Shown here: positions 1 to 64,000 of the stretch, piece by piece | Numbering within the stretch: the stretch's first letter is position 1 | Layout: each line of letters starts with the position of its first letter | From: an uncultured Gammaproteobacteria bacterium | Lineage (GTDB): Bacteria; Patescibacteriota; Microgenomatia; Levybacterales; UBA12049 | Direction: 5' to 3' | NCBI GenBank assembly: GCA_965230895.1 | Contig: OZ246394.1 | Coordinates: 1,377,887 to 1,441,886 of the forward strand | DNA length: 64,000 nucleotides | Notes under the pieces: generated by a model | The model's database searches: none | What the model was told of the DNA's origin: nothing | Seen by the model: the letters and a program-made list of their open reading frames with translations, nothing else | Made by a program: the position numbers and the translations under genes

Positions 1-94
1 TCCTGTTATTGCCGAAAGTCTGGTAAATGAAATAGTTGGAGAGAAAAAGATTCTCTCAGAGGCATTTAACCCAGAACGTAGACCTATTCAGACA

Positions 95-343
95 ATGACC
101 CAAGAAGAATCAATAAAGGATTATGCAGAACAAAGTTTATCCGGAGCATATGAATTTTGGTTGGAATTACCAGGAACTATTTCAGAAAGAGATATGCTAA
201 CTATGTATGAAGAAAAAGCACGTAAAATATATAATCAACTTCAAATAAAAACTGCCCTCAGTACTGATATACTATTCTGCTTATCTATGCCGACAATCAC
301 AGAATCTGCAATGGCTGAATTAAGAGACTATTTTCAAAAGTAA
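95..343 (+). CDS. hypothetical small protein (82 aa)
   Basis: Complete ORF in the track. No motif recognised. Confidence 0.3.
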   Translation: MTQEESIKDYAEQSLSGAYEFWLELPGTISERDMLTMYEEKARKIYNQLQIKTALSTDILFCLSMPTITESAMAELRDYFQK

Positions 344-347
344 GGTA

Positions 348-1106
348 TTATTCTGGAAGCATGTCCCACAATAGGTCAAAGAGTATTTGAAAATTGCGTG
401 AAAGATCAGAACTCTTTAATACAATACCACTTGTTTCTCCTTTAAGGTCGATAATAGCAATCTTATCTTTAAAAATAAGAACGTCTTGAGAAGTAAGTTT
501 CTTTTTCTGAGGTAGCACTTTATACAAGTGATTTTTGTTCGCATTTTTGATTCGTTCTCTCGTCTTTGGTGAGTCTTCACAAATTTCATAAATTTTTATA
601 TTAGGGTCACTTTTGTATGCATGGTCAAGCAGTTGATAATTGTCAGGAAATGCTTTCGCAATTTCTTCAACGCTCACATAAGATCGTACTTCACCAGCTT
701 GCAAAGACTCTTCATAAATCTTTTTTACTCCAATTTTCCCCTTATAATATTTAATTTCAGCTTCATGTTTTACCTCTTGCTGAGAAATAGTCGCATTTAG
801 TGAAGAGAGCATATCGGGGAAATTTTGTTTTACTTCTTGAGCCTGTTTCACTTTCTTCTCTATAAGCGCTTCAAGATTACTAGGTTCTTCTGCTGCAACA
901 AGCTTTCTTGAACCTTGTACAAGCTTCATTGCTAATCCTTTCTCAACCAGTTGGTCAACGTAAAGGTATGCAGTTGTTCTTTTTACATCTACATTTGCAG
1001 CTAAATCGCGCACAGTGATAGGACCCGTTTGGAGTAGGGTGAGGTAAAGCTTGGCTTCCAATTCAGAAAGCTCTAACTGTTTCAAATATGCAATAATTTT
1101 TTCCAT
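348..1106 (-). CDS. TrmB-family transcriptional regulator
   Basis: N-terminal winged HTH (LYLTLLQTGPITVRDLAANVDVKRTTAYLYVDQLVEKGL) typical of the TrmB family. 252 aa. Confidence 0.6.
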   Translation of the reverse strand: MEKIIAYLKQLELSELEAKLYLTLLQTGPITVRDLAANVDVKRTTAYLYVDQLVEKGLAMKLVQGSRKLVAAEEPSNLEALIEKKVKQAQEVKQNFPDMLSSLNATISQQEVKHEAEIKYYKGKIGVKKIYEESLQAGEVRSYVSVEEIAKAFPDNYQLLDHAYKSDPNIKIYEICEDSPKTRERIKNANKNHLYKVLPQKKKLTSQDVLIFKDKIAIIDLKGETSGIVLKSSDLSRNFQILFDLLWDMLPE

Positions 1107-1166
1107 AATTGGCTCGAAGTTATAGGACTATTATACCATATTAGCCTTGATCTTACACGTTCCTTA

Positions 1167-1198
1167 CAATAGTTGTCGGAAAATGTCGACAACTATTG
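1167..1198. promoter_or_regulatory. perfect 12-bp inverted repeat CAATAGTTGTCG-N8-CGACAACTATTG (candidate operator)
   Basis: Palindrome read directly from the sequence. It overlaps a -35 box and sits directly upstream of the start of the minus-strand TrmB regulator gene (start at 1106). Confidence 0.5.
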
Positions 1199-1224
1199 AC
1201 AACTTAACAAAAGGGAGTTACAAT
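1196..1224 (+). promoter_or_regulatory. sigma70-like promoter TTGACA-17-TACAAT
   Basis: Exact -35 hexamer, 17-nt spacer and TACAAT -10 seen in the sequence. Confidence 0.5.
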
Positions 1225-1275
1225 CACTGTGGATTTTGTCTTTTTGACTAGAGCTCATTGCAAGATTCACGCCTA

Positions 1276-1325
1276 TTGACGTCCTGGCCCTTATTTATAT
1301 TTGGGCCAGCACGTCAAATTTTTTA
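1276..1325 (+). terminator. intrinsic-terminator-like hairpin followed by a T-run
   Basis: TTGACGTCCTGGCCC-(12-nt AT loop)-GGGCCAGCACGTCAA followed by AATTTTTTAA. It lies about 50 nt downstream of the promoter at 1196-1224 and about 80 nt upstream of the CDS at 1406. Confidence 0.45.
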
Positions 1326-1405
1326 AGAGCTCAATTGTTTGTTTCTTGACAGTATGTTACTATAGATGAATAACGTAATAGTCAACCGGAAACGACAACA
1401 AGTTT

Positions 1406-2116
1406 ATGGGGAATAGCAACGGACGTAAGCGCATTATTATCTCAGTAGGAGGATCCCTCATTGTACCCAATGAAGGGATTAAAACAGAGTTTCTTAAGAA
1501 GCTCAATGCGTTTATTCGAGAAGAACTGGCCAAAGATTCTAAGTGCCAGTTTTTTTTGGTCGCAGGAGGTGGCTCTACAGCTCGTAAATATATTGAAGCT
1601 GGTAGAGAAGTACTTGGCCATGATTTGACCCATGAGGATCTTGATTGGCTCGGTGTTCACTCCACAACCCTCAATGCCCACCTTATCCGCACAATCTTCC
1701 GAGACATCGCTCATCCCAAACTCATCCGCCACTACGACATTATCCGAAAAGCTCACGAACAAGTAGTTGTTGCAGCAGGTTGGAAGCCTGGTTGGTCTAC
1801 TGATTATTGCGCGACACTACTTTGTGAAGACTATGGTGTGAAGACTGTTATCAATCTAAGTAACGTAGAACAAGTCTACGATAAGGACCCACGAAAGTTC
1901 AAAGATGCGAAAGCTTTGAAAAAACTTTCTTGGGATGGAATGCGAGAAATTGTAGGGGATCATTGGTCTCCTGGACTCAATGCTCCATTTGATCCGATTG
2001 CTGCAAAGAAGGCGCAAGAGCTTGGTGTTCGAGTTGTAGTCATGTCTGGAAATAACTTTGATAATATCCGCAATTACTTTGATAACAAACCATTTGTCGG
2101 GACAGTTATCGAATAA
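1406..2116 (+). CDS. amino-acid-kinase family protein, archaeal-type UMP kinase-like
   Basis: RIIISVGGSL ... FFLVAGGGSTARKYIEAG ... TTLNAHLI motifs of PF00696 resemble archaeal PyrH. Could alternatively be isopentenyl phosphate kinase-like. Confidence 0.5.
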   Translation: MGNSNGRKRIIISVGGSLIVPNEGIKTEFLKKLNAFIREELAKDSKCQFFLVAGGGSTARKYIEAGREVLGHDLTHEDLDWLGVHSTTLNAHLIRTIFRDIAHPKLIRHYDIIRKAHEQVVVAAGWKPGWSTDYCATLLCEDYGVKTVINLSNVEQVYDKDPRKFKDAKALKKLSWDGMREIVGDHWSPGLNAPFDPIAAKKAQELGVRVVVMSGNNFDNIRNYFDNKPFVGTVIE

Positions 2117-2169
2117 TCTCTATAGCTTGCAAATTAGTAGCTTCTCCTTTATGATTTCTCAATCAGCAA

Positions 2170-3231
2170 ATGTACTTAAAAGATATCTCTCTGCAAAATT
2201 TCCGCAGCTATAGCAAAGCCCAATTTATTTTTGATCCTCGTATCTCTATCATTGTCGGTCCCAATGCTGCAGGCAAAACAAATCTTGTTGAAGCAATCGG
2301 TTTGCTCTCAACGGGCAAGAGCTTTAAAACTGGTGGAGACAAGCATTTGATTGCGTTTGGGAAACCAGTTGCGCATATCACTGGAACACTTGAAGAAGAT
2401 GATGATACTGAGAAATTGGAGATCGCGATCGCACCAAGTCCATCAGGAATGCTTTTGAAGAAGTATCAAGTGAATGGTGTAGCGAGGCGCAGGGCAAGCT
2501 TTGCCGGGAAGTTACCTGCAGTATTGTTTACTCCGTTAGATCTAGATATTGTGGCTGGACAACCTGGAGAGAGGAGGAGATTTCTTAACGAGGTACTTGA
2601 ACAGACAGATCCTCAATACGATGCTGCACTCACACAATATACCAAAGCATTGCGACAACGAAATGCCTTGCTGGAGTTTGTCCAAAGGAGCGGACGACGT
2701 GATGAGGAGCGCTTCGCATATTGGGATAATGTGTTGATTGCCAATGCAAAGATCATCTCATCAAAGAGGGAAGAATTGATTGCGTATATTAATGCTCAAG
2801 AGAAAACGCTTTTTCCATTTGTTTTGGAATACGATAAAAGCCTTATGTCTCGTGAGCGATTGCTTCAGTATCGAGATGCGGAGGCTGGAGCGGGAGTAAC
2901 GCTTGTTGGTCCGCAGCGTGATGATATCTTCGTCAAGACGTTTCATCCTGTTTCGCAAGAGCTAGAAGATGTAAAACATTTTTGTTCAAGAGGCCAACAA
3001 CGGCTTGTCACCCTGGAGCTTAAGAAATCTCAAATTGCTTATCTTCAGGAACAATTAGAGACCCAACCACTTCTGATCCTCGATGATATCTTCTCCGAAC
3101 TTGATAGCAAACATATTGGACATGTTTTGTCGATGACTAATGATTTCCAGACGATTATCACGACTACGCATAAAGAATTTGTGATGGTTGATGGGCTAGA
3201 AAATCGGCATGTGATAGAATTAGGAAAGTAA
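2170..3231 (+). CDS. recF: DNA replication and repair protein RecF
   Basis: N-terminal Walker A GPNAAGKTN, SMC-like architecture, 353 aa. C-terminal signature region LILDDIFSELD. Confidence 0.85.
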   Translation: MYLKDISLQNFRSYSKAQFIFDPRISIIVGPNAAGKTNLVEAIGLLSTGKSFKTGGDKHLIAFGKPVAHITGTLEEDDDTEKLEIAIAPSPSGMLLKKYQVNGVARRRASFAGKLPAVLFTPLDLDIVAGQPGERRRFLNEVLEQTDPQYDAALTQYTKALRQRNALLEFVQRSGRRDEERFAYWDNVLIANAKIISSKREELIAYINAQEKTLFPFVLEYDKSLMSRERLLQYRDAEAGAGVTLVGPQRDDIFVKTFHPVSQELEDVKHFCSRGQQRLVTLELKKSQIAYLQEQLETQPLLILDDIFSELDSKHIGHVLSMTNDFQTIITTTHKEFVMVDGLENRHVIELGK

Positions 3232-3276
3232 TAGTACTGCCTGATCTAAATATCATTTGTTCAGGAAACTTTTCTT

Positions 3277-4140
3277 ATGCAATCCTTTAATCCTGACCTC
3301 CTCAAGCAGCTGTATGTTCCAGCTCATGATTCCCACAAGGGCCAAAACGGTAAATTGATGATTATTGGTGGCTCTCGCTTATTTCACGCAGCATCTCTTT
3401 GGGCATTAACAACTGCAAGTAGAATTGTAGATATGGTTTTTTATGCATCAGTTGTTGAGAATAATGAGCTTGTTCATGATTTGAAAAAAGAGTTCAGAAA
3501 TGGAATTATTGTGGCTAGGGATGATCTAGAATCATACGTCCAAGAAGCAGAATGTATTTTGATAGGTCCGGGGATGCTTCGTCAGGAAGAAAAGTTTGAC
3601 AAAGAACAGCATCTGACATTGAAGCAAATAAATGCATTAGAGCATGAAGGAGAGCAAACATATTATCTGACGAAATATCTCCTTGCAAAGTACCCGCACA
3701 AGAAATGGGTGATTGATGCTGGAGCTCTTCAAATGCTTGACCTTTCATGGCTTAAGCACATGAGTGGAGATGTTATTTTGACGCCGCATGTAGATGAATT
3801 CAGACGAGTTTTTGGTGAAATAAAAGATGTCGCAGAGTTAGCGAAAGGATATAAAGCGACAATTCTTCTCAAAGGGGAAAGTGATATTGTTTGTTCGCCA
3901 ACCCAATGCGTCAAAATAGCAGGTGGCAATCCTGGCATGACCAAAGGTGGTACTGGAGATGTCTTAGCTGGACTTATTGCAGCGCTCGCTACCAAAAATG
4001 ATGTTTTTACTTCCGCAGCAGCAGGATCCTATATAAATAAGCAAGCAGGTGAATCACTAGAAAAAAGAGTAGGATATTATTTCAATGCATCTGATCTCGC
4101 GGATGAGATTCCACAGGTCATGAAGAAGCTATTGGGTTGA
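3277..4140 (+). CDS. nnr: ADP-dependent NAD(P)H-hydrate dehydratase (YjeF C-terminal carbohydrate-kinase domain)
   Basis: GGNPGMTKGGTGDVLAGLIAALA motif of the YjeF_C family. Confidence 0.7.
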   Translation: MQSFNPDLLKQLYVPAHDSHKGQNGKLMIIGGSRLFHAASLWALTTASRIVDMVFYASVVENNELVHDLKKEFRNGIIVARDDLESYVQEAECILIGPGMLRQEEKFDKEQHLTLKQINALEHEGEQTYYLTKYLLAKYPHKKWVIDAGALQMLDLSWLKHMSGDVILTPHVDEFRRVFGEIKDVAELAKGYKATILLKGESDIVCSPTQCVKIAGGNPGMTKGGTGDVLAGLIAALATKNDVFTSAAAGSYINKQAGESLEKRVGYYFNASDLADEIPQVMKKLLG

Positions 4141-4162
4141 TTATCTGGAGCTTCTCGTTATA

Positions 4163-4411
4163 ATGGGGAACATGAATGAACGCAAAATACCTCGAATGAT
4201 TAGATGGGTAAATACTGAACTCTTTGGAAACAAAGACTTTCGACGTCCCACGACGAGTGAAGCTGATCAAGTAAAAGCTCGAGTTGCAGCACTAAACGCA
4301 GCATATAAGGGAAAGCTCACTTCAGATGTGAGAGTTAGACATGGAGAAACTGCATGGCTAGAGCGGGGTGTAGTATTTCAAGCTGAAGATAGAAAGCCTC
4401 AGCACGGATAA
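4163..4411 (+). CDS. hypothetical small protein (82 aa)
   Basis: ORF only. Basic. No motif. Confidence 0.25.
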   Translation: MGNMNERKIPRMIRWVNTELFGNKDFRRPTTSEADQVKARVAALNAAYKGKLTSDVRVRHGETAWLERGVVFQAEDRKPQHG

Positions 4412-4464
4412 TTCTCTTGCCTTTTATCGGGAAATGATCAATAATAACTGAGTCTTCATCAGTT

Positions 4465-5505
4465 ATGTATACTCCAAAATACACAATCAATAATGCAGTA
4501 CTCCGCAATATTGGCATCGTGGAAGCTGCTAGAGAAGTTATCTCTCACGCACCGTTACTTCCATATTATGAAAAAGAATTCCAGAAAGATGCGCTTGCAC
4601 GCGCTGTGCATCACGGAACCCATATTGAAGGAAATGAGTTGGATATGGATCAGGCAGAGAAGGTTATTGCGGGACAGCAAATTGTGGCACGTGCGCGTGA
4701 TATCCAGGAAGTTATCAATTATCGACGGGTGATGGAACATATTGGAAAGACCGAGCAAAAGACAATCACTGAAGAATTTGTAAAGGAGTTGCATCGTATG
4801 ACAGTTGATAAATTACTCGTTCCGGAACGTTGTGGCCAATATCGTACAACCCAAGTTGTCGTCCGGAACAGTCTGACTGGAGATGTCACATTTACTCCTC
4901 CACAAGCTTCTCTCGTCCCTGAGCAAGTGAAAGCATTGATTGGTTTTATTAATAGCACCAACCAAGAAGAACTTCATCCTGTCTTAAAGTCTGGAATAGT
5001 ACATTATGAACTTGCTCGAATCCATCCCTTTATTGATGGCAATGGTCGTGTCTCACGTGCGCTTTCAACATATATTCTTTTCCAGGAAAAGTACGATATC
5101 CGTAAGTTCTTCTCGCTTGAAGAATATTTTGATAATGATGCAAGTGAATATTATTCAGCTCTGCAAAGTGTTGGGCGAAACGATGGTGATCTGACTGAAT
5201 GGTTGGCATACTTTACGCACGGGTTAGCAATTGAATTGAATAAGATCAAAGAGAAAATTGAAAAGATTTCGGTTGATGTAAAGATCAAAGAGCGTCAGGG
5301 AGGAGAACCGATCATGCTTTCTGAAAGACAACTGAAGATCATGGAATACATCCAGAAGGTTGGATTTTTGCAGAACAATGGCTTCAAACAACTCTTTCCA
5401 ATGGTTTCTGAGGACACAGTTCTCAATGAATTAAAATACTTAATCAAGCACGGACTGCTTAAGAAACAAGGAAGCACGAAAGGAGCGAAGTACGTACGAG
5501 CATAA
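4465..5505 (+). CDS. Fic family protein (AMPylation/Doc fold) with C-terminal winged-helix
   Basis: Canonical Fic motif HPFIDGNGRVSRAL. Confidence 0.8.
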   Translation: MYTPKYTINNAVLRNIGIVEAAREVISHAPLLPYYEKEFQKDALARAVHHGTHIEGNELDMDQAEKVIAGQQIVARARDIQEVINYRRVMEHIGKTEQKTITEEFVKELHRMTVDKLLVPERCGQYRTTQVVVRNSLTGDVTFTPPQASLVPEQVKALIGFINSTNQEELHPVLKSGIVHYELARIHPFIDGNGRVSRALSTYILFQEKYDIRKFFSLEEYFDNDASEYYSALQSVGRNDGDLTEWLAYFTHGLAIELNKIKEKIEKISVDVKIKERQGGEPIMLSERQLKIMEYIQKVGFLQNNGFKQLFPMVSEDTVLNELKYLIKHGLLKKQGSTKGAKYVRA

Positions 5506-5506
5506 G

Positions 5507-7273
5507 ATGAAGTTTACTGAACTGACAACATATTTTGAAAAATTAGAAGAAACCTCTTCACGACTTGCCCTTATTGATATCCTCGCAGAACTATTTAAAA
5601 AGACCGATGGGACGACTGTTGATAAGGTGATGTATCTTGCACAAGGTCGTGTCGCACCATTTTACGAACCGACAGAGATCGGTATGGCAGATAAAATGGT
5701 TGCGCAAAGTATCGGTGAAGCTTTCGGTCTAACCAAGGATGAAGTCCTCGATGCATATGCAAAGAAGGGTGATTTAGGGTTGGTGGCATTTGAACTTTCT
5801 GAGAAAGAGCGAAAGAAAGGGAAGAAGGATGAACTTTCCGTTGTGACTGTTTTTGATGAGCTCACCAAGATCGCCAATACAAGTGGTGTTGGATCTGTCG
5901 AGAAAAAGATAACTGCTTTGAAGGAACTGCTTGAGCATATGGATGCGGTTTCCGCAAAGCATTTGGTTCGTATCCCTTTGGGAAAGACACGACTTGGTAT
6001 CGGAGATCCGACGATCCTTGATGGTATCGCGATTGCAATACTTGGCGATAAAAAGCATCGTAAGCTTTTGGAGAAAGCATACAATGAAACATCTGATTTG
6101 GGATTGATCGGAAAGACGTTGGTTGAAAGTGGTTTGGAAGCTGTACAAAAGCTTGGTGTCACGGTCGGCCGTCCGATCCGGTCTGAACTCTGTGAACGCC
6201 TACCAAATCCGGTGAAGGTATTTGAGAAGATGGATACCGATGGATTGGGTGTCCATGCTACATATAAATATGATGGTTTCCGTGTCCAGATCCACAAAAA
6301 TGGAGATAAGGTCGAGATGTTTTCGCGAAACCTTGAAGACATGACGCACATGTTTCCAGAACTTATCGAAGGAACGCTCAAACAAATCAAAGCAAAGACA
6401 GTTATCTTAGATTCAGAAGCAATGGCGTATCAACCTGAATCTGAGGAATTCCTTCCATTCCAGGAAACCACCAAACGCCGCCGCAAACATAACATCGAAG
6501 CAATGGCAGAGTCACTTCCGTTGAAAGCGTTCGTTTTTGACATACTTTACGTTGACGGCAAATCACTCCTCGGAACGCCTCTGAATGAACGTGTTGAAAT
6601 CATGAAGAAGACGATTGCAGGGGATGATATTTTGATTCCGGAGCCGGGGACAATTATGAAAAAGCCTGAAGATTTGCAGCTTATGCTTGATGATGCATTC
6701 ACCCAAGGACTTGAAGGTGTTGTGATCAAACGACCAGATTCAGGATACGAAGCAGGTGGACGAAACTTTAATTGGGTCAAACTTAAGAAGCATTCTGCTG
6801 GTGATTTGAATGACACAATTGATTGCGTTATCCTTGGATATATTTATGGGAAAGGGAAACGAACGGAGTTTGGCGCAGGTGCTTTATTGGTCGGGTTATA
6901 TGATAAAGACCAGGATCAATTTGTCTCTGTAACGCGCATTGGAACCGGTTTGTCAGACGATGAATGGCGAAGTATCAAAGAGAAAGTACATGGTCTAGAA
7001 ACCGATCACAAGCCCGCTCGTGTGCATTCATTGATCACTCCAAGTGTCTGGGTAAAACCTGAAGTTGTAATTGAAGTTTTGGCTGATGAAATCACCAGAA
7101 GCCCTCTCCATACCGCTGGTTCAAAGTTTGATGAAAAGGTTGGAAAAGACCTTGGGTATGCGCTCCGATTTCCGAGATTAGTTTCCTTCAGAGATAAAGA
7201 TAAAAAGGCAGAAGATGCGACAAGTGTGGAAGAATTAATTGAGATGTTCAACGATCAGGGAAAGAAAGAATAA
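5507..7273 (+). CDS. lig: ATP-dependent DNA ligase (archaeal/eukaryotic Lig1-type)
   Basis: Adenylation motif KYDGFRV (KxDG). N-terminal DNA-binding domain. OB-fold motif LEGVVIKRPDSGYEAG. 588 aa. Confidence 0.85.
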   Translation: MKFTELTTYFEKLEETSSRLALIDILAELFKKTDGTTVDKVMYLAQGRVAPFYEPTEIGMADKMVAQSIGEAFGLTKDEVLDAYAKKGDLGLVAFELSEKERKKGKKDELSVVTVFDELTKIANTSGVGSVEKKITALKELLEHMDAVSAKHLVRIPLGKTRLGIGDPTILDGIAIAILGDKKHRKLLEKAYNETSDLGLIGKTLVESGLEAVQKLGVTVGRPIRSELCERLPNPVKVFEKMDTDGLGVHATYKYDGFRVQIHKNGDKVEMFSRNLEDMTHMFPELIEGTLKQIKAKTVILDSEAMAYQPESEEFLPFQETTKRRRKHNIEAMAESLPLKAFVFDILYVDGKSLLGTPLNERVEIMKKTIAGDDILIPEPGTIMKKPEDLQLMLDDAFTQGLEGVVIKRPDSGYEAGGRNFNWVKLKKHSAGDLNDTIDCVILGYIYGKGKRTEFGAGALLVGLYDKDQDQFVSVTRIGTGLSDDEWRSIKEKVHGLETDHKPARVHSLITPSVWVKPEVVIEVLADEITRSPLHTAGSKFDEKVGKDLGYALRFPRLVSFRDKDKKAEDATSVEELIEMFNDQGKKE

Positions 7274-7275
7274 CT

Positions 7276-7764
7276 ATGATGGTAAAAGCCTCTTTTGATC
7301 CTACAACTCGTATAGTAAATTCTGAAGTAAAACAAACTTGCATGCTGCGGGAATACTCTACGCTTCATGATGTAAAAATTGATGATGGTTGCAGCATTTA
7401 TGAAAGAGTATCAATCAAAAAATCTACGATTGGGAAAAATGTCAGTATTAATGCAGGAACTTACATTGAAAATTCCATAATAGGTGATGATGTCATGATT
7501 GGTCCCAATTGTACTATTGTAGGAGTCACACATACATTTACTCCCGAGATAATTTCAAAAGAGGATACGTGGAAAAGAATCACAATTGGAAAAGGCGCTT
7601 TCCTTGGAGGATCGGTTGTTGTTTTGCCAGGGAGATCCATTGGAGAGGGATCAGTTATTGGTGCGGGCACTATCATTAATAAAGATATTCCAGCACATTC
7701 GATAGTAATGGGAATTGCTCCAAATCAACGTATAAAAAAGATTATTGATTATCAGAGAGAGTAG
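7276..7764 (+). CDS. hexapeptide-repeat (LbetaH) acetyltransferase
   Basis: Tandem hexapeptide repeats (IGKNVSINAGTYIENSIIGDDVMIGPNCTIVG). Confidence 0.7.
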   Translation: MMVKASFDPTTRIVNSEVKQTCMLREYSTLHDVKIDDGCSIYERVSIKKSTIGKNVSINAGTYIENSIIGDDVMIGPNCTIVGVTHTFTPEIISKEDTWKRITIGKGAFLGGSVVVLPGRSIGEGSVIGAGTIINKDIPAHSIVMGIAPNQRIKKIIDYQRE

Positions 7765-7806
7765 TTTCTTACTTGGAAAATTTATGTAAGTGATAGAATT
7801 ATTTCC

Positions 7807-9141
7807 ATGCACTACGTCACTGATCTCCATCTTCACTCCAAATATTCCCGTGCAGTAAGTCCTCAAATGAATCTCCAAACAATGAGCCAGCTTGCAGTGC
7901 AAAAGGGTTTGGATGTTTTATCGGCAGCTGATTTTACCCATCCTGTTTGGTTCAAAGAAATCAGTGAGCAATTGGAGCAAGCAGAAGAAGGATTGTATCA
8001 ATTGAAAGGTGAGACGGGAGACGTGGGAAGTGTTCGGTTTATGTTGGGAACTGAGATGTCTTCAATTTATAAGCAAGGAGATAAGTTGCGTAGAATTCAC
8101 AACCTGATCTTTGTTCCAAGTTTGGAAATTGCTCAGAAGTTTAACAAAGCCATTATTGCCAAAGGAGGAAATCTTAATGCAGATGGTCGTCCGATTGTAG
8201 GCTTATCCTCACGAAATTTGCTTGAGCTTTTGCTTGAAATCGATGAGCGGGCATTCCTCATCCCAGCACATATTTGGACGCCGCATTTTGGTATTTATGG
8301 ATCGGCTTCAGGATTTGATTCGCTTGAAGAAGCATTTGGAGATTTGGCAAAGTATATTTTTGGAATCGAAACGGGACTTTCAAGTGATCCTGATATGAAT
8401 TGGCAAGTGTCTGAGTTGATGCATCGAAGTATTCTTTCCTTTTCTGATGCACATAGTGCGCCCAAAATGGCAAGGGAAGCAACTGTTGTGGATTTAGAAA
8501 GCTTAAGTTATACCACAATTCGTCATGCCTTTGAACGAGCTTCGAAACCAGAGCTTGGAAATAAGAACAAAGTTGCATACACATTAGAATTTTATCCTGA
8601 AGAGGGGAAATATCATTTTTCGGGACACCGCGATCACAAAGTAGTTCTGGGACCAGAAGAAATTCGAGCAAATGGCAATATCTGCCCCGCCTGCAACAGA
8701 CGTCTAACAGAAGGTGTTTTGTATCGTATCCAGCAATTAGCTGATCCAACATTATTCCACCGAACTGTTGAAAAGATTGAATCCGATGGTATCAAATGGT
8801 ACGAAGATTCAAAGAAGATGCAGCCACCTTATGTAAAGCTCGTACCGCTATTGGAGATTTGCGCAGAATCACTGGGATCGACAGTAAATAGTCAGAAGTC
8901 GAAAAATTTATTTGCGAAATTATGTATGGAATTACAATCTGAATTACATGTATTGCTTAAAGCTTCAATTGAAGACATTGAGAAGGTCGGGGGCGGAAGA
9001 GTTGCACAAGGTGTCCAAAAAGTCCGTGAAGGAAATATCGAAATAGATCCCGGATATGATGGAATTTATGGCAAAGTCTCGATCTGGAAAGAAGGAGAGG
9101 AAAAAGCTTCGGACATCCCACAATTAGCCTTGGATTTATAG
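7807..9141 (+). CDS. PHP-domain protein, endonuclease Q-like (TIGR00375-type)
   Basis: N-terminal PHP motif DLHLHSKYSRA. Internal Zn-finger CPACNRRL. Size about 444 aa, matching EndoQ-family proteins. Confidence 0.5.
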   Translation: MHYVTDLHLHSKYSRAVSPQMNLQTMSQLAVQKGLDVLSAADFTHPVWFKEISEQLEQAEEGLYQLKGETGDVGSVRFMLGTEMSSIYKQGDKLRRIHNLIFVPSLEIAQKFNKAIIAKGGNLNADGRPIVGLSSRNLLELLLEIDERAFLIPAHIWTPHFGIYGSASGFDSLEEAFGDLAKYIFGIETGLSSDPDMNWQVSELMHRSILSFSDAHSAPKMAREATVVDLESLSYTTIRHAFERASKPELGNKNKVAYTLEFYPEEGKYHFSGHRDHKVVLGPEEIRANGNICPACNRRLTEGVLYRIQQLADPTLFHRTVEKIESDGIKWYEDSKKMQPPYVKLVPLLEICAESLGSTVNSQKSKNLFAKLCMELQSELHVLLKASIEDIEKVGGGRVAQGVQKVREGNIEIDPGYDGIYGKVSIWKEGEEKASDIPQLALDL

Positions 9142-9200
9142 CAAATTCGTAATAAATCTTACGTTATTTTCATCTTTCATATGCTACTATAAAGAAAGAT

Positions 9201-9815
9201 ATGAAGTTAATCGTAGGACTTGGAAACCCCGGAGAAAAATACGAAAATACACGCCACAATGTCGGCTTCATGACCATTGATCATCTTCTCAAAGAATTTG
9301 GAACCAACAAAGACGATTGGAGTTCTCAAGCAAAACTCAAAAGTGATATCGCTACATTTACAATCCCGACCGATGGAGGAGAAGAAAAAGTAATCCTCGC
9401 GAAGCCAAAAACATTCATGAATGAATCTGGTCATGCAATAAGTCTTTTGATGAACTTTTACAAAATCGAACCAGATGATTTGTGGATTGTGTATGATGAA
9501 TTAGATTTACCATTGGGAACGCTCAAGATCCGAAACGGTGGCGCAGCAGCCGGACATCATGGGGTTGAATCAGTTATGGAGCATGCTGGAACTGATAAAT
9601 TCTGGAGATTCAGACTGGGGATTGGTGCATCACGAAATCACGAAATGCCAGTTGGGAAGCAGTTTATCCGCGATGCAAAGGAATTTGTGCTTGATCCTTT
9701 CACCCAATCAGAGCAGGGGAAACTCCGTGAGATGATCAAACATGCATGTAAAGCTCTAGAATGTGCTCTCAAAAAGGATCTTGAATCTGCAATGAATCGA
9801 TTCAATACAAAATAA
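9201..9815 (+). CDS. pth: peptidyl-tRNA hydrolase
   Basis: MKLIVGLGNPGEKYENTRHNVGF signature N-terminus. Confidence 0.9.
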   Translation: MKLIVGLGNPGEKYENTRHNVGFMTIDHLLKEFGTNKDDWSSQAKLKSDIATFTIPTDGGEEKVILAKPKTFMNESGHAISLLMNFYKIEPDDLWIVYDELDLPLGTLKIRNGGAAAGHHGVESVMEHAGTDKFWRFRLGIGASRNHEMPVGKQFIRDAKEFVLDPFTQSEQGKLREMIKHACKALECALKKDLESAMNRFNTK

Positions 9816-10138
9816 TGCAATCTCTCAAAAGCGTACTTACTAAGTTCAATCCCACCACAGACAAATATATATCCCGTGAGTTCCAAACCTACGGGCTTCA
9901 TTTGGCTGATCAATTAGATGATTACAAACATAAGAGTTTGTATATTAAATTAGCTAAATCAACTCCTCGGGCAATTCTTGAGAGGGCACTAACATTTTGT
10001 GTAGACAGTAAAGCTACAAATAAAGGAGCGCTTTTTATGTGGAAGTTAAAAGAGATTAAAAAAGATATGAAGAGCGCCGCAATTCCTGTGCCAAAGGTTG
10101 AACAGCCATCCCTTATTCCAGATAATTCAAATGTATGA
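9815..10138 (+). CDS. hypothetical protein (107 aa)
   Basis: ORF with start overlapping the pth stop. No motif. Confidence 0.3.
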   Translation: MQSLKSVLTKFNPTTDKYISREFQTYGLHLADQLDDYKHKSLYIKLAKSTPRAILERALTFCVDSKATNKGALFMWKLKEIKKDMKSAAIPVPKVEQPSLIPDNSNV

Positions 10139-10404
10139 AACAGGCACATGTTTTTATCTCAGGTTCAGTTCAAGGCGTTGGGTATCGCCAATTTGTCAAA
10201 CAGAATGCGCGCAAGCTTGGCTTAACCGGTTGGGTTCGAAACTCGGAAGATGGTGGAGTAGAGGCAGTTCTTCAAGGTGAAGAAGATATGATTACTGTCA
10301 TGATAGAGCAATGCAAGAAGGGTCCATTTATGGCTGAAGTCGAGCATTGTGGCTATGAATGGGAAGACATTGAAGAAACATACGACTCCTTTAACCTCGC
10401 ATAA
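10135..10404 (+). CDS. acyP: acylphosphatase
   Basis: VQGVGYRQFV and GWVRNSEDGGVEAVLQG motifs. Confidence 0.8.
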   Translation: MKQAHVFISGSVQGVGYRQFVKQNARKLGLTGWVRNSEDGGVEAVLQGEEDMITVMIEQCKKGPFMAEVEHCGYEWEDIEETYDSFNLA

Positions 10405-10425
10405 AACCCCTGGTATAATACGGCC

Positions 10426-10731
10426 ATGACAATTAAGGAACGACAATTTCTTTGGAAAATACCTGTTACGAGGGAAAGAATGGTAACTGGGAAGAAATAT
10501 TTCACCGAGGATATTGAGAAAACTCCATGGGTTCACACTCGAGATCTTCTGACAGTGGATGGGGAAACAGATGCTGTTACGATAACGAGAGAAACTGATG
10601 TTACGGGTGGTTCTATACGTACTCAAAGACCAAGTAATCTTGTCGGTGAAGAGATCAATGGTGATAAGGGACATTTGGAAGTAAAGATGGGGCTTTTGCG
10701 TAGAACAGTTTTTCGATATGTGCGAGACTGA
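10426..10731 (+). CDS. hypothetical protein (101 aa)
   Basis: ORF only. Confidence 0.25.
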   Translation: MTIKERQFLWKIPVTRERMVTGKKYFTEDIEKTPWVHTRDLLTVDGETDAVTITRETDVTGGSIRTQRPSNLVGEEINGDKGHLEVKMGLLRRTVFRYVRD

Positions 10732-11631
10732 CTATTTCTTTAATTCGTCCTCAATAACTCTCTCGAATTCACTGAAAGGTTGTGCTCCAACCAATCTGTA
10801 ACCGTTGACGAAAAAGGCAGGTGTTCCGTCAACTTGTACTTTGTTTCCAGCTTCAAGATCTGTTTCTACAGCTTTTTGGTATTTGTCACTATCAACACAA
10901 GTTCTGAATTGGTCTGTATTCAATCCAACTTGTCCAGCGTAATCAACAAATGAATTAACGACGTCAGTTGTTGTGAGAGGTGACCATGTGTCCTGTTCTG
11001 CAAACAACTTATCATGATATTCCCAGAATTTGCCTTGTTCATTTGCACATTCTGACGCTTCAGCTGCCTTTTGTGCATTTGGATGAATAGATGTTAATGG
11101 ATAGTGGCGGTAAGCGATTTTTACTTTACCAGTATCAATATACTTTTCTTTAATCTGTTCATGTGTCTCGTCAATATATCTTTTGCAGAAAGGACATTGG
11201 AAATCACTGAATTCGACGATCGTTACTTTTGCATCATTACTTCCAAGTGTTGGTAATTTACCATTATCAACTTTTACCACTTGCGGTGGAGGAGGCGTTG
11301 TCGGAAGTGCGTCTTGTGCATTTGCTCCAGTTGCTGTGTTCGCATTGGATCCTGCTTTCAACTCATTCTCAAGATAAAGGACTTTATTGGTGAGCATACC
11401 CAACAAGAAGGCGAAGATGACGAGGACAAAAACAAGATAGACATTTAAATTACCTTGTTTAAAACCAAGTCGAGGGATTTTAAGAGTGAAGTGGTCTTTG
11501 TCTTTTGAAGTTGTTTTTTCTACCGGAGTTTCAGATGTAAGAGCAGCCGTTTTGGTTGATTTAGTAGTCGATTTAGAGGTAGCTGCCTTTCTCATTGAGT
11601 CCATTGTATTTGCTGGTGATTTGTTTGTCAA
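10732..11631 (-). CDS. membrane-anchored DsbA-family thiol:disulfide oxidoreductase
   Basis: N-terminal TM helix. CxxC active site FSDFQCPFCKRY in a thioredoxin fold. Confidence 0.75.
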   Translation of the reverse strand: MTNKSPANTMDSMRKAATSKSTTKSTKTAALTSETPVEKTTSKDKDHFTLKIPRLGFKQGNLNVYLVFVLVIFAFLLGMLTNKVLYLENELKAGSNANTATGANAQDALPTTPPPPQVVKVDNGKLPTLGSNDAKVTIVEFSDFQCPFCKRYIDETHEQIKEKYIDTGKVKIAYRHYPLTSIHPNAQKAAEASECANEQGKFWEYHDKLFAEQDTWSPLTTTDVVNSFVDYAGQVGLNTDQFRTCVDSDKYQKAVETDLEAGNKVQVDGTPAFFVNGYRLVGAQPFSEFERVIEDELKK

Positions 11632-11690
11632 TGGGAAGGAAAACTGTTGCTTTAGGTTGGGCTGGGAATGATATAATAATAGAATAACCT

Positions 11691-13262
11691 ATGTACAACT
11701 TCCGTCCGCTTTCACCGTTGGCAAAGTATCTCATCGATGCGCTTGAAGAAAAGCATAATCATGAGCATGAAGAACGTCGTATCACTGTAAACCCAATTGT
11801 GACTAAATTTGCTTCCTGGTATGAGAAGCTGCGCAATGCGATGGAATTTCGTGAAGATGAAGTTATTCTTCGCGCTACAATTGAACGTATCCTCAAGCGC
11901 CGATTGCTCCTTGGCGGAAACGGGAAGACAACTGCAAATCCATTGGTGAAAGAATTACTGTGGGCAAGGTATTTGCCAGACAATGAGGTAGGTGCTTCAG
12001 TTGTCCATAAGATTGAAGAGACAATTGATTTGTATTTACAGCTCCGTTTGAAAGTACTTGCAAAGCATAAGCTTTCAGAAAGTGAAATGAATGATTGGAC
12101 GTATGACTTAATGTCTGCTGATATCCAATACATTCTGAATCCGAAGAAACCCAAAGAACTTATCGCCAACTTCATGTTCCATGTTCTCAAAGATGATGTC
12201 TCGATAGAGGATGAGAAGCCTGAAACGAAAGATGCCCAAGTATTTATGGCTGTCCGTAAAGCGTTTGCTCGGGATGATTTGGCATTTCTGCGTTATCACA
12301 TGTTCTCGCAGTACTTTGGACGGTTGACACCAAAGACATTGGAATTTACTGCAGAACATTTCAAACAAGGCTATGATGAAATCCACCGACAGATGAAATA
12401 TGTCCATCGTGACAAGATTTACACGTATGTAAAACGAAGAACTGCGGCATTTTTCATCTTTGATGATATTCTGCAATCCAAAAAGGAGAATTGGAAATCG
12501 ATTCTTGAAAATGAAGAAGAGCTCAAAGAAGCTGTCTTTGCAGCTTGTGAAGTGCGTTATAACGGTATTACTTCACGTGTGAGACGGGCGATTATCCGTT
12601 CGTTTATCTTTATTTTGATTACCAAGTTAGGCTTTGCTTTCTTTGTTGAAGGTTCTTACGAAACGCTTGTGTACGGAGAAATCCATTGGAATTCTATTAT
12701 CGTAAATACGACAGTTCCACCGTTACTTATGGTTATCGTTGGACTTTTCATCCGTGCGCCAGGAAAAGATAATTCAGAATTGGTTTTCAAATATATAACG
12801 CAACTGCTTTATGAGAACGATCCAGTGCTTGGTAATCGATTACTTATCCACAAGACACAAACCGATAAAGGATTTATGACTGCCTTTACGATTCTTTGGT
12901 CGATTGGTTTTGTCATCTCATTTGGATCGTTGATCTTGATCCTCACACGGTTTGGTTTCAATCCAGTCAGCCAATTTATCTTCTTGTTCTTCTTAGCAAT
13001 CGTTTCATTCTTGGCGTATCGTATTTCACTTCTTTCAAATGTATATAGAGTAGGAGAGAAGCAGGGTTTTGGAACACTATTAGTAGACTTCCTCTTCATG
13101 CCGATTATCCGAGTCGGTCGACGTTTGACGACAAGTATCGCGCAAATCAATATCTTCCTTATGCTCTTTGACTTCTTTATCGAAGCGCCATTCAAATACC
13201 TTTTCGCCTTCTTCGATCAGTGGTTCTACTTCCTCCATACCAAGACAGAGGAGCTAGAATAG
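11691..13262 (+). CDS. hypothetical integral membrane protein (523 aa)
   Basis: Soluble N-terminal 300 aa followed by several hydrophobic helices. No family recognised. Confidence 0.45.
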   Translation: MYNFRPLSPLAKYLIDALEEKHNHEHEERRITVNPIVTKFASWYEKLRNAMEFREDEVILRATIERILKRRLLLGGNGKTTANPLVKELLWARYLPDNEVGASVVHKIEETIDLYLQLRLKVLAKHKLSESEMNDWTYDLMSADIQYILNPKKPKELIANFMFHVLKDDVSIEDEKPETKDAQVFMAVRKAFARDDLAFLRYHMFSQYFGRLTPKTLEFTAEHFKQGYDEIHRQMKYVHRDKIYTYVKRRTAAFFIFDDILQSKKENWKSILENEEELKEAVFAACEVRYNGITSRVRRAIIRSFIFILITKLGFAFFVEGSYETLVYGEIHWNSIIVNTTVPPLLMVIVGLFIRAPGKDNSELVFKYITQLLYENDPVLGNRLLIHKTQTDKGFMTAFTILWSIGFVISFGSLILILTRFGFNPVSQFIFLFFLAIVSFLAYRISLLSNVYRVGEKQGFGTLLVDFLFMPIIRVGRRLTTSIAQINIFLMLFDFFIEAPFKYLFAFFDQWFYFLHTKTEELE

Positions 13263-14083
13263 TGGCGAAAAAAGTAATTATAAATGCAGATGACTTTGGC
13301 TATAGCTTAGGTGTAAACCAAGGAATAGTCCAAGCCTACACACAAGGAATCCTTACAAGTACAACAGTGTTGGCAAATTCAGTAGGTGATCAAGACCTTA
13401 TAGATAATCTCAAAAGTACATTGTCTAAACCTCCGTTAGCAATTGGTGTTCATTTAAATCTTACGTATGGTCCTGTATTGGTTCAGGATCAATGGGATTT
13501 TCAAACATTTGTTCGTCCATATAAAAATATTGATTCGGTGAAAGAATGGCAGGGCAGTGCCTGGAAGGAATATTTCGGTACGATGAAGAATGAAGCGGTT
13601 AAAAAAGAGTTGCATGCCCAGATTGCTAAAGTGAAAGAATCTTTTGGAACGATTGATCATTTGGATAGTCATCATGGAGTTGCAAGCTATGAACCGATCC
13701 TAACAATATATAAGGAACTTGCAAAAGAATTTAATCTGGCATTGCGCCATCCGAGCCCCTTTTCTGAGAGTTCTGTTTATGGAGGAGAATTTATAGTTGA
13801 TGATATGTTTACGCAGGCTGCACGATCGCAAGGTATTCGAGTTGTTGATCGAGTTGATCTGCGATATTTTTATCAACAAACAGATCCGATTCAATCATTT
13901 ATTGAATCATTGCATCAGATAAAAGATGGAGAAGTAGTAGAATATATGTTTCATCCTGCAGTTGATGCGAGCCAAGGGGAATGGAGAATGAAAGATCTTG
14001 AGATTCTCACAAGCCCAAAGGTTATTTCGACAATTGAGGCTCTAGACATCAATTTAACTACGTTTGAGAAAGGTGCATACTAA
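13262..14083 (+). CDS. YdjC/ChbG-family carbohydrate deacetylase
   Basis: Start IINADDFGYS typical of YdjC. The likely true start is the in-frame GTG at 13262 overlapping the upstream stop (TAGTG). The track ORF begins at 13220. Confidence 0.7.
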   Translation: MAKKVIINADDFGYSLGVNQGIVQAYTQGILTSTTVLANSVGDQDLIDNLKSTLSKPPLAIGVHLNLTYGPVLVQDQWDFQTFVRPYKNIDSVKEWQGSAWKEYFGTMKNEAVKKELHAQIAKVKESFGTIDHLDSHHGVASYEPILTIYKELAKEFNLALRHPSPFSESSVYGGEFIVDDMFTQAARSQGIRVVDRVDLRYFYQQTDPIQSFIESLHQIKDGEVVEYMFHPAVDASQGEWRMKDLEILTSPKVISTIEALDINLTTFEKGAY

Positions 14084-14139
14084 CTTTTAAGTAAGTCATT
14101 GACACCACATTTAGTAGTTGCTATATTAGATAGACACTT

Positions 14140-14460
14140 ATGGCAGACGTAACTTTCACAGATGCAAATTTCCAAAAAGATGTCCTCGGCAGCGACAAAC
14201 CAGTTGTTGTTGATTTCTGGGCTCCTTGGTGCACTCCTTGCAAAATGGTAACTCCTATTATTGAAGAACTCGCAAAAGAATACGATGGTAAAGTTGCAGT
14301 AGGTAAGATGAATGTCGATGAAAATCAGCAAACAGCAGGAACATATGGAGTTATGAGTATCCCAACAGTTATGGTTTTTAAAAATGGAAAACCAGTACAA
14401 GCAATGGTTGGAGCTCAAAGCAAAGCAGCATACAAATCAGAAATCGATAAAGCTCTCTAA
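14140..14460 (+). CDS. trxA: thioredoxin
   Basis: WAPWCTPCK active site. 106 aa. Confidence 0.85.
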
Positions 14461-15390
14461 TTGATGGAAAACCTCTACGACGTCATCATCATCGGCTCCG
14501 GTCCTTCAGGATTAACCGCAGCAATCTATACAACCCGTGCTAGTCTCAAAACACTTGTTATTGCAGGCGATAAATGGGGTGGACAACTTATGCTTACAAC
14601 TGAAGTTGAGAATTTCCCAGGTTTTCCTGAAGGCATTCAAGGTCCAGACCTTATGGCAAACATGCGCAAGCAAGCGGAACATCATGGAGCAGAGATTGTC
14701 GACGTGAAGTTCACTCAAGGTGATTTTTCAAAAGCTGGTGGGCCATTTACTGTCACGACTGAAGAAAAAACATATCAAGGTAAAACAGTTATCATTGCAA
14801 CAGGTGCTGATACTAAATGGCTTGGCGTTCCTGGAGAAACAGAAAAGATTGGTCGAGGAGTTTCATCATGTGCTCCATGTGATGCACCTTTCTTTAAAGA
14901 GAAAGATGTTATCGTTTCCGGTGGAGGCGACAGTGCAATGGAAGAAGCATGTGTTTTGACTCGCTTTGCAAAGAGTGTCACCGTGGTTCATCGAAGAGAT
15001 GAACTCAGAGCTTCGCAAATCATGCAAGATAAAGCCCGAGCAAATCCAAAGATCAAATTCCTTTTGAATACTCAAATTGAAGAAATTAAAGGTGAATTCA
15101 AGGTTGAAGGTGTAACTCTGAAGAATAATGCCACAGGAGAGACAAGTGAAATGAAGACAGATGGTGTATTTGTTGCCATTGGCCATATACCAAATAGTAA
15201 AGTCTTCCCAGGTATTGATGTCGATGAAAAAGGATTCATTAAAGCAGCAGAGCATACAAAGACAAATATCGATGGTGTCTTTGTAGCAGGGGATGTCCAT
15301 GACAAAGAATATATGCAAGCAATTACAGCGGCAGGATTAGGTTGCCAAGCGGCTCTTGATGCTGAACGATGGTTGGCTGCAAAAGAATAA
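14461..15390 (+). CDS. trxB: thioredoxin-disulfide reductase
   Basis: FAD motif IIGSGPSGLTAA. Redox CAPCDA. NADPH motif GGGDSA. 309 aa. Confidence 0.85.
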   Translation: MMENLYDVIIIGSGPSGLTAAIYTTRASLKTLVIAGDKWGGQLMLTTEVENFPGFPEGIQGPDLMANMRKQAEHHGAEIVDVKFTQGDFSKAGGPFTVTTEEKTYQGKTVIIATGADTKWLGVPGETEKIGRGVSSCAPCDAPFFKEKDVIVSGGGDSAMEEACVLTRFAKSVTVVHRRDELRASQIMQDKARANPKIKFLLNTQIEEIKGEFKVEGVTLKNNATGETSEMKTDGVFVAIGHIPNSKVFPGIDVDEKGFIKAAEHTKTNIDGVFVAGDVHDKEYMQAITAAGLGCQAALDAERWLAAKE

Positions 15391-15417
15391 TCCTATATTC
15401 TTCATAATTTCCCTCTA

Positions 15418-15446
15418 TTGACACTCAAATGAGGCTATGATAAGAT
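15418..15446 (+). promoter_or_regulatory. candidate rRNA-operon promoter TTGACA-17-TAAGAT
   Basis: Hexamers read from the sequence, about 135 nt upstream of tRNA-Ala. Confidence 0.4.
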
Positions 15447-15582
15447 AACTTTTACGAACCGAAGAAGTCTCGTATATGATGTTCTGTAAAATTTTAGTTT
15501 TCTACCCAAACTAAAGGCGTAAAACGTCTTCATACTCATCAGTCTTTCTTCTGTTCAATTTCGCTCTTTCGAATCAAATATC

Positions 15583-15658
15583 TGGGCCGTTAGCTCATTT
15601 GGTAGAGCACCTCATTTGCACTGAGGGGGTGGCGGGTTCAAATCCTGTACGGTCCACC
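15583..15658 (+). tRNA. tRNA-Ala (anticodon TGC), CCA encoded
   Basis: Cloverleaf folded by hand. Acceptor GGGCCGT/ACGGTCC with the G3:U70 Ala identity pair. Anticodon loop TTTGCAC. T-loop TTCAAAT. Confidence 0.85.
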
Positions 15659-15889
15659 AGTTTTGCAAGTGAAATCAAGCATTGAGGCAAACCCTCTAGT
15701 AAGAGAGGGTTTGCCTGAGTGACTTGATGATAGATACTCCTTCATCTTTAGATGAATGAGGCTCTTTAAAAAGTGAAGAGAATATCCTGAATTGTGTTTT
15801 GTCTGCACCCGCAGACGTCCATGGCGCAATCCAGGATAAAATAATCATGTCTTAAATCTTTACCTACATTACGGTAGGTAAAGTTGAAA

Positions 15890-19135
<3,246 letters not shown>

Positions 19136-19213
19136 ATTTTAATAGACATGTTTTTCTCTTCACTCTTTGAGGAGCTTCGAAAGGAGCAGCTCAGTACTTT
19201 AATAACAAAAATT

Positions 19214-19324
19214 TTCTGGTGATTGAAGCATTATGGCACCACCTCTTCCCATTCCGAACAGAGAAGTGAAACGTAATAGCGCTCACGATACTACCTTCGG
19301 TGGGAAAATAGGTCGTCGCCAGAA
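19214..19324 (+). rRNA. rrf: 5S rRNA
   Basis: CCCATTCCGAACAGAGAAGTGAAAC core. Terminal helix TTCTGGTGA/TCGCCAGAA pairs. Confidence 0.8.
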
Positions 19325-19352
19325 TATTTTTGTTATTAAAGATAAATCAAAG

Positions 19353-19379
19353 AAACCTCCAGTAAGGGAGGTTTTTTTG
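19353..19379 (+). terminator. rho-independent terminator after 5S
   Basis: AAACCTCC-AGTAA-GGGAGGTTTTTTT. Confidence 0.75.
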
Positions 19380-19393
19380 TATATACTACATAT

Positions 19394-19591
19394 ATGCTGA
19401 GTAAAGAAGGTAAGTCCATTCCTCCACAAGATCATGATATCCAAATGCCATTCAATAAGCATGAGATTGGTGTCATCCGTCAGCGTCTGAAGCCAGATAT
19501 CTTTTTCCCTACGTTAACTGAAGGTTATCGAAAGCTCAAAAGAAGAGTACTTTACGAGAGGCCAAAGCTGACCTTTCAAAGAGATCGTTAG
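19394..19591 (+). CDS. hypothetical small ORF (65 aa), doubtful
   Basis: ORF only. It lies in the terminator-proximal spacer. Confidence 0.15.
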   Translation: MLSKEGKSIPPQDHDIQMPFNKHEIGVIRQRLKPDIFFPTLTEGYRKLKRRVLYERPKLTFQRDR

Positions 19592-21276
19592 TCTGTAAGC
19601 ACTTGCCATAAATATCCATAAGCGAGGAGTTTATAATGAGTTCCTTTATATATTATCTCTACAGTATCTCCAGAGACGTTGTGGAGCGCGAGAAGCGTCT
19701 CATTTGCCGATGTTCGTAGTAGGGCAAAAACTCTCAGATCGAGATCCAAAACTTCTTGTGCCGCCTCTGGATGCAATGCCGGATGAGAAGCTCGTTCTTT
19801 GATAAGAGCTTTCATAGCCGAAAAGACTTGAGCTTCTTTCGATGTTGCATCTGCAAGTTTCCCTGCAAGCCAGGAGTAATTTAAATTTGTACGTAGAATA
19901 TCTCGGATGTGACCTGTCTCATTAAATGCTTCTATGTCATTTGTTTTTCCAAAAAGAGAGAGGTAGTATACTGCCGGAACTCCTACTAGGGCAAAGCAAA
20001 GAGCATGTGTCATAATCACTTTTTGAAGCGCTTCTTCAAAGGGAACTTCATCACGACTTACAGCTGACCACCATGTTGCGCACATCTCATAAACAGCAGT
20101 CTTACCATTTGGAAGAGCTTTGTATCCAAGTCTTGTTCCATGCTCAACAGTCATCTCAAATATCTTTTCGATTTCGTTATCAGGCAAAATCCCACGAGCT
20201 CCGAGGATACCGATCCCATCATGGCATGAGAGGAAATTAAAAAAGGTGGTTTGCTTTGCGGGTAAATCATCAGAAAGCGTCTTTGCCCAAGACGAAAGAT
20301 AGGTTGCAGTTCCCGTATAAATTGCATGGAGTGTTAAGGGGGGTAGCGCAAAGTTATAGACCATATGTGCCTCATTATTCCCATCGCCATAATACGAAAC
20401 ATTCTCTTTATGAGGCACATTTGTCTCAGTTATGATAATGCCTTCAGGACAAACTTCTTCCAGAATCTTTCGAAAGATTTGCAATATTGCATGGCCTTGG
20501 GGAAGATGGACACAGCTTGTGCCAAGTTCTTTCCAGACAAAGGTAATTGCATCCATACGGAAGATTCGTACACCTTTTTCCATTTGGAACAAAAATACTT
20601 TGATCATTTCCAAAAGAACTTGTGGATTGCGATAGTTGAGGTCAATCTGATCAACTTGCCCATCCACACTAAAGGTCGTCCAGACTAATCGTTTTCCATG
20701 CTTTGTTTCAAAAGGAGTGAGAAGGGGTGAAGATCGAGGCCGAAAAACCTTATCTAATTGGTTTTTTAGTTCAGGCGTAAACTCTTTCGGAGCGTAGCTA
20801 ATAAAATAATCTTTATATGCATCTTCGCCTGCAAGAAACTTCTGAAACCAATCATGCGAAGCTGCAACGTGATTGAGCACGAGATCCGCCATTAATCGAT
20901 AGTCTTTTGCTATAGATTCGATCGTATTCCAATCACCAAAGCCTTCCTTCACGCGATAAAAATCAACTACTGAAAACCCTCGGTCTTTTCCGTCAGGATG
21001 GAAGGGAAGTATGTGTACTGTATTGATTGATTGCTCTGTATGCTCTTTCAAAAATGCATGGAGCGTTTCAAGTGAAGGCTTCTGGGATTCCTGAAATGAA
21101 TTGCCATAGCTTATCATGGTAATATCTTTCTCTGAAAAAAAGCTTTTTCGAGGATTTGTTGATGAATATTTACAATCTTTTAGTAGTTGCTTAAGCTCGG
21201 TAAAGTTTGCTTCTCCTTGCTCTGGACCGTAAAGAAAGATGAGATTTTGCTTAATGCTATCCATTGATGGATACAT
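19588..21276 (-). CDS. GH13 alpha-amylase-family glycoside hydrolase, sucrose/glucosylglycerate-phosphorylase-like
   Basis: GH13 catalytic motifs LVLNHVAASHDWF and RIFRMDAITF. No signal peptide. 562 aa. Confidence 0.65.
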   Translation of the reverse strand: MYPSMDSIKQNLIFLYGPEQGEANFTELKQLLKDCKYSSTNPRKSFFSEKDITMISYGNSFQESQKPSLETLHAFLKEHTEQSINTVHILPFHPDGKDRGFSVVDFYRVKEGFGDWNTIESIAKDYRLMADLVLNHVAASHDWFQKFLAGEDAYKDYFISYAPKEFTPELKNQLDKVFRPRSSPLLTPFETKHGKRLVWTTFSVDGQVDQIDLNYRNPQVLLEMIKVFLFQMEKGVRIFRMDAITFVWKELGTSCVHLPQGHAILQIFRKILEEVCPEGIIITETNVPHKENVSYYGDGNNEAHMVYNFALPPLTLHAIYTGTATYLSSWAKTLSDDLPAKQTTFFNFLSCHDGIGILGARGILPDNEIEKIFEMTVEHGTRLGYKALPNGKTAVYEMCATWWSAVSRDEVPFEEALQKVIMTHALCFALVGVPAVYYLSLFGKTNDIEAFNETGHIRDILRTNLNYSWLAGKLADATSKEAQVFSAMKALIKERASHPALHPEAAQEVLDLDLRVFALLRTSANETLLALHNVSGDTVEIIYKGTHYKLLAYGYLWQVLTD

Positions 21277-21299
21277 TATATCAGCCCTGCGCTAGTGGC

Positions 21300-21992
21300 T
21301 TATTTGCGGTAGTAAGCTACTGAATTACTGTATGCTCTTTGCAATTGGTTTTCTGCATCTCTTTTTTGTGCTTTTGTATCATTAATTGCTTTTCGGCAAT
21401 CAGATTGTAATCGTGTAAATTGCTTTCGAACATCAGCAATTGTTCTTCGAACACTCTGTCGTTGATCATCAATTCTATCTCGCTGTGCGATAAGTGCTCT
21501 TCGACGGTTTTGGCCTTCAGGTGTAGAAGAGTTAACATCTTTTAATTGATCATTGATTCGATCTTTTTGTGCATCCAATTGATCGTTTTGAGCTTCCAAT
21601 CGATTAACAGTATTTCTCAATGTCTGAGCATTAAGGGAACATGTTCGCATTTGAACGTACATGTGTTGTTGCAAACGATTAATTCTATCTGTGAGTACAG
21701 CAATGTCATTGTTGTACGTCGCTGTAGTTGCATCATTATTTTCTGCTGGAGCTTCTTCTGTCTTTTGTAAGGGTGCTTCAAAATTCTCCCAATCTTCCTG
21801 AGCAGGGGATTCATTTTGTGTTGCATCAACATCAGCTGACTTAGCTTGCTGTTGCTGCTTAATTGAGTGATTTGTCGTGAAGTATAAGCCGCCACTTACG
21901 AGAAGTGCTGCTGTTACTACCACGATTCCTGTTACTTTTAAAAATGTCATAGTCTTGTAGTTATTTCCTTGAGAAGATCTTTTTAGCCCCAA
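21300..21992 (-). CDS. membrane-anchored coiled-coil protein (hypothetical)
   Basis: N-terminal hydrophobic segment, then a Q/R/D-rich heptad-like region. The true start is probably MTFLKV. Confidence 0.4.
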   Translation of the reverse strand: MGLKRSSQGNNYKTMTFLKVTGIVVVTAALLVSGGLYFTTNHSIKQQQQAKSADVDATQNESPAQEDWENFEAPLQKTEEAPAENNDATTATYNNDIAVLTDRINRLQQHMYVQMRTCSLNAQTLRNTVNRLEAQNDQLDAQKDRINDQLKDVNSSTPEGQNRRRALIAQRDRIDDQRQSVRRTIADVRKQFTRLQSDCRKAINDTKAQKRDAENQLQRAYSNSVAYYRK

Positions 21993-22097
21993 TAGCTTTA
22001 AACTAAAAGTGTCTATCTCAATTCATTACGTCCTATATTATAACACTTTTTGTAATTTGTCAAGTGGGTGACGTAAGAAATGCGTATGAGTACAATA

Positions 22098-22126
22098 TTG
22101 ACACTGATTAATCGACTTGTTAGCAT
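22098..22126 (+). promoter_or_regulatory. candidate promoter TTGACA-17-TAGCAT (near-leaderless)
   Basis: Hexamers read from the sequence. The -10 ends 7 nt before the ATG at 22133. Confidence 0.3.
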
Positions 22127-22132
22127 GATCCC

Positions 22133-22813
22133 ATGAGTAATGAACACATTTCTTCCACTCGAAGAATTGATGTCACAGTGGTTGTCAAAAATTCTTTTCT
22201 TTTGTACAAAAAATATATTGGTGCGGTTTTGTTTAGCGGCACATTTTTATTAATTGGAACATATCTTGTCCAGACAATTTTCCCAAATGCGTCGTTTCTG
22301 TCGTTATTTATAACAGTACTTTGGTCGGCGCTTATTCAGACTTGGTTTATCCGTTATGTTCATATTCGAGAACAAGCTGAGAATAAAAATTTTGGTGATA
22401 TCCTGCGTGGTACTTTACGGTATGTTCCCGATGCACTTGCTATAACCGCCATTACTTTTACCATTTCTATTTGTGGACTCTTACTATTGGTTATTCCCGG
22501 GATTATCTGGGGAGTTATGTTTAGCCAGGCACTATTTTATGTTGTAATTGAGGGGAAGAGTATTAAAAAGTCCCTTCTCCAAAGTCGAGCAATAACAAAA
22601 GGCAATAGATTGGCTGTCTTCCGAAGCTATTTCGGTGTTTATTTACCCTTTATCGTTGGATTGTCTCTTTTATATCTGTTCTTCGTGAGAACGAGTGCCG
22701 AAATGCATATTATTTTCAATGGACTCTATACTGTTATTATTGGAATGCTATTTCCAATTATTGGGTATACGCTTTACACCTCACTCAAACAACTTCATAG
22801 AATAGATAAGTAA
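22133..22813 (+). CDS. hypothetical integral membrane protein (226 aa)
   Basis: Five or six predicted TM helices by hydrophobicity. Confidence 0.45.
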   Translation: MSNEHISSTRRIDVTVVVKNSFLLYKKYIGAVLFSGTFLLIGTYLVQTIFPNASFLSLFITVLWSALIQTWFIRYVHIREQAENKNFGDILRGTLRYVPDALAITAITFTISICGLLLLVIPGIIWGVMFSQALFYVVIEGKSIKKSLLQSRAITKGNRLAVFRSYFGVYLPFIVGLSLLYLFFVRTSAEMHIIFNGLYTVIIGMLFPIIGYTLYTSLKQLHRIDK

Positions 22814-22877
22814 GCCTTGCGACAAAGCGCTGTAAATGCTATACTTGCACTATCTTTGTAAGAAAGGTATTTTATGA

Positions 22878-23975
22878 ATGTCAAAAACTTCACACGCTAA
22901 TTCCTCAAACGCCCAAAGTGCAATGGCCAAATTGATGGCAGCACACCAAAATAAAGTTGTAACCTTAAAAAAAGGTGAAACAGTTAAAGCTAAGCTTACC
23001 AAATTAAGTACAAATGAGATCCTTGTTGATGCAGGCGCAAAAACTGAAGCGCATGTGCTTGAACGAGACAAAAGAATCATTAATACGATCCTTTCAACAT
23101 TTAAGGTTGGAGATACTGTTGAAGTAAATGTCTTGAATCCTGAATCAGAAAGTGGTCAACCTATTGTGTCACTCCGTCGATATCTTGGAGATATGGCTTG
23201 GGGTAAGTTAGAAGAACTTCAAAAGAAGTCAGAAAAGGTTGAAGTTACGGTAAAAGACACCACAAAAGCTGGGTATCTAGTTGATACTGCATTTGGTATC
23301 TCAGGTTTCCTTCCTCAGTCTCATATTTCTCATGGTGGAGAATCCGTCTCAGCGGGGCAACAGCTAGAAGTCACAGTTATTGAGATCAACCGAAAAGACA
23401 ATAAAGTAATCTTCTCCCAAAAGAAATCAATGTCAGCTGAAGAATTTGGCAAGCTCAGTAAGCAATTTAAAGTAGGCGAAAAAGTTTCAGTGACTATCAC
23501 AAATGTCACACCTTTTGGTATTTTCGTTGCATTACCATTGCCAAAATCAGATGATGCATTGGAAGGATTTATCCATATTTCAGAAACTTCATGGGATAAG
23601 GTTGCTGACATCACAGGTACATACTCTGCAGGTGAAAAGATTGAAGCTGTACTCACTAGATTTGATGCTGAAACACGAAGAGTAAGCCTTTCAATTAAAA
23701 GACTCACAGCTGATCCTTTTGAAGAATTGATGGAAACATATCCTGTAGATAAGAAGGTTACAGGTGAAGTCGTCCGCCTTGAAGATGGCGATGTTGTGCT
23801 TTCAATCAATGGTGATGAAGCTGTCGAAGGTATCATCAAAAAGGATAAAATTGCTATGGGAACGACCTATACAGTTGGACAAAAAGTTAATTTAACAATA
23901 GCTGACTACGATAAGCGAAAGCACCGCATTATTGTGGCTCCGATTCTACTCGAAAAGCCAATGGGCTACCGATAA
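22878..23975 (+). CDS. rpsA: S1 RNA-binding-domain protein (ribosomal protein S1-like, four S1 repeats)
   Basis: Repeated S1 OB-fold modules (GxV.G.V..i...G.FV). 365 aa. Confidence 0.65.
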   Translation: MSKTSHANSSNAQSAMAKLMAAHQNKVVTLKKGETVKAKLTKLSTNEILVDAGAKTEAHVLERDKRIINTILSTFKVGDTVEVNVLNPESESGQPIVSLRRYLGDMAWGKLEELQKKSEKVEVTVKDTTKAGYLVDTAFGISGFLPQSHISHGGESVSAGQQLEVTVIEINRKDNKVIFSQKKSMSAEEFGKLSKQFKVGEKVSVTITNVTPFGIFVALPLPKSDDALEGFIHISETSWDKVADITGTYSAGEKIEAVLTRFDAETRRVSLSIKRLTADPFEELMETYPVDKKVTGEVVRLEDGDVVLSINGDEAVEGIIKKDKIAMGTTYTVGQKVNLTIADYDKRKHRIIVAPILLEKPMGYR

Positions 23976-24040
23976 ACATTTCCTGAACTCATTTCCTTTT
24001 TGCGTTTTTACATTCTTCTGTCCGAGAGTATAATAGATTT

Positions 24041-25405
24041 ATGGCTAAAAAACAGATCACTAATTTTGTCTGTCAGGAATGCGGCTACGACACTCCTCAA
24101 TGGTACGGGAAATGTCCCGAATGTGGTATGTGGAACACGCTGAAAGAAATGCGTTTTGCCAAAGAAAAAGGGACAACAACTTCCATCAGTCCAGGACAAC
24201 GAACAGAAATAAAACCTCAAAAACTCAACGAAATTGTTTATCAAGAAAAGTCGAGGATACAAACTAAATATCAAGAATTGAATACTGTTTTGGGAGGAGG
24301 GATTGTTCGCGGTTCTGTCAGTCTTATTGCAGGTGATCCCGGTGTTGGAAAATCGACTTTGCTTCTGCAATTGGCTCTTAGTTTGTCTCGGGGGAAAGAC
24401 GCGCAGAAAGTCCTGTATATTAGCGGCGAAGAATCCGTCGAGCAAGTTAAAATGCGTGCAGTTCGTATTGCTGAGCAATTAAAGCAAAGTTCGAAAGACA
24501 AGGCTGATGATGACAATTTATTCCTTTTGGCTTTAACCGATGCAGATCTTATCGTTGAGCAGATCGAGACGATGAAACCAGATCTTGTAGTGATTGATTC
24601 CATTCAAACCATTGAGTCACAAAACGTCCAAGGCCTTTCAGGTTCAGTAGGGCAAGTTCGTTATGGAGCTTTGCAATTCGTCCGCGTGGCCAAACAACAC
24701 AATATCCCAATCGTTATCGTCGGGCACGTTACCAAAGAAGGTATGGTTGCTGGTCCGATGGTTTTGTCCCACATGGTAGATACTGTGCTTTTCCTTGAAG
24801 GTGAGAAGTTTGCTAAGACAAGAATCTTGCGCAGCTTAAAAAACCGCTTTGGACCTGTCGATGAGGTTGGAATTTTCCTTATGGAAGAGGAAGGAATGCA
24901 AGAGGCAACAAACCCTGAGCAACTCTTCCTAACGCAGAAACAAGATAACGTGCCTGGGACAGTTCTTGTCGCGACATTGGAAGGGTCTCGAGCGTTCTTG
25001 GTAGAATTACAAGCCTTAGCGGTCACTACACGACTTCCTATGCCACGCCGAGTTGTCTCCGGAGTTGATGCAAAACGAGTCGAATTGTTACTTGCAGTTT
25101 TACAAAAACATTGTAGACTACCAGTAGACACAATGGATGTGTTTGTAAACGTGGCTGGGGGAATGAAACTTTCTGATCCAGGCATTGATCTTGGAATCTG
25201 CCTCGCTGTGTATTCAAGTGTGAAGAACGTTCCAATGCAACAAACTGTGGGTATTGCTGAGGTTGGACTTCTTGGAGAGCTTCGTGCAGTGACAGGTTTA
25301 GAAAAACGTACTCGAGAAGCTGAGAAGATGGGCTTCAAAAACGTTATTACAGCGAAGAAATACCGTTCATTGATTCAAGTACTGACACAGCTTGGAGGAA
25401 AATAA
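24041..25405 (+). CDS. radA: DNA repair protein RadA/Sms
   Basis: N-terminal C4 zinc finger (CQECGY...CPECG). Walker A GDPGVGKST. KNRFG motif. C-terminal Lon-like domain. Confidence 0.9.
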   Translation: MAKKQITNFVCQECGYDTPQWYGKCPECGMWNTLKEMRFAKEKGTTTSISPGQRTEIKPQKLNEIVYQEKSRIQTKYQELNTVLGGGIVRGSVSLIAGDPGVGKSTLLLQLALSLSRGKDAQKVLYISGEESVEQVKMRAVRIAEQLKQSSKDKADDDNLFLLALTDADLIVEQIETMKPDLVVIDSIQTIESQNVQGLSGSVGQVRYGALQFVRVAKQHNIPIVIVGHVTKEGMVAGPMVLSHMVDTVLFLEGEKFAKTRILRSLKNRFGPVDEVGIFLMEEEGMQEATNPEQLFLTQKQDNVPGTVLVATLEGSRAFLVELQALAVTTRLPMPRRVVSGVDAKRVELLLAVLQKHCRLPVDTMDVFVNVAGGMKLSDPGIDLGICLAVYSSVKNVPMQQTVGIAEVGLLGELRAVTGLEKRTREAEKMGFKNVITAKKYRSLIQVLTQLGGK

Positions 25406-26210
25406 TATGGCAAAAGAAGATCCAATAAAAGAAGTAACAAAAGAAATCCTTGAAGAGAAAAAGGATGACGATAAAAAGGCTCAGGCATTTTCTCCTGGAC
25501 TGATTGGTGCAATCGCGGATGAAGTCTCAAAAACCCTTCTCACACGTTTGCCGAATATGGTAAGTAGACCTCGTGCAAAGAAAAAGGTAAAGAAGGCTAC
25601 TAAAATTGAAAATGGTATTTTTCTCGATACATCAGCAATCATTGATGGAAGAATCTTTGACGTGATCTACAGCGGCTTGCTTAACGGGACAATCGTCCTT
25701 ACACCAAATATCCTTCTCGAACTCAAACACCTTGCCGATACGCAAGATACTGTGAAGCGAATGCGTGGCCGTAAAGGTTTGGAATCTTTGGAAAACTTGC
25801 GTAAGTCAAAGAAGATTAAAGTCATGGTCCTTCCAGAAGAACAGGAAAAACCATATCGAGCAAATACTGAGGTTGATGAGCAGCTTACGAAGATTGCGAA
25901 ATTCCACAAAGGTAAAATCATTACATGCGACTACAATCTCGAAAAGAAAGCAAGTATTGATGGCGTGACTGTCATCAATATGAATGCTTTAGCGAATAGC
26001 TTGAAAGTTATTGCTGTTCCTGGCGAATCTCTGCATATAAATGTGAGCCATAAAGGAAAAGATCCTACGCAAGGTGTGGGATATCTCGATGATGGAACAA
26101 TGATTGTAGTAGAAGAGGGTAGTGGGGAAATAGGAAAAACTATCGATGTAGTCGTTGCCCGTATTATCCAAACAGCCACAGGACGTATCCTCTTTGCAAA
26201 ACGAATCTAG
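25392..26210 (+). CDS. PIN + TRAM domain protein (YacL-like)
   Basis: PIN-like segment GIFLDTSAIIDGRIF. C-terminal TRAM-like beta region. Lies downstream of radA as in Firmicutes. Confidence 0.55.
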   Translation: MEENNMAKEDPIKEVTKEILEEKKDDDKKAQAFSPGLIGAIADEVSKTLLTRLPNMVSRPRAKKKVKKATKIENGIFLDTSAIIDGRIFDVIYSGLLNGTIVLTPNILLELKHLADTQDTVKRMRGRKGLESLENLRKSKKIKVMVLPEEQEKPYRANTEVDEQLTKIAKFHKGKIITCDYNLEKKASIDGVTVINMNALANSLKVIAVPGESLHINVSHKGKDPTQGVGYLDDGTMIVVEEGSGEIGKTIDVVVARIIQTATGRILFAKRI

Positions 26211-27075
26211 TTATCCTTGTCTTTTCGTTTCTTCAGTGCTGTATTCCCACAAAAAAAGCTCATCTTCTTGAAAGAAGTAGGAGCTCCTGCCCAAAGCTCC
26301 TACCTCATCTAAAAAGATGAGCCTACGTGAAAACATTTTCATGAAAAATATTGATGTATCAATGCAATTGCTGATTTTTAGCTTCAGTAATTTTCTTGAC
26401 AACACAATATCATTTCAGATATATTTTCTTTGACAGTTAGTTTTATTCCTGCCTGAAGGACTAAATGTCATTTACCCTAAGAGCATTGCTTATCGTACCT
26501 GAACTTATCATTTTGAGTAACGAAAGTGATGCTCTTTTTTTTGTTTAAATTTATATATACAGACTCAAAACTCTCTCTTCTGCAATTTCTTCAAAGAACA
26601 TTTTACCCAAAATACTCCTCTCAGTCGCAAAGCTCTGAACCAATACGTATAAATCTAGCTTATAAATGTGCTACTGGAACGGTTAACCCTTTCTCCATCA
26701 ATTTTTCAAACTGTTCTCGACCTTGTTCTACCAAAGCCTCACGTTTGTGATCATCAACCGTTTTCAGTGAAATGTCTTTCTTTTTGGACAGAAAAACGGT
26801 TAACCATTCCATAAACTGCATAAATAGTATCATAACCGAAAATACTTGTCAACCTATAATATTGTATATGCAAAAAAGCACATAACCTATAATAAATTTA
26901 TATAAATTTAGCTTGATATATCAACGTTTATAACTTATAAACATTTATGTGGATAACTTTTGAATAAAATTAACAGTTCTCCACAATGCCATTTTTGACA
27001 CATTAATGAGGAGCTGTTGATAATAGGGAACGTTCCCCAAGAGATGAATAAGTTAGAAGTTAACGCGAGATATGA

Positions 27076-27933
27076 CTACGCATTTCGAAGGATAGCAGGG
27101 AGTGTTGTCCTGATACTTGGTCGGTATTCATGATTTGCTCGAGATGAAAGCCATAGTCTCATCATAGAAACAAATTGCTTTACGCGTGATCTATTGCGTA
27201 CGCCACGCTTGATTCCTTCTCTGTGGAAGTACAGTGATTGTTTAATGTTTGCTACCTTTCCGTATTGGAAGAATTTGACAAAAACTTCAGTAAAGACAAA
27301 TGGATATTTATTGTGCTTGAAATAAAGCAGATCCTTTGGAAGCATCATACGATCAACCATAACTGTTTCAGGGTGAAGTGGGGAAGCTGGCAACAAGTTG
27401 TCATAGATCTCTTCTGGAGTTTCTGGAAGACTACTTCGTTCAAGCTTTTTATTATCATCATTGATACTCGTAAATTGTGTTCCAACAGCAACAGTTTTTG
27501 GATGATTCATCAGAAAGTTTACTTGTCTTTTGAATCTACTAATAGAATTAATATCGTTTGGATTCATAAAGGCGATAAATCGTCCATGTGCTTTCTTCAT
27601 TGCGCGGTTGTAGCAAATTGCGAGACCATACCGTTTTTTATTTGTGTAGATTTCAAGGTTTTTGAATTCCTTTTTGAAGTGCTTCAAAATGGCAAGAGAG
27701 TCATCGCGTGAATGATCGTCAATAGCGATGATTTGTAAATCTTGGTATGTTTGTTCCTGAAGACTAGCCAAACACTCTGGCAAGAACTTCCCTGCGTTAT
27801 AAACAGGCAGAATAACAGTGACAACTGAGTCCTTGAATTTCATACTTGGATTCTTTTTATACGCAGTAATTAGGCAGACGTATAATGGGGCAGAAGAGGG
27901 GTAAAGACTAACAAACATTAGAGTCTTTGTCAA
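27076..27933 (-). CDS. family-2 glycosyltransferase
   Basis: VILPVYNAGKFL ... IIAIDDHSRDDS (DxD) motifs. The likely real start is MKFKD at 27843. Confidence 0.75.
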   Translation of the reverse strand: MTKTLMFVSLYPSSAPLYVCLITAYKKNPSMKFKDSVVTVILPVYNAGKFLPECLASLQEQTYQDLQIIAIDDHSRDDSLAILKHFKKEFKNLEIYTNKKRYGLAICYNRAMKKAHGRFIAFMNPNDINSISRFKRQVNFLMNHPKTVAVGTQFTSINDDNKKLERSSLPETPEEIYDNLLPASPLHPETVMVDRMMLPKDLLYFKHNKYPFVFTEVFVKFFQYGKVANIKQSLYFHREGIKRGVRNRSRVKQFVSMMRLWLSSRANHEYRPSIRTTLPAILRNA

Positions 27934-28028
27934 GTTTTAGCCTCAAGTTAGTCTCATTTTACTAGGTGAAGAAATAAACAGAGATGCCTCAAATGATATT
28001 AGCGGCATGAATATATTATCCTATAATA

Positions 28029-28057
28029 TTGACTTCTAGTCACGAAATTGCTATATT
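28029..28057 (+). promoter_or_regulatory. candidate promoter TTGACT-17-TATATT
   Basis: Read from the sequence, about 200 nt upstream of the G+C-rich module. Confidence 0.35.
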
Positions 28058-28258
28058 TACACCCATAGTAATGTAAGATTGGGTATATTGCGCTCTTTTT
28101 CTTATAGATCTATATTCTTGCACGTTAACAGTTAATGGAAAGTAATGTAGCACCAGTAGGTGGCATAGTGAGTATCATGCTTGGTACTTAGTATGCCATC
28201 TTAACTGGCTACACAACACACGGAGGTAATCATCACTGACAACGAAGCCAGGGCCAGC

Positions 28259-28444
28259 TTGCAGAGACTCTACTTAGAGGATCCAAAAGCGTACAGGGTT
28301 CTGGAAATGTGGGTCAGGTTCGGTTATGGACAGTTTGATCGAGAATCGACAACGAATCTGGTCAAACTTGGACTGATGAATGCAGAAGGAACGATTCCAG
28401 ACTCTGTTCGGGAAGAAATTCTTTCTGTCGGCGGCCACGGATAA
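28259..28444 (+). CDS. hypothetical small protein (61 aa), first gene of the G+C-rich module
   Basis: Track ORF. G+C-rich codon usage unlike the host. My manual read places a TTG start at 28258; see the rejected notes. Confidence 0.3.
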   Translation: MQRLYLEDPKAYRVLEMWVRFGYGQFDRESTTNLVKLGLMNAEGTIPDSVREEILSVGGHG

Positions 28445-28467
28445 CATCGAGACTACGAGGAGACAGC

Positions 28468-28749
28468 ATGACTGACAACTTTTCCGAGCGAGTGATTACG
28501 ATCACGTCGTCAGGAAGAAATGCAAAGGACTGGATCGATGCAGCGATTTCAGTGGTACAAGGTGCTTACAGACTCGAGATGCGTCGTACAGGTGACAACA
28601 CCGCAGAGGTGACATGTTCCACGATGGAGCAGGCGCATCCTCTGATGTACACGCTGATGGCTCTGGACCTCACTGAGATCAAGATCGCCAAGGCACCTCG
28701 TCGTCGTATCCGCACACGCAGAACTCCAAACGAGAACGGAGCAAAGTAA
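28468..28749 (+). CDS. hypothetical small protein (93 aa, basic C-terminus)
   Basis: Track ORF with a verified ATG. Its stop overlaps the next start (TAATG). Confidence 0.4.
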   Translation: MTDNFSERVITITSSGRNAKDWIDAAISVVQGAYRLEMRRTGDNTAEVTCSTMEQAHPLMYTLMALDLTEIKIAKAPRRRIRTRRTPNENGAK

Positions 28750-29060
28750 TGATCGGTCAACCGTTCACAATGCGAGATGGTTCAAATGTTTCGATAGGAG
28801 ACGTGTTTCCCATTCTGGAGAAGCTACGAATTCTTCGCGACAAGAACTACTCTGCATTCGAGGCTCTCGTGCTAGCAGTCCGCAACTTCGGTCCTGTTCC
28901 ACAACCGTTCAGGTCTGACCTGGATGCGTTCTGCAATGCAGAAACAGGGTGTGTCCCAAACGACATCGACGCCGTTGTGCTCTTCGGGACTCACTTCGAC
29001 CGTAATTCGGACGAACACATCGTGATCAATCTCGAGAACGGGGAGGCAAGTCAGCAATGA
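28749..29060 (+). CDS. hypothetical small protein (103 aa)
   Basis: Track ORF. Start overlaps the upstream stop. Its stop overlaps the next start (ATGA). Confidence 0.4.
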   Translation: MIGQPFTMRDGSNVSIGDVFPILEKLRILRDKNYSAFEALVLAVRNFGPVPQPFRSDLDAFCNAETGCVPNDIDAVVLFGTHFDRNSDEHIVINLENGEASQQ

Positions 29061-29311
29061 CCCAAGTTCAAGGAAAGTGTGAGATCACTGTTCGTACGTC
29101 CGGTGACGAAAGCCTGACACAGGGCCTGGTGGCTACGCTGCGAAAGCGGTTCGGTTCGTCACTCCCTGTGGAGTCGAGTAAGGCTGTCGTGACGATCATC
29201 GTCCTGACTATCAATCTCGAGTCAGTGCTGACGCTCATCTTCACCGAAGTTCAAACACTCACCAACGACGACGTGGACATCGACTTCATCGATCCCGACA
29301 TGTCTGACTGA
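29057..29311 (+). CDS. hypothetical small protein (84 aa, hydrophobic stretch)
   Basis: Track ORF coupled to the previous ORF by an ATGA overlap. Confidence 0.35.
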   Translation: MTQVQGKCEITVRTSGDESLTQGLVATLRKRFGSSLPVESSKAVVTIIVLTINLESVLTLIFTEVQTLTNDDVDIDFIDPDMSD

Positions 29312-29425
29312 GTCATGACAATCATCACGAGATCGCGAGGACCTCCCGACATCCTACGAAAAGGAGCACACCATGCAAGTCGCATGAGTAAGTGAAAGTG
29401 TACTTTCCAACAACTGAATAGTGCA

Positions 29426-29549
29426 TTAAGGCATTAGGTCACCTTCGGGTGAAAAAGTTAGTTGAGCCGGATGGACTCAGTCTCCCTGTCAATTGCGACA
29501 GACTTGAGATTGACCCCTCCGACTATACTGACCCCTAATGCCTTTTTGC
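29426..29549 (+). ncRNA. structured element: long-range stem AAGGCATTAGG/CCTAATGCCTT enclosing a UUCG-tetraloop hairpin, followed by a T-run
   Basis: The inverted repeat and the TCACC-TTCG-GGTGA hairpin were read directly. The 3' arm is followed by TTTTTG. A TGACCCCT direct repeat lies inside. Confidence 0.35.
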
Positions 29550-29585
29550 TGTTTATGAAGTGTTAAATTTGGTATTATAAGTGTA

Positions 29586-31814
29586 ATGCTCAGACTACCT
29601 TTTATTGATAACCTACCTGTTGCAAAGATTTTTTCAGATCCGGGAGATCGGATTGTCCTCGAGATAAAAACCACACGTACTGGCGAAGAAACACCTGAGG
29701 CTATGATGCAATTCCTGGCCGGGCTTACTAATATGAAAAAGCGAGCGCTTGAATTATGGTGGCGGGGGATCCCTTTTAGCCTGGAGTTAGCGGTTATTGA
29801 TCAGACTATTCATTTTTATGTCACGGTTCCAGCTGAATTTCGTACCTTTCTTGAGAGCCAATTGATCGCGCAATATCCGAAATCTCTTGTCACGCCATCA
29901 CGTGATTATCTCGCAGATATTTTAGAAGATGATGAGACATTAACCGTTGGACAAATGAAGTTAACGCATGGTCCGATTTATCCGATCAAGAGTTATAAAG
30001 AGTTTCATGAAATTGATCCTTTCTCAACATTACTCGGGCTTCTCTCAAAATCACAAATTGGTGACAAGATCGCTATACAATATCAACTGTTGCCTGTGAA
30101 TAAATCCTGGCAATCACATGGCTACAAAACAGCGAGACAGAAAACGACAGACGCTTCCGGTAAAGAAACTGCAAATCCTTGGGCAAAACTTATTGAGCAG
30201 AAGATTGCACATGATGGTTTCAAAACAGCAATTCGCTTGGCAGTAAAAGCTTCTGATAAGTCTCGAAGTAATCAGTTAATGCATCTGCTTGCACATAGTT
30301 TTGCAGGCGTTAACAATCCTTCAGGTAACAATTTGTCTTATCATAGGACGTTTCTGTGGCAGCGAAAAAGACTTATCAATAGCATGTTAAGCAGAAGTCG
30401 TTACTTCATGCCAAACCAAATCCTCAACGTCGAGGAACTTGCGACGCTCTATCATTTCCCCTCAGCTAAATTGGCAAAGATTCATAATATTTCTTGGTAT
30501 AAAAGTATTTATTCTGATCCACCGGAAGAACTTCCGATCTCAGAACGCATGACTGACGATGAAAAGAAAGAAGTTAATTTCTTCGGCAGAACCGAATACA
30601 AGAACCGTATGACAACGTTTGGCATTAAAGCAAATGACAGACGAAGGCATATGTATATCATCGGAAAGACAGGAACAGGAAAATCGACGTTGATTGCAAA
30701 TATGGCGATCAGTGATATTCGGAACAATAAAGGCGTTTGCATTGTTGATCCTCATGGGGATCTTTGTGAGAAGATTCTTGATTACATCCCTTCATATCGA
30801 ATCAATGACGTGGTCTATCTTGATCCATCGGATTTGGATTACGCCTTCATGCTGAATCCGCTTGAAGTAACGGATAGTTATCAAATGGAATTGGTGGTTT
30901 CTGGAATCGTAGGTATCTTCCACAAGATCTATGGTAATTCCTGGGGTCCGAGGCTTGAATATATTCTCCGTAATGCTTTGTTCACCTTAACACATTTACC
31001 AAATCCGACACTCCTTATGGTCCCTGAACTGCTTACCAATGATGCTTTCCGCAAAGAAGTGCTCAAGAAGGTCGATGATCCTGTATTGAAAAGTTATTGG
31101 GAAGGGGAGTTTGCAAATATGCCTGATCGACTGAAGAGTGAATCCATCTCTCCAATTTTGAATAAGGTTGGGCAGTTTATTTCTTCACGATTTATTCGTA
31201 ATATTCTGCAGAATCCGAAGTCAACGATCAATCTTGAAAAGATCATGAATGAACGGAAGATTTTGCTTTTGAATTTGTCTCAAGGAAAACTTGGGGAAGA
31301 CAATTCTGCATTGCTTGGAGCGATGATTATTACCAAAATTCAATTGGCAGCTATGAATCGTGTCTCTATCGCAGAACATGATAGACAAGATTTTTATCTC
31401 TATGTAGACGAGTTCCAGAATTTTGCTACAAGTTCTTTTATCAAGATTCTTTCGGAAGCTCGAAAGTACCGATTGAACTTAATTCTTGCTAATCAATATA
31501 TTTCTCAGATTCCTCAAGATGTTCGTGGTTCAATCTTTGGTAATGCTGGAACAATCTTCTCATTTCTTCTTGGTTCAGAAGACGCAAGTTTTATGGCACG
31601 AGAGTTTAAAGAGCGGTTCAAAGACGAAGACTTGCTTGCATTAGGCAATCATCAAGGTATTGTAAAGCTAGCAATTGATGGGATTACCCAAGAGCCATTT
31701 CTCTGCTATACATTGCCGTTGCCAAATAGCGCGACACAAAATCGTTTGAAGGTAATCAGTAACTCCCGGATGAGATATATGAAGAAGGTGGGGGGCTTAA
31801 GCCTTTTTTCTTAA
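29586..31814 (+). CDS. HerA/VirB4-like P-loop ATPase (DUF87-type) with uncharacterised N-terminal domain
   Basis: Walker A IIGKTGTGKST followed by IVDPHGDL, matching the HerA/VirB4 D-P-x-G-E/D motif. Walker B LYVDEFQNF. The first 300 aa match nothing I recognise. Confidence 0.6.
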   Translation: MLRLPFIDNLPVAKIFSDPGDRIVLEIKTTRTGEETPEAMMQFLAGLTNMKKRALELWWRGIPFSLELAVIDQTIHFYVTVPAEFRTFLESQLIAQYPKSLVTPSRDYLADILEDDETLTVGQMKLTHGPIYPIKSYKEFHEIDPFSTLLGLLSKSQIGDKIAIQYQLLPVNKSWQSHGYKTARQKTTDASGKETANPWAKLIEQKIAHDGFKTAIRLAVKASDKSRSNQLMHLLAHSFAGVNNPSGNNLSYHRTFLWQRKRLINSMLSRSRYFMPNQILNVEELATLYHFPSAKLAKIHNISWYKSIYSDPPEELPISERMTDDEKKEVNFFGRTEYKNRMTTFGIKANDRRRHMYIIGKTGTGKSTLIANMAISDIRNNKGVCIVDPHGDLCEKILDYIPSYRINDVVYLDPSDLDYAFMLNPLEVTDSYQMELVVSGIVGIFHKIYGNSWGPRLEYILRNALFTLTHLPNPTLLMVPELLTNDAFRKEVLKKVDDPVLKSYWEGEFANMPDRLKSESISPILNKVGQFISSRFIRNILQNPKSTINLEKIMNERKILLLNLSQGKLGEDNSALLGAMIITKIQLAAMNRVSIAEHDRQDFYLYVDEFQNFATSSFIKILSEARKYRLNLILANQYISQIPQDVRGSIFGNAGTIFSFLLGSEDASFMAREFKERFKDEDLLALGNHQGIVKLAIDGITQEPFLCYTLPLPNSATQNRLKVISNSRMRYMKKVGGLSLFS

Positions 31815-32504
31815 GTAGAATCCTAATGCACCAAGCGGTGCAAGCCCTATAAGTGCAAGCGCTTCAGGACCGGTTTCTGGCGTTGACTTGGACTGGGTTG
31901 GGGGATAAATAGGAAGTCCACCTTTACTTGTGGTTGGTTTGTTCTGCGCTTGAGCGGTTGCATCAGTTCTACTGACGCAAGCTTTTACATTGTCTTGGCT
32001 GACTTTTCTATTCGCTTCAACTCTCGCTTGATTGATAACACAACTTATTTGTGGAGAATTGGGTAATTTATCTGCCGCAGCAACTTTTGCTTCTACAAAG
32101 TAAACTTTGTTTGATTGTTTCTCAAGCGAGTCTATAGTAAAGCTAAACGTTCGAGTCTTTGCATCATATGTCCCTGAGCCTTTTGCATACTCAAGGTAAA
32201 CAGGGAAGATATCTCTTACAGCAATATTGCTCACGGCATTATTGCCAACGTTTGAAACTGTAAGTTTGAATCGAATAGTCTGTCCTGGTTTAAATGCAGC
32301 AGCTTCTGGTGGAAGACTATCAACGTATTCTTGATTCTCTGGATTCTGGATTTGCTTGTTTATGGTGATAGGATCATTTTGTTCACAAGTTATCCCTCCG
32401 CCATAGATTTGTTCACAATTAGGAGTTTGCGCAGCAAGAGCTGGCGTAGCGAGAACGAAAAGCGAAAGAGAAGCTGCAAAAATAGATGATAATGCTAATT
32501 TCAT
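31797..32504 (-). CDS. secreted DUF11/CARDB-like surface protein with LPXTG-type C-terminal sorting signal (TPETG)
   Basis: Signal peptide. Ig-like repeat motif IRFKLTVSNVGNNAVSNIAVRD. C-terminus STPETG followed by a hydrophobic helix and RKKA. Confidence 0.5.
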   Translation of the reverse strand: MKLALSSIFAASLSLFVLATPALAAQTPNCEQIYGGGITCEQNDPITINKQIQNPENQEYVDSLPPEAAAFKPGQTIRFKLTVSNVGNNAVSNIAVRDIFPVYLEYAKGSGTYDAKTRTFSFTIDSLEKQSNKVYFVEAKVAAADKLPNSPQISCVINQARVEANRKVSQDNVKACVSRTDATAQAQNKPTTSKGGLPIYPPTQSKSTPETGPEALALIGLAPLGALGFYLRKKA

Positions 32505-32713
32505 ATGTGCCTAAAGAACTTGAGGTATAATACCATTATTCTATAGGATTAGCAACATTGATCGTGTCTAATATAGATTTAAATATTGACAAAATAGAAG
32601 GAGTATGGGAGAATTAATTCTAATATACGCACTGAATCTTCAGTAATCTATTTATTTGAATCTTTTCATACTCATGATTTCAATCGAGTAAGACTTACAT
32701 TCCTAACAATATT

Positions 32714-34099
32714 ATGGTAAACAAAAAAACAACCCAACCCTTAGCTGTTGACGAACTTGTCGGCAAACCAGCGCCTGCTCCTAAAGAAGAAACTCAACCA
32801 GAACCAGTAGCTGCTGAGACAACTGCATCAGCTGAAGCTCCTGCTCAAACAGATGCTCCACGTCCACAACGAATTCATATTGGTGGTGACCGAGGCGAAA
32901 GAAATGATTATCACGGTCGAGACAATAGAGATAGAGGACATTATCAGCGAAATAATTATCAGCAACGAGATCGTCGTGACGAAGAGCAAGGTCCTACTGA
33001 AGAAGTAAAAGGATTTTTAGATACACAACCAGAAGGACATGGTTTCCTCCGACCAAAATTTATTCACTCAAGTCGAGACATTTATATCTCTCAATCACAA
33101 ATCCGAAGATTTATGCTTCGAGCTGGTGATTTAGTTGAAGGTGTTGCTCGTCCGCCAAAGGATACAGAGCGATACTACGGACTGCTTAAAGTCGAGAAAG
33201 TAAATGGTATGGCGGCTGAAGAAGCGATGAAACGACCATTCTTTGACGACTTAACTCCAATTTATCCAAATAAGCAATTAGTTCTTGCAACAGATGCGAC
33301 ACCGTTATCAACTCGTATGATTGATCTTATCGCGCCAATTGGTTTTGGGCAGAGAGGTATGATCGTATCTCCTCCAAAAGCAGGTAAAACAACAATCCTT
33401 AAGCAAATTGCAGCAGGAATTACAGCTAATTTCCCAGATGTTCATTTGATGGCTGCATTGATTGGAGAACGACCTGAAGAAGTTACGGATATCAGTATGT
33501 CAGTTAAAGGCGAAGTTGTGGCAAGTCACTTTGATGAACCACCAGAGAATCAAACTCGTGTTGCTGAAATCACCATAGAACGTGCAAAGCGTATGGTAGA
33601 GCTTGGAAAAGACGTCGTTATACTTCTTGACTCAATTACACGTCTTGCACGAGCATACAATCTCTCTGTTGAACCATCTGGACGTACGTTGTCTGGAGGT
33701 TTTGATCCAGCAGCGTTACATCCAGCAAAGAGATTCTTTGGAGCAGCTCGAAATTGCCAAGAAGGTGGATCATTGACGATTATTGGTACGGCTTTGGTTG
33801 AAACAGGTTCACGCATGGATGATTTGATCTATGAAGAATTCAAAGGTACTGGTAACATGGAACTTCATTTGGATCGAAAACTCGCAGAACGTCGTATTTT
33901 CCCATCAATCAATATCGAGCGATCAGGTACTCGTGGAGAAGAGAGAATTCTTCCAGAAGCTTCATATCAGAAGATCGTTACAATGCGTCGTATGATGGAT
34001 ATGCTTAATGATGACGAGCGAACAATGCGGTTGGTCGAACAACTTGGTAAAGCAAAGACAAATGCAGATTTTCTTGAGCAACTTGGTAAAGGTGCTTAA
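32714..34099 (+). CDS. rho: transcription termination factor Rho with low-complexity RD/RG-rich N-terminal insertion
   Basis: GQRGMIVSPPKAGKTTIL Walker A. Rho RNA-binding OB region. N-terminal RGERNDYHGRDNRDRGHYQRNNYQQRDRRDEE. Confidence 0.85.
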   Translation: MVNKKTTQPLAVDELVGKPAPAPKEETQPEPVAAETTASAEAPAQTDAPRPQRIHIGGDRGERNDYHGRDNRDRGHYQRNNYQQRDRRDEEQGPTEEVKGFLDTQPEGHGFLRPKFIHSSRDIYISQSQIRRFMLRAGDLVEGVARPPKDTERYYGLLKVEKVNGMAAEEAMKRPFFDDLTPIYPNKQLVLATDATPLSTRMIDLIAPIGFGQRGMIVSPPKAGKTTILKQIAAGITANFPDVHLMAALIGERPEEVTDISMSVKGEVVASHFDEPPENQTRVAEITIERAKRMVELGKDVVILLDSITRLARAYNLSVEPSGRTLSGGFDPAALHPAKRFFGAARNCQEGGSLTIIGTALVETGSRMDDLIYEEFKGTGNMELHLDRKLAERRIFPSINIERSGTRGEERILPEASYQKIVTMRRMMDMLNDDERTMRLVEQLGKAKTNADFLEQLGKGA

Positions 34100-34166
34100 A
34101 ATCCTATAGAGCTCCACTTAAGGTAGAAAAATACTCATCTGTTCTCGCTATAATATAGCTAAAAAT

Positions 34167-34195
34167 TTGACGCACCACCTGAAATTTGATACTAT
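34167..34195 (+). promoter_or_regulatory. promoter TTGACG-17-TACTAT
   Basis: Read from the sequence upstream of the LysM/M23 gene. Confidence 0.45.
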
Positions 34196-34231
34196 CTAAC
34201 CTCAGAAGCGGGGTCTGCCGCCCTTACTCCT

Positions 34232-35359
34232 ATGCACAAACGGACACAACATAGACTTGCTTTGCGGATGAGAAGCATCTTCGTCGAGACCAAAGAATTC
34301 TTTGACTTTGTTTTTTACTATTTTAAAAAGAAAGTTGTGACTTCCTCAGTTCGATTTGAGAAGAATAAAAATCAAATGGTTAAGTTCTTCCTTATGAAGC
34401 GTGGAAGATATAATCGACCGTTCTTGCATCTTACTACCATGGGTGTGTTAGGTATTGGAGTTACTATAGCGCCTTTCCTTGCTGACACATATCCTATCTT
34501 TGCATCGCAACAACAAAACCTCAATATTGCCGCATCATCAGCTGAAAAACAATCTGTTCTGGTTGGTGAGGAAGTTTTTCAAACAGAAGTTTCACAAAAG
34601 CCAAGAGACAAGATAATTACGTATCGTGTTGAACGTGGTGATACCTTGTCAACAATTGCGAAAAAGTTTGCTGTTTCAGAAGACACAATTACCTGGGCAA
34701 ATGACCTTAATGGTGATGAATTGAGTATCGGTGATGAACTGAAGATTCTTCCTGTTTCAGGTATCTCCCACAAAGTTGCAGAAGGTGAAACAATCTACAC
34801 AGTGGCGAAGAAATATAATACAGAACCGCAGAAAATTGCTGATTTTCCGTTTAATGAATTTGCCGGAAATGGCGAAACTTTAGCCTTGGTAACTGGGCAA
34901 ATCCTTATCGTTCCTGATGGTATCAAGCCTTCAGAACGGCCTGTGATTAGACAGCAAGTACAAATTGCTCGTGGGCCAATTCCAGTTGCTTCAGGTGGAT
35001 ACACATATCCAATTCATGGTGGTATCAGTCAGTACTACAGTTGGTATCATCCTGGTTTGGATATCACTTCACCGGTTGGTACACCAATCTATGCTGCTCA
35101 TAGTGGTACTGTTACTCGAGTTAGTCTTGGAACCTACGATGGTGGTTATGGTAATAACGTCTGGATAAGCAATGGAAATGGTATAGAGTCTCATTACGCA
35201 CACATGAGTACTGTTAATGTATCAGTCGGACAACGTGTTGTTGGTGGATCTACACAGGTTGGAGCTATCGGTATGACTGGTCGTACGACGGGTCCTCACG
35301 TCCACTTTGAGATGCGATCAGGTGGAAGCTATGTTAATCCACTTGGATACATTCAATAG
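34232..35359 (+). CDS. LysM-domain M23-family peptidase
   Basis: Two LysM repeats (YRVERGDTLSTIAKKF; HKVAEGETIYTVAKKY). M23 motifs HPGLDI and HYAHMS...GPHVHFEMR. The start could alternatively be the internal MVKFFL. Confidence 0.8.
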   Translation: MHKRTQHRLALRMRSIFVETKEFFDFVFYYFKKKVVTSSVRFEKNKNQMVKFFLMKRGRYNRPFLHLTTMGVLGIGVTIAPFLADTYPIFASQQQNLNIAASSAEKQSVLVGEEVFQTEVSQKPRDKIITYRVERGDTLSTIAKKFAVSEDTITWANDLNGDELSIGDELKILPVSGISHKVAEGETIYTVAKKYNTEPQKIADFPFNEFAGNGETLALVTGQILIVPDGIKPSERPVIRQQVQIARGPIPVASGGYTYPIHGGISQYYSWYHPGLDITSPVGTPIYAAHSGTVTRVSLGTYDGGYGNNVWISNGNGIESHYAHMSTVNVSVGQRVVGGSTQVGAIGMTGRTTGPHVHFEMRSGGSYVNPLGYIQ

Positions 35360-35373
35360 TTCGGGATATCTCT

Positions 35374-37719
35374 TTACTTCAGGAGGCTTCGTTCTTTAGT
35401 GTACATAATCCATAAGAGAAGATTAAAAAGAGAAATAAGGAAGAATGGTAATGTCATTGCTACGCCAAATGAGAATAAGAACATGAGCTCCAGGAGAAAC
35501 GAAACAAACAACGTAAACTCAAAAAGTTCTCCTGCAACATGTTTAAATCCGAGGATGTTTGGTATTTGCACATGATCTTTCGTGTATAACGTTACCATTG
35601 ATTCTTTCTTGGTATCAGTTGCTGAGGTTAACTCCTTTTTAATAAATCCTTCTTTTGTAACAATAAGCTTCAAATACGGCTTATCAAATACATTTCTAAT
35701 CGCAAATCTGCCTATCTTGTTTGTCATTCCATGAGCCAATATCTGGCCAGTTTTTATATCCGCAACTTCAATCCGGACCCCTGTAATCGGATTCTTCTTT
35801 TCATCAATGATAAAGCCATATATATACGCTTCATAATGTTTTCTCCCTGCTACAGCAAGCCCAAAGAAAAAGTATGGGAAGAAGTTCTTCCAAGGGATAT
35901 CGGTTCGTAATTGGAACAAAAGCATAGCCAATCCAGTAATTGAAAGCAGTGCAACTGCTCCAACGAAATAGAATAAGCGTACAGAACTCGACAGGTTTTT
36001 GAAGAGGCTCGTACTGGTGTTTAAAAACTCCTTTGACCAATCATAGAATGTATTTATGAGATAGGTGAGATCAAAAGGATTCTTCTTAAGGCGTACAGTC
36101 GGATATTCTTCACCTTGTGCGGATCCAAGGGTAAACTCTACTGATTTCTGACCATAACCCCAAGCACTCACATCTACTTTATACCGGCCAGGCAAAAGAA
36201 CAGGGGAGACTTCACCAATAGAATTGGAATAAAAGATCATATCTAATGGTTCAAATGCGTTACTTTTTGTATTAAATATTGAGAGCGCAGCTCGTGCATC
36301 AGCAAGTGGAGTATTAAGCTCAGACTCTAGGATTCTAATTGGCGGACCGCTTTTAAAATCAGATATCTTTCTACTCATTATGTTACCTTTTTGATCACTT
36401 TGATACATAAGAACGTTATAGGTTCCTATCTTTCCCGTGCGTAAATGAGCGACATAAGTAATTGAGTCTTTCGTCGCCATCTTTACTCTTCGGTCTATGC
36501 CATCTGGGCCAGAAACGACAATCTCAATAGAGGATGCTTGCTGTGGTTTTGTGAATGTATAAAACACTTGATATTCCGCTGTTGTAGGCAAGATAACAAA
36601 GTTATTGTTGGCCTCTTGATTCAGGATACGCGAGAGTAAAACTGTTTCGCCACTTTTTATAACAACAGCATCATTTTGAGCTTGAGGAACCGTCGATTTC
36701 GCTGCAGTTGTGAATGTAAATATTTCTGAACGGATGCTTTGTCCGCTACTATCAATCGCCACAACTTGGAAGTAATATCGAGTTGATGGGTTCAATTGAG
36801 ATATGGTTAATGTGTTTGATCGAGCAAACGCTGAAGAAATTGCTGTTCTATTCAAGCTTGATTCATCAGTTCCATAAAGGACAGTAACTTGAGCAGGACG
36901 GTTTGTATTGACAGTAACATCCGTAGAAGAATCAGTTATCCGATCAAATCGGACATCAAGTATGCTCACATTATTTGGTTTTTGAGCCGGAGTTGGTGTC
37001 GGTGCTGTAGTTGGTGCCGGTATTGCCGTAGGTTGTGGCCCTGGTGTTGAAGTAGGTCCAGGAGTCGGGGTTGGTGTCATTGTTGGTGTCGGAGTTAGCG
37101 ATGGTATTGGTGTGAGCGTTGGAGTTGGGGTCACGAGGCTCAAATCAAATTGGTATGTCTGAGTCTCTGTTTGGTCTGGAAAGGTTATAAAATCGTTGCT
37201 CAAGCGTGCTCTTGTCGTAAAAGAAACAGGATCAGGTTCTGTATAGTTTTCGTTTGTACGGAGCTGAAATGTCACAGTCTGGTTCGTTGTTCCGGCTGGA
37301 AGTGCTGGGATCGTCCAGGTGATCGTTCTGTTCAGTAAGTCGACAACTGGTACAACTCCGCCATATGCTGTGCTCGCTGAACCAATGACATAATCAAGAA
37401 CATGGCTTCCACCTGGTGCTTCATCATCACGAAAGTCTATCGTGATTGTTGTTTCAGTATCAGTGCCTGCTGAAGCTTGGGCTCCATAGGTAACTTCATA
37501 ATTAAGGACAGTTCTCTGTGGTACAGTTGTCTGTCCATCAGAGGCAAAGTTGAATTGAAAGTCACCTTGGCTCGGTGGAACAATAGCTGTAACAGAAAAG
37601 TCCCTTCGCTCTTGGACTTGCGCATATAATTGGGTTTGGACTGTTGGCAAAAGCAATAATGTAATGATGGCAGTCACGATAAAGATTATTTTGGATTTCA
37701 GGTTATATTTCATTCTCAT
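35374..37719 (-). CDS. large surface/membrane protein: signal peptide, PT-rich linker, FN3-like domain, two carboxypeptidase-regulatory-like domains, C-terminal TM helices
   Basis: Linker TPTPTLTPIPSLTPTPTMTPTPTPGP. FN3-like block (ISQLNPSTRYYFQVVAIDSSG). CarbopepD_reg-like PGRYKVDVSAWGYG. Hydrophobic helices near the C-terminus. Confidence 0.5.
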   Translation of the reverse strand: MRMKYNLKSKIIFIVTAIITLLLLPTVQTQLYAQVQERRDFSVTAIVPPSQGDFQFNFASDGQTTVPQRTVLNYEVTYGAQASAGTDTETTITIDFRDDEAPGGSHVLDYVIGSASTAYGGVVPVVDLLNRTITWTIPALPAGTTNQTVTFQLRTNENYTEPDPVSFTTRARLSNDFITFPDQTETQTYQFDLSLVTPTPTLTPIPSLTPTPTMTPTPTPGPTSTPGPQPTAIPAPTTAPTPTPAQKPNNVSILDVRFDRITDSSTDVTVNTNRPAQVTVLYGTDESSLNRTAISSAFARSNTLTISQLNPSTRYYFQVVAIDSSGQSIRSEIFTFTTAAKSTVPQAQNDAVVIKSGETVLLSRILNQEANNNFVILPTTAEYQVFYTFTKPQQASSIEIVVSGPDGIDRRVKMATKDSITYVAHLRTGKIGTYNVLMYQSDQKGNIMSRKISDFKSGPPIRILESELNTPLADARAALSIFNTKSNAFEPLDMIFYSNSIGEVSPVLLPGRYKVDVSAWGYGQKSVEFTLGSAQGEEYPTVRLKKNPFDLTYLINTFYDWSKEFLNTSTSLFKNLSSSVRLFYFVGAVALLSITGLAMLLFQLRTDIPWKNFFPYFFFGLAVAGRKHYEAYIYGFIIDEKKNPITGVRIEVADIKTGQILAHGMTNKIGRFAIRNVFDKPYLKLIVTKEGFIKKELTSATDTKKESMVTLYTKDHVQIPNILGFKHVAGELFEFTLFVSFLLELMFLFSFGVAMTLPFFLISLFNLLLWIMYTKERSLLK

Positions 37720-37760
37720 TCAAGCATACAAAATCGCAGCAGCCTGAGCAAGGCTAGAGA

Positions 37761-38171
37761 TTATTTAACGGTGATAATAAGCTTCTCATTCTGATTATTT
37801 CGGTCAGCAACTGCAAAAGTACCCTTCTTATTAAACTGCATCTGAACGGCTTCCATATGCCCGTAGCCGCGTGGAGTTGTTAATTCTGGAGTAGTTGCTA
37901 TCAATGACATTAATTCAGTCTCATTGGTGTTTACAATTTGGATATAGCGAGTGAATCCAATCGTCACCGCATGCTTGCTAAACTTTTTTCCATCAAAGGT
38001 AACTTTCGTTATCAATGGATCATTTTGTGTACCTCCAACTGTAGTTGGTTCTGGTATCACAATTTGTTTGACATCAGAAAATCCGTTTTGCAAAACTTCA
38101 GGAAAGAAAAATGCATGTGTTAAAAATCCCGCAGCAAAAAATAAAATGCTCAGGAATATATTTTTTTTCAT
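37761..38171 (-). CDS. small secreted protein (136 aa), hypothetical
   Basis: Signal peptide MKKNIFLSILFFAAGFLTHAF. Last gene but one of the long minus-strand operon. Confidence 0.35.
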   Translation of the reverse strand: MKKNIFLSILFFAAGFLTHAFFFPEVLQNGFSDVKQIVIPEPTTVGGTQNDPLITKVTFDGKKFSKHAVTIGFTRYIQIVNTNETELMSLIATTPELTTPRGYGHMEAVQMQFNKKGTFAVADRNNQNEKLIITVK

Positions 38172-38178
38172 ATGAGGA

Positions 38179-39123
38179 TTATCTGAACAATGCCTTTAAA
38201 GCCTTGCCGAGACGCTTTCGCATGAGGTAAAGAAGGAATAATACTACAAGTGCACCTGCAGCGATTTTAACAGGGAAGACATAGAAGGTTGTGGTAGCTG
38301 AAAGGCTTTGATTTTGGGAACCATAGTACATAAGCGCAGTCGCTTTATAGCTTCCGATAAGGAATTTGTTGCTTAATTCAGAACGGAGAACTCGTTCTGC
38401 AGATGGGAAAACGTTTGTTCCAGGAACAACAATATCTGCAACTTTACGACCGAACATATCTGTCACATTGACGAGCCCAAAAGTCTTGACGTGGACATTG
38501 CCACTATTGGCAAATGTTAAGTTAAATGGAACTGGTCCATATTCAGAAAAAGTCGGTGCTTCAATTGATTTCAATTCGAGCTTCTCATCAACTGGACCGC
38601 TTACTTTAACAAGGAACAATGATGCGATTTCTTGAGAAAGTGATGCTGAATTTGGATCAGCATTTTCTGGTTTCACGCCAAAGACAAATGATCCAAATCT
38701 GCCTCCAGCAGCATCAGCTGGTGCTTTGATTATTGCTGTAACTTCCTGTTCAGCACCTGGTTGCAGTGTAAATGTCGAAGGTGAAACATTGGTCCAAGAA
38801 GCAACACTATATGGACTATCTGCTGTTAATTCAATTTGTCCTTCATCACCTTTGGCTGTAAAGTCTTCTATTCGAACTGTAACTGGTACGGAAGTATTGC
38901 TTTTATTTCTGAGGGTTGCTTTAACGGTTGTTGTCTTTCCCGGGTCGATAGATACTTCTTGTGATGGTGGAGAAACCTCAAGCCCTTGTCCTGGCACTTG
39001 TGCGGTTACATAATCGTGAATTGAATAGGCGAGCGTTGTCCCTCCTACAACTAACAAAACACTGAGCAATGCCCAGGATGCTTTATTCATTCCGTGGAGC
39101 TTGTTCAATAGTGTATGTTTCAT
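38179..39123 (-). CDS. cassette A1: secreted beta-rich protein with C-terminal TM anchor and basic tail (DUF916/DUF3324 CscA-like architecture)
   Basis: Signal peptide. C-terminal IAAGALVVLFLLYLM-RKRLGKALKALFR. Start ATG overlaps the stop of the upstream gene (TAATG). Confidence 0.5.
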   Translation of the reverse strand: MKHTLLNKLHGMNKASWALLSVLLVVGGTTLAYSIHDYVTAQVPGQGLEVSPPSQEVSIDPGKTTTVKATLRNKSNTSVPVTVRIEDFTAKGDEGQIELTADSPYSVASWTNVSPSTFTLQPGAEQEVTAIIKAPADAAGGRFGSFVFGVKPENADPNSASLSQEIASLFLVKVSGPVDEKLELKSIEAPTFSEYGPVPFNLTFANSGNVHVKTFGLVNVTDMFGRKVADIVVPGTNVFPSAERVLRSELSNKFLIGSYKATALMYYGSQNQSLSATTTFYVFPVKIAAGALVVLFLLYLMRKRLGKALKALFR

Positions 39124-40265
39124 TAGTATGTTGGTGTAGCAACGAGAATGACTGTTCCTGTATATGCTCCAGCAGGCTGAATACCATTAACTTCTGCTTC
39201 CCAACCTAATCGGACTGTTTCATTTGTAACTCCAGCAGCACTACAGATAACTTCTGCACCTGCTGTTGATGATCCTGCCCATTTCGCTCCACCACTTGTG
39301 AATCTTGCAGCAGTTCCAGTACAAAGCGTTGCATCTTCAGTTGAATATCCAAAGTATCCTGTGTTTGTATTTGCTGTTGTACCTGCTGGTGAACTCCATG
39401 TTGTTGGTGAAGCATTTGTGCCAGTCCAAGTATCAATATTATTTGTCGACCCTGAAATCAATGGAGGATTCCCCGATTGAGCATTTGCTGAATGAGATGC
39501 TGTCACTGTATAACCGTTCGCTGCGTTCGTACTGATTGTTACATCATGTGCTGCGATCTTTGGAGCACCATTTGCTAATGTTCCGAAAGGAATAGTTGTT
39601 GCAGTTGAAGTTACGTTAACGTTTCCTGATCCACCGTTGAAGTTTCCACCAGTTGAAACGCCAGCGACACTAAAGGAAAAGCTTGGATCAACCGTAGCTG
39701 AAACTGCAATTGAAGTTGTATCTAATACTGCAAATGCTGCAGTTGTTGGGCCGTCGATAACGGTTGAACCAGTGTCTGAATAGGTAGTTGTTCTTGCATA
39801 ATATGTTGTATTAGCACCTGATGGGTTCGTGACTCCTGTGAAGTTAACAAACATAGCCTGAGTTGATTGGGTTGATGGAGTAGTGACAACTACTCGAAAT
39901 GCATTTGCAGATGGAGCGGAGTTTGTTCTTCCGGTACCAGCGATGTTGTCAGTTTGAATTGTTGGGGTTCCTGAATTAAATCCAGCAGGAGCATTACATG
40001 TTCCAGAAGCGGTGGTACAAATCTGGATATCAATTTGTTTGATCGCAGTAGTAGCTGTCGTCGTCCAGTTAAACCCATAGGTAACATTGGATGCAGATGC
40101 TTGCGAATTGTTAATAGTTACTTTGTAGCTCGTTAATGTGCCGGCATTTGCTTTCGCTGCATACATATTTACTACAGGGGGGAGAAGCAGTAATAAGATT
40201 AAGAGCAAAGTCGATGTAATCTTTATCTGTGTTTTTGTAAGATTTTTCAATTTTTGAGCAGACAT
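39123..40265 (-). CDS. cassette B1: secreted Thr/Ser/Gly/Asn-rich protein, conserved C-terminal W-containing domain (WxL-like, inferred)
   Basis: Signal peptide. No anchor. C-terminal block PTTWSS...GYFGYSTEDATL...RFTSGGAKWAG...VILVATPTY shared with B2 and B3. Confidence 0.5.
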   Translation of the reverse strand: MSAQKLKNLTKTQIKITSTLLLILLLLLPPVVNMYAAKANAGTLTSYKVTINNSQASASNVTYGFNWTTTATTAIKQIDIQICTTASGTCNAPAGFNSGTPTIQTDNIAGTGRTNSAPSANAFRVVVTTPSTQSTQAMFVNFTGVTNPSGANTTYYARTTTYSDTGSTVIDGPTTAAFAVLDTTSIAVSATVDPSFSFSVAGVSTGGNFNGGSGNVNVTSTATTIPFGTLANGAPKIAAHDVTISTNAANGYTVTASHSANAQSGNPPLISGSTNNIDTWTGTNASPTTWSSPAGTTANTNTGYFGYSTEDATLCTGTAARFTSGGAKWAGSSTAGAEVICSAAGVTNETVRLGWEAEVNGIQPAGAYTGTVILVATPTY

Positions 40266-40319
40266 AGGGCAAGATAAAACTATCAGTACATTAAGAATAA
40301 ATTAAAGAGCTGTGCGATG

Positions 40320-41285
40320 TCAAGGACGAATTAAGGCTTTTATAGCCTCAGAAAAGCGTTTTCGTTTAAGAATTATAAACAGTAAGAATATTAAGACTAA
40401 GACAAGCCCGAATGCATGAGCAAACGGAAATACAATAAAATATCTTTCATCTGTAATAGTTTGACCGTTGCCTGTCGAGACGGTTAGCGCTGCCCTATAA
40501 ATGTTTGGAGAAAGACCTTGAATTTTAGCTTCTTCAGTCCATCTTCGGACACCACCTGGGAATATGATTTTCTCTTCAAGTTCGATCTTTTGTTTGCTGG
40601 TTGCTGGAATAAGTGGTTCAACTGTCAGATCTGGTTTTGCTGAGAAGAAATTCAAGGCGATATTTTTAACGCGTAATAATAAAGGAACTGTACCTTCTTG
40701 ATTCCAGTAAGGTAAAGAAAAATCAAGAATCTCAGCTTTCTTTGCATTTGGATCTGGAACGCCGATGTTTGCGAGCATTAAAATTCCGACTTTGGCATTA
40801 ACTCTTGTGGCGTCAGTGGGAGCGTTCACTAAAACTGGTTCAAAAAAGAGTACACCATAATATCCACCAACAGGAATTGATTTTGGTGTCTGTATTGCCA
40901 TCTGTAATGTTTTCTTTTCCTTGGGACCGAGGATGAATTCGTTCTCGCTTAATGAAACCCATGAAAGAAGAGGATTCGTTTTTGATTCTTCAAAGATATA
41001 TCCACCTTCTTCGCCACTTGTTATGAAATCATTGAAAGATGCACGCAATGGCATAGGGGATGATGATAAGTTTTCGATTGTCACTTCCTGTTGTATTGTT
41101 TTGTCTGGGGATAAGGAAAGATTCATTATGACAGGTGACACTCGAAGTGTCTGCTCTTGTGCATATGCATTTTGAGCAGATAACAACGATACCACCATTA
41201 ATAATGGGGTCATTAAAGCTAGGTTTATACACTTTGATATATTAAATCTCATATTTAGCCATGAACTATTAATAACTAGGTACAA
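40320..41285 (-). CDS. cassette A2: paralogue of A1 (signal peptide, C-terminal TM anchor, basic tail)
   Basis: C-terminus LVLVLIFLLFIIL-KRKRFSEAIKALIRP. Overlaps B2 by 17 nt. Confidence 0.5.
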   Translation of the reverse strand: MYLVINSSWLNMRFNISKCINLALMTPLLMVVSLLSAQNAYAQEQTLRVSPVIMNLSLSPDKTIQQEVTIENLSSSPMPLRASFNDFITSGEEGGYIFEESKTNPLLSWVSLSENEFILGPKEKKTLQMAIQTPKSIPVGGYYGVLFFEPVLVNAPTDATRVNAKVGILMLANIGVPDPNAKKAEILDFSLPYWNQEGTVPLLLRVKNIALNFFSAKPDLTVEPLIPATSKQKIELEEKIIFPGGVRRWTEEAKIQGLSPNIYRAALTVSTGNGQTITDERYFIVFPFAHAFGLVLVLIFLLFIILKRKRFSEAIKALIRP

Positions 41286-42366
41286 CTATATATAATACGG
41301 TACTACTATACTTAGCTGCCTTTTGAGATGCAGCGGTTTGGACTCTATATGTGATCGTAAATTGCTCGTTAACGATAGCTGAAGTCACAGGTCCTGCATG
41401 ATCAGCTACTGGGTCTCCTGGAGTAGAGGTTGTGAATCCTGCATACTTAGGTCCACCGATGGTGAATCGGTCCGCCGTTCCTCCAGTTAAGCTACTATCA
41501 TTTGTAGTATAGCCGAATCCGTTGCCTGACCATGTCGTTGGTGCTGAATTTGGACTTGAATAATCAGCAATCGTGCCAAATCCTGTTGCCGTAAGTGGTC
41601 CAGTTGATCGTGCGTTAACCACATAACCATTATATGCATTGGTTGAAGTCGTAAGTGTCGTTGTTTTACTACCATCAGTATAGGAATTTCCGGAGTTCAG
41701 ATTGCTGAAAGTTACGTTATTTGAATCAACACTAAAGGTGAGGGAGGGCGTAGTCGTTGCCGCTTGCGCTGTTGGTCCGTATTCACTCTCAGTATAATCT
41801 CCCTGTCTAGCCTTTACTTTAATAGTATATGTTGTTCCTTGTAATAGACCCGTTACATATTCTCCGCTGGCTCCGCCCCAGTCCGTATAAGTTTGGAAAT
41901 CAGCACTTGTTAATGTCGTTCCAATAGTATTGTCACTTTTGATATAGCGGACGTCACTGACGAAATTATCAGAACTTATGGAAATAGCATATTCAGCATC
42001 GGCGGGATTATTGCTTGTATTGAGTATAAATTGTAAGCGGTCATAATTACTCGATGGATTTGTAAAAGTCGGTACTCCAGGGACGTGAGCTTTCATAATA
42101 TAAGTCAGTCCTGACCCCATTTGGAAATTTGTACTCGAAGGTCTCCCAAATTCTATTTGTCCAGCTACGCCATAGAGTCCAAAGTTACTTGAGGTACTAT
42201 TCGTTGTTCCACCGGAACCAAACGAATATTCCTGAATTCTGTAGTTGGTACTGGCTGGGTATGCAGCAAACGCAATAAGGGTGAGAGGTGAGAAATGAGA
42301 TGTTAGAAATATGATCAAAACCAGAATGGGCAGTTTATGTTTCATACTAATAGTATACCTACTCAC
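41269..42366 (-). CDS. cassette B2: paralogue of B1
   Basis: C-terminal block PTTWSGNGFGYTTNDSSLTGGTADRFTIGGPKYAG...STVLYIVVPSY aligns with B1. Confidence 0.5.
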   Translation of the reverse strand: MSRYTISMKHKLPILVLIIFLTSHFSPLTLIAFAAYPASTNYRIQEYSFGSGGTTNSTSSNFGLYGVAGQIEFGRPSSTNFQMGSGLTYIMKAHVPGVPTFTNPSSNYDRLQFILNTSNNPADAEYAISISSDNFVSDVRYIKSDNTIGTTLTSADFQTYTDWGGASGEYVTGLLQGTTYTIKVKARQGDYTESEYGPTAQAATTTPSLTFSVDSNNVTFSNLNSGNSYTDGSKTTTLTTSTNAYNGYVVNARSTGPLTATGFGTIADYSSPNSAPTTWSGNGFGYTTNDSSLTGGTADRFTIGGPKYAGFTTSTPGDPVADHAGPVTSAIVNEQFTITYRVQTAASQKAAKYSSTVLYIVVPSY

Positions 42367-42387
42367 TTGGTACTTTGCATATGGTTG

Positions 42388-42807
42388 CTAGATTGGCAAA
42401 TAGAAGACTTGTAACCCGAAGAGGGCATGGAGGTACTCAAACGTAGCGATCTGAGGAATACTTTTTTTGTTACAGACCACTGACATAATTGCTTTCGAAA
42501 ATGTCAGGTCTACTGAATCGCTCGATTCAACCGTTCTGATGGCTTGCTTCATCTCTGCGGATTCAGGAAAGATGATATTTATAGAACTTAAAGATATTGC
42601 TCTCAGATAATCTCGAGCTAGGGAAGGGCTGATCGTATTGTAGATAGTCGTGTATGTGTCATTCACCGTCATAATGCTTGCATATAGCTGATATTTCTCC
42701 TGGGCGAAGTATCTAAAGTACGCCGAAGCTTGCACATGTTTTGGATGTGCTCGATCTATAAAGGCGATGAAGCCATCTGGTGCTATGTATACTTTTTTAC
42801 TGACCAT
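42388..42807 (-). CDS. PIN-like protein (possible VapC-type toxin), low confidence
   Basis: N-terminal VYIAPDGFIAFIDRAHPKH resembles the PIN first strand/acidic residue. 139 aa. Immediately downstream of an HTH gene. Confidence 0.3.
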   Translation of the reverse strand: MVSKKVYIAPDGFIAFIDRAHPKHVQASAYFRYFAQEKYQLYASIMTVNDTYTTIYNTISPSLARDYLRAISLSSINIIFPESAEMKQAIRTVESSDSVDLTFSKAIMSVVCNKKSIPQIATFEYLHALFGLQVFYLPI

Positions 42808-42823
42808 AGATTAGGTTTGAAAC

Positions 42824-43180
42824 TTATTTTTCCTGTAATACCAGTCCAGCCCCTCTTCCTTGTAGTCTAAGCAGGGGATCGTCCTGTGTAAATTGTTTGT
42901 CCAATAAACGGTTACTTTTGAAGATTCTTGGTTGTTGTTCTGCGGTTGCTACTTCTTTGTGAAAATCCTGCAATGAGTCTTCTTCTACCCGAATGTTGCC
43001 ACCGACCTTTATCGCTTTTAGTCGTTTGTTCTTTATATACCGACGAACTGTCAGGGGGTGGACTCTAAGAATAAACGCTACTTGCTTAACGCTTAAAAGA
43101 TTATTCATATATCTATAGAGTAAAACGTATTGGCTGGAGAGTAAAGAGCCACTTTTATCTATCCATGAAAAAGTATGCAT
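42824..43180 (-). CDS. excisionase-family (HTH_17) DNA-binding protein
   Basis: LSVKQVAFILRVHPLTVRRYIKNKRLKAIKVGGNIRVEEDSLQDF matches the MerR-superfamily/excisionase HTH. First gene of the operon, divergent from the 2527-aa gene. Confidence 0.55.
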   Translation of the reverse strand: MHTFSWIDKSGSLLSSQYVLLYRYMNNLLSVKQVAFILRVHPLTVRRYIKNKRLKAIKVGGNIRVEEDSLQDFHKEVATAEQQPRIFKSNRLLDKQFTQDDPLLRLQGRGAGLVLQEK

Positions 43181-43223
43181 TTGATAACAATGCTATGCAA
43201 TTTTATACAAGTTTTGTGAAAAT

Positions 43224-43253
43224 TTGACTTTACACATGAGCTCTTCTTATATT
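43224..43253 (+). promoter_or_regulatory. candidate promoter TTGACT-N17/18-TATATT for the giant gene
   Basis: Read from the sequence. 26 nt upstream of the ATG at 43280. Confidence 0.4.
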
Positions 43254-43279
43254 AATTATGGTACCAATTTTCCTAGATT

Positions 43280-46200
43280 ATGAAGTATATCTTGCCCGTC
43301 CTGCGCCAAAAATCTTATTTGAGGCTAACTAGCCTTATTCTTTGCGTGGTAGTAGCTTCGGGAAGTATATTCATGGCTATCAAGCCTGCTTTTGCTGCTA
43401 CAGGAATTAACCAGACCATCAACTTCCAAGGTAAGTTAGTCGGTTCAACAGGATTGAATGTAGCTGATAGCACGTACAGCGTCGTTTTCACGCTCTATGA
43501 TGCGAGCTCAGGAGGCACGAACCTCTGGGACGAAACGCAAAGCGTATCGACCACTGATGGTATCTTCCAGGTTCAGTTAGGTTCAGTCGATACAACTTTG
43601 GGCAATGTCGATTTCAACACAGATAATCTCTATCTCGGCATCAAAGTCGGAGCTGATGCAGAAATGACTCCTCGTATTCGTTTTGCGGCAGTTCCATATG
43701 CCTTCAATGCTCAAAAAGTAGCAGGTTTGACAGTCACAAATACGACTGGAACACTTACTATACCAAATGGCAAGACAATCGAATTTGCCGACTCATTCAC
43801 TACTACAGGGGGAAATGCTCTAACTCTAGCCACAACTGGCACTACAAGTATCACTTTGCCAACTACAGGCACCCTACTGACAAACACTGCCACATCAAAC
43901 CAAACGATTACATCGACTCAGACTTCAGGCACGATTTTGGGATTAACTGACTCAACAAACATTACTGGCGCAACTACAGGACTAGCCATAAGCATGACTG
44001 GTACGGGTGCGTTTGATCAGACTGGCTTATCTTTTAACTTGTCTGGAGCAACTGGATCCAACACAAATGATATCGTCGGATCCGGTGGGACATGGAAAGT
44101 TAGCAGATCTGGTGACCTTACTGTTAATTCATGTACAGGTTGTACTGGCGGCCTAGCTAATTATTGGAGACTGGCAAATGGTGCATTCTCACCTGTCAAT
44201 GATACGACTGATCTTTTGATCGGAAGTGCAGCTTCAGCGTCTGCGAAGTTTGGCTTCCTCAACGTCGCAAATGGTGGAACTCCAACCGCATCTATCTCCG
44301 CCAACTCCGGAAATAATGCGACATACCTCATGGGTACCGGTATTCTCGCAACAACAAACAAACAAACGCTTACCTTGGGTCAAGCATCGACCGGAAATAT
44401 TGTAATTGGTACGGATGCTACTGCGCGCACTGTTACGATTGGCAACAATACTGGAGCGAGTGCCTTAGCGTTTACTTCAGGGACGGCAGCTCAAACATTT
44501 ACTTCATCAGCGACTACAGGAACAGCATTCTCTTTTGTCGGTAACTCAGTCAACACAGGAACTGGTCTTGGATTGACTGCAAATGGTTTGACGAATGGTA
44601 ATGCACTTTCAGTCACGTCAACTGCGACAGCGCTTGGATCAGGAAGGATGCTTAATATATCAAAGACAGGAGCTTCTGGATCAACTGCCTTCACAGGCGA
44701 TATCGCAAACATTGCTTACTCACAAACATTCAACAATGGAGTTGGCCTTAATCATACAGGCAATGTTATGGACCTCTCCCGAAATATTACATTGAACGTA
44801 GCTCAGACTCAAACAATTTCAGGTGCATTGATGTCACTCTCTGATTCAGCGACACAATCACTCGGTACGCTTAACAGCACAGCAGATGTCCTTGCGATCA
44901 CTCAGAACTATGCAGCAAACACTGGAGCTGCATTGAATATAACATCTGCTACAAATAATGGCTTAATCTTCCGAGCGAATGATGATGGAACTCTCACTGA
45001 TTCGACCCCATTTGTTATAGATGGAGGTGGTGAAGTCGGTATCGGGACAACGGCACCAAACGCTACATTGGATGCTCGAGGAATCCTCGGGACAACTCCA
45101 GTCGCTTCATTCTCTGGTTCTACAGCGATGGCATCAATGGTCGTTGACCAATCAGGCATTGGAGATCTCTTTACCGCGAGTAAATCCGGAGCTACCAAGT
45201 TTGCCGTTTTAAACAATGGAAACCTCTCTATGAATAACTACAACAACTGTACGATGTTGACGACAATCGGAACTGTCTTAACTTGTGGCTCTTCTCCAGC
45301 TGCGTCTACACAATATGTTCGATTAAATAATGGTGCCTTCTCATTTGTGAACGACACGGCTGATTTTCTTATCGGAAACACATCATCAGCCTCAGCGAAG
45401 TTTGCTTTCCTCAATGTGAACTCTGGAACACCAACTGCATCGATTTCTGCGAATTCTGGCAACAATGCTGCATACTTTTCAGGAGATGGTGTCCTGGGGA
45501 CAACTAATGCACAGACATTGCAATTAGGATCAGCGTCAACCGGAGATATTCAATTAAAGCCTGGAAATAATGCAAATAGTTTATATCTTGCTTCAAGTGG
45601 ACGAGTAAGTATCGGAAATCCTGCATTAACAACAGGAGTTGTAAATCTCGTAAATAATGGTCTTCCAACGGGTGATCCAACTTTGGTCATCCAACAAGGT
45701 ACAGGACAAACCGGAGACTTGATGCAATTCAGAAATTCCTTGGGAAATCTCATCGGCAAAGTTGATTCTTCAGGAAATATCGCAGCGCCAAACTTTGTCG
45801 ACCTTGCGGGAACAGGTCCATATCTATCCTTCGGAGGCGCAGCAACAATTTTGGATACTCGTACAGGGAGCAATACTGGATTAGTTCTCAAAGCCGGTGG
45901 AACAACACAAACAGGTAACTTGCTTGAAGTACAAAATAATGGCGGTGGAGTGCTTTCAAAGTTTAATGGCATCGGCCAGTTGGGTCTCGGTGCTGGAACA
46001 AATAGTTTGCTTGCGACACTTGATGCTCGAGCCCTCTCTGGTACGCAGCCAGTGGCATCTATCTCCGGACAAACAGCACAATCCTCATTGGTTGTTGATC
46101 AATCAGGAACTGGTGATATCTTCGCAGCTTCAAAGTCTGGCGCGACAAAGTTTGTAATCAATAATGCTGGTAATGTACGAATTGCGAACTTTACTTCAAC

Positions 46201-49200
46201 TGATGGTCTTATCACAGCTGATGTTAATGGAGTCTTAACACAAAATGCAAATGCATCACTCAATAGTTTTGGTGACCTCAATACTCGATATATTACGACG
46301 AACGCTACAGTTGAAGCGAGAACCTATCAAGCGAATGAAAACGCGTTAATTGTTAATCAAGGTTCTACTTCACCAACAGCTGCGGCAGCGCTCATTAAAG
46401 GTGGTACAACTCCAGGGGCTACTGCAGATCTTTTGCAACTCCAAAACAGTGGAAGCACTACGCTTGCACGATTCAATAGAAATGGCCAATTAGTAATCCA
46501 AGCAAATGGTGGCACAACACCAAATGCTTCAATCTCTGGAACTACAAGTTTCGCGTCTCAAATCGTTGATCAGGCTGGTGTAGGTGACATTTTCACTGCC
46601 TCAAAATCTGGTGCAACCAAATTCACAATCTTGAACAATGGCAACCTCTCAATGAACAATTACAATAACTGCGGAATGTTAACAACAACAGGAACTGTTC
46701 TGACATGTAGTTCTGCACCGGCAGGTGGAACTAACTATTGGAACCTCGCAAGTGGAACTTTGGCTCCAGTAAATACGACGCTTGATCTGTTGGTCGGAGG
46801 GACAGCCAGTAATTCAGCAAAGTTCGCAGTACTTAATATGAATTCAGGAACTCCAACAGCAAGTATTTCAGCAAATTCAGGTGGGAATGCAACATACCTA
46901 ACTGGAGACGGCACACTGTCCACAACACTTAATAAGACATTGAGTTTGAATCCAAATGGAGGAAACGTAGGAATCGGGACAACAAATGCTACACAAAAGC
47001 TTACAGTGAATGGAAGAATCAGAACAGATGGAGGTATGGTCTTCAGTCAAGGATTAGCTCCAACAGCTAATTTCATTTATGTCGGAGGAGATACTGCTGG
47101 CGCTACAGATCAACAGTTTGGGTTTGTCCTTGCAGGAGTTGGTTCAACCACAACTGCACAAGGAGGATACTTTGTAGGCCGCGGAAATAACTTTAGTGAC
47201 ATCTTGAATCAGAGAGGAAATATGTATTTTGCTGCAGGTAATCCAAGCTCACCAGGCGCACTTGAAGGATCGCTCAACTTCTTAACAGGAAATGAAGTGA
47301 ATAGAATGATGATTACAAACGCTGGTACCATCGGTGTTGGGACGACATCTCCTTTGGCAACACTTGATGTTCGAGGACAATCTGGAACACTTCCAGTTGC
47401 ATCTGTTTCAGGTCTTACCGCAATGGCGGCTTTGGTTGTAAATAATAATGGCATAGGAGATCTCTTTACAGCGTCAAAGAGTGGATCTACAAAAGTTGCC
47501 ATCACAAACACAGGAACACTCGCAGTTGGTTCATTTACACGAGCATCAGCTGCGACAACTCCAAAGGATCAACTCCATCTTTGGGGCAATGGTTCGTTGG
47601 GGAGTAATGCAATTATCCATTTCGGTGACGTCGCTAATGATTCCAATGCATATATTAAAGAAGCAACAACAGGTGATAGTGATCAACTGGAACTTGGTGG
47701 GCGACAAGGTTTGATCTTTGCAACTGGTACAAATACCTCTTATGGATTTGAACGAATGAGAATCGATGCAAGTGGAAACGTGGCAATTAATAATACTGGA
47801 ACTGCACAAGCTACATTTGATGTTCGAGGCATATCAGGTACAAATCCAGTTGCATCAGTATCAGGTACAACTTCACGGGCAGCAATGGTGGTAAACAATG
47901 ATGGTGTGGGAGATCTCTTCACTGCAAGTAAATCTGGATTACCAAGATTTGTCATCGACAATAGCGGTAATGTAAAGATCGGTACATCAGTATCAGGTGC
48001 AAGACTTCAAGTAACAGGAAACAGTGGTTATGGTGTACTTCTCGGCGCTGGTGCTGGTGGAGGAAATACAATTGACGGAACTTTAAATGGTGTAGCAAAT
48101 GAAGCTTTATGGCTTAACTCAATCTCAGAAAAAGATGTTTATATCGTTCCAAATAATGGAAGTGTCGGTGTTGGTACGAACGATTCAAGTGAGGGAAAGC
48201 TCACCGTAGCCGGGACATATACGAACGCAGCTTCTGATTATTCCGGTCTATTCGTCAATCCAACCTTTAGCCAAACGAGTAATAGCAGTAATGCATATTA
48301 TGGAACTCGAACCCAAGCTCTCTATGGAAGTGCATTTAACCTTGCAGAATTGGATGGAGCAGTCAATAACAGTGCCTTCTATGGAGCGGGGACACTCACG
48401 ATCTTGCGAGGATCATACAATCAGGCAAGTATCTCTCAGGGGACCACCGGTACTGCAAATTATGCTCAAGGTGTGGTTGGTGAAGTTGTCCATCGAGGCG
48501 TGGGAACAATTGTAGAAGCAACAGGTCTCGTTGGTACCGTCAGTCTCCAATCAAGTGGCACAGGTAACGATGGAGAAATCACAGGAGCTGCAGGTGTGAT
48601 TGGTTATGTCCAAAATAACCTCAGTGCAAACACAGGAACAATTGGTACCGGAACAGCGATCTATGCAGGCGCACCAACCGCATCAGCAAATGCTCCAATC
48701 ACAAACACAAGAGGTGTCTATATCGAGAACCAAGGATCTGCTGGCGTAACCAATGCAACAGGTCTCTACGTAGAAGGACAAAGCGGAGCAAGCGGCACAA
48801 ACTATGCCGCAATCTTTGCTAGTGGAAGAGTAGGTATCGGTACAACTGGACCTGCTGCGGTTTTGGATGTAAATGGAGATATTAAGGCGAGTGCAACAAT
48901 AACAAATACAGGATCTCTTGCTGGGCTTTCTATGGCAGTGGGTAATGATTCAGATGCAGATACACTCAGTGCTCTTTCAATTGATGTTACATCCGCATCC
49001 ACTGGAGATTCTGATAATGTCTACGGTCTTAATGTTGGCAATTTGACGGGAGCTGGTTCAACAGTAAACGAAAGTGGAATTAGAGTTGGAACTGGCTGGG
49101 ACAATGATATTGAATTCTCAGATAGTGCTCCAAATATCAAACTTGGTGCCACAGATAATACTTCAGAACTTACATTTACTGATGCTTCTTCAAATGTTCT

Positions 49201-50863
49201 CTTGAGAATGAGAGATATGAGTACTAACTTTGGAGCAGCGCTTTATGCGGGTGCATTTATTAACTTTAACAGTATGGTAGCTGAAGAATTCAATAGAACC
49301 CGTACTTCATTGTCTGCTGATACAACTGGTGCTCAGAATGGTGCTTTTGGTAACGGTGGTGGATGGGGTGTTTATGAAGGTGGAACAACTCCGAATTGTA
49401 CCTTTTCGACGCTTGCAGATACTGTCAATGGTATTACTCGCATGTCAGCGAACGCTGCTGCAACAGGTTGTATGACTATGATAGATGACTCAATAAATAA
49501 CGCAAAGCTTATGTATAACGTTTCAAATCTGCCAATCATCGTTATGAAAATTCGACCATCCCAAGCTGATACTACAAGTGGAGTATATGCTGGATTAGGA
49601 GATTCAACTGATGGTGCTGTTGCTGCCCCCACTAATTTTATTGGATTTTCAAACGATAATGCTGGAACACTTGGAAACACTTGGAGAGGCATTACTCGAT
49701 CAGGAGGAACCTCTACTACAGTTACATGTACTGGACAAACAGTTTCGACAACCCAATTTGCACTTCTTGTTATTGAAGTACGATCTTCTACAAGTGTTCG
49801 ATTCTTTATGGATAATGATGTTTCAAATGGTGTCAATTTGACTGAATGCGGATCGGGGAGTACTACCAATATTTATACAAGTAATCTTGCTCCTCAAATT
49901 CATTGGCAAGAAAGAAGTGGTGGATCAGCTTCCAATTTGGACTTAGACTTCTATCGAACTTGGCAGGACGATGCTCCAATGACTGATGGACTTACTGCTT
50001 CGCAGCCAGAAGCTTTAACTTTTGACGCTCCAGCTTCTGAATCAGCCACACTTGATACTCATGATGTTGTCTTGAGTACCTTAACTCAAGATGAAACAAG
50101 CGAGGGTGCAGATATCGAAGATGATACAACTGGAGAACTTTTAGCTGGACTGGATCCATTAAAAGGACGAGTTGATGAACTTGAAAATAAAGTTGCTTCA
50201 ATGGAGGCAAAACTTAATGATGTCAATATTGCAACACCGGCTGCATTTACAACTGTGTCTGTCGAGTCATCAAACTCTGCAGAAACAACTGAACTTGTGA
50301 AAACAGATAACTTGTCAGTTGCGGGGCTTGCGACTGTTTCAGCGAATTTGAGAGTCCAAGGGAACGGTTTGATCGAAGGTATCCTCAATGTCGTCGATAC
50401 ACTTACGGTAAGCAATTTCATCGTCAATAAATTGGCAACATTCTTTGGTGACGTTGTTTTCCATAGTGATGTCATTTTCAAAGGCACACCATACTTCAAT
50501 GCAGACACTGCTGGTTATGTCACTATCGCAAAGGGTTCAGACAAAGCAGAAGTGAAATTCACTAAGCCATACAAGAATGAACCAGTAGTCAATGCAAGTG
50601 TTGTGACGACAAAGCTTTCAGATGATGCGTTCAAGAAGCATGTTGAAGAAAACACATGCGAAGCAGATAAAGGAAAAGATATGTGTGAGCAAGTTGCTAC
50701 ACAAGAAGCGCTTGAAGATTCAATGCCATACATTATTGCATCTCGATCCAAAGAAGGATTTACCATTTTACTTTCTCAACCAGCCACCCAAGATCTAACG
50801 TTCTCATGGAGTGCGCTTGCGGTGATTCAGGCAGAAGAACTTGTGAAAGGAGGTGATAGATAA
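43280..50863 (+). CDS. giant secreted repeat protein (2527 aa), fibre/adhesin-like
   Basis: Signal peptide (AFA|ATG). N-terminal FQGKL...VPYAFNA domain. Five 60-aa LDxRG...GDLFTASKSGATKF repeats. Many IGTT.P...L.V.G beta-repeat motifs. C-terminal coiled coil (RVDELENKVASMEAKLNDV). Terminal domain shared with the 1433-aa protein. Confidence 0.7.
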   Translation: MKYILPVLRQKSYLRLTSLILCVVVASGSIFMAIKPAFAATGINQTINFQGKLVGSTGLNVADSTYSVVFTLYDASSGGTNLWDETQSVSTTDGIFQVQLGSVDTTLGNVDFNTDNLYLGIKVGADAEMTPRIRFAAVPYAFNAQKVAGLTVTNTTGTLTIPNGKTIEFADSFTTTGGNALTLATTGTTSITLPTTGTLLTNTATSNQTITSTQTSGTILGLTDSTNITGATTGLAISMTGTGAFDQTGLSFNLSGATGSNTNDIVGSGGTWKVSRSGDLTVNSCTGCTGGLANYWRLANGAFSPVNDTTDLLIGSAASASAKFGFLNVANGGTPTASISANSGNNATYLMGTGILATTNKQTLTLGQASTGNIVIGTDATARTVTIGNNTGASALAFTSGTAAQTFTSSATTGTAFSFVGNSVNTGTGLGLTANGLTNGNALSVTSTATALGSGRMLNISKTGASGSTAFTGDIANIAYSQTFNNGVGLNHTGNVMDLSRNITLNVAQTQTISGALMSLSDSATQSLGTLNSTADVLAITQNYAANTGAALNITSATNNGLIFRANDDGTLTDSTPFVIDGGGEVGIGTTAPNATLDARGILGTTPVASFSGSTAMASMVVDQSGIGDLFTASKSGATKFAVLNNGNLSMNNYNNCTMLTTIGTVLTCGSSPAASTQYVRLNNGAFSFVNDTADFLIGNTSSASAKFAFLNVNSGTPTASISANSGNNAAYFSGDGVLGTTNAQTLQLGSASTGDIQLKPGNNANSLYLASSGRVSIGNPALTTGVVNLVNNGLPTGDPTLVIQQGTGQTGDLMQFRNSLGNLIGKVDSSGNIAAPNFVDLAGTGPYLSFGGAATILDTRTGSNTGLVLKAGGTTQTGNLLEVQNNGGGVLSKFNGIGQLGLGAGTNSLLATLDARALSGTQPVASISGQTAQSSLVVDQSGTGDIFAASKSGATKFVINNAGNVRIANFTSTDGLITADVNGVLTQNANASLNSFGDLNTRYITTNATVEARTYQANENALIVNQGSTSPTAAAALIKGGTTPGATADLLQLQNSGSTTLARFNRNGQLVIQANGGTTPNASISGTTSFASQIVDQAGVGDIFTASKSGATKFTILNNGNLSMNNYNNCGMLTTTGTVLTCSSAPAGGTNYWNLASGTLAPVNTTLDLLVGGTASNSAKFAVLNMNSGTPTASISANSGGNATYLTGDGTLSTTLNKTLSLNPNGGNVGIGTTNATQKLTVNGRIRTDGGMVFSQGLAPTANFIYVGGDTAGATDQQFGFVLAGVGSTTTAQGGYFVGRGNNFSDILNQRGNMYFAAGNPSSPGALEGSLNFLTGNEVNRMMITNAGTIGVGTTSPLATLDVRGQSGTLPVASVSGLTAMAALVVNNNGIGDLFTASKSGSTKVAITNTGTLAVGSFTRASAATTPKDQLHLWGNGSLGSNAIIHFGDVANDSNAYIKEATTGDSDQLELGGRQGLIFATGTNTSYGFERMRIDASGNVAINNTGTAQATFDVRGISGTNPVASVSGTTSRAAMVVNNDGVGDLFTASKSGLPRFVIDNSGNVKIGTSVSGARLQVTGNSGYGVLLGAGAGGGNTIDGTLNGVANEALWLNSISEKDVYIVPNNGSVGVGTNDSSEGKLTVAGTYTNAASDYSGLFVNPTFSQTSNSSNAYYGTRTQALYGSAFNLAELDGAVNNSAFYGAGTLTILRGSYNQASISQGTTGTANYAQGVVGEVVHRGVGTIVEATGLVGTVSLQSSGTGNDGEITGAAGVIGYVQNNLSANTGTIGTGTAIYAGAPTASANAPITNTRGVYIENQGSAGVTNATGLYVEGQSGASGTNYAAIFASGRVGIGTTGPAAVLDVNGDIKASATITNTGSLAGLSMAVGNDSDADTLSALSIDVTSASTGDSDNVYGLNVGNLTGAGSTVNESGIRVGTGWDNDIEFSDSAPNIKLGATDNTSELTFTDASSNVLLRMRDMSTNFGAALYAGAFINFNSMVAEEFNRTRTSLSADTTGAQNGAFGNGGGWGVYEGGTTPNCTFSTLADTVNGITRMSANAAATGCMTMIDDSINNAKLMYNVSNLPIIVMKIRPSQADTTSGVYAGLGDSTDGAVAAPTNFIGFSNDNAGTLGNTWRGITRSGGTSTTVTCTGQTVSTTQFALLVIEVRSSTSVRFFMDNDVSNGVNLTECGSGSTTNIYTSNLAPQIHWQERSGGSASNLDLDFYRTWQDDAPMTDGLTASQPEALTFDAPASESATLDTHDVVLSTLTQDETSEGADIEDDTTGELLAGLDPLKGRVDELENKVASMEAKLNDVNIATPAAFTTVSVESSNSAETTELVKTDNLSVAGLATVSANLRVQGNGLIEGILNVVDTLTVSNFIVNKLATFFGDVVFHSDVIFKGTPYFNADTAGYVTIAKGSDKAEVKFTKPYKNEPVVNASVVTTKLSDDAFKKHVEENTCEADKGKDMCEQVATQEALEDSMPYIIASRSKEGFTILLSQPATQDLTFSWSALAVIQAEELVKGGDR
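45040..47990 (+). repeat. five near-identical intragenic repeat units (about 180 nt each) inside the 2527-aa gene, nested in three larger repeats of about 1.2-1.4 kb
   Basis: Protein repeats at nt about 45040, 46020, 46530, 47330 and 47810. SGTPTASISANSGNNATYL recurs at about 44280, 45420 and 46860. Nucleotide-level similarity is visible (e.g. GGAGATCTCTTTAC(C/A)GCG). Confidence 0.6.
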
Positions 50864-51066
50864 TATGGAACTTTTACGTTCACGTGTGCAACACATGCTC
50901 GATGACATAAGAATTTTGTTCTTAGCGCCAGTCTATTAGATCCTGTTTGAAAAGTACTCATCTGAGAAGACTTTTCATTACAGGGTCTTATGTGGCTGAT
51001 TTATAATTTAATGGAAATCAGCCGCTTAGATTGCATTTGTCCCAGTTAAAGATTTTGGTTTTGCTT

Positions 51067-51169
51067 ACTCTTTGAGGAGTGTATTCCTTCATTAATGTAC
51101 CGATGTCATCCCTCAAAATAGTCATTCAGCCACTGGCAGGTCCTCAAGCTGAATGCACCCTCAAAGAGT
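51067..51169 (+). promoter_or_regulatory. leader with alternative pairings: ACTCTTTGAGG can pair with any of three downstream CCTCAA(A/G) copies; inner CATTCAGC/GCTGAATG stem
   Basis: Inverted repeats read directly. Located about 60 nt upstream of the beta-lactamase-like CDS. Confidence 0.3.
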
Positions 51170-51232
51170 ATCGAGGCTAATGGAAGGCTGTAATGTTGAG
51201 CTTGCTTTATAAAATATGTATTTCGTATACTT

Positions 51233-52186
51233 ATGACCGTGGGCGGAAAAGTAATGAGATACGTGTTAATCGTAAGCTTGATTCTCAATGCAGGTCTCCT
51301 GTATTGGTATGTATTTCGTGGAGAACAACCTCAGGGAACTGTAGCTAATATTACAGCAGAGAACAATTACCCGTTATTGTCAGCAGATATTTTGCATGAC
51401 CTTCAACGCGATGTCTTAATCAATTTCTATCCATTAAGGACAGAATTGCGTGAGGCAGTCGAACCTTATGGAGATGACTTTGGATTTTATTTCGAATATC
51501 TTCCGACAGGTACCTCGATTAGTGTGAATTCAAATGACGAGTTCTATGCAGCATCGCTTTTTAAAGTTCCTGTTGTCATGGCATACTATCATGGGAAAGA
51601 GCGCAAGAGGATGACGGATGATCCTGAAGTGGAAATAAAGCAAGAACATCTTGATAAAGAGTTTGGTGATTTATGGAAGAAGGGAGCGGGGACGAAGATG
51701 AAAGCTTCAGAACTCGTCCGATTGTCACTGGTCGAATCAGATAACACTGCGATTAAAGCATTGCTTCCAATTATTGAGCAGCAGGATTTCGTTCCTGTCT
51801 ACAATGGGTTGGATATTGATTTGCATGCAGATAATAATGGTGCGTTAATTTCCGCAAGGACATATGCCTCAATCCTTAAAGCATTACATTATTCATCTGT
51901 TCTTAATAAAGAAGATTCTGAAGAGATTCTCCAAATGCTTTCAGAGACTCCATTTAAGGATAAGATCGTTGCAGGTGTACCTGAAAATATCAATGTCGCC
52001 CACAAAATTGGCGACTTTAGTGCAGGGGAGACAGATCAAGGGTATAGAGATTGTGGTATTGTTTATGAGCCTCGACGTCCATATATTCTTTGCATGTTTT
52101 CAAAAAGCGATGAAGCGACTGCGAGAGAGCGAATGAAAATGGTTTCCTCAAAAGTCTACAAATATGTCTCGACAGTAGCTAAGTAG
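51233..52186 (+). CDS. class-A beta-lactamase-like serine hydrolase, membrane-anchored
   Basis: N-terminal TM helix. SxxK (SLFK). SDN (ESDNTA). KTG-like (KIGD). Confidence 0.6.
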   Translation: MTVGGKVMRYVLIVSLILNAGLLYWYVFRGEQPQGTVANITAENNYPLLSADILHDLQRDVLINFYPLRTELREAVEPYGDDFGFYFEYLPTGTSISVNSNDEFYAASLFKVPVVMAYYHGKERKRMTDDPEVEIKQEHLDKEFGDLWKKGAGTKMKASELVRLSLVESDNTAIKALLPIIEQQDFVPVYNGLDIDLHADNNGALISARTYASILKALHYSSVLNKEDSEEILQMLSETPFKDKIVAGVPENINVAHKIGDFSAGETDQGYRDCGIVYEPRRPYILCMFSKSDEATARERMKMVSSKVYKYVSTVAK

Positions 52187-52230
52187 CTCGTTTCCTTGAC
52201 ACGTGCGCTCAACTATCTCATAATTAGCTT

Positions 52231-52956
52231 ATGTCTACAGAAGCCTCTGAACAAAAAAAGAAGAAGTTTGGTACGAAATCAATGTTGCTTACTGTATTGT
52301 TTGGCATTATCGTTGCCGGGGCTCTTGGTGGAGCAATCTATTACTTTATGCAATATCAAAATACCCAGGCACTATTGAAGGATCCAACCAAGGCAAGTGC
52401 GGAGAAGTCAAAGTTATTGGTTGAAGAAGTTGGAAAGCTTATGGTACTTCCTCCAAACGAAGCCCCGCAAGTAGCAACTGTATCAGACGTTAACAAACTA
52501 AAACAACAATCATTCTTTGCTCAAGCGAAGAATGGAGACATTGTCTTGATATATACACAAGCGAAAAAAGCAATTCTTTATGATCCAACCCAAAAGAAAG
52601 TTGTTGAAGTTGGCCCAATTAACTTGAGTGATACAACAGCACCTTCAACAGCTCCCGCAAACTCTGCTGTTAGCCCTACAGAACTCCGTGTAGTGCTCTA
52701 TAACGGTACCAAAGTTACTGGCTTATCGAGTACGACAGAAAAAGACTTAACAGCGAAAATGGCGAATGTTACTGTCGTTGCTAAAGGCAATGCTGTTAAG
52801 TCTACGTATACCAAAACAATTGTGGTTGATGTAACCGGTAAGCAGTCTGCAGGTGCCGCTCAAATTGCGAAAACACTTGGTGGAGAAGTTGGTTCTCTTC
52901 CTTCAGGTGAAGCAAAGCCGGCAAATGCTGATATTGCTGTCTTCCTCGGTAGATAA
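52231..52956 (+). CDS. membrane-anchored LytR_C (LytR/CpsA/Psr C-terminal) domain protein
   Basis: TM helix, then C-terminal LRVVLYNGTKVTGLSSTTEKDL...ADIAVFLG matching the LytR_C pattern. Confidence 0.5.
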   Translation: MSTEASEQKKKKFGTKSMLLTVLFGIIVAGALGGAIYYFMQYQNTQALLKDPTKASAEKSKLLVEEVGKLMVLPPNEAPQVATVSDVNKLKQQSFFAQAKNGDIVLIYTQAKKAILYDPTQKKVVEVGPINLSDTTAPSTAPANSAVSPTELRVVLYNGTKVTGLSSTTEKDLTAKMANVTVVAKGNAVKSTYTKTIVVDVTGKQSAGAAQIAKTLGGEVGSLPSGEAKPANADIAVFLGR

Positions 52957-53112
52957 CCAATTGTGATATAATACCTTCAAGACGATGTCTTATCTCGCGT
53001 AAGCGAGAAATAAGAGTAAATCCGGTATTCTAGGTATTCAACTTCAGGTTAAGACCTCACAAGTCACTTAGGATGAGTTACGGAACTCGTATCGAAAGGG
53101 GGTGAATCCTAA

Positions 53113-53412
53113 GTGGCAAATCAAGATCAACAAATTCAATGCAAAGACTGCGGTAAAGACTTTACTTGGACTGCAGAAGAGCAAGAATTCTATCAACAAA
53201 AAGGTTTCAGTGCACCATTACGTTGCAAAGATTGTCGTGCAAAAGCGCGAGCAAACTTTGATAACAACCGAGGCGGTGGAGATCGAGGTGAAAGACAATC
53301 CTTCGAAATCACTTGTTCAGAGTGTGGCGCAAAAGACACAGTTCCTTTTAAACCGCGAGGTGACAGGCCTGTTCTTTGCAGAAACTGTTTTAGAAAACAA
53401 AAAGGTGAATAA
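53113..53412 (+). CDS. double zinc-ribbon protein (zf-trcl-like), GTG start
   Basis: CKDCGKDFTWTAEEQEFYQQKGFSAPLRCKDCR and CSECG...CRNCF. Preceded by an AAGGGGG ribosome-binding site. Confidence 0.55.
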   Translation: MANQDQQIQCKDCGKDFTWTAEEQEFYQQKGFSAPLRCKDCRAKARANFDNNRGGGDRGERQSFEITCSECGAKDTVPFKPRGDRPVLCRNCFRKQKGE

Positions 53413-53440
53413 CTAGAAGTTCTCTAAACGAAACTTAGAA

Positions 53441-53468
53441 ACGCAGGGCGAAAGCTCTGCGTTTTTTG
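53441..53468. terminator. bidirectional intrinsic terminator
   Basis: ACGCAGGGCGAAAGCTCTGCGTTTTTT, with an A-rich tract on the other side for the convergent minus-strand gene. Confidence 0.65.
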
Positions 53469-53512
53469 TTGGAAGAAATTATTGAATAATAATCATGCAA
53501 AAATGAACAACC

Positions 53513-55720
53513 TTAGTTTGCTGGTTGCTCATTTGCCGCCTGACTTGGAGATGGATTTGTTGCTGGAATCGAAGGAGCAGGGATTTGCTCTCGTGGATTC
53601 CTCTCAGGCAATGTTGTTGATGGTCGGTTTACATCTATTTGCTGTTCTGCTTCTTCACCAGTGTTTGCTGGAGTTGCAGATTGGCTTGCTGTTTGTTGCT
53701 TGCTACCTTCGTTAGTTTGCTCGTTTCCTTGCTGTCTCTTGTTCAAGTTCGCGATATCAGCGTCAATCTTCGCTACATTATCTTTATTGTCCGCAACTAA
53801 TTGCTTAACGATATTGTATGCACTCAATGCTTGAGCATATTCACCCTTTTCTTCAAGAGCGTGCCCCAAATTGTAGTATGCATTTGCATAATCCTGTTTC
53901 AAATTGATTGCAATCTGGAATTGTCGGATCGCATCATCATATTTCCCCAATTGGTAGTATACGCCACCCAAGTCAATATATTGTTGTGGGTTATTTGCAT
54001 CAAGTGCGATAGCTTGTTGCAAAGTAAGGATAGTAAATTGATCGGCATTTTCACCAAAGCCGATCAAACTTCGGTAGATTGATGACAAGTTATTCCAGTT
54101 AAATGAGGTCATAGGGGAAACAGTGACTGCTGTTCTGCCTGCATTGATTGACTGCTGAATCAACGTTAAGATATTTTGCTGTGTTTGTGCGCTTGGAGAT
54201 GCTCCTTGTTGATTTACTGCGAGTGCATTAGCCAAAGCGAGATTTGTTTGTGAGAAAGATCGATAGTAGATGTCTCGATATGGGAATGTGTTAATTGAAG
54301 CAGCCTGCAATTCATATGTTGTGATGCCATCGTTTTGTGACGCAGCAACCAATGATCTCTGGAAAAGGAGGTCAGATAATGTGAATCGTGCTACAAAGTA
54401 GAGCGGAGCACCGATGACGACGATTACAAAGATTATGAAGACGATTGGAAGAATCTTACTAAATCTCTTTTCTGAAGCACTCTGCTCAACTCGATCTGAC
54501 TCAGGTGTAACGGCTAAGAAGCCTTTTTTGAAAGCTACTAAGTACATTTCAGCTTCACCAAATTTGCCAGGATTGTTGTGGATGCAAACGACAGCGAACA
54601 AAGCTAATAAGATAAAGAATAGTGCGATAAGAGTAAAAGAGAATGGCAAAGCAATAGCTGCTACGATCGCTAAGATCAATGGGAGGAAAAATGTCTTTTG
54701 CTTTAATACTCTTAAGATAATAAATCCGAATGCAACTAAGCCTAAAAGCCCTGTGGTTGCGAGCAATTCGAGCACGAATGAACTTGACCGGAAGAATGTG
54801 AATGCCCATAGCGTAGGGTTTGTGTTATATACAGCAGGCTTGAATTGAGTGAAATCATTAATGTATGTGCCAAACCCACTTCCGAGCAAGAGACTCTTAA
54901 ATATATTTGATGCACCTTGTGAGATTGCTGACATAGCTGTCTGCAATCCAGTATCAAATGGTAAAATAAGCGGCTTTTGTGAAGTGAAAAGCATATACAC
55001 AGTTAAACTCAAAGCAATAGCAATTACCGCGAATCCAACTGCAAAGCCAGCCATAGGTCCGCCTTTGCCTTTTCGAGCTCCTTCACCTTGTGCAGTCTTT
55101 GACGCGTTAAGGTAGTTGTAACCGAAATAGCCTGCGATTGGTAATACAATTGCGAGGTAGAGTGCCTGATCAAGCAACGATCCGAATGTGGTAAAAGCTT
55201 GAGATTTTGCATAGACAAATGGCAGTAAATGAATGTTAAAGAATGAAAAGATTGTTAAAATAGCCGAAACTGAAGCTCCAAGAGTCAATGCTCCTAGAAG
55301 AAAAAGCAGATGTTTTTCAGTTCGTACTGTATTTACAACTACAAAGTAGAGAAGCATGACAAACAATAATGGAGTGAATGCAATTAACGCGTCATATCTA
55401 TTGATACTAAAAATAGCTGAAAGTAATGTCACAACTGCAAATATCCCAACAGGAAGATCAAATGGAGAGGTCCTGAGTTTCAACTTTCCTTCAAAGAGTG
55501 TTTTAACTCCAAATAAAACAAGAGCAATGGATGTAAGACCGATAAGTAACAATTGCTTTGGTAATACAAACGCGTCAGTTGTACTACTTAGAAAGAGGAG
55601 CGGGAAGACGACGAAAAGTATGGCGACAACAAATAAACTTGCGCTTTCTAAATAAGATGTGATTCCTTTTTTTGTTCCGGGCATAGAATTGAAAAATAGA
55701 TCTCTATTAAACTCTACCAA
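53513..55720 (-). CDS. O-antigen-ligase/Wzy_C-like polytopic membrane protein with C-terminal TPR repeats
   Basis: More than 10 hydrophobic helices. C-terminal TPR (YYQLGKYDDAIRQFQIAINLKQDYANAYYNLGHALEEKGEYAQAL). Q/N/P-rich tail. Confidence 0.55.
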   Translation of the reverse strand: MVEFNRDLFFNSMPGTKKGITSYLESASLFVVAILFVVFPLLFLSSTTDAFVLPKQLLLIGLTSIALVLFGVKTLFEGKLKLRTSPFDLPVGIFAVVTLLSAIFSINRYDALIAFTPLLFVMLLYFVVVNTVRTEKHLLFLLGALTLGASVSAILTIFSFFNIHLLPFVYAKSQAFTTFGSLLDQALYLAIVLPIAGYFGYNYLNASKTAQGEGARKGKGGPMAGFAVGFAVIAIALSLTVYMLFTSQKPLILPFDTGLQTAMSAISQGASNIFKSLLLGSGFGTYINDFTQFKPAVYNTNPTLWAFTFFRSSSFVLELLATTGLLGLVAFGFIILRVLKQKTFFLPLILAIVAAIALPFSFTLIALFFILLALFAVVCIHNNPGKFGEAEMYLVAFKKGFLAVTPESDRVEQSASEKRFSKILPIVFIIFVIVVIGAPLYFVARFTLSDLLFQRSLVAASQNDGITTYELQAASINTFPYRDIYYRSFSQTNLALANALAVNQQGASPSAQTQQNILTLIQQSINAGRTAVTVSPMTSFNWNNLSSIYRSLIGFGENADQFTILTLQQAIALDANNPQQYIDLGGVYYQLGKYDDAIRQFQIAINLKQDYANAYYNLGHALEEKGEYAQALSAYNIVKQLVADNKDNVAKIDADIANLNKRQQGNEQTNEGSKQQTASQSATPANTGEEAEQQIDVNRPSTTLPERNPREQIPAPSIPATNPSPSQAANEQPAN

Positions 55721-55825
55721 GTTATTTTAGTGGTTGTCAAGTTTAATATTACTATATTTATTGTGGACTGGTATTTCATATTTTTGCCTCGATTTCCCTA
55801 TACTATTATATAGTTCATAAAGTTA

Positions 55826-58800
55826 TTAATTAACAATCCACCAGTTAAATGTGATATCTTTTGTCGCATTATTTGATATTTGGATAGTGAAAGATCCTTT
55901 TTTGCCAGTTTGTGTATCTTGAGCTGTTTGCCGAGCTACATAAAGTGTCATTTTCTGTGTATCAGACGTCGCTGTCACGTAAATCAATGAATCCTTTGTC
56001 ACGTAAGGAGTGAAAATTGTTCGTTCTTTTTGTTTTGCTTTAATGATGCCTTTGCCAGCTGAATTATTGGAAGTTGTTTCAACGACTGAAGTATCTGCTT
56101 GTACTCCTCGTACAATATTAATATTTGCGAACTTACCTGCACCGGATGCTTCAACATCACCTTTTTGGCTGACTCGTACAACATCTTTTCCTTGATTGTT
56201 CTCAACTGTGAGGTCTGAACCCGGAACTGGCGCAATGATGTTTGCTGCCAATTTTCCTTTAACCGTAACATCCTTTGCAAAGAATGCATTACCATTTACT
56301 TCGAGATTACCTTGGGTATCGATAGCAACTTTACCATTGACGAACTCTACGCCATTAAATCCATCTGATTGGATTCGAAGTGGACCTGAGGCCGTATTAA
56401 TTGTAGCAGTGCCTTCATCATCAAGTCCGTTAATGTTCATGAGTCCTACTGTCACTTTTCCAGTAATTCCAACGTCAGAAAGGGTTGTTCTGCCAAGGAC
56501 AGAAAGTGTATTTGAAACTGTAGCATCCCGCGTGTCCAATTTCTCAAGTCCTAGTTCTGTTGGAGTTCGTAACGTATCCATGAATGTTTGTGGATCTTGA
56601 GAGAGCATTTCACTTACTTCTGAGCTAAATTCGGCAGCAGGGGAAGCTGCTGGACTTTGTGTTACTGAAGGACTTGCCACAGGTGTCGCTGATGGAGTGC
56701 TCATGATTCGAGTGATAGTAGGTGTCGGTATACTATTATAGATAGGCATAATCGTTGCTGCTGGAGATGCAACTCTTTGAGCCGCGACTGTCGCCGTTGC
56801 ACTTTGTGTTGCTTCACTAGCTTGAATAGCTGCAGTTGTCGCATTTGGTTGTGTGTATGCAATTTCTGCAGATGCAGTTGCTGCAACGGTTAATCCCTCC
56901 AATGCATCTGCTGATGGAAGATCTGTCTTTGCTTGTCCAGTGATTCTTTCAACAATTCCTGCGATGTAGTCATCTATGTGTTGTCCATTAATGAAAAGGT
57001 CGGTTGATGTAATGTTCAAACTTTGTGTAGTAATTTCGGTAACTTTTATCACTGACGCGATAAAGCCATTTTCAGCCTTTTCATTTTGTTGATCAGTTGC
57101 TGTAGCAATGCCTGCATTAACAGCCAAATTCAAATCGCCAGCATCTGTGACTTGTGATTGCGGAACCTGATAAGAGATATTTACGAATGACATTACCTTT
57201 CCAATAGCATTTGGATCAGTATTGTCATAACTTTCGAGTGCTCGAGCGATGATCTGTCCAGGTCGTGTCGCTTTCATCGCAACTCCTGGTATGTTTGAAG
57301 AGGTGAGGGGATCTCCCGCTTTAATCGCTCCATTACTTGTTGTCACTTTCACTGGCACTCTTCCTTGTAATGCCAATGGATACACATTTGGATGGTCAGC
57401 ATCTGGAGCTGCATCTGAATTGAGGGTAAAACCAGGCTTAGTTGATATGATACCTATCACTTGAGATTGGTATGATGTAGTTGATTTTACAACTGCTTGA
57501 TTGTTCTGGAGACTTTCAGGTATTACAACGTCACCTGGTTCAAGTGTTTGCGCTGAAACATAATTCTCTGCTAAGTCAGCTGCTTGTACTGTTGTGTTCG
57601 CTGCATAGATAGTTCCAGGTGTTGAACCAGCACAAGCGCCAGCAGTTGCTCGGACGCAAATAGAACCAGCAACATTAAATGCTCTGAGTGATTGATTCCA
57701 TGCAATTGATGGGTCTTGGACGAGTTGAGCATTTGCGCCAATAAATGGTAGTGCACCTGGTGTAAAACCAGTCAATGTAAAATTCTTTCCAGCAGCAACT
57801 GTCATTCCTTCATTTGCATTAATTAAACCATTGGCATTAACTGTACCGTTTAATTTACTTTCACCTTTTACTTCTATACTATTATTAATAGTCGTAACGC
57901 CTGTCTTTCCACCAAGTGAAAGGGTGGTGGCATTATCACCGATTGTTAAATTGGTTACATTTGTATTAGCAATACCGAATGTGTTACTGTTTGATGCTAT
58001 AGTATTTCCGTTTATAGCAATGTTTCCAGCGAACATTCCATCTCCTGCAGCGTTAACTCTGAATTTAGCAACATCATTGGCAAAACCGCTAATGATATCG
58101 TCACCTGAATTTTGTTTGACAGTAAGGGCTGAACGTCCATTTGTATTCCCGAGGATAGCAACGATGTCGGTAATTGTTACCGCGCCTGGTATGCCTGCAG
58201 CAGTGTTATTGCTTGTAGTATTTTGGATTGGAGCTTGCATGTCTATAATACCCGAACCATCAGTCGTTAATTGGATATTGCCATTTGATCCAGGGTTTGT
58301 AGTAAGAACCATTGTTTGGCCTGATAATGTAAATTGGCCTCCAGTAGCTTGGAATGTAGGACTAGCACTGCCTCCTATAGTTAAATCACCTGATGAGTCT
58401 AAAGCCAAAATTACGTTCTCAGTCGCCGCACTGTTTGTTATAGGCTTTAAGCCCTGTAGTGCTTGAGAATTGCTTGCTAAACCTGTTGTTGCGATCTGTC
58501 TTCGAGGCTGCAATTCTGCATCTCTTCCTACAGTCAAACCTACATAAAGGTTAGGGTTAGACGTAAGTAATTGCTGAGTTAGTGTTGCTTTCTTTCCAAG
58601 TGCTGTCGTGAAATAGCCATCCTGGTCTGGGGTTACACTTTGTGTTTCTTGCCAGAGCAATGCTGCTCCTGAAGCAGTTGGGCTATTATATAGCGCAAAC
58701 CGCAGCTTCGTTTCTGCGGTGATTGGTGTATTTGTTTTGTCCATTAGTCTTCCTTGGAAAGCGAGTGTTCGCGGAGGAGATATTGGTTGCGAGGCAAGAG

Positions 58801-60127
58801 CTGCAGTGTTTTTACTTGGTGGTTCAACAGCAGCCTGGTAACTTGCTACACCTGCAACAGCCATAGCAAATATAAGGATTGCGAAATGAATATGATGGGC
58901 GATAGGGTATGAATGATACTTCTTATACCATGCTGGACGAGTATGTCTCATATGGTGCCAGACTCTCTGATACCATGGTAGATTCTTAAGAGAAATACTC
59001 AATGGCGCATAAAACGATTTAGAAATATTCCTTACGAAATATGGTTTTGCTTTCGTCTTAATTCGGACAAGATCACCCACAACTGTAGCCGTCCTAGTGG
59101 TTATGCGAGTTATAGTACTAACCTTTTTAGGCAATATTACTTCTATTGGCTCAACCGGTAGTTTGTGACCGGCATTTTCTAAAATGGTGTTAACTGGAGT
59201 AAATACGCTCTTGCCTGAATTCTTCCATAATGAATATTGTACAGCCTCAGCACCTTTAGCTATAGGGTTAAATATTAGCGAATCAAATAGGTGACTGACA
59301 AACTTAGTCGTTTTTTGTCCGAGTCGGATTGGAGCAAAGCTGGAATATTTTGTCTCTTTCGGTAATTCTTCCTCAGGTGTGATTTCCTTCAAAGCGGTTA
59401 GGGGCAAGGGTGCTGCTTCCGGTATAATCTTTTGGACTATGGTCTCTTCAGGTTCAACTTTCTCAACCTTTTCTTCAACTATTACTGGTTCTCTTTTAAC
59501 TAGTCCTTGATCACTCAACCAACGGAGATATCTTCGAAGTGAGGAGAGCTTTCTATTTATAGATGTAGGTGAAAACTTCGAATCACTCATTAACCTTTCT
59601 TTATAATGCTCAACCGTTGCAGTATCTATCATAATGAATCGGTTATCCTTTGATACGATATCATCGACATTTACCTTCTCGAACCACAAAAGAAATTGGT
59701 GGATATCATGCAAATAATTCTTGATCGTTAATTTGCTGGCGCCAGTTGCAACGAGAGAATTTTTATATGGTTTTATTTGCCAAGGGTCTTCAATTACTTT
59801 CGGAGAATCGGTAATTATTGCGTCAAATGGATTTGCCTCAATCGCCCCAGAATCGCGTAGGAAGCGACAAAACTTTCTTAATGATGAAATGTACCTCTTT
59901 GCAGAACGAGTAGCGACGACAGAACCTTGACTGTTTTCATTAAGACTCTGTTGATAGTTCTTTATAAGCTCGGGAGATAGATTTGAAGCTGAAAATGTAC
60001 TACCCTCAGTCTTTTCATACCATTGAATGAACTTCCTTACGTCAGAAAGGTAGTTTTTCACAGTTACCTTGCTAGGTTTATTCCTGTCTGTGAAAAGATG
60101 TAATCTAAAATCATTTACTATATCCAT
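55826..60127 (-). CDS. giant membrane-spanning protein (1433 aa): two N-terminal integrase core-binding (SAM-like) domains, TM helix, large extracellular beta-rich region
   Basis: Core-binding-domain-like segments TVKNYLSDVRKFIQW...YISSLRKFCRFLRDSGAIEANPFDAI and TIKNYLHDIHQFLLWF...KLSSLRRYLRWLSDQGLV. TM helix HFAILIFAMAVAGVASY. FQGRL N-domain and C-terminal domain shared with the 2527-aa protein. Confidence 0.65.
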   Translation of the reverse strand: MDIVNDFRLHLFTDRNKPSKVTVKNYLSDVRKFIQWYEKTEGSTFSASNLSPELIKNYQQSLNENSQGSVVATRSAKRYISSLRKFCRFLRDSGAIEANPFDAIITDSPKVIEDPWQIKPYKNSLVATGASKLTIKNYLHDIHQFLLWFEKVNVDDIVSKDNRFIMIDTATVEHYKERLMSDSKFSPTSINRKLSSLRRYLRWLSDQGLVKREPVIVEEKVEKVEPEETIVQKIIPEAAPLPLTALKEITPEEELPKETKYSSFAPIRLGQKTTKFVSHLFDSLIFNPIAKGAEAVQYSLWKNSGKSVFTPVNTILENAGHKLPVEPIEVILPKKVSTITRITTRTATVVGDLVRIKTKAKPYFVRNISKSFYAPLSISLKNLPWYQRVWHHMRHTRPAWYKKYHSYPIAHHIHFAILIFAMAVAGVASYQAAVEPPSKNTAALASQPISPPRTLAFQGRLMDKTNTPITAETKLRFALYNSPTASGAALLWQETQSVTPDQDGYFTTALGKKATLTQQLLTSNPNLYVGLTVGRDAELQPRRQIATTGLASNSQALQGLKPITNSAATENVILALDSSGDLTIGGSASPTFQATGGQFTLSGQTMVLTTNPGSNGNIQLTTDGSGIIDMQAPIQNTTSNNTAAGIPGAVTITDIVAILGNTNGRSALTVKQNSGDDIISGFANDVAKFRVNAAGDGMFAGNIAINGNTIASNSNTFGIANTNVTNLTIGDNATTLSLGGKTGVTTINNSIEVKGESKLNGTVNANGLINANEGMTVAAGKNFTLTGFTPGALPFIGANAQLVQDPSIAWNQSLRAFNVAGSICVRATAGACAGSTPGTIYAANTTVQAADLAENYVSAQTLEPGDVVIPESLQNNQAVVKSTTSYQSQVIGIISTKPGFTLNSDAAPDADHPNVYPLALQGRVPVKVTTSNGAIKAGDPLTSSNIPGVAMKATRPGQIIARALESYDNTDPNAIGKVMSFVNISYQVPQSQVTDAGDLNLAVNAGIATATDQQNEKAENGFIASVIKVTEITTQSLNITSTDLFINGQHIDDYIAGIVERITGQAKTDLPSADALEGLTVAATASAEIAYTQPNATTAAIQASEATQSATATVAAQRVASPAATIMPIYNSIPTPTITRIMSTPSATPVASPSVTQSPAASPAAEFSSEVSEMLSQDPQTFMDTLRTPTELGLEKLDTRDATVSNTLSVLGRTTLSDVGITGKVTVGLMNINGLDDEGTATINTASGPLRIQSDGFNGVEFVNGKVAIDTQGNLEVNGNAFFAKDVTVKGKLAANIIAPVPGSDLTVENNQGKDVVRVSQKGDVEASGAGKFANINIVRGVQADTSVVETTSNNSAGKGIIKAKQKERTIFTPYVTKDSLIYVTATSDTQKMTLYVARQTAQDTQTGKKGSFTIQISNNATKDITFNWWIVN

Positions 60128-61754
60128 GGCAGTTTATTGTGAAAACTCGTTACTTAATAAAATACGAAAACTCTTGTTTAGCTACGAAATTATACTGATT
60201 ATACCGATTATCAACGTTAAAAATGAGCTCTTAAACTAGAATATATAAAATGTTATTTGGATGTCAATAAGCTGGGGGCATATTGATATGTTTGGATACT
60301 CTTTGTTATTGTCGTGTTTTCATGATTTTAGCCTTAATGGTTACACATAGCTGTTTTAAAGGTTAAATTGCCTTAAAAATGCGGAAATTACTGCTATATT
60401 TCGTATTTTTCGTGAAGATATTTTTATTCTAGCCACGATTTGTGCCTATTGAGTTTGAGCACTCTTTACACAGTAATGCTCTGCAAAATGACTAAAAATG
60501 CTTGTAATATGGGATGTTTTTATTAACGAATATTTTAAGAGAAATATGATTCAATAGTAATTGAACTGTGTTTTTGATCTTCCGCAAAATGCTTGAAAGT
60601 GGTTATTTGGCATTCAGAATAGACTAGTGATAGCTTTCCTGAATGATTGTTTGGTTTGAATTGACAATCCAAATGTTTAATTACCGATATTTTACGATAG
60701 CATCATATGATTAATTGTACATACTGGCATCGCTGTTCGTTAATAGTGTGAGTTTGATGAAATCCATTTATAGCATGATCGGTAAAATCATACTATAAAT
60801 GGATCATTTATTTGTTGGGGTTTCTATATAAAGTTCTTACGATACCTTTCTTAGTGGAAGTAAAATAGCCTCAATATACCTAAACAGCGCTTATCATGGT
60901 TGTGAAATAGTGTTTTCACTAGGGTTAGCTCAATGGTGAAGTGAAGGATGTTAAGTCATATTTATAGTATAACATCTCAAAAATAAATAGTAGTAATAAA
61001 CGATAGCTAAACTGGTTATTTTAATAGTCCTATATTTATTAATTTGTTTCCACTCATTAGTGAATCCTATTTGCAACTTGTCAATAATTTTAAATTTAGC
61101 CTTGTAATAGAAGACAAGCTGAGAAGCCCTAGAAGGCCCATGAAATATTTCTGCTGTATAATTTATCATCCTATTAACGTATATGTAGGCTAAAGTTTTT
61201 GATAGATGTTTTGCAGTAAAAAGTTGAAGTATTGAGGCTAAAAATAAATTAATGTATATAGTAACTCGTATCTAATATGCATTAGAGTCTTAGAGTGATA
61301 GCACTATAAATACGGTAGTAGCTTTGATATCTATAAGATATGGAATGATCCAATAGTATGTGGCTACTATTCTCTAAGCATATCTAGAGGGATTTCTGCT
61401 AAAAGTTGATTTCTATAGTGTTATGACTATAATCGAGTAATAAGTGATGTTCTTGTGTCTATTTGGGGAAAGGGCTAGGTATTACAAATATACCTAAAAG
61501 GAGCTCTAGAGTTAATATTTAATAGAGTAGTGTAATATGGATATTACTATTGACAAAGTCTATTTAGCAGACTTCGTTTGACTATGATAGTTTGCGAACA
61601 GGTTGATTTGACAACCTAAACAAATAAATGCTGACATGTGTTTTTTAGAAGGCATTCAGATGCGTTTTAAGGCACGCAAATTCCTTTACCAGACTCATTG
61701 ATCATTATACAAAGACCTTAAAAAGCTCTAAATGATACATTTGAGTACTAGAAT

Positions 61755-62777
61755 TTACCTTAACTTCTTCTTTACTCTTTTATAAATGAGTATTGCCAAA
61801 GCTATTATGAATATAAGTCCGAGTAGCAAGTGGGTTGGAAAAACCATAAATCGGATAGTTTGTGAGTTTATTGGCCCATCCTCAGACATAGCTAAATTAA
61901 TTTGGGCACTATAAATCCCGAAAAGGAAATTCTCTTTCCATTCAACCTTAGGTTCGGTTGTCTCCTGGATTGTCCTTGCAATCTGAGTTTCATCAAATAG
62001 TGAACGGGAGGTGCCAGCTAATATCGGAGTTTCGGGAATATCTACTCGACCGACTGCTTGGCCAAAGATATTCTTTATAAGAATATTACCTTTAGGTGCG
62101 ATATAGTGTATGCCTGTGTTTTTAACCTTTATTGCAAATGGTACCGGGCCAGATTGTTTGTACCAAGGAGTAGAGAAATCTTCAATATAGCCTTGGGCTG
62201 TTTCCTGGTTTCCAACTGCAAGTAGAACATTTGCCCCGAGACCTCCTTGAATTGTTGTAATAGTGTGTTGATCTTTTTTGTCACTTATTGTGCTGTTTTG
62301 ATCTGTTTGCTGTGTGACATCATGGAAGAAAATGAGCGAAAAGTAATAGTCTCTAGAAGCTTGATTTTGAGGTAATTGCACTCGAAGCTGTAATTGTTTT
62401 TGCTGCTTAGGCCCTAAATCAAGGCTATTTACGCGTGCATTGTCTGTATCTACAACATATACATAGTTGAAGATGTCATTCGCTGAACCTGGGTTGTCTA
62501 TATATGACACTTTCCCTTCTTGAGATAAAGTAGGATCAAAAAGTTTATAAGCAAGTTTCAATCTGATGGATTGGTCGCTTTGATTCTCAATAATAAAAGG
62601 TGCTCGAAGATCAGAAGGTGTTTGAGCCTTAATCTTGATTGTTGAAGGAGTTATTTTAAGAGCAAGTCCCTCAGCATATGCTTTTGTAGGTAAAAATGAG
62701 CTCGCAAGTATTGAAAATGTCGCGACTCCAAGAAATAATCTCGACTTGAATGATGTAGTACGTTGTGCTTTGATCAT
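61755..62777 (-). CDS. cassette A3: third paralogue (signal peptide, C-terminal TM anchor, tail YKRVKKKLR)
   Basis: Same architecture as A1 and A2. Start abuts the B3 stop (TAA-T-ATG). Confidence 0.5.
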   Translation of the reverse strand: MIKAQRTTSFKSRLFLGVATFSILASSFLPTKAYAEGLALKITPSTIKIKAQTPSDLRAPFIIENQSDQSIRLKLAYKLFDPTLSQEGKVSYIDNPGSANDIFNYVYVVDTDNARVNSLDLGPKQQKQLQLRVQLPQNQASRDYYFSLIFFHDVTQQTDQNSTISDKKDQHTITTIQGGLGANVLLAVGNQETAQGYIEDFSTPWYKQSGPVPFAIKVKNTGIHYIAPKGNILIKNIFGQAVGRVDIPETPILAGTSRSLFDETQIARTIQETTEPKVEWKENFLFGIYSAQINLAMSEDGPINSQTIRFMVFPTHLLLGLIFIIALAILIYKRVKKKLR

Positions 62778-62778
62778 A

Positions 62779-63540
62779 TTAAAAGTTGGGAATAGCTATA
62801 AAGGTCACCGTATTACTATAGCCGCTAGGAGGTTGCGTGCCTGAAATATTTACTTTATAGGTGATCTTGGTGTTGGTTGTGGGTTTAGCTTGTTGGTTCA
62901 GTATAATTGACTGTAAAGTTTCCTTAGCGGAGATGTCTGCAAACTGCTTGAACGTATTGGTATTAGAAAAATCATTGCCGCAAACTTCTGTAGCCTCGCT
63001 ATCGCATCGAAATCCGAAGCCATATGTTAGAGAATTCTCCCAGTTTGCTGGAATTGTTTGGGTACACGTCCCGTTGTCGCAGGTAGTATCAGGCAGAAAA
63101 GTATTTTCTGTATTTAAAAATGGGTGATTCTCATAAGCAAAAATCTGACCTCCATAAAGAGGAGAAGTAAAGGCTAAATCAGAAGTTCTTATAACCGGAT
63201 TTGTGGCCGTAAGTGCCCCAAAGTCAATAGTATTTTGTGAGATAGAGAAGCTAAAATAGTCATTTGTGCCTGCAATAGTATATGTTGGTTTCGTATCTAG
63301 CACGACTTTTGGAATAGTAGGCACAAATGGTAATGGTTGGTTTGTTGGTTTTACAATTGGAGGTGGTTTTGTTACTTCCGGAGCTCCAGGGTCAATCTCT
63401 TCAAATTCAATTGAATAATCTCCACTTGAAGATACAGCTGCAAATGTTTGAGAAGAAAGTTGAAAAAAGAGAAGAGAACATACACCCGCGACAATAAATG
63501 GTTTAATCAAGTTCTTTGGTTGAAGATTGTGGGTTAACAT
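62779..63540 (-). CDS. cassette B3: third secreted B-type protein
   Basis: C-terminus ANWENSLTYGFGFRCDSEA...ITYKVNISGTQPPSGYSNTVTFIAIPNF aligns with the B1 and B2 C-terminal blocks. Confidence 0.5.
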   Translation of the reverse strand: MLTHNLQPKNLIKPFIVAGVCSLLFFQLSSQTFAAVSSSGDYSIEFEEIDPGAPEVTKPPPIVKPTNQPLPFVPTIPKVVLDTKPTYTIAGTNDYFSFSISQNTIDFGALTATNPVIRTSDLAFTSPLYGGQIFAYENHPFLNTENTFLPDTTCDNGTCTQTIPANWENSLTYGFGFRCDSEATEVCGNDFSNTNTFKQFADISAKETLQSIILNQQAKPTTNTKITYKVNISGTQPPSGYSNTVTFIAIPNF

Positions 63541-63690
63541 ACCTCAATCGTAATTCATTTATGGCGAAAAGACAATTAGTTTTGCTAAAGATAGGAATGG
63601 AAATGAGTGAGAAACTAATGATTTGTTATAGTAATTGATTGATCTAAGTTCTACTTTTCTGCTTGAAATATGTATGTTATACTCCAGGGT

Positions 63691-64000
63691 ATGAGTAAAA
63701 ATGAAGCTAAATCAGATGAATTAAAATATGCTCCTAAGGCGATTGAGTTGAAATGGCAGTCTAAATGGCAACAGGAGAAAGTCTATCAGCCACAACTTGA
63801 TTCTGCTAAGCTTCAAGATAGGCACAAATCAGCCTCAAAAGATAGAAATCGATTTGAAGGTGATTTAGCCTCAAAACGTCCGGTCAAAGGAACTCCTTTT
63901 TACGATCTAACCATGTTTCCATATCCTTCAGCCGAGGGCTTACATGTTGGTTTTAGTTTTACATCCGCTGGGATTGACTCATATGCACGATTTAAGAGGA
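63691..64000 (+). CDS. leuS: leucyl-tRNA synthetase, N-terminal fragment (runs off window)
   Basis: IELKWQSKWQ...FYDLTMFPYPSAEGLHVG matches the LeuRS N-terminus (HIGH-region variant). Open to the window edge. Confidence 0.6.
   Translation, partial: MSKNEAKSDELKYAPKAIELKWQSKWQQEKVYQPQLDSAKLQDRHKSASKDRNRFEGDLASKRPVKGTPFYDLTMFPYPSAEGLHVGFSFTSAGIDSYARFKR

Follow-up and report, generated by a model that had tools for sequence, protein, structure and literature searches.

A leuS-linked gene pair for a putative short pilin and a membrane-anchored chaperone-like protein, a probable operon of the Pam pilus system in a Levybacteria-type genome

Introduction

In a 64,000-nucleotide stretch of DNA (the window) from a Levybacteria-type host of the CPR, two adjacent genes, B3 and A3, encode proteins whose relatives are named in public records only as ‘hypothetical protein’ and score under the NCBI family cut-offs. 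The question is what such a pair makes and whether, as the initial annotation proposed, it is a copy of the two other B/A cassettes of the window that was duplicated and dispersed around a surface-protein locus. We consider it likely that the two genes constitute an operon belonging to the ‘Pam’ pilus of the CPR, which is usher-independent and built by donor-strand exchange, and encode a short PamT-like pilin together with its own membrane-tethered chaperone. The pair most likely represents an already known kind of surface-filament module and not a new system.

The description of the Pam pilus dates only from 2026 and rests on a single cultured Saccharimonadia parasite, Ca. Mycosynbacter amalyticus (bioRxiv 10.64898/2026.03.03.709456; NCBIfam NF058581, NF058579). 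The system consists of the pilins PamA, PamB, PamE and PamT, the chaperones PamC and PamD, which are anchored in the membrane, and the anchor PamR; the filaments were seen by cryo-EM, and PamA and PamB are reported to contain paired cysteines.

Organization of the locus

The features of the locus are as follows.

62779..63540, minus: B3 gene, 253 aa, probable secreted single-domain Pam-type (PamT-like) pilin (ORF, NF058581 match)
63439..63540, minus: B3 signal peptide, aa 1-34, probable cleavage after TFA (AF2 helix 15-25; site predicted from sequence)
63391..63435, minus: B3 conserved mature N-terminal strand-like motif, aa 36-50, VSSSGDYSIEFEEID (conservation in 98 homologues)
63259..63390, minus: B3 variable Pro-rich tether, aa 51-94 (low conservation and indels, pLDDT ~60-67)
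62782..63258, minus: B3 C-terminal pilin domain, aa 95-253, incomplete Ig-like beta-sandwich (pLDDT >90, Foldseek, hhalign)
62778..62778, minus: single-nucleotide spacer between B3 stop TAA and A3 ATG (direct sequence reading)
61755..62777, minus: A3 gene, 340 aa, membrane-anchored two-Ig-domain chaperone-like protein (PamC/D-like; DUF916/WxLIP-related)
62313..62666, minus: A3 domain 1, aa ~38-155, DUF916-like beta-sandwich (AF2 strands 40-152, Pfam, hhalign)
61842..62246, minus: A3 domain 2, aa ~178-312, second beta-sandwich (AF2 strands 179-312; Deinococcus homologue)
61758..61835, minus: A3 C-terminal transmembrane helix and Lys/Arg cytoplasmic tail, aa 315-340 (AF2 helix 315-339, pLDDT >90)
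60128..61754, strand not applicable: ORF-free AT-rich spacer from A3 to giant gene 2, 31% GC
55826..60127, minus: giant gene 2, 1433 aa (Phage_int_SAM domains at the N-terminus, a membrane segment, a fibre-like extracellular part)
63691..64000, plus: start of leuS, divergently transcribed, upstream neighbour of B3
41269..42366, minus: B1, 365 aa, long Pam-type pilin (N-terminal PamT-like motif and Fn3-like domain, C-terminal pilin domain)
40320..41285, minus: A1, paralogous membrane-anchored chaperone-like protein
39123..40265, minus: B2, long Pam-type pilin, 380 aa
38179..39123, minus: A2, paralogous membrane-anchored chaperone-like protein

Both ORFs are present on the minus strand where the initial annotation placed them, and the junction reads ...AAC TTT TAA T ATG ATC..., that is, the B3 stop, one nucleotide and the A3 ATG, exactly the spacing reported there; direct reading finds no Shine-Dalgarno-like sequence upstream of the A3 ATG. 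The pair is flanked only by leuS and giant gene 2. It does lie upstream of the giant gene, with the 1.6 kb spacer in between, but the other cassettes are about 19.4 kb away, not 18 kb. The possibility that these are chance ORFs is ruled out by the 694 homologues of B3 and the 6,777 representative clusters retrieved with the A-family profile (A1 and A2 included).

In at least 70 of the 75 species-level loci, a B3-type gene and an A3-type gene sit side by side in the same orientation, with intergenic distances mostly between -4 and +20 nt (tight spacing recurs in 70 loci), in agreement with the view that the cassette is a functional unit. The divergent leuS gene is found next to the pair in 50 of 58 loci.

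B3, a probable short pilin

The N-terminus of B3 contains a hydrophobic signal-like segment (AF2 helix 15-25, with TFA followed by AV at the putative cleavage site), and A34, at the predicted site, is conserved in 82% of the family. The sole folded domain in the AF2 model encompasses aa 95-253 (pLDDT >90) and includes W167, which is invariant among 98 homologues and belongs to a W-containing C-terminal block; the secreted protein with a W-motif block of the initial annotation is thereby recovered. The top PDB folds for this domain in Foldseek are the chaperone-usher pilins FimG, CsuE, FimA, CfaB, PapA and PapE, along with TasA (8aur), a weak match with an E-value of 0.0098.

At the sequence level, aa 101-253 of B3 align with positions 2-148 of the 148 in the NCBIfam model NF058581, CPR_Pam_pilin_C (E = 1.7e-5), at 24.9 bits against a curated cut-off of 55, and 93 of the 98 B3-family members match the same model (E<0.01; best 4.8e-11). 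The PamT model is matched by 26 of the 98 (best 2.9e-15), with scores of 14-44 bits compared with an equivalog cut-off of 240 bits; the family member P0090 aligns with positions 6-241 of its 241 (E = 1.5e-11) whereas B3 itself reaches only E = 0.02. Every NCBIfam and Pfam match of the B3/A3 proteins sits under the curated cut-offs, and the sequence comparisons support homology of the B3 family to the Pam pilin C-domain model, short of curated membership. Searches of the PDB sequences with B3, A3 and both family profiles retrieved nothing relevant, the Pam structures not being detected there.

Four cysteines of the C-terminal domain (154, 159, 179 and 187) are invariant in the 98 homologues, and conservation extends to the free C-terminus, which ends with A-x-P-N-F, in line with the paired cysteines of PamA and PamB. 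The best local alignment between the B3 profile and Bacillus WxL domains comprises a C-terminal strand, Y-x-x-T-x-T-aromatic, that is common to both.

Residues 35-95 consist of a short conserved motif and a Pro-rich stretch of low confidence. The motif (aa 36-50; family consensus T-x-S-N-x-N-Y-S-I-D..I-D, with ~3 bits in each of the columns S38, N39, N41, Y42, I44, I49 and D50) is unstructured in the AF2 monomer model and is a candidate donor strand or chaperone handle. Taken together, B3 is most likely a divergent Pam-pilus pilin with the layout of PamT, the predicted tip pilin. The conserved strand-like motif weakens the ‘tip’ assignment because a pure tip subunit should need none.

A relationship of the C-terminal domain to WxL domains is rejected at the sequence level: PF13731 has no match at E<=1 among the 98 B3-family members or in B1 and B2, and the comparison of the B3 profile with four Bacillus WxL domains yields 1.8 bits in HMMER and an insignificant probability of 0.15% in hhalign.

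A3, a membrane-anchored chaperone-like protein

The A3 protein begins with a signal-like segment (helix 9-27, AYA followed by E at the putative cleavage site) and ends with the helix 315-339 and the tail YKRVKKKLR (family consensus IYxRVKKK), which upholds the signal peptide, C-terminal transmembrane segment and Lys/Arg tail of the initial annotation. Between these, the AF2 model (pLDDT 85.5) shows two beta-sandwich domains. The Foldseek matches, with E-values from 1e-10 to 1e-7, include the WxLIP structures 9i1y and 9i25, RbmA, and the chaperones CsuC, Caf1M and CfaA; the chaperone-usher chaperones (these three as well as SafB, CupB2 and DraB) give E-values of 1e-9 to 1e-7, a TM-score on the target of 0.45-0.54 and an rmsd of ~9 Å. 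Judging by description and fold, the layout of A3, with a signal peptide, two PapD/FimC-like beta-sandwich domains and a C-terminal TM helix, appears to be that of PamC and PamD.

Beyond the CPR, the A family appears to have relatives among the DUF916/WxLIP proteins. The Pfam family WxLIP_PGBD (DUF916, PF06030) matches aa 62-140 of A3 (E = 0.011) and 28 of the 57 A-family members (best 8e-6), in all cases under the gathering score. A Bacillus WxLIP protein aligns with domain 1 only of the A profile (20 bits; hhalign 48%, E = 1.8e-4), and a Deinococcus homologue aligns across both domains. No A protein matches DUF3324 (PF11797) in the Pfam scan, A3 has nothing in NCBIfam at E<=1, and PapD (PF00345/PF02753) has no match in A1, A2 or A3 at the same threshold. 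In the Pfam scan of the cassette genes and of the two genes downstream, nothing usher-like appears.

Paralogues and ancestry

The three cassettes are genuinely related, and both genes align with their counterparts above background. For A3, the similarity is detected by BLASTP (E = 1e-18 with A1, at 24% identity over 255 aa, and 6e-13 with A2). For B3, BLASTP is weak (5e-5 and 3e-4 with B1 and B2, respectively), and the profile comparison with hhalign gives 94.7%, E = 5.6e-8 for B1 and 84%, E = 7e-6 for B2, reaching the very last residue. A search of every window ORF of 50 aa or more with the B3-family HMM singles out B1 (1.4e-8) and B2 (2.2e-6), the next best ORF reaching 0.38. The alignment is confined to the C-terminal ~155 aa of B3, and the N-terminal domain of B1 and B2 (~150-170 aa) is missing; accordingly, the ‘same architecture’ previously ascribed to the cassettes holds only in part. 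B3 is a different subunit class, single-domain and PamT-like, not a copy of B1 or B2.

The initial annotation suggested a phylogeny of the paralogues. The A proteins are true paralogues, at only 19-23% identity among the three. In the tree, A3 clusters with all the chaperones that adjoin short pilins in other genomes, and A2 with those that adjoin long pilins in other Levybacteria. Every lineage of chaperones thus goes with a single class of pilin, and therefore the split is older than the sampled Levybacteria. Recent duplication is ruled out by the low identity and the tree, and the scenario of duplication and dispersal around the surface-protein locus finds no support in its original form, the more so given the conserved position beside leuS. 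At ~20% identity, the A paralogues are ancient lineages and not the outcome of a recent dispersal.

More tentatively, it is possible, if doubtful, that the CPR Pam ‘chaperones’, the Bacillota WxLIP (DUF916) proteins and uncharacterised relatives on Deinococcus and Arthrobacter plasmids comprise one ancient family of membrane-anchored, two-Ig-domain strand-complementing proteins, a usher-less counterpart of chaperone-usher systems that extends beyond the CPR. Within such a family, the PamT-like short pilin would keep a dedicated chaperone lineage, and its conserved N-terminal strand on a Pro-rich tether could be a second, undescribed donor or handle element. Around the A-like genes of Deinococcus and Arthrobacter, no neighbour has a Pam-pilin match in the NCBIfam scan.

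Alternative explanations

The relationship of A3 to WxLIP invites a different reading, namely, static surface display without a filament, in which A3 is a permanent anchor that holds B3 by beta-strand complementation. The E. faecium structures 9i1y and 9i25, the latter a WxLIP-WxL complex, are among the top Foldseek matches of A3 (E = 2.5e-10), the DUF916 matches and the alignment with a bona fide Bacillus WxLIP protein point the same way, WxL clusters also hold short and long partners plus a TM-anchored two-Ig protein, and the 1:1 pairing of B and A genes suits a stoichiometric complex. Nevertheless, the B3 family matches the Pam pilin C-domain model, the namesake proteins of which formed filaments, has no detectable WxL similarity, and has relatives in genomes that encode long and short pilins in one operon, so that static display appears unlikely. 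Still less probable is the assignment of A3 as a PamR-type terminator or anchor that donates a strand to the last pilin and fixes the filament to the membrane. The published description gives PamR an RbmA-like fold, a C-terminal TM helix and an extra N-terminal strand (bioRxiv 10.64898/2026.03.03.709456), and RbmA is the best Foldseek match of A3 by E-value (1.5e-10), but the superposition is poor (TM-score 0.23-0.37, rmsd ~16 Å) compared with that of the chaperone-usher chaperones. Furthermore, mature A1, A2 and A3 start only 3-6 residues before the first domain strand and lack the extra strand of PamR, and there is one A gene for each pilin gene. This reading strikes us as highly improbable.

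Giant gene 2 suggests yet another role, in which the pair serves the giant protein and B3 is an adaptor, cap or anchor that couples it to the surface or the pilus. A tail-fibre-like gene is reported at the centre of pam neighbourhoods (bioRxiv 10.64898/2026.03.03.709456), and the co-occurrence with giant fibre genes that the initial annotation proposed to check is found in part: 29 of 50 loci carry a same-strand homologue 0.44-4.4 kb downstream, as do all four examined loci with homologues at 38-46% identity. This co-occurrence is restricted to one lineage; the other 21 of the 50 loci have no such gene within reach, and in another clade a long-pilin/chaperone cassette directly follows the short-pilin cassette, in one apparent operon. 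The AT-rich spacer is conserved only in its last ~100-160 nt and contains a near-consensus promoter-like sequence, TTGACA-16-TATATT (60267..60240, minus strand), and giant gene 2 is probably a transcription unit separate from B3/A3. The spacer matches no Rfam family and holds no pseudogene remnants of pilin, chaperone or other downstream genes, and the giant protein is not matched by the B3 and A profiles. A role in the service of the giant protein is, on balance, very unlikely.

Proposed mechanism and implications

On the more likely reading, a short Pam pilin with its own chaperone, B3 would be exported by Sec, with the C-terminal disulfide-stabilised, incomplete Ig-like Pam-type pilin domain as its only folded part. 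Its predicted layout, with a signal peptide, a short conserved N-terminal motif, a flexible tether and a pilin domain but no N-terminal beta-sandwich, would be that of PamT, the predicted tip. A3 would likewise be exported by Sec, but its C-terminal helix would hold it in the cytoplasmic membrane, the Lys/Arg tail facing the cell interior, and the two Ig-like domains would form a PapD/WxLIP-like chaperone. The one-nucleotide stop-start junction could let the two proteins be made together. We infer that A3 caps the open groove of B3 by beta-strand insertion (donor-strand complementation) and passes B3 on to a linker strand in one of the long pilins, B1 or B2, which have their own chaperones, A1 or A2; B3 would then end up at the distal end of the filament.

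In dozens of Levybacteria species, the PamT-like subunit and its own chaperone lineage make up a constant two-gene unit linked to leuS, which would extend the Pam system firmly into Microgenomatia. With one pilin and one chaperone, B3/A3 is a clean minimal pair for in vitro tests of usher-free donor-strand exchange. The link of the chaperone-like protein, in sequence and fold, to DUF916/WxLIP proteins outside the CPR suggests an origin of the machinery, with a hint that strand complementation may also be the principle behind the WxL clusters of Gram-positive bacteria, which are poorly understood.

Comparison with known systems

Among the known systems, the TasA-type fibres of Bacillus lack a dedicated two-Ig-domain membrane chaperone and show no sequence similarity to the pair but are likewise monoderm structures built of a Sec-exported beta-sandwich subunit that polymerises by strand donation, with the weak fold match noted above. 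With the chaperone-usher pili (Pap/Fim, Csu, Caf1 and CFA/I; classical and archaic), the pair shares the incomplete Ig-like pilin fold of B3, the two-domain boomerang chaperone fold of A3 and the presumed mechanism of donor-strand complementation and exchange. Unlike those, the B3/A3 system has no outer membrane and, among the genes scanned, no usher, the chaperone is membrane-anchored rather than soluble, PapD_N/PapD_C and fimbrial Pfam matches are missing, and sequence identity is 5-16%.

The WxL/WxLIP (DUF916-DUF3324-TM) surface-protein clusters of Bacillota (Hassan et al. 2023, PMC10599100; PDB 9i1y, 9i25) resemble the pair in the layout of the anchored protein (signal peptide, two Ig-like domains, C-terminal TM helix), in the weak but repeated sequence similarity of A3 domain 1 to DUF916 and a similar fold, in the presence of short and long secreted partners with one TM-anchored protein per cluster, and in the proposed binding of the partner by insertion of a beta-strand or hairpin. 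They differ in that the B partners are not detectably WxL domains, the A proteins lack a DUF3324 match, and the published picture of WxL proteins is one of surface proteins bound to peptidoglycan, not of filaments.

The closest counterpart is the Pam pilus, even though similarity at the B3/A3 locus stays under the curated NCBIfam cut-offs. In the published case, two chaperones and four pilins are encoded in a single pam operon (bioRxiv 10.64898/2026.03.03.709456), whereas here each pilin gene is followed by its own chaperone gene, in three B/A pairs, and the pair with the PamT-like pilin forms an operon of its own next to leuS, at a distance of ~19 kb. Co-localisation with ATP synthase has been reported for pam operons, but none of the ten larger window ORFs scanned is an ATP synthase gene (the lone ATP-synt_ab match is Rho), and a clear PamR equivalent is not identified here. 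Common to both are a single-domain member that here appears PamT-like, partners in which two Ig-like domains of chaperone-usher-chaperone-like fold precede a C-terminal TM helix, operation without a usher, the restriction of the pilins to the CPR, with Microgenomatia a named host class, and a tail-fibre-like giant gene nearby.

The B3/A3 gene pair and its paralogues

The third B/A cassette of the window, a secreted pilin-like gene (B) followed by a membrane-anchored chaperone-like gene (A), was compared with the other two:

62779-63540, minus strand: B3, ORF, 253 aa
61755-62777, minus strand: A3, ORF, 340 aa, follows B3
41269-42366, minus strand: B1, ORF, first cassette pilin
40320-41285, minus strand: A1, ORF, first cassette chaperone-like gene
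39123-40265, minus strand: B2, ORF, second cassette pilin
38179-39123, minus strand: A2, ORF, second cassette chaperone-like gene

The initial annotation had placed one nucleotide between the B3 stop codon and the A3 start, and direct reading of the junction (...CCC AAC TTT TAA T ATG ATC AAA...) confirms a gap of exactly 1 nt; no Shine-Dalgarno-like sequence is seen 5' of the A3 ATG in the junction. For A1, the listed start (window 40320-41285) is a TTG, with a 17 nt overlap with B1; the in-frame ATG at 41252, 11 codons on and 16 nt past the B1 stop (protein MRFNISK...), looks like the more plausible start.

A3 aligns with A1 (BLASTP E 1e-18, 24% over 255 aa) and A2 (E 6e-13). The alignments of B3 with B1 (E 5e-5, last 45 aa) and B2 (E 3e-4) are weak, and a profile built from 98 B3 homologues matches the last ~155 residues of each, reaching the final residue (hhalign 94.7%, E 5.6e-8 for B1; 84%, E 7e-6 for B2). 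Run against every window ORF of 50 aa or more, this profile matches only B1 (1.4e-8) and B2 (2.2e-6), the next best being 0.38. Because A3 aligns to its paralogues by BLASTP and B3 by profile, the proposed kinship of the cassettes is confirmed. The ‘same architecture’ ascribed to them holds in part: B3 and A3 each start with a hydrophobic signal-like segment, the C-terminal block is present in B3, and A3 ends in a hydrophobic helix and a basic tail (YKRVKKKLR), but the N-terminal domain of B1 and B2 is absent from B3. That B3 and A3 are chance ORFs was considered and rejected.

B3 as a PamT-like pilin

PamA and PamB are pilins of Ca. Mycosynbacter amalyticus, identified by cryo-EM of its filaments; the pam operon also codes for PamE, the single-domain PamT (predicted tip) and the RbmA-like anchor PamR (bioRxiv 10.64898/2026.03.03.709456). 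The NCBIfam models NF058581 (‘CPR_Pam_pilin_C, Pam pilus system pilin subunit’) and NF058579 (‘CPR-type pilus protein PamT’) refer to this 2026 preprint. Residues 101-253 of B3 match positions 2-148 of 148 in the former (E 1.7e-5); B1 also matches it, along with the N-terminus of the PamT model (E 2.7e-10). Within the B3 family, 93 of 98 members match the Pam pilin C-domain (best 4.8e-11) and 26 of 98 match PamT (best 2.9e-15), one member (P0090) aligning to positions 6-241 of 241. All these scores fall below the NCBI curated cut-offs, so that B3 is a divergent relative.

The AlphaFold2 model of B3 (alignment of 98 sequences; mean pLDDT 82.9) contains a single confident beta domain at residues 95-253 (>90), and residues 1-90 are of low confidence. 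Foldseek against the PDB retrieves the chaperone-usher pilins FimG, CsuE, FimA, CfaB, PapA, PapE and CsuA/B, plus TasA, with high probabilities and modest E-values (from 4e-3). Across the family, four cysteines, W167 and the C-terminal A-x-P-N-F vary little or not at all, a pattern that fits an extracytoplasmic, disulfide-stabilised domain, and the free C-terminus is probably important.

At the mature N-terminus of the B3 family, a variable tether rich in Pro carries a conserved motif (consensus T-x-S-N-x-N-Y-S-I-D..I-D, ~3 bits per column). Directly after its signal peptide, B1 (window 41269-42366, aa 38-90) has three tandem S-x-N-Y/F-x-hydrophobic motifs, which are related to the single B3-family motif and constitute the segment that matches the PamT model N-terminus. 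The alternating hydrophobic pattern of the B3-family motif looks like a donor strand.

A3 as a membrane-anchored chaperone-like protein

In the AlphaFold2 model of A3 (pLDDT 85.5), beta-sandwich domains at ~38-155 and 178-312 are followed by a helix at 315-339. The Foldseek matches form three groups: RbmA (E 1.5e-10, rmsd about 16 Å), the Enterococcus faecium WxLIP structures 9i1y/9i25 (E 2.5e-10) and the chaperone-usher chaperones CsuC, Caf1M, CfaA, SafB, CupB2 and DraB; the last group has the highest TM-scores (0.45-0.54 on target). Weak matches to Pfam WxLIP_PGBD (DUF916) occur in A1, A2 and A3, and in 28 of 57 A-family members. The B/A cassette is thus a Pam-type pilin with a membrane-anchored chaperone-like partner, and B3/A3 is its PamT-like version.

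Distribution, synteny and history

There are 694 detectable B3 homologues and, by word-indexed search, 55 of A3; exhaustive search with an A-family profile that includes A1 and A2 yields 6,777 representative clusters. Most homologues with a meaningful taxon name belong to Levybacteria (Levyibacteriota) or the ‘Patescibacteria group’; many others come from MAGs with non-CPR titles, such as ‘uncultured Gammaproteobacteria bacterium’, presumably mislabels.

Four loci of homologues (38-46% identity) share one gene order: divergent leuS, B3, A3, an intergenic gap of ~0.75-1.6 kb (a 582-aa gene comes first in one locus) and a giant gene, whose product of about 1,430-1,500 aa (in one locus divided between two ORFs) has Phage_int_SAM domains at its N-terminus. 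In three of the four, the next gene encodes a TPR membrane protein of ~730 aa. Among GTDB species representatives, 156 loci were confirmed, and 80 of these were fetched for ORF and HMM analysis. An A-type gene lies directly 3' of the B3-type gene in 70 of the 75 loci long enough to show it, with a spacing of mostly -4 to +20 nt; the other five look like start-calling problems. A divergent upstream leuS is found in 50 of 58 loci. Giant gene 2, which lies downstream of A3 in the window, has a homologue no more than 6 kb downstream in 29 of 50 loci.

In 16 loci, a second A-type chaperone gene lies ~1.5 kb downstream of the pair, and in all five inspected closely a long pilin (465-500 aa, ending ...YVATPTF) sits between the two, giving a compact operon: short pilin, chaperone, long pilin, chaperone. 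In five loci of a second Levybacteria clade (L029, L035, L040, L054 and L082, ~9300-14400 each), leuS (minus) and a ~210-aa membrane protein precede this four-gene operon, and a short distance beyond it comes a convergent gene ending ..HHAWFVGY; no giant gene is within reach.

In the neighbour-joining tree, A3 falls with all chaperones adjoining short pilins and A2 falls with the ‘second’ chaperones, while A1 is separate from both; the mutual identities of A1, A2 and A3 are only 19-23%. Each chaperone lineage goes with a single pilin class. Given the conserved pairing and context, the tree and the low identities, B3/A3 is an ancient, positionally stable orthologous unit. The initial view of the cassette as a functional unit is therefore borne out, and its duplication and dispersal stand as ancient paralogy, but a recent duplication is rejected. 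Co-occurrence with giant fibre genes likewise turns out to be lineage-specific rather than general.

Neighbouring genes in the window

The 1.6 kb spacer between A3 and giant gene 2 (window 60128-61754) is ORF-free and AT-rich (31% versus 41% GC), with no Rfam match or pseudogene remnants found in it; such long ORF-free spacers are unusual in streamlined genomes. Comparable spacers in 29 other Levybacteria loci span 0.44-4.4 kb (median 1.16 kb), with conservation solely in the promoter-proximal last ~100-160 nt. This stretch contains a near-consensus sigma-70-like promoter (TTGACA-16-TATATT, 11/12; window 60240-60267, minus strand) ~110 nt upstream of giant gene 2, which suggests that the gene is transcribed on its own. 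In the complete Levybacteria chromosome OY970292.1 (L021, 12039-20224), the giant gene after the pair apparently takes the form of five consecutive ORFs, which could be due to frameshifts, to errors in the assembly or to pseudogenisation.

Two genes lie downstream of A2 (window 35374-38171, minus strand). One encodes a secreted or membrane protein of 136 aa that matches no family; the product of the other, 781 aa long, combines a signal peptide with Fn3-like and CarboxypepD_reg domains, a linker rich in Pro and Thr, and several membrane helices towards the C-terminus. These may be further pilus or anchor components, perhaps a PamR substitute. The interval from the pilin operon to giant gene 1 (window 42388-43180, minus strand) contains small genes for 118-aa and 139-aa proteins, the former with an excisionase/MerR-type helix-turn-helix look, as judged by eye; they may act as local regulators for the divergent surface-protein genes. 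Elsewhere (window 15584-19324), no 16S adjoins the tRNA-Ala, 23S and 5S rRNA genes, and the 23S match covers 3,251 nt where the model has 2,925 nt, hence ~330 nt of insertions.

Relatives outside CPR

Searching plasmids with A2 (tblastn) retrieves hypothetical proteins from Deinococcus (E 1e-4) and two proteins with DUF916 in their names: one from Arthrobacter (‘DUF916 domain-containing protein’; E 4e-5, 76% coverage) and one from Bacillus (‘DUF916 and DUF3324 domain-containing protein’; E 0.7). The gene for the Bacillus protein is directly 3' of three WxL-domain genes. The A profile aligns with both domains of the Deinococcus protein (hhalign 96%, E 4.9e-9) and with domain 1 of the Bacillus WxLIP (HMMER 20 bits; hhalign 48%, E 1.8e-4). 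Judging from these sequence matches, the A family has relatives beyond CPR, a finding new to this analysis; neither WxL nor DUF916 is mentioned in the Pam preprint (bioRxiv 10.64898/2026.03.03.709456). On the partner side, no WxL Pfam match occurs in the B3 family and hhalign of its profile with four Bacillus WxL domains is insignificant, so that B-type and WxL partners are not detectably related at the sequence level.

The A-type relatives on the plasmids of Deinococcus sp. NW-56 (L091, 3935-9508) and Arthrobacter caoxuetaonis (L089, 4224-5801) lie beside small secreted hypothetical proteins with C-termini that resemble the pilin end (e.g. ..ADNYTATIVHSVI, ..GGGYLFDMTFTALALP). Deinococcota and Actinomycetota may thus have pilin/chaperone-like pairs that have escaped recognition.

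Proposed mechanism and alternatives

The analysis shows the homology and fold class of the two proteins, their topology signals and their conserved pairing; how the pair might work is suggested by the Pam preprint together with established chaperone-usher biology. Both proteins would be exported by Sec, with A3 kept in the membrane, its basic tail inside the cell. A beta-strand from A3 would cap the incomplete Ig fold of B3 until displaced by a linker strand of B1 or B2 (donor-strand exchange), and B3 would end up at the distal tip of a filament that needs no usher to grow from the membrane. A 1-nt junction that lacks a ribosome-binding site points to coupled translation, and hence to matched amounts of B3 and A3. 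The weak point of the tip assignment is the donor-strand-like motif, which a pure tip subunit would not need.

The main alternative to a filament is a static display complex of the WxL/WxLIP kind, which has the strand-complementation principle in common with the proposed mechanism and differs only in outcome. Dedication of B3/A3 to the giant fibre protein, to which the synteny with the giant gene points, is less probable given that this synteny is confined to one lineage. A role of A3 as a PamR-like anchor is disfavoured: the RbmA match is the only pointer to it, the superposition is poorer than that with the chaperones, and the extra N-terminal strand is absent from A3.

Comparison with known systems

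B3/A3, currently unannotated, is a conserved functional unit, namely a PamT-like short pilin and its cognate membrane-anchored chaperone of the CPR Pam system, a system that has itself been described recently. Pam homologues were found in CPR only, mainly in Saccharimonadia and Microgenomatia, and a tail-fibre-like gene occurs in the pam neighbourhood; the system lacks an usher, and its PapD/FimC-like chaperones PamC and PamD, unlike the classical ones, have a C-terminal transmembrane helix (bioRxiv 10.64898/2026.03.03.709456). B3/A3 is homologous to this system, at scores below the curated thresholds, and presumably works in the same way, but here each pilin gene has one chaperone gene and the loci are split. 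From classical chaperone-usher systems, B3/A3 differs in the lack of an usher and of PapD Pfam domains and in the membrane anchoring of the chaperone.
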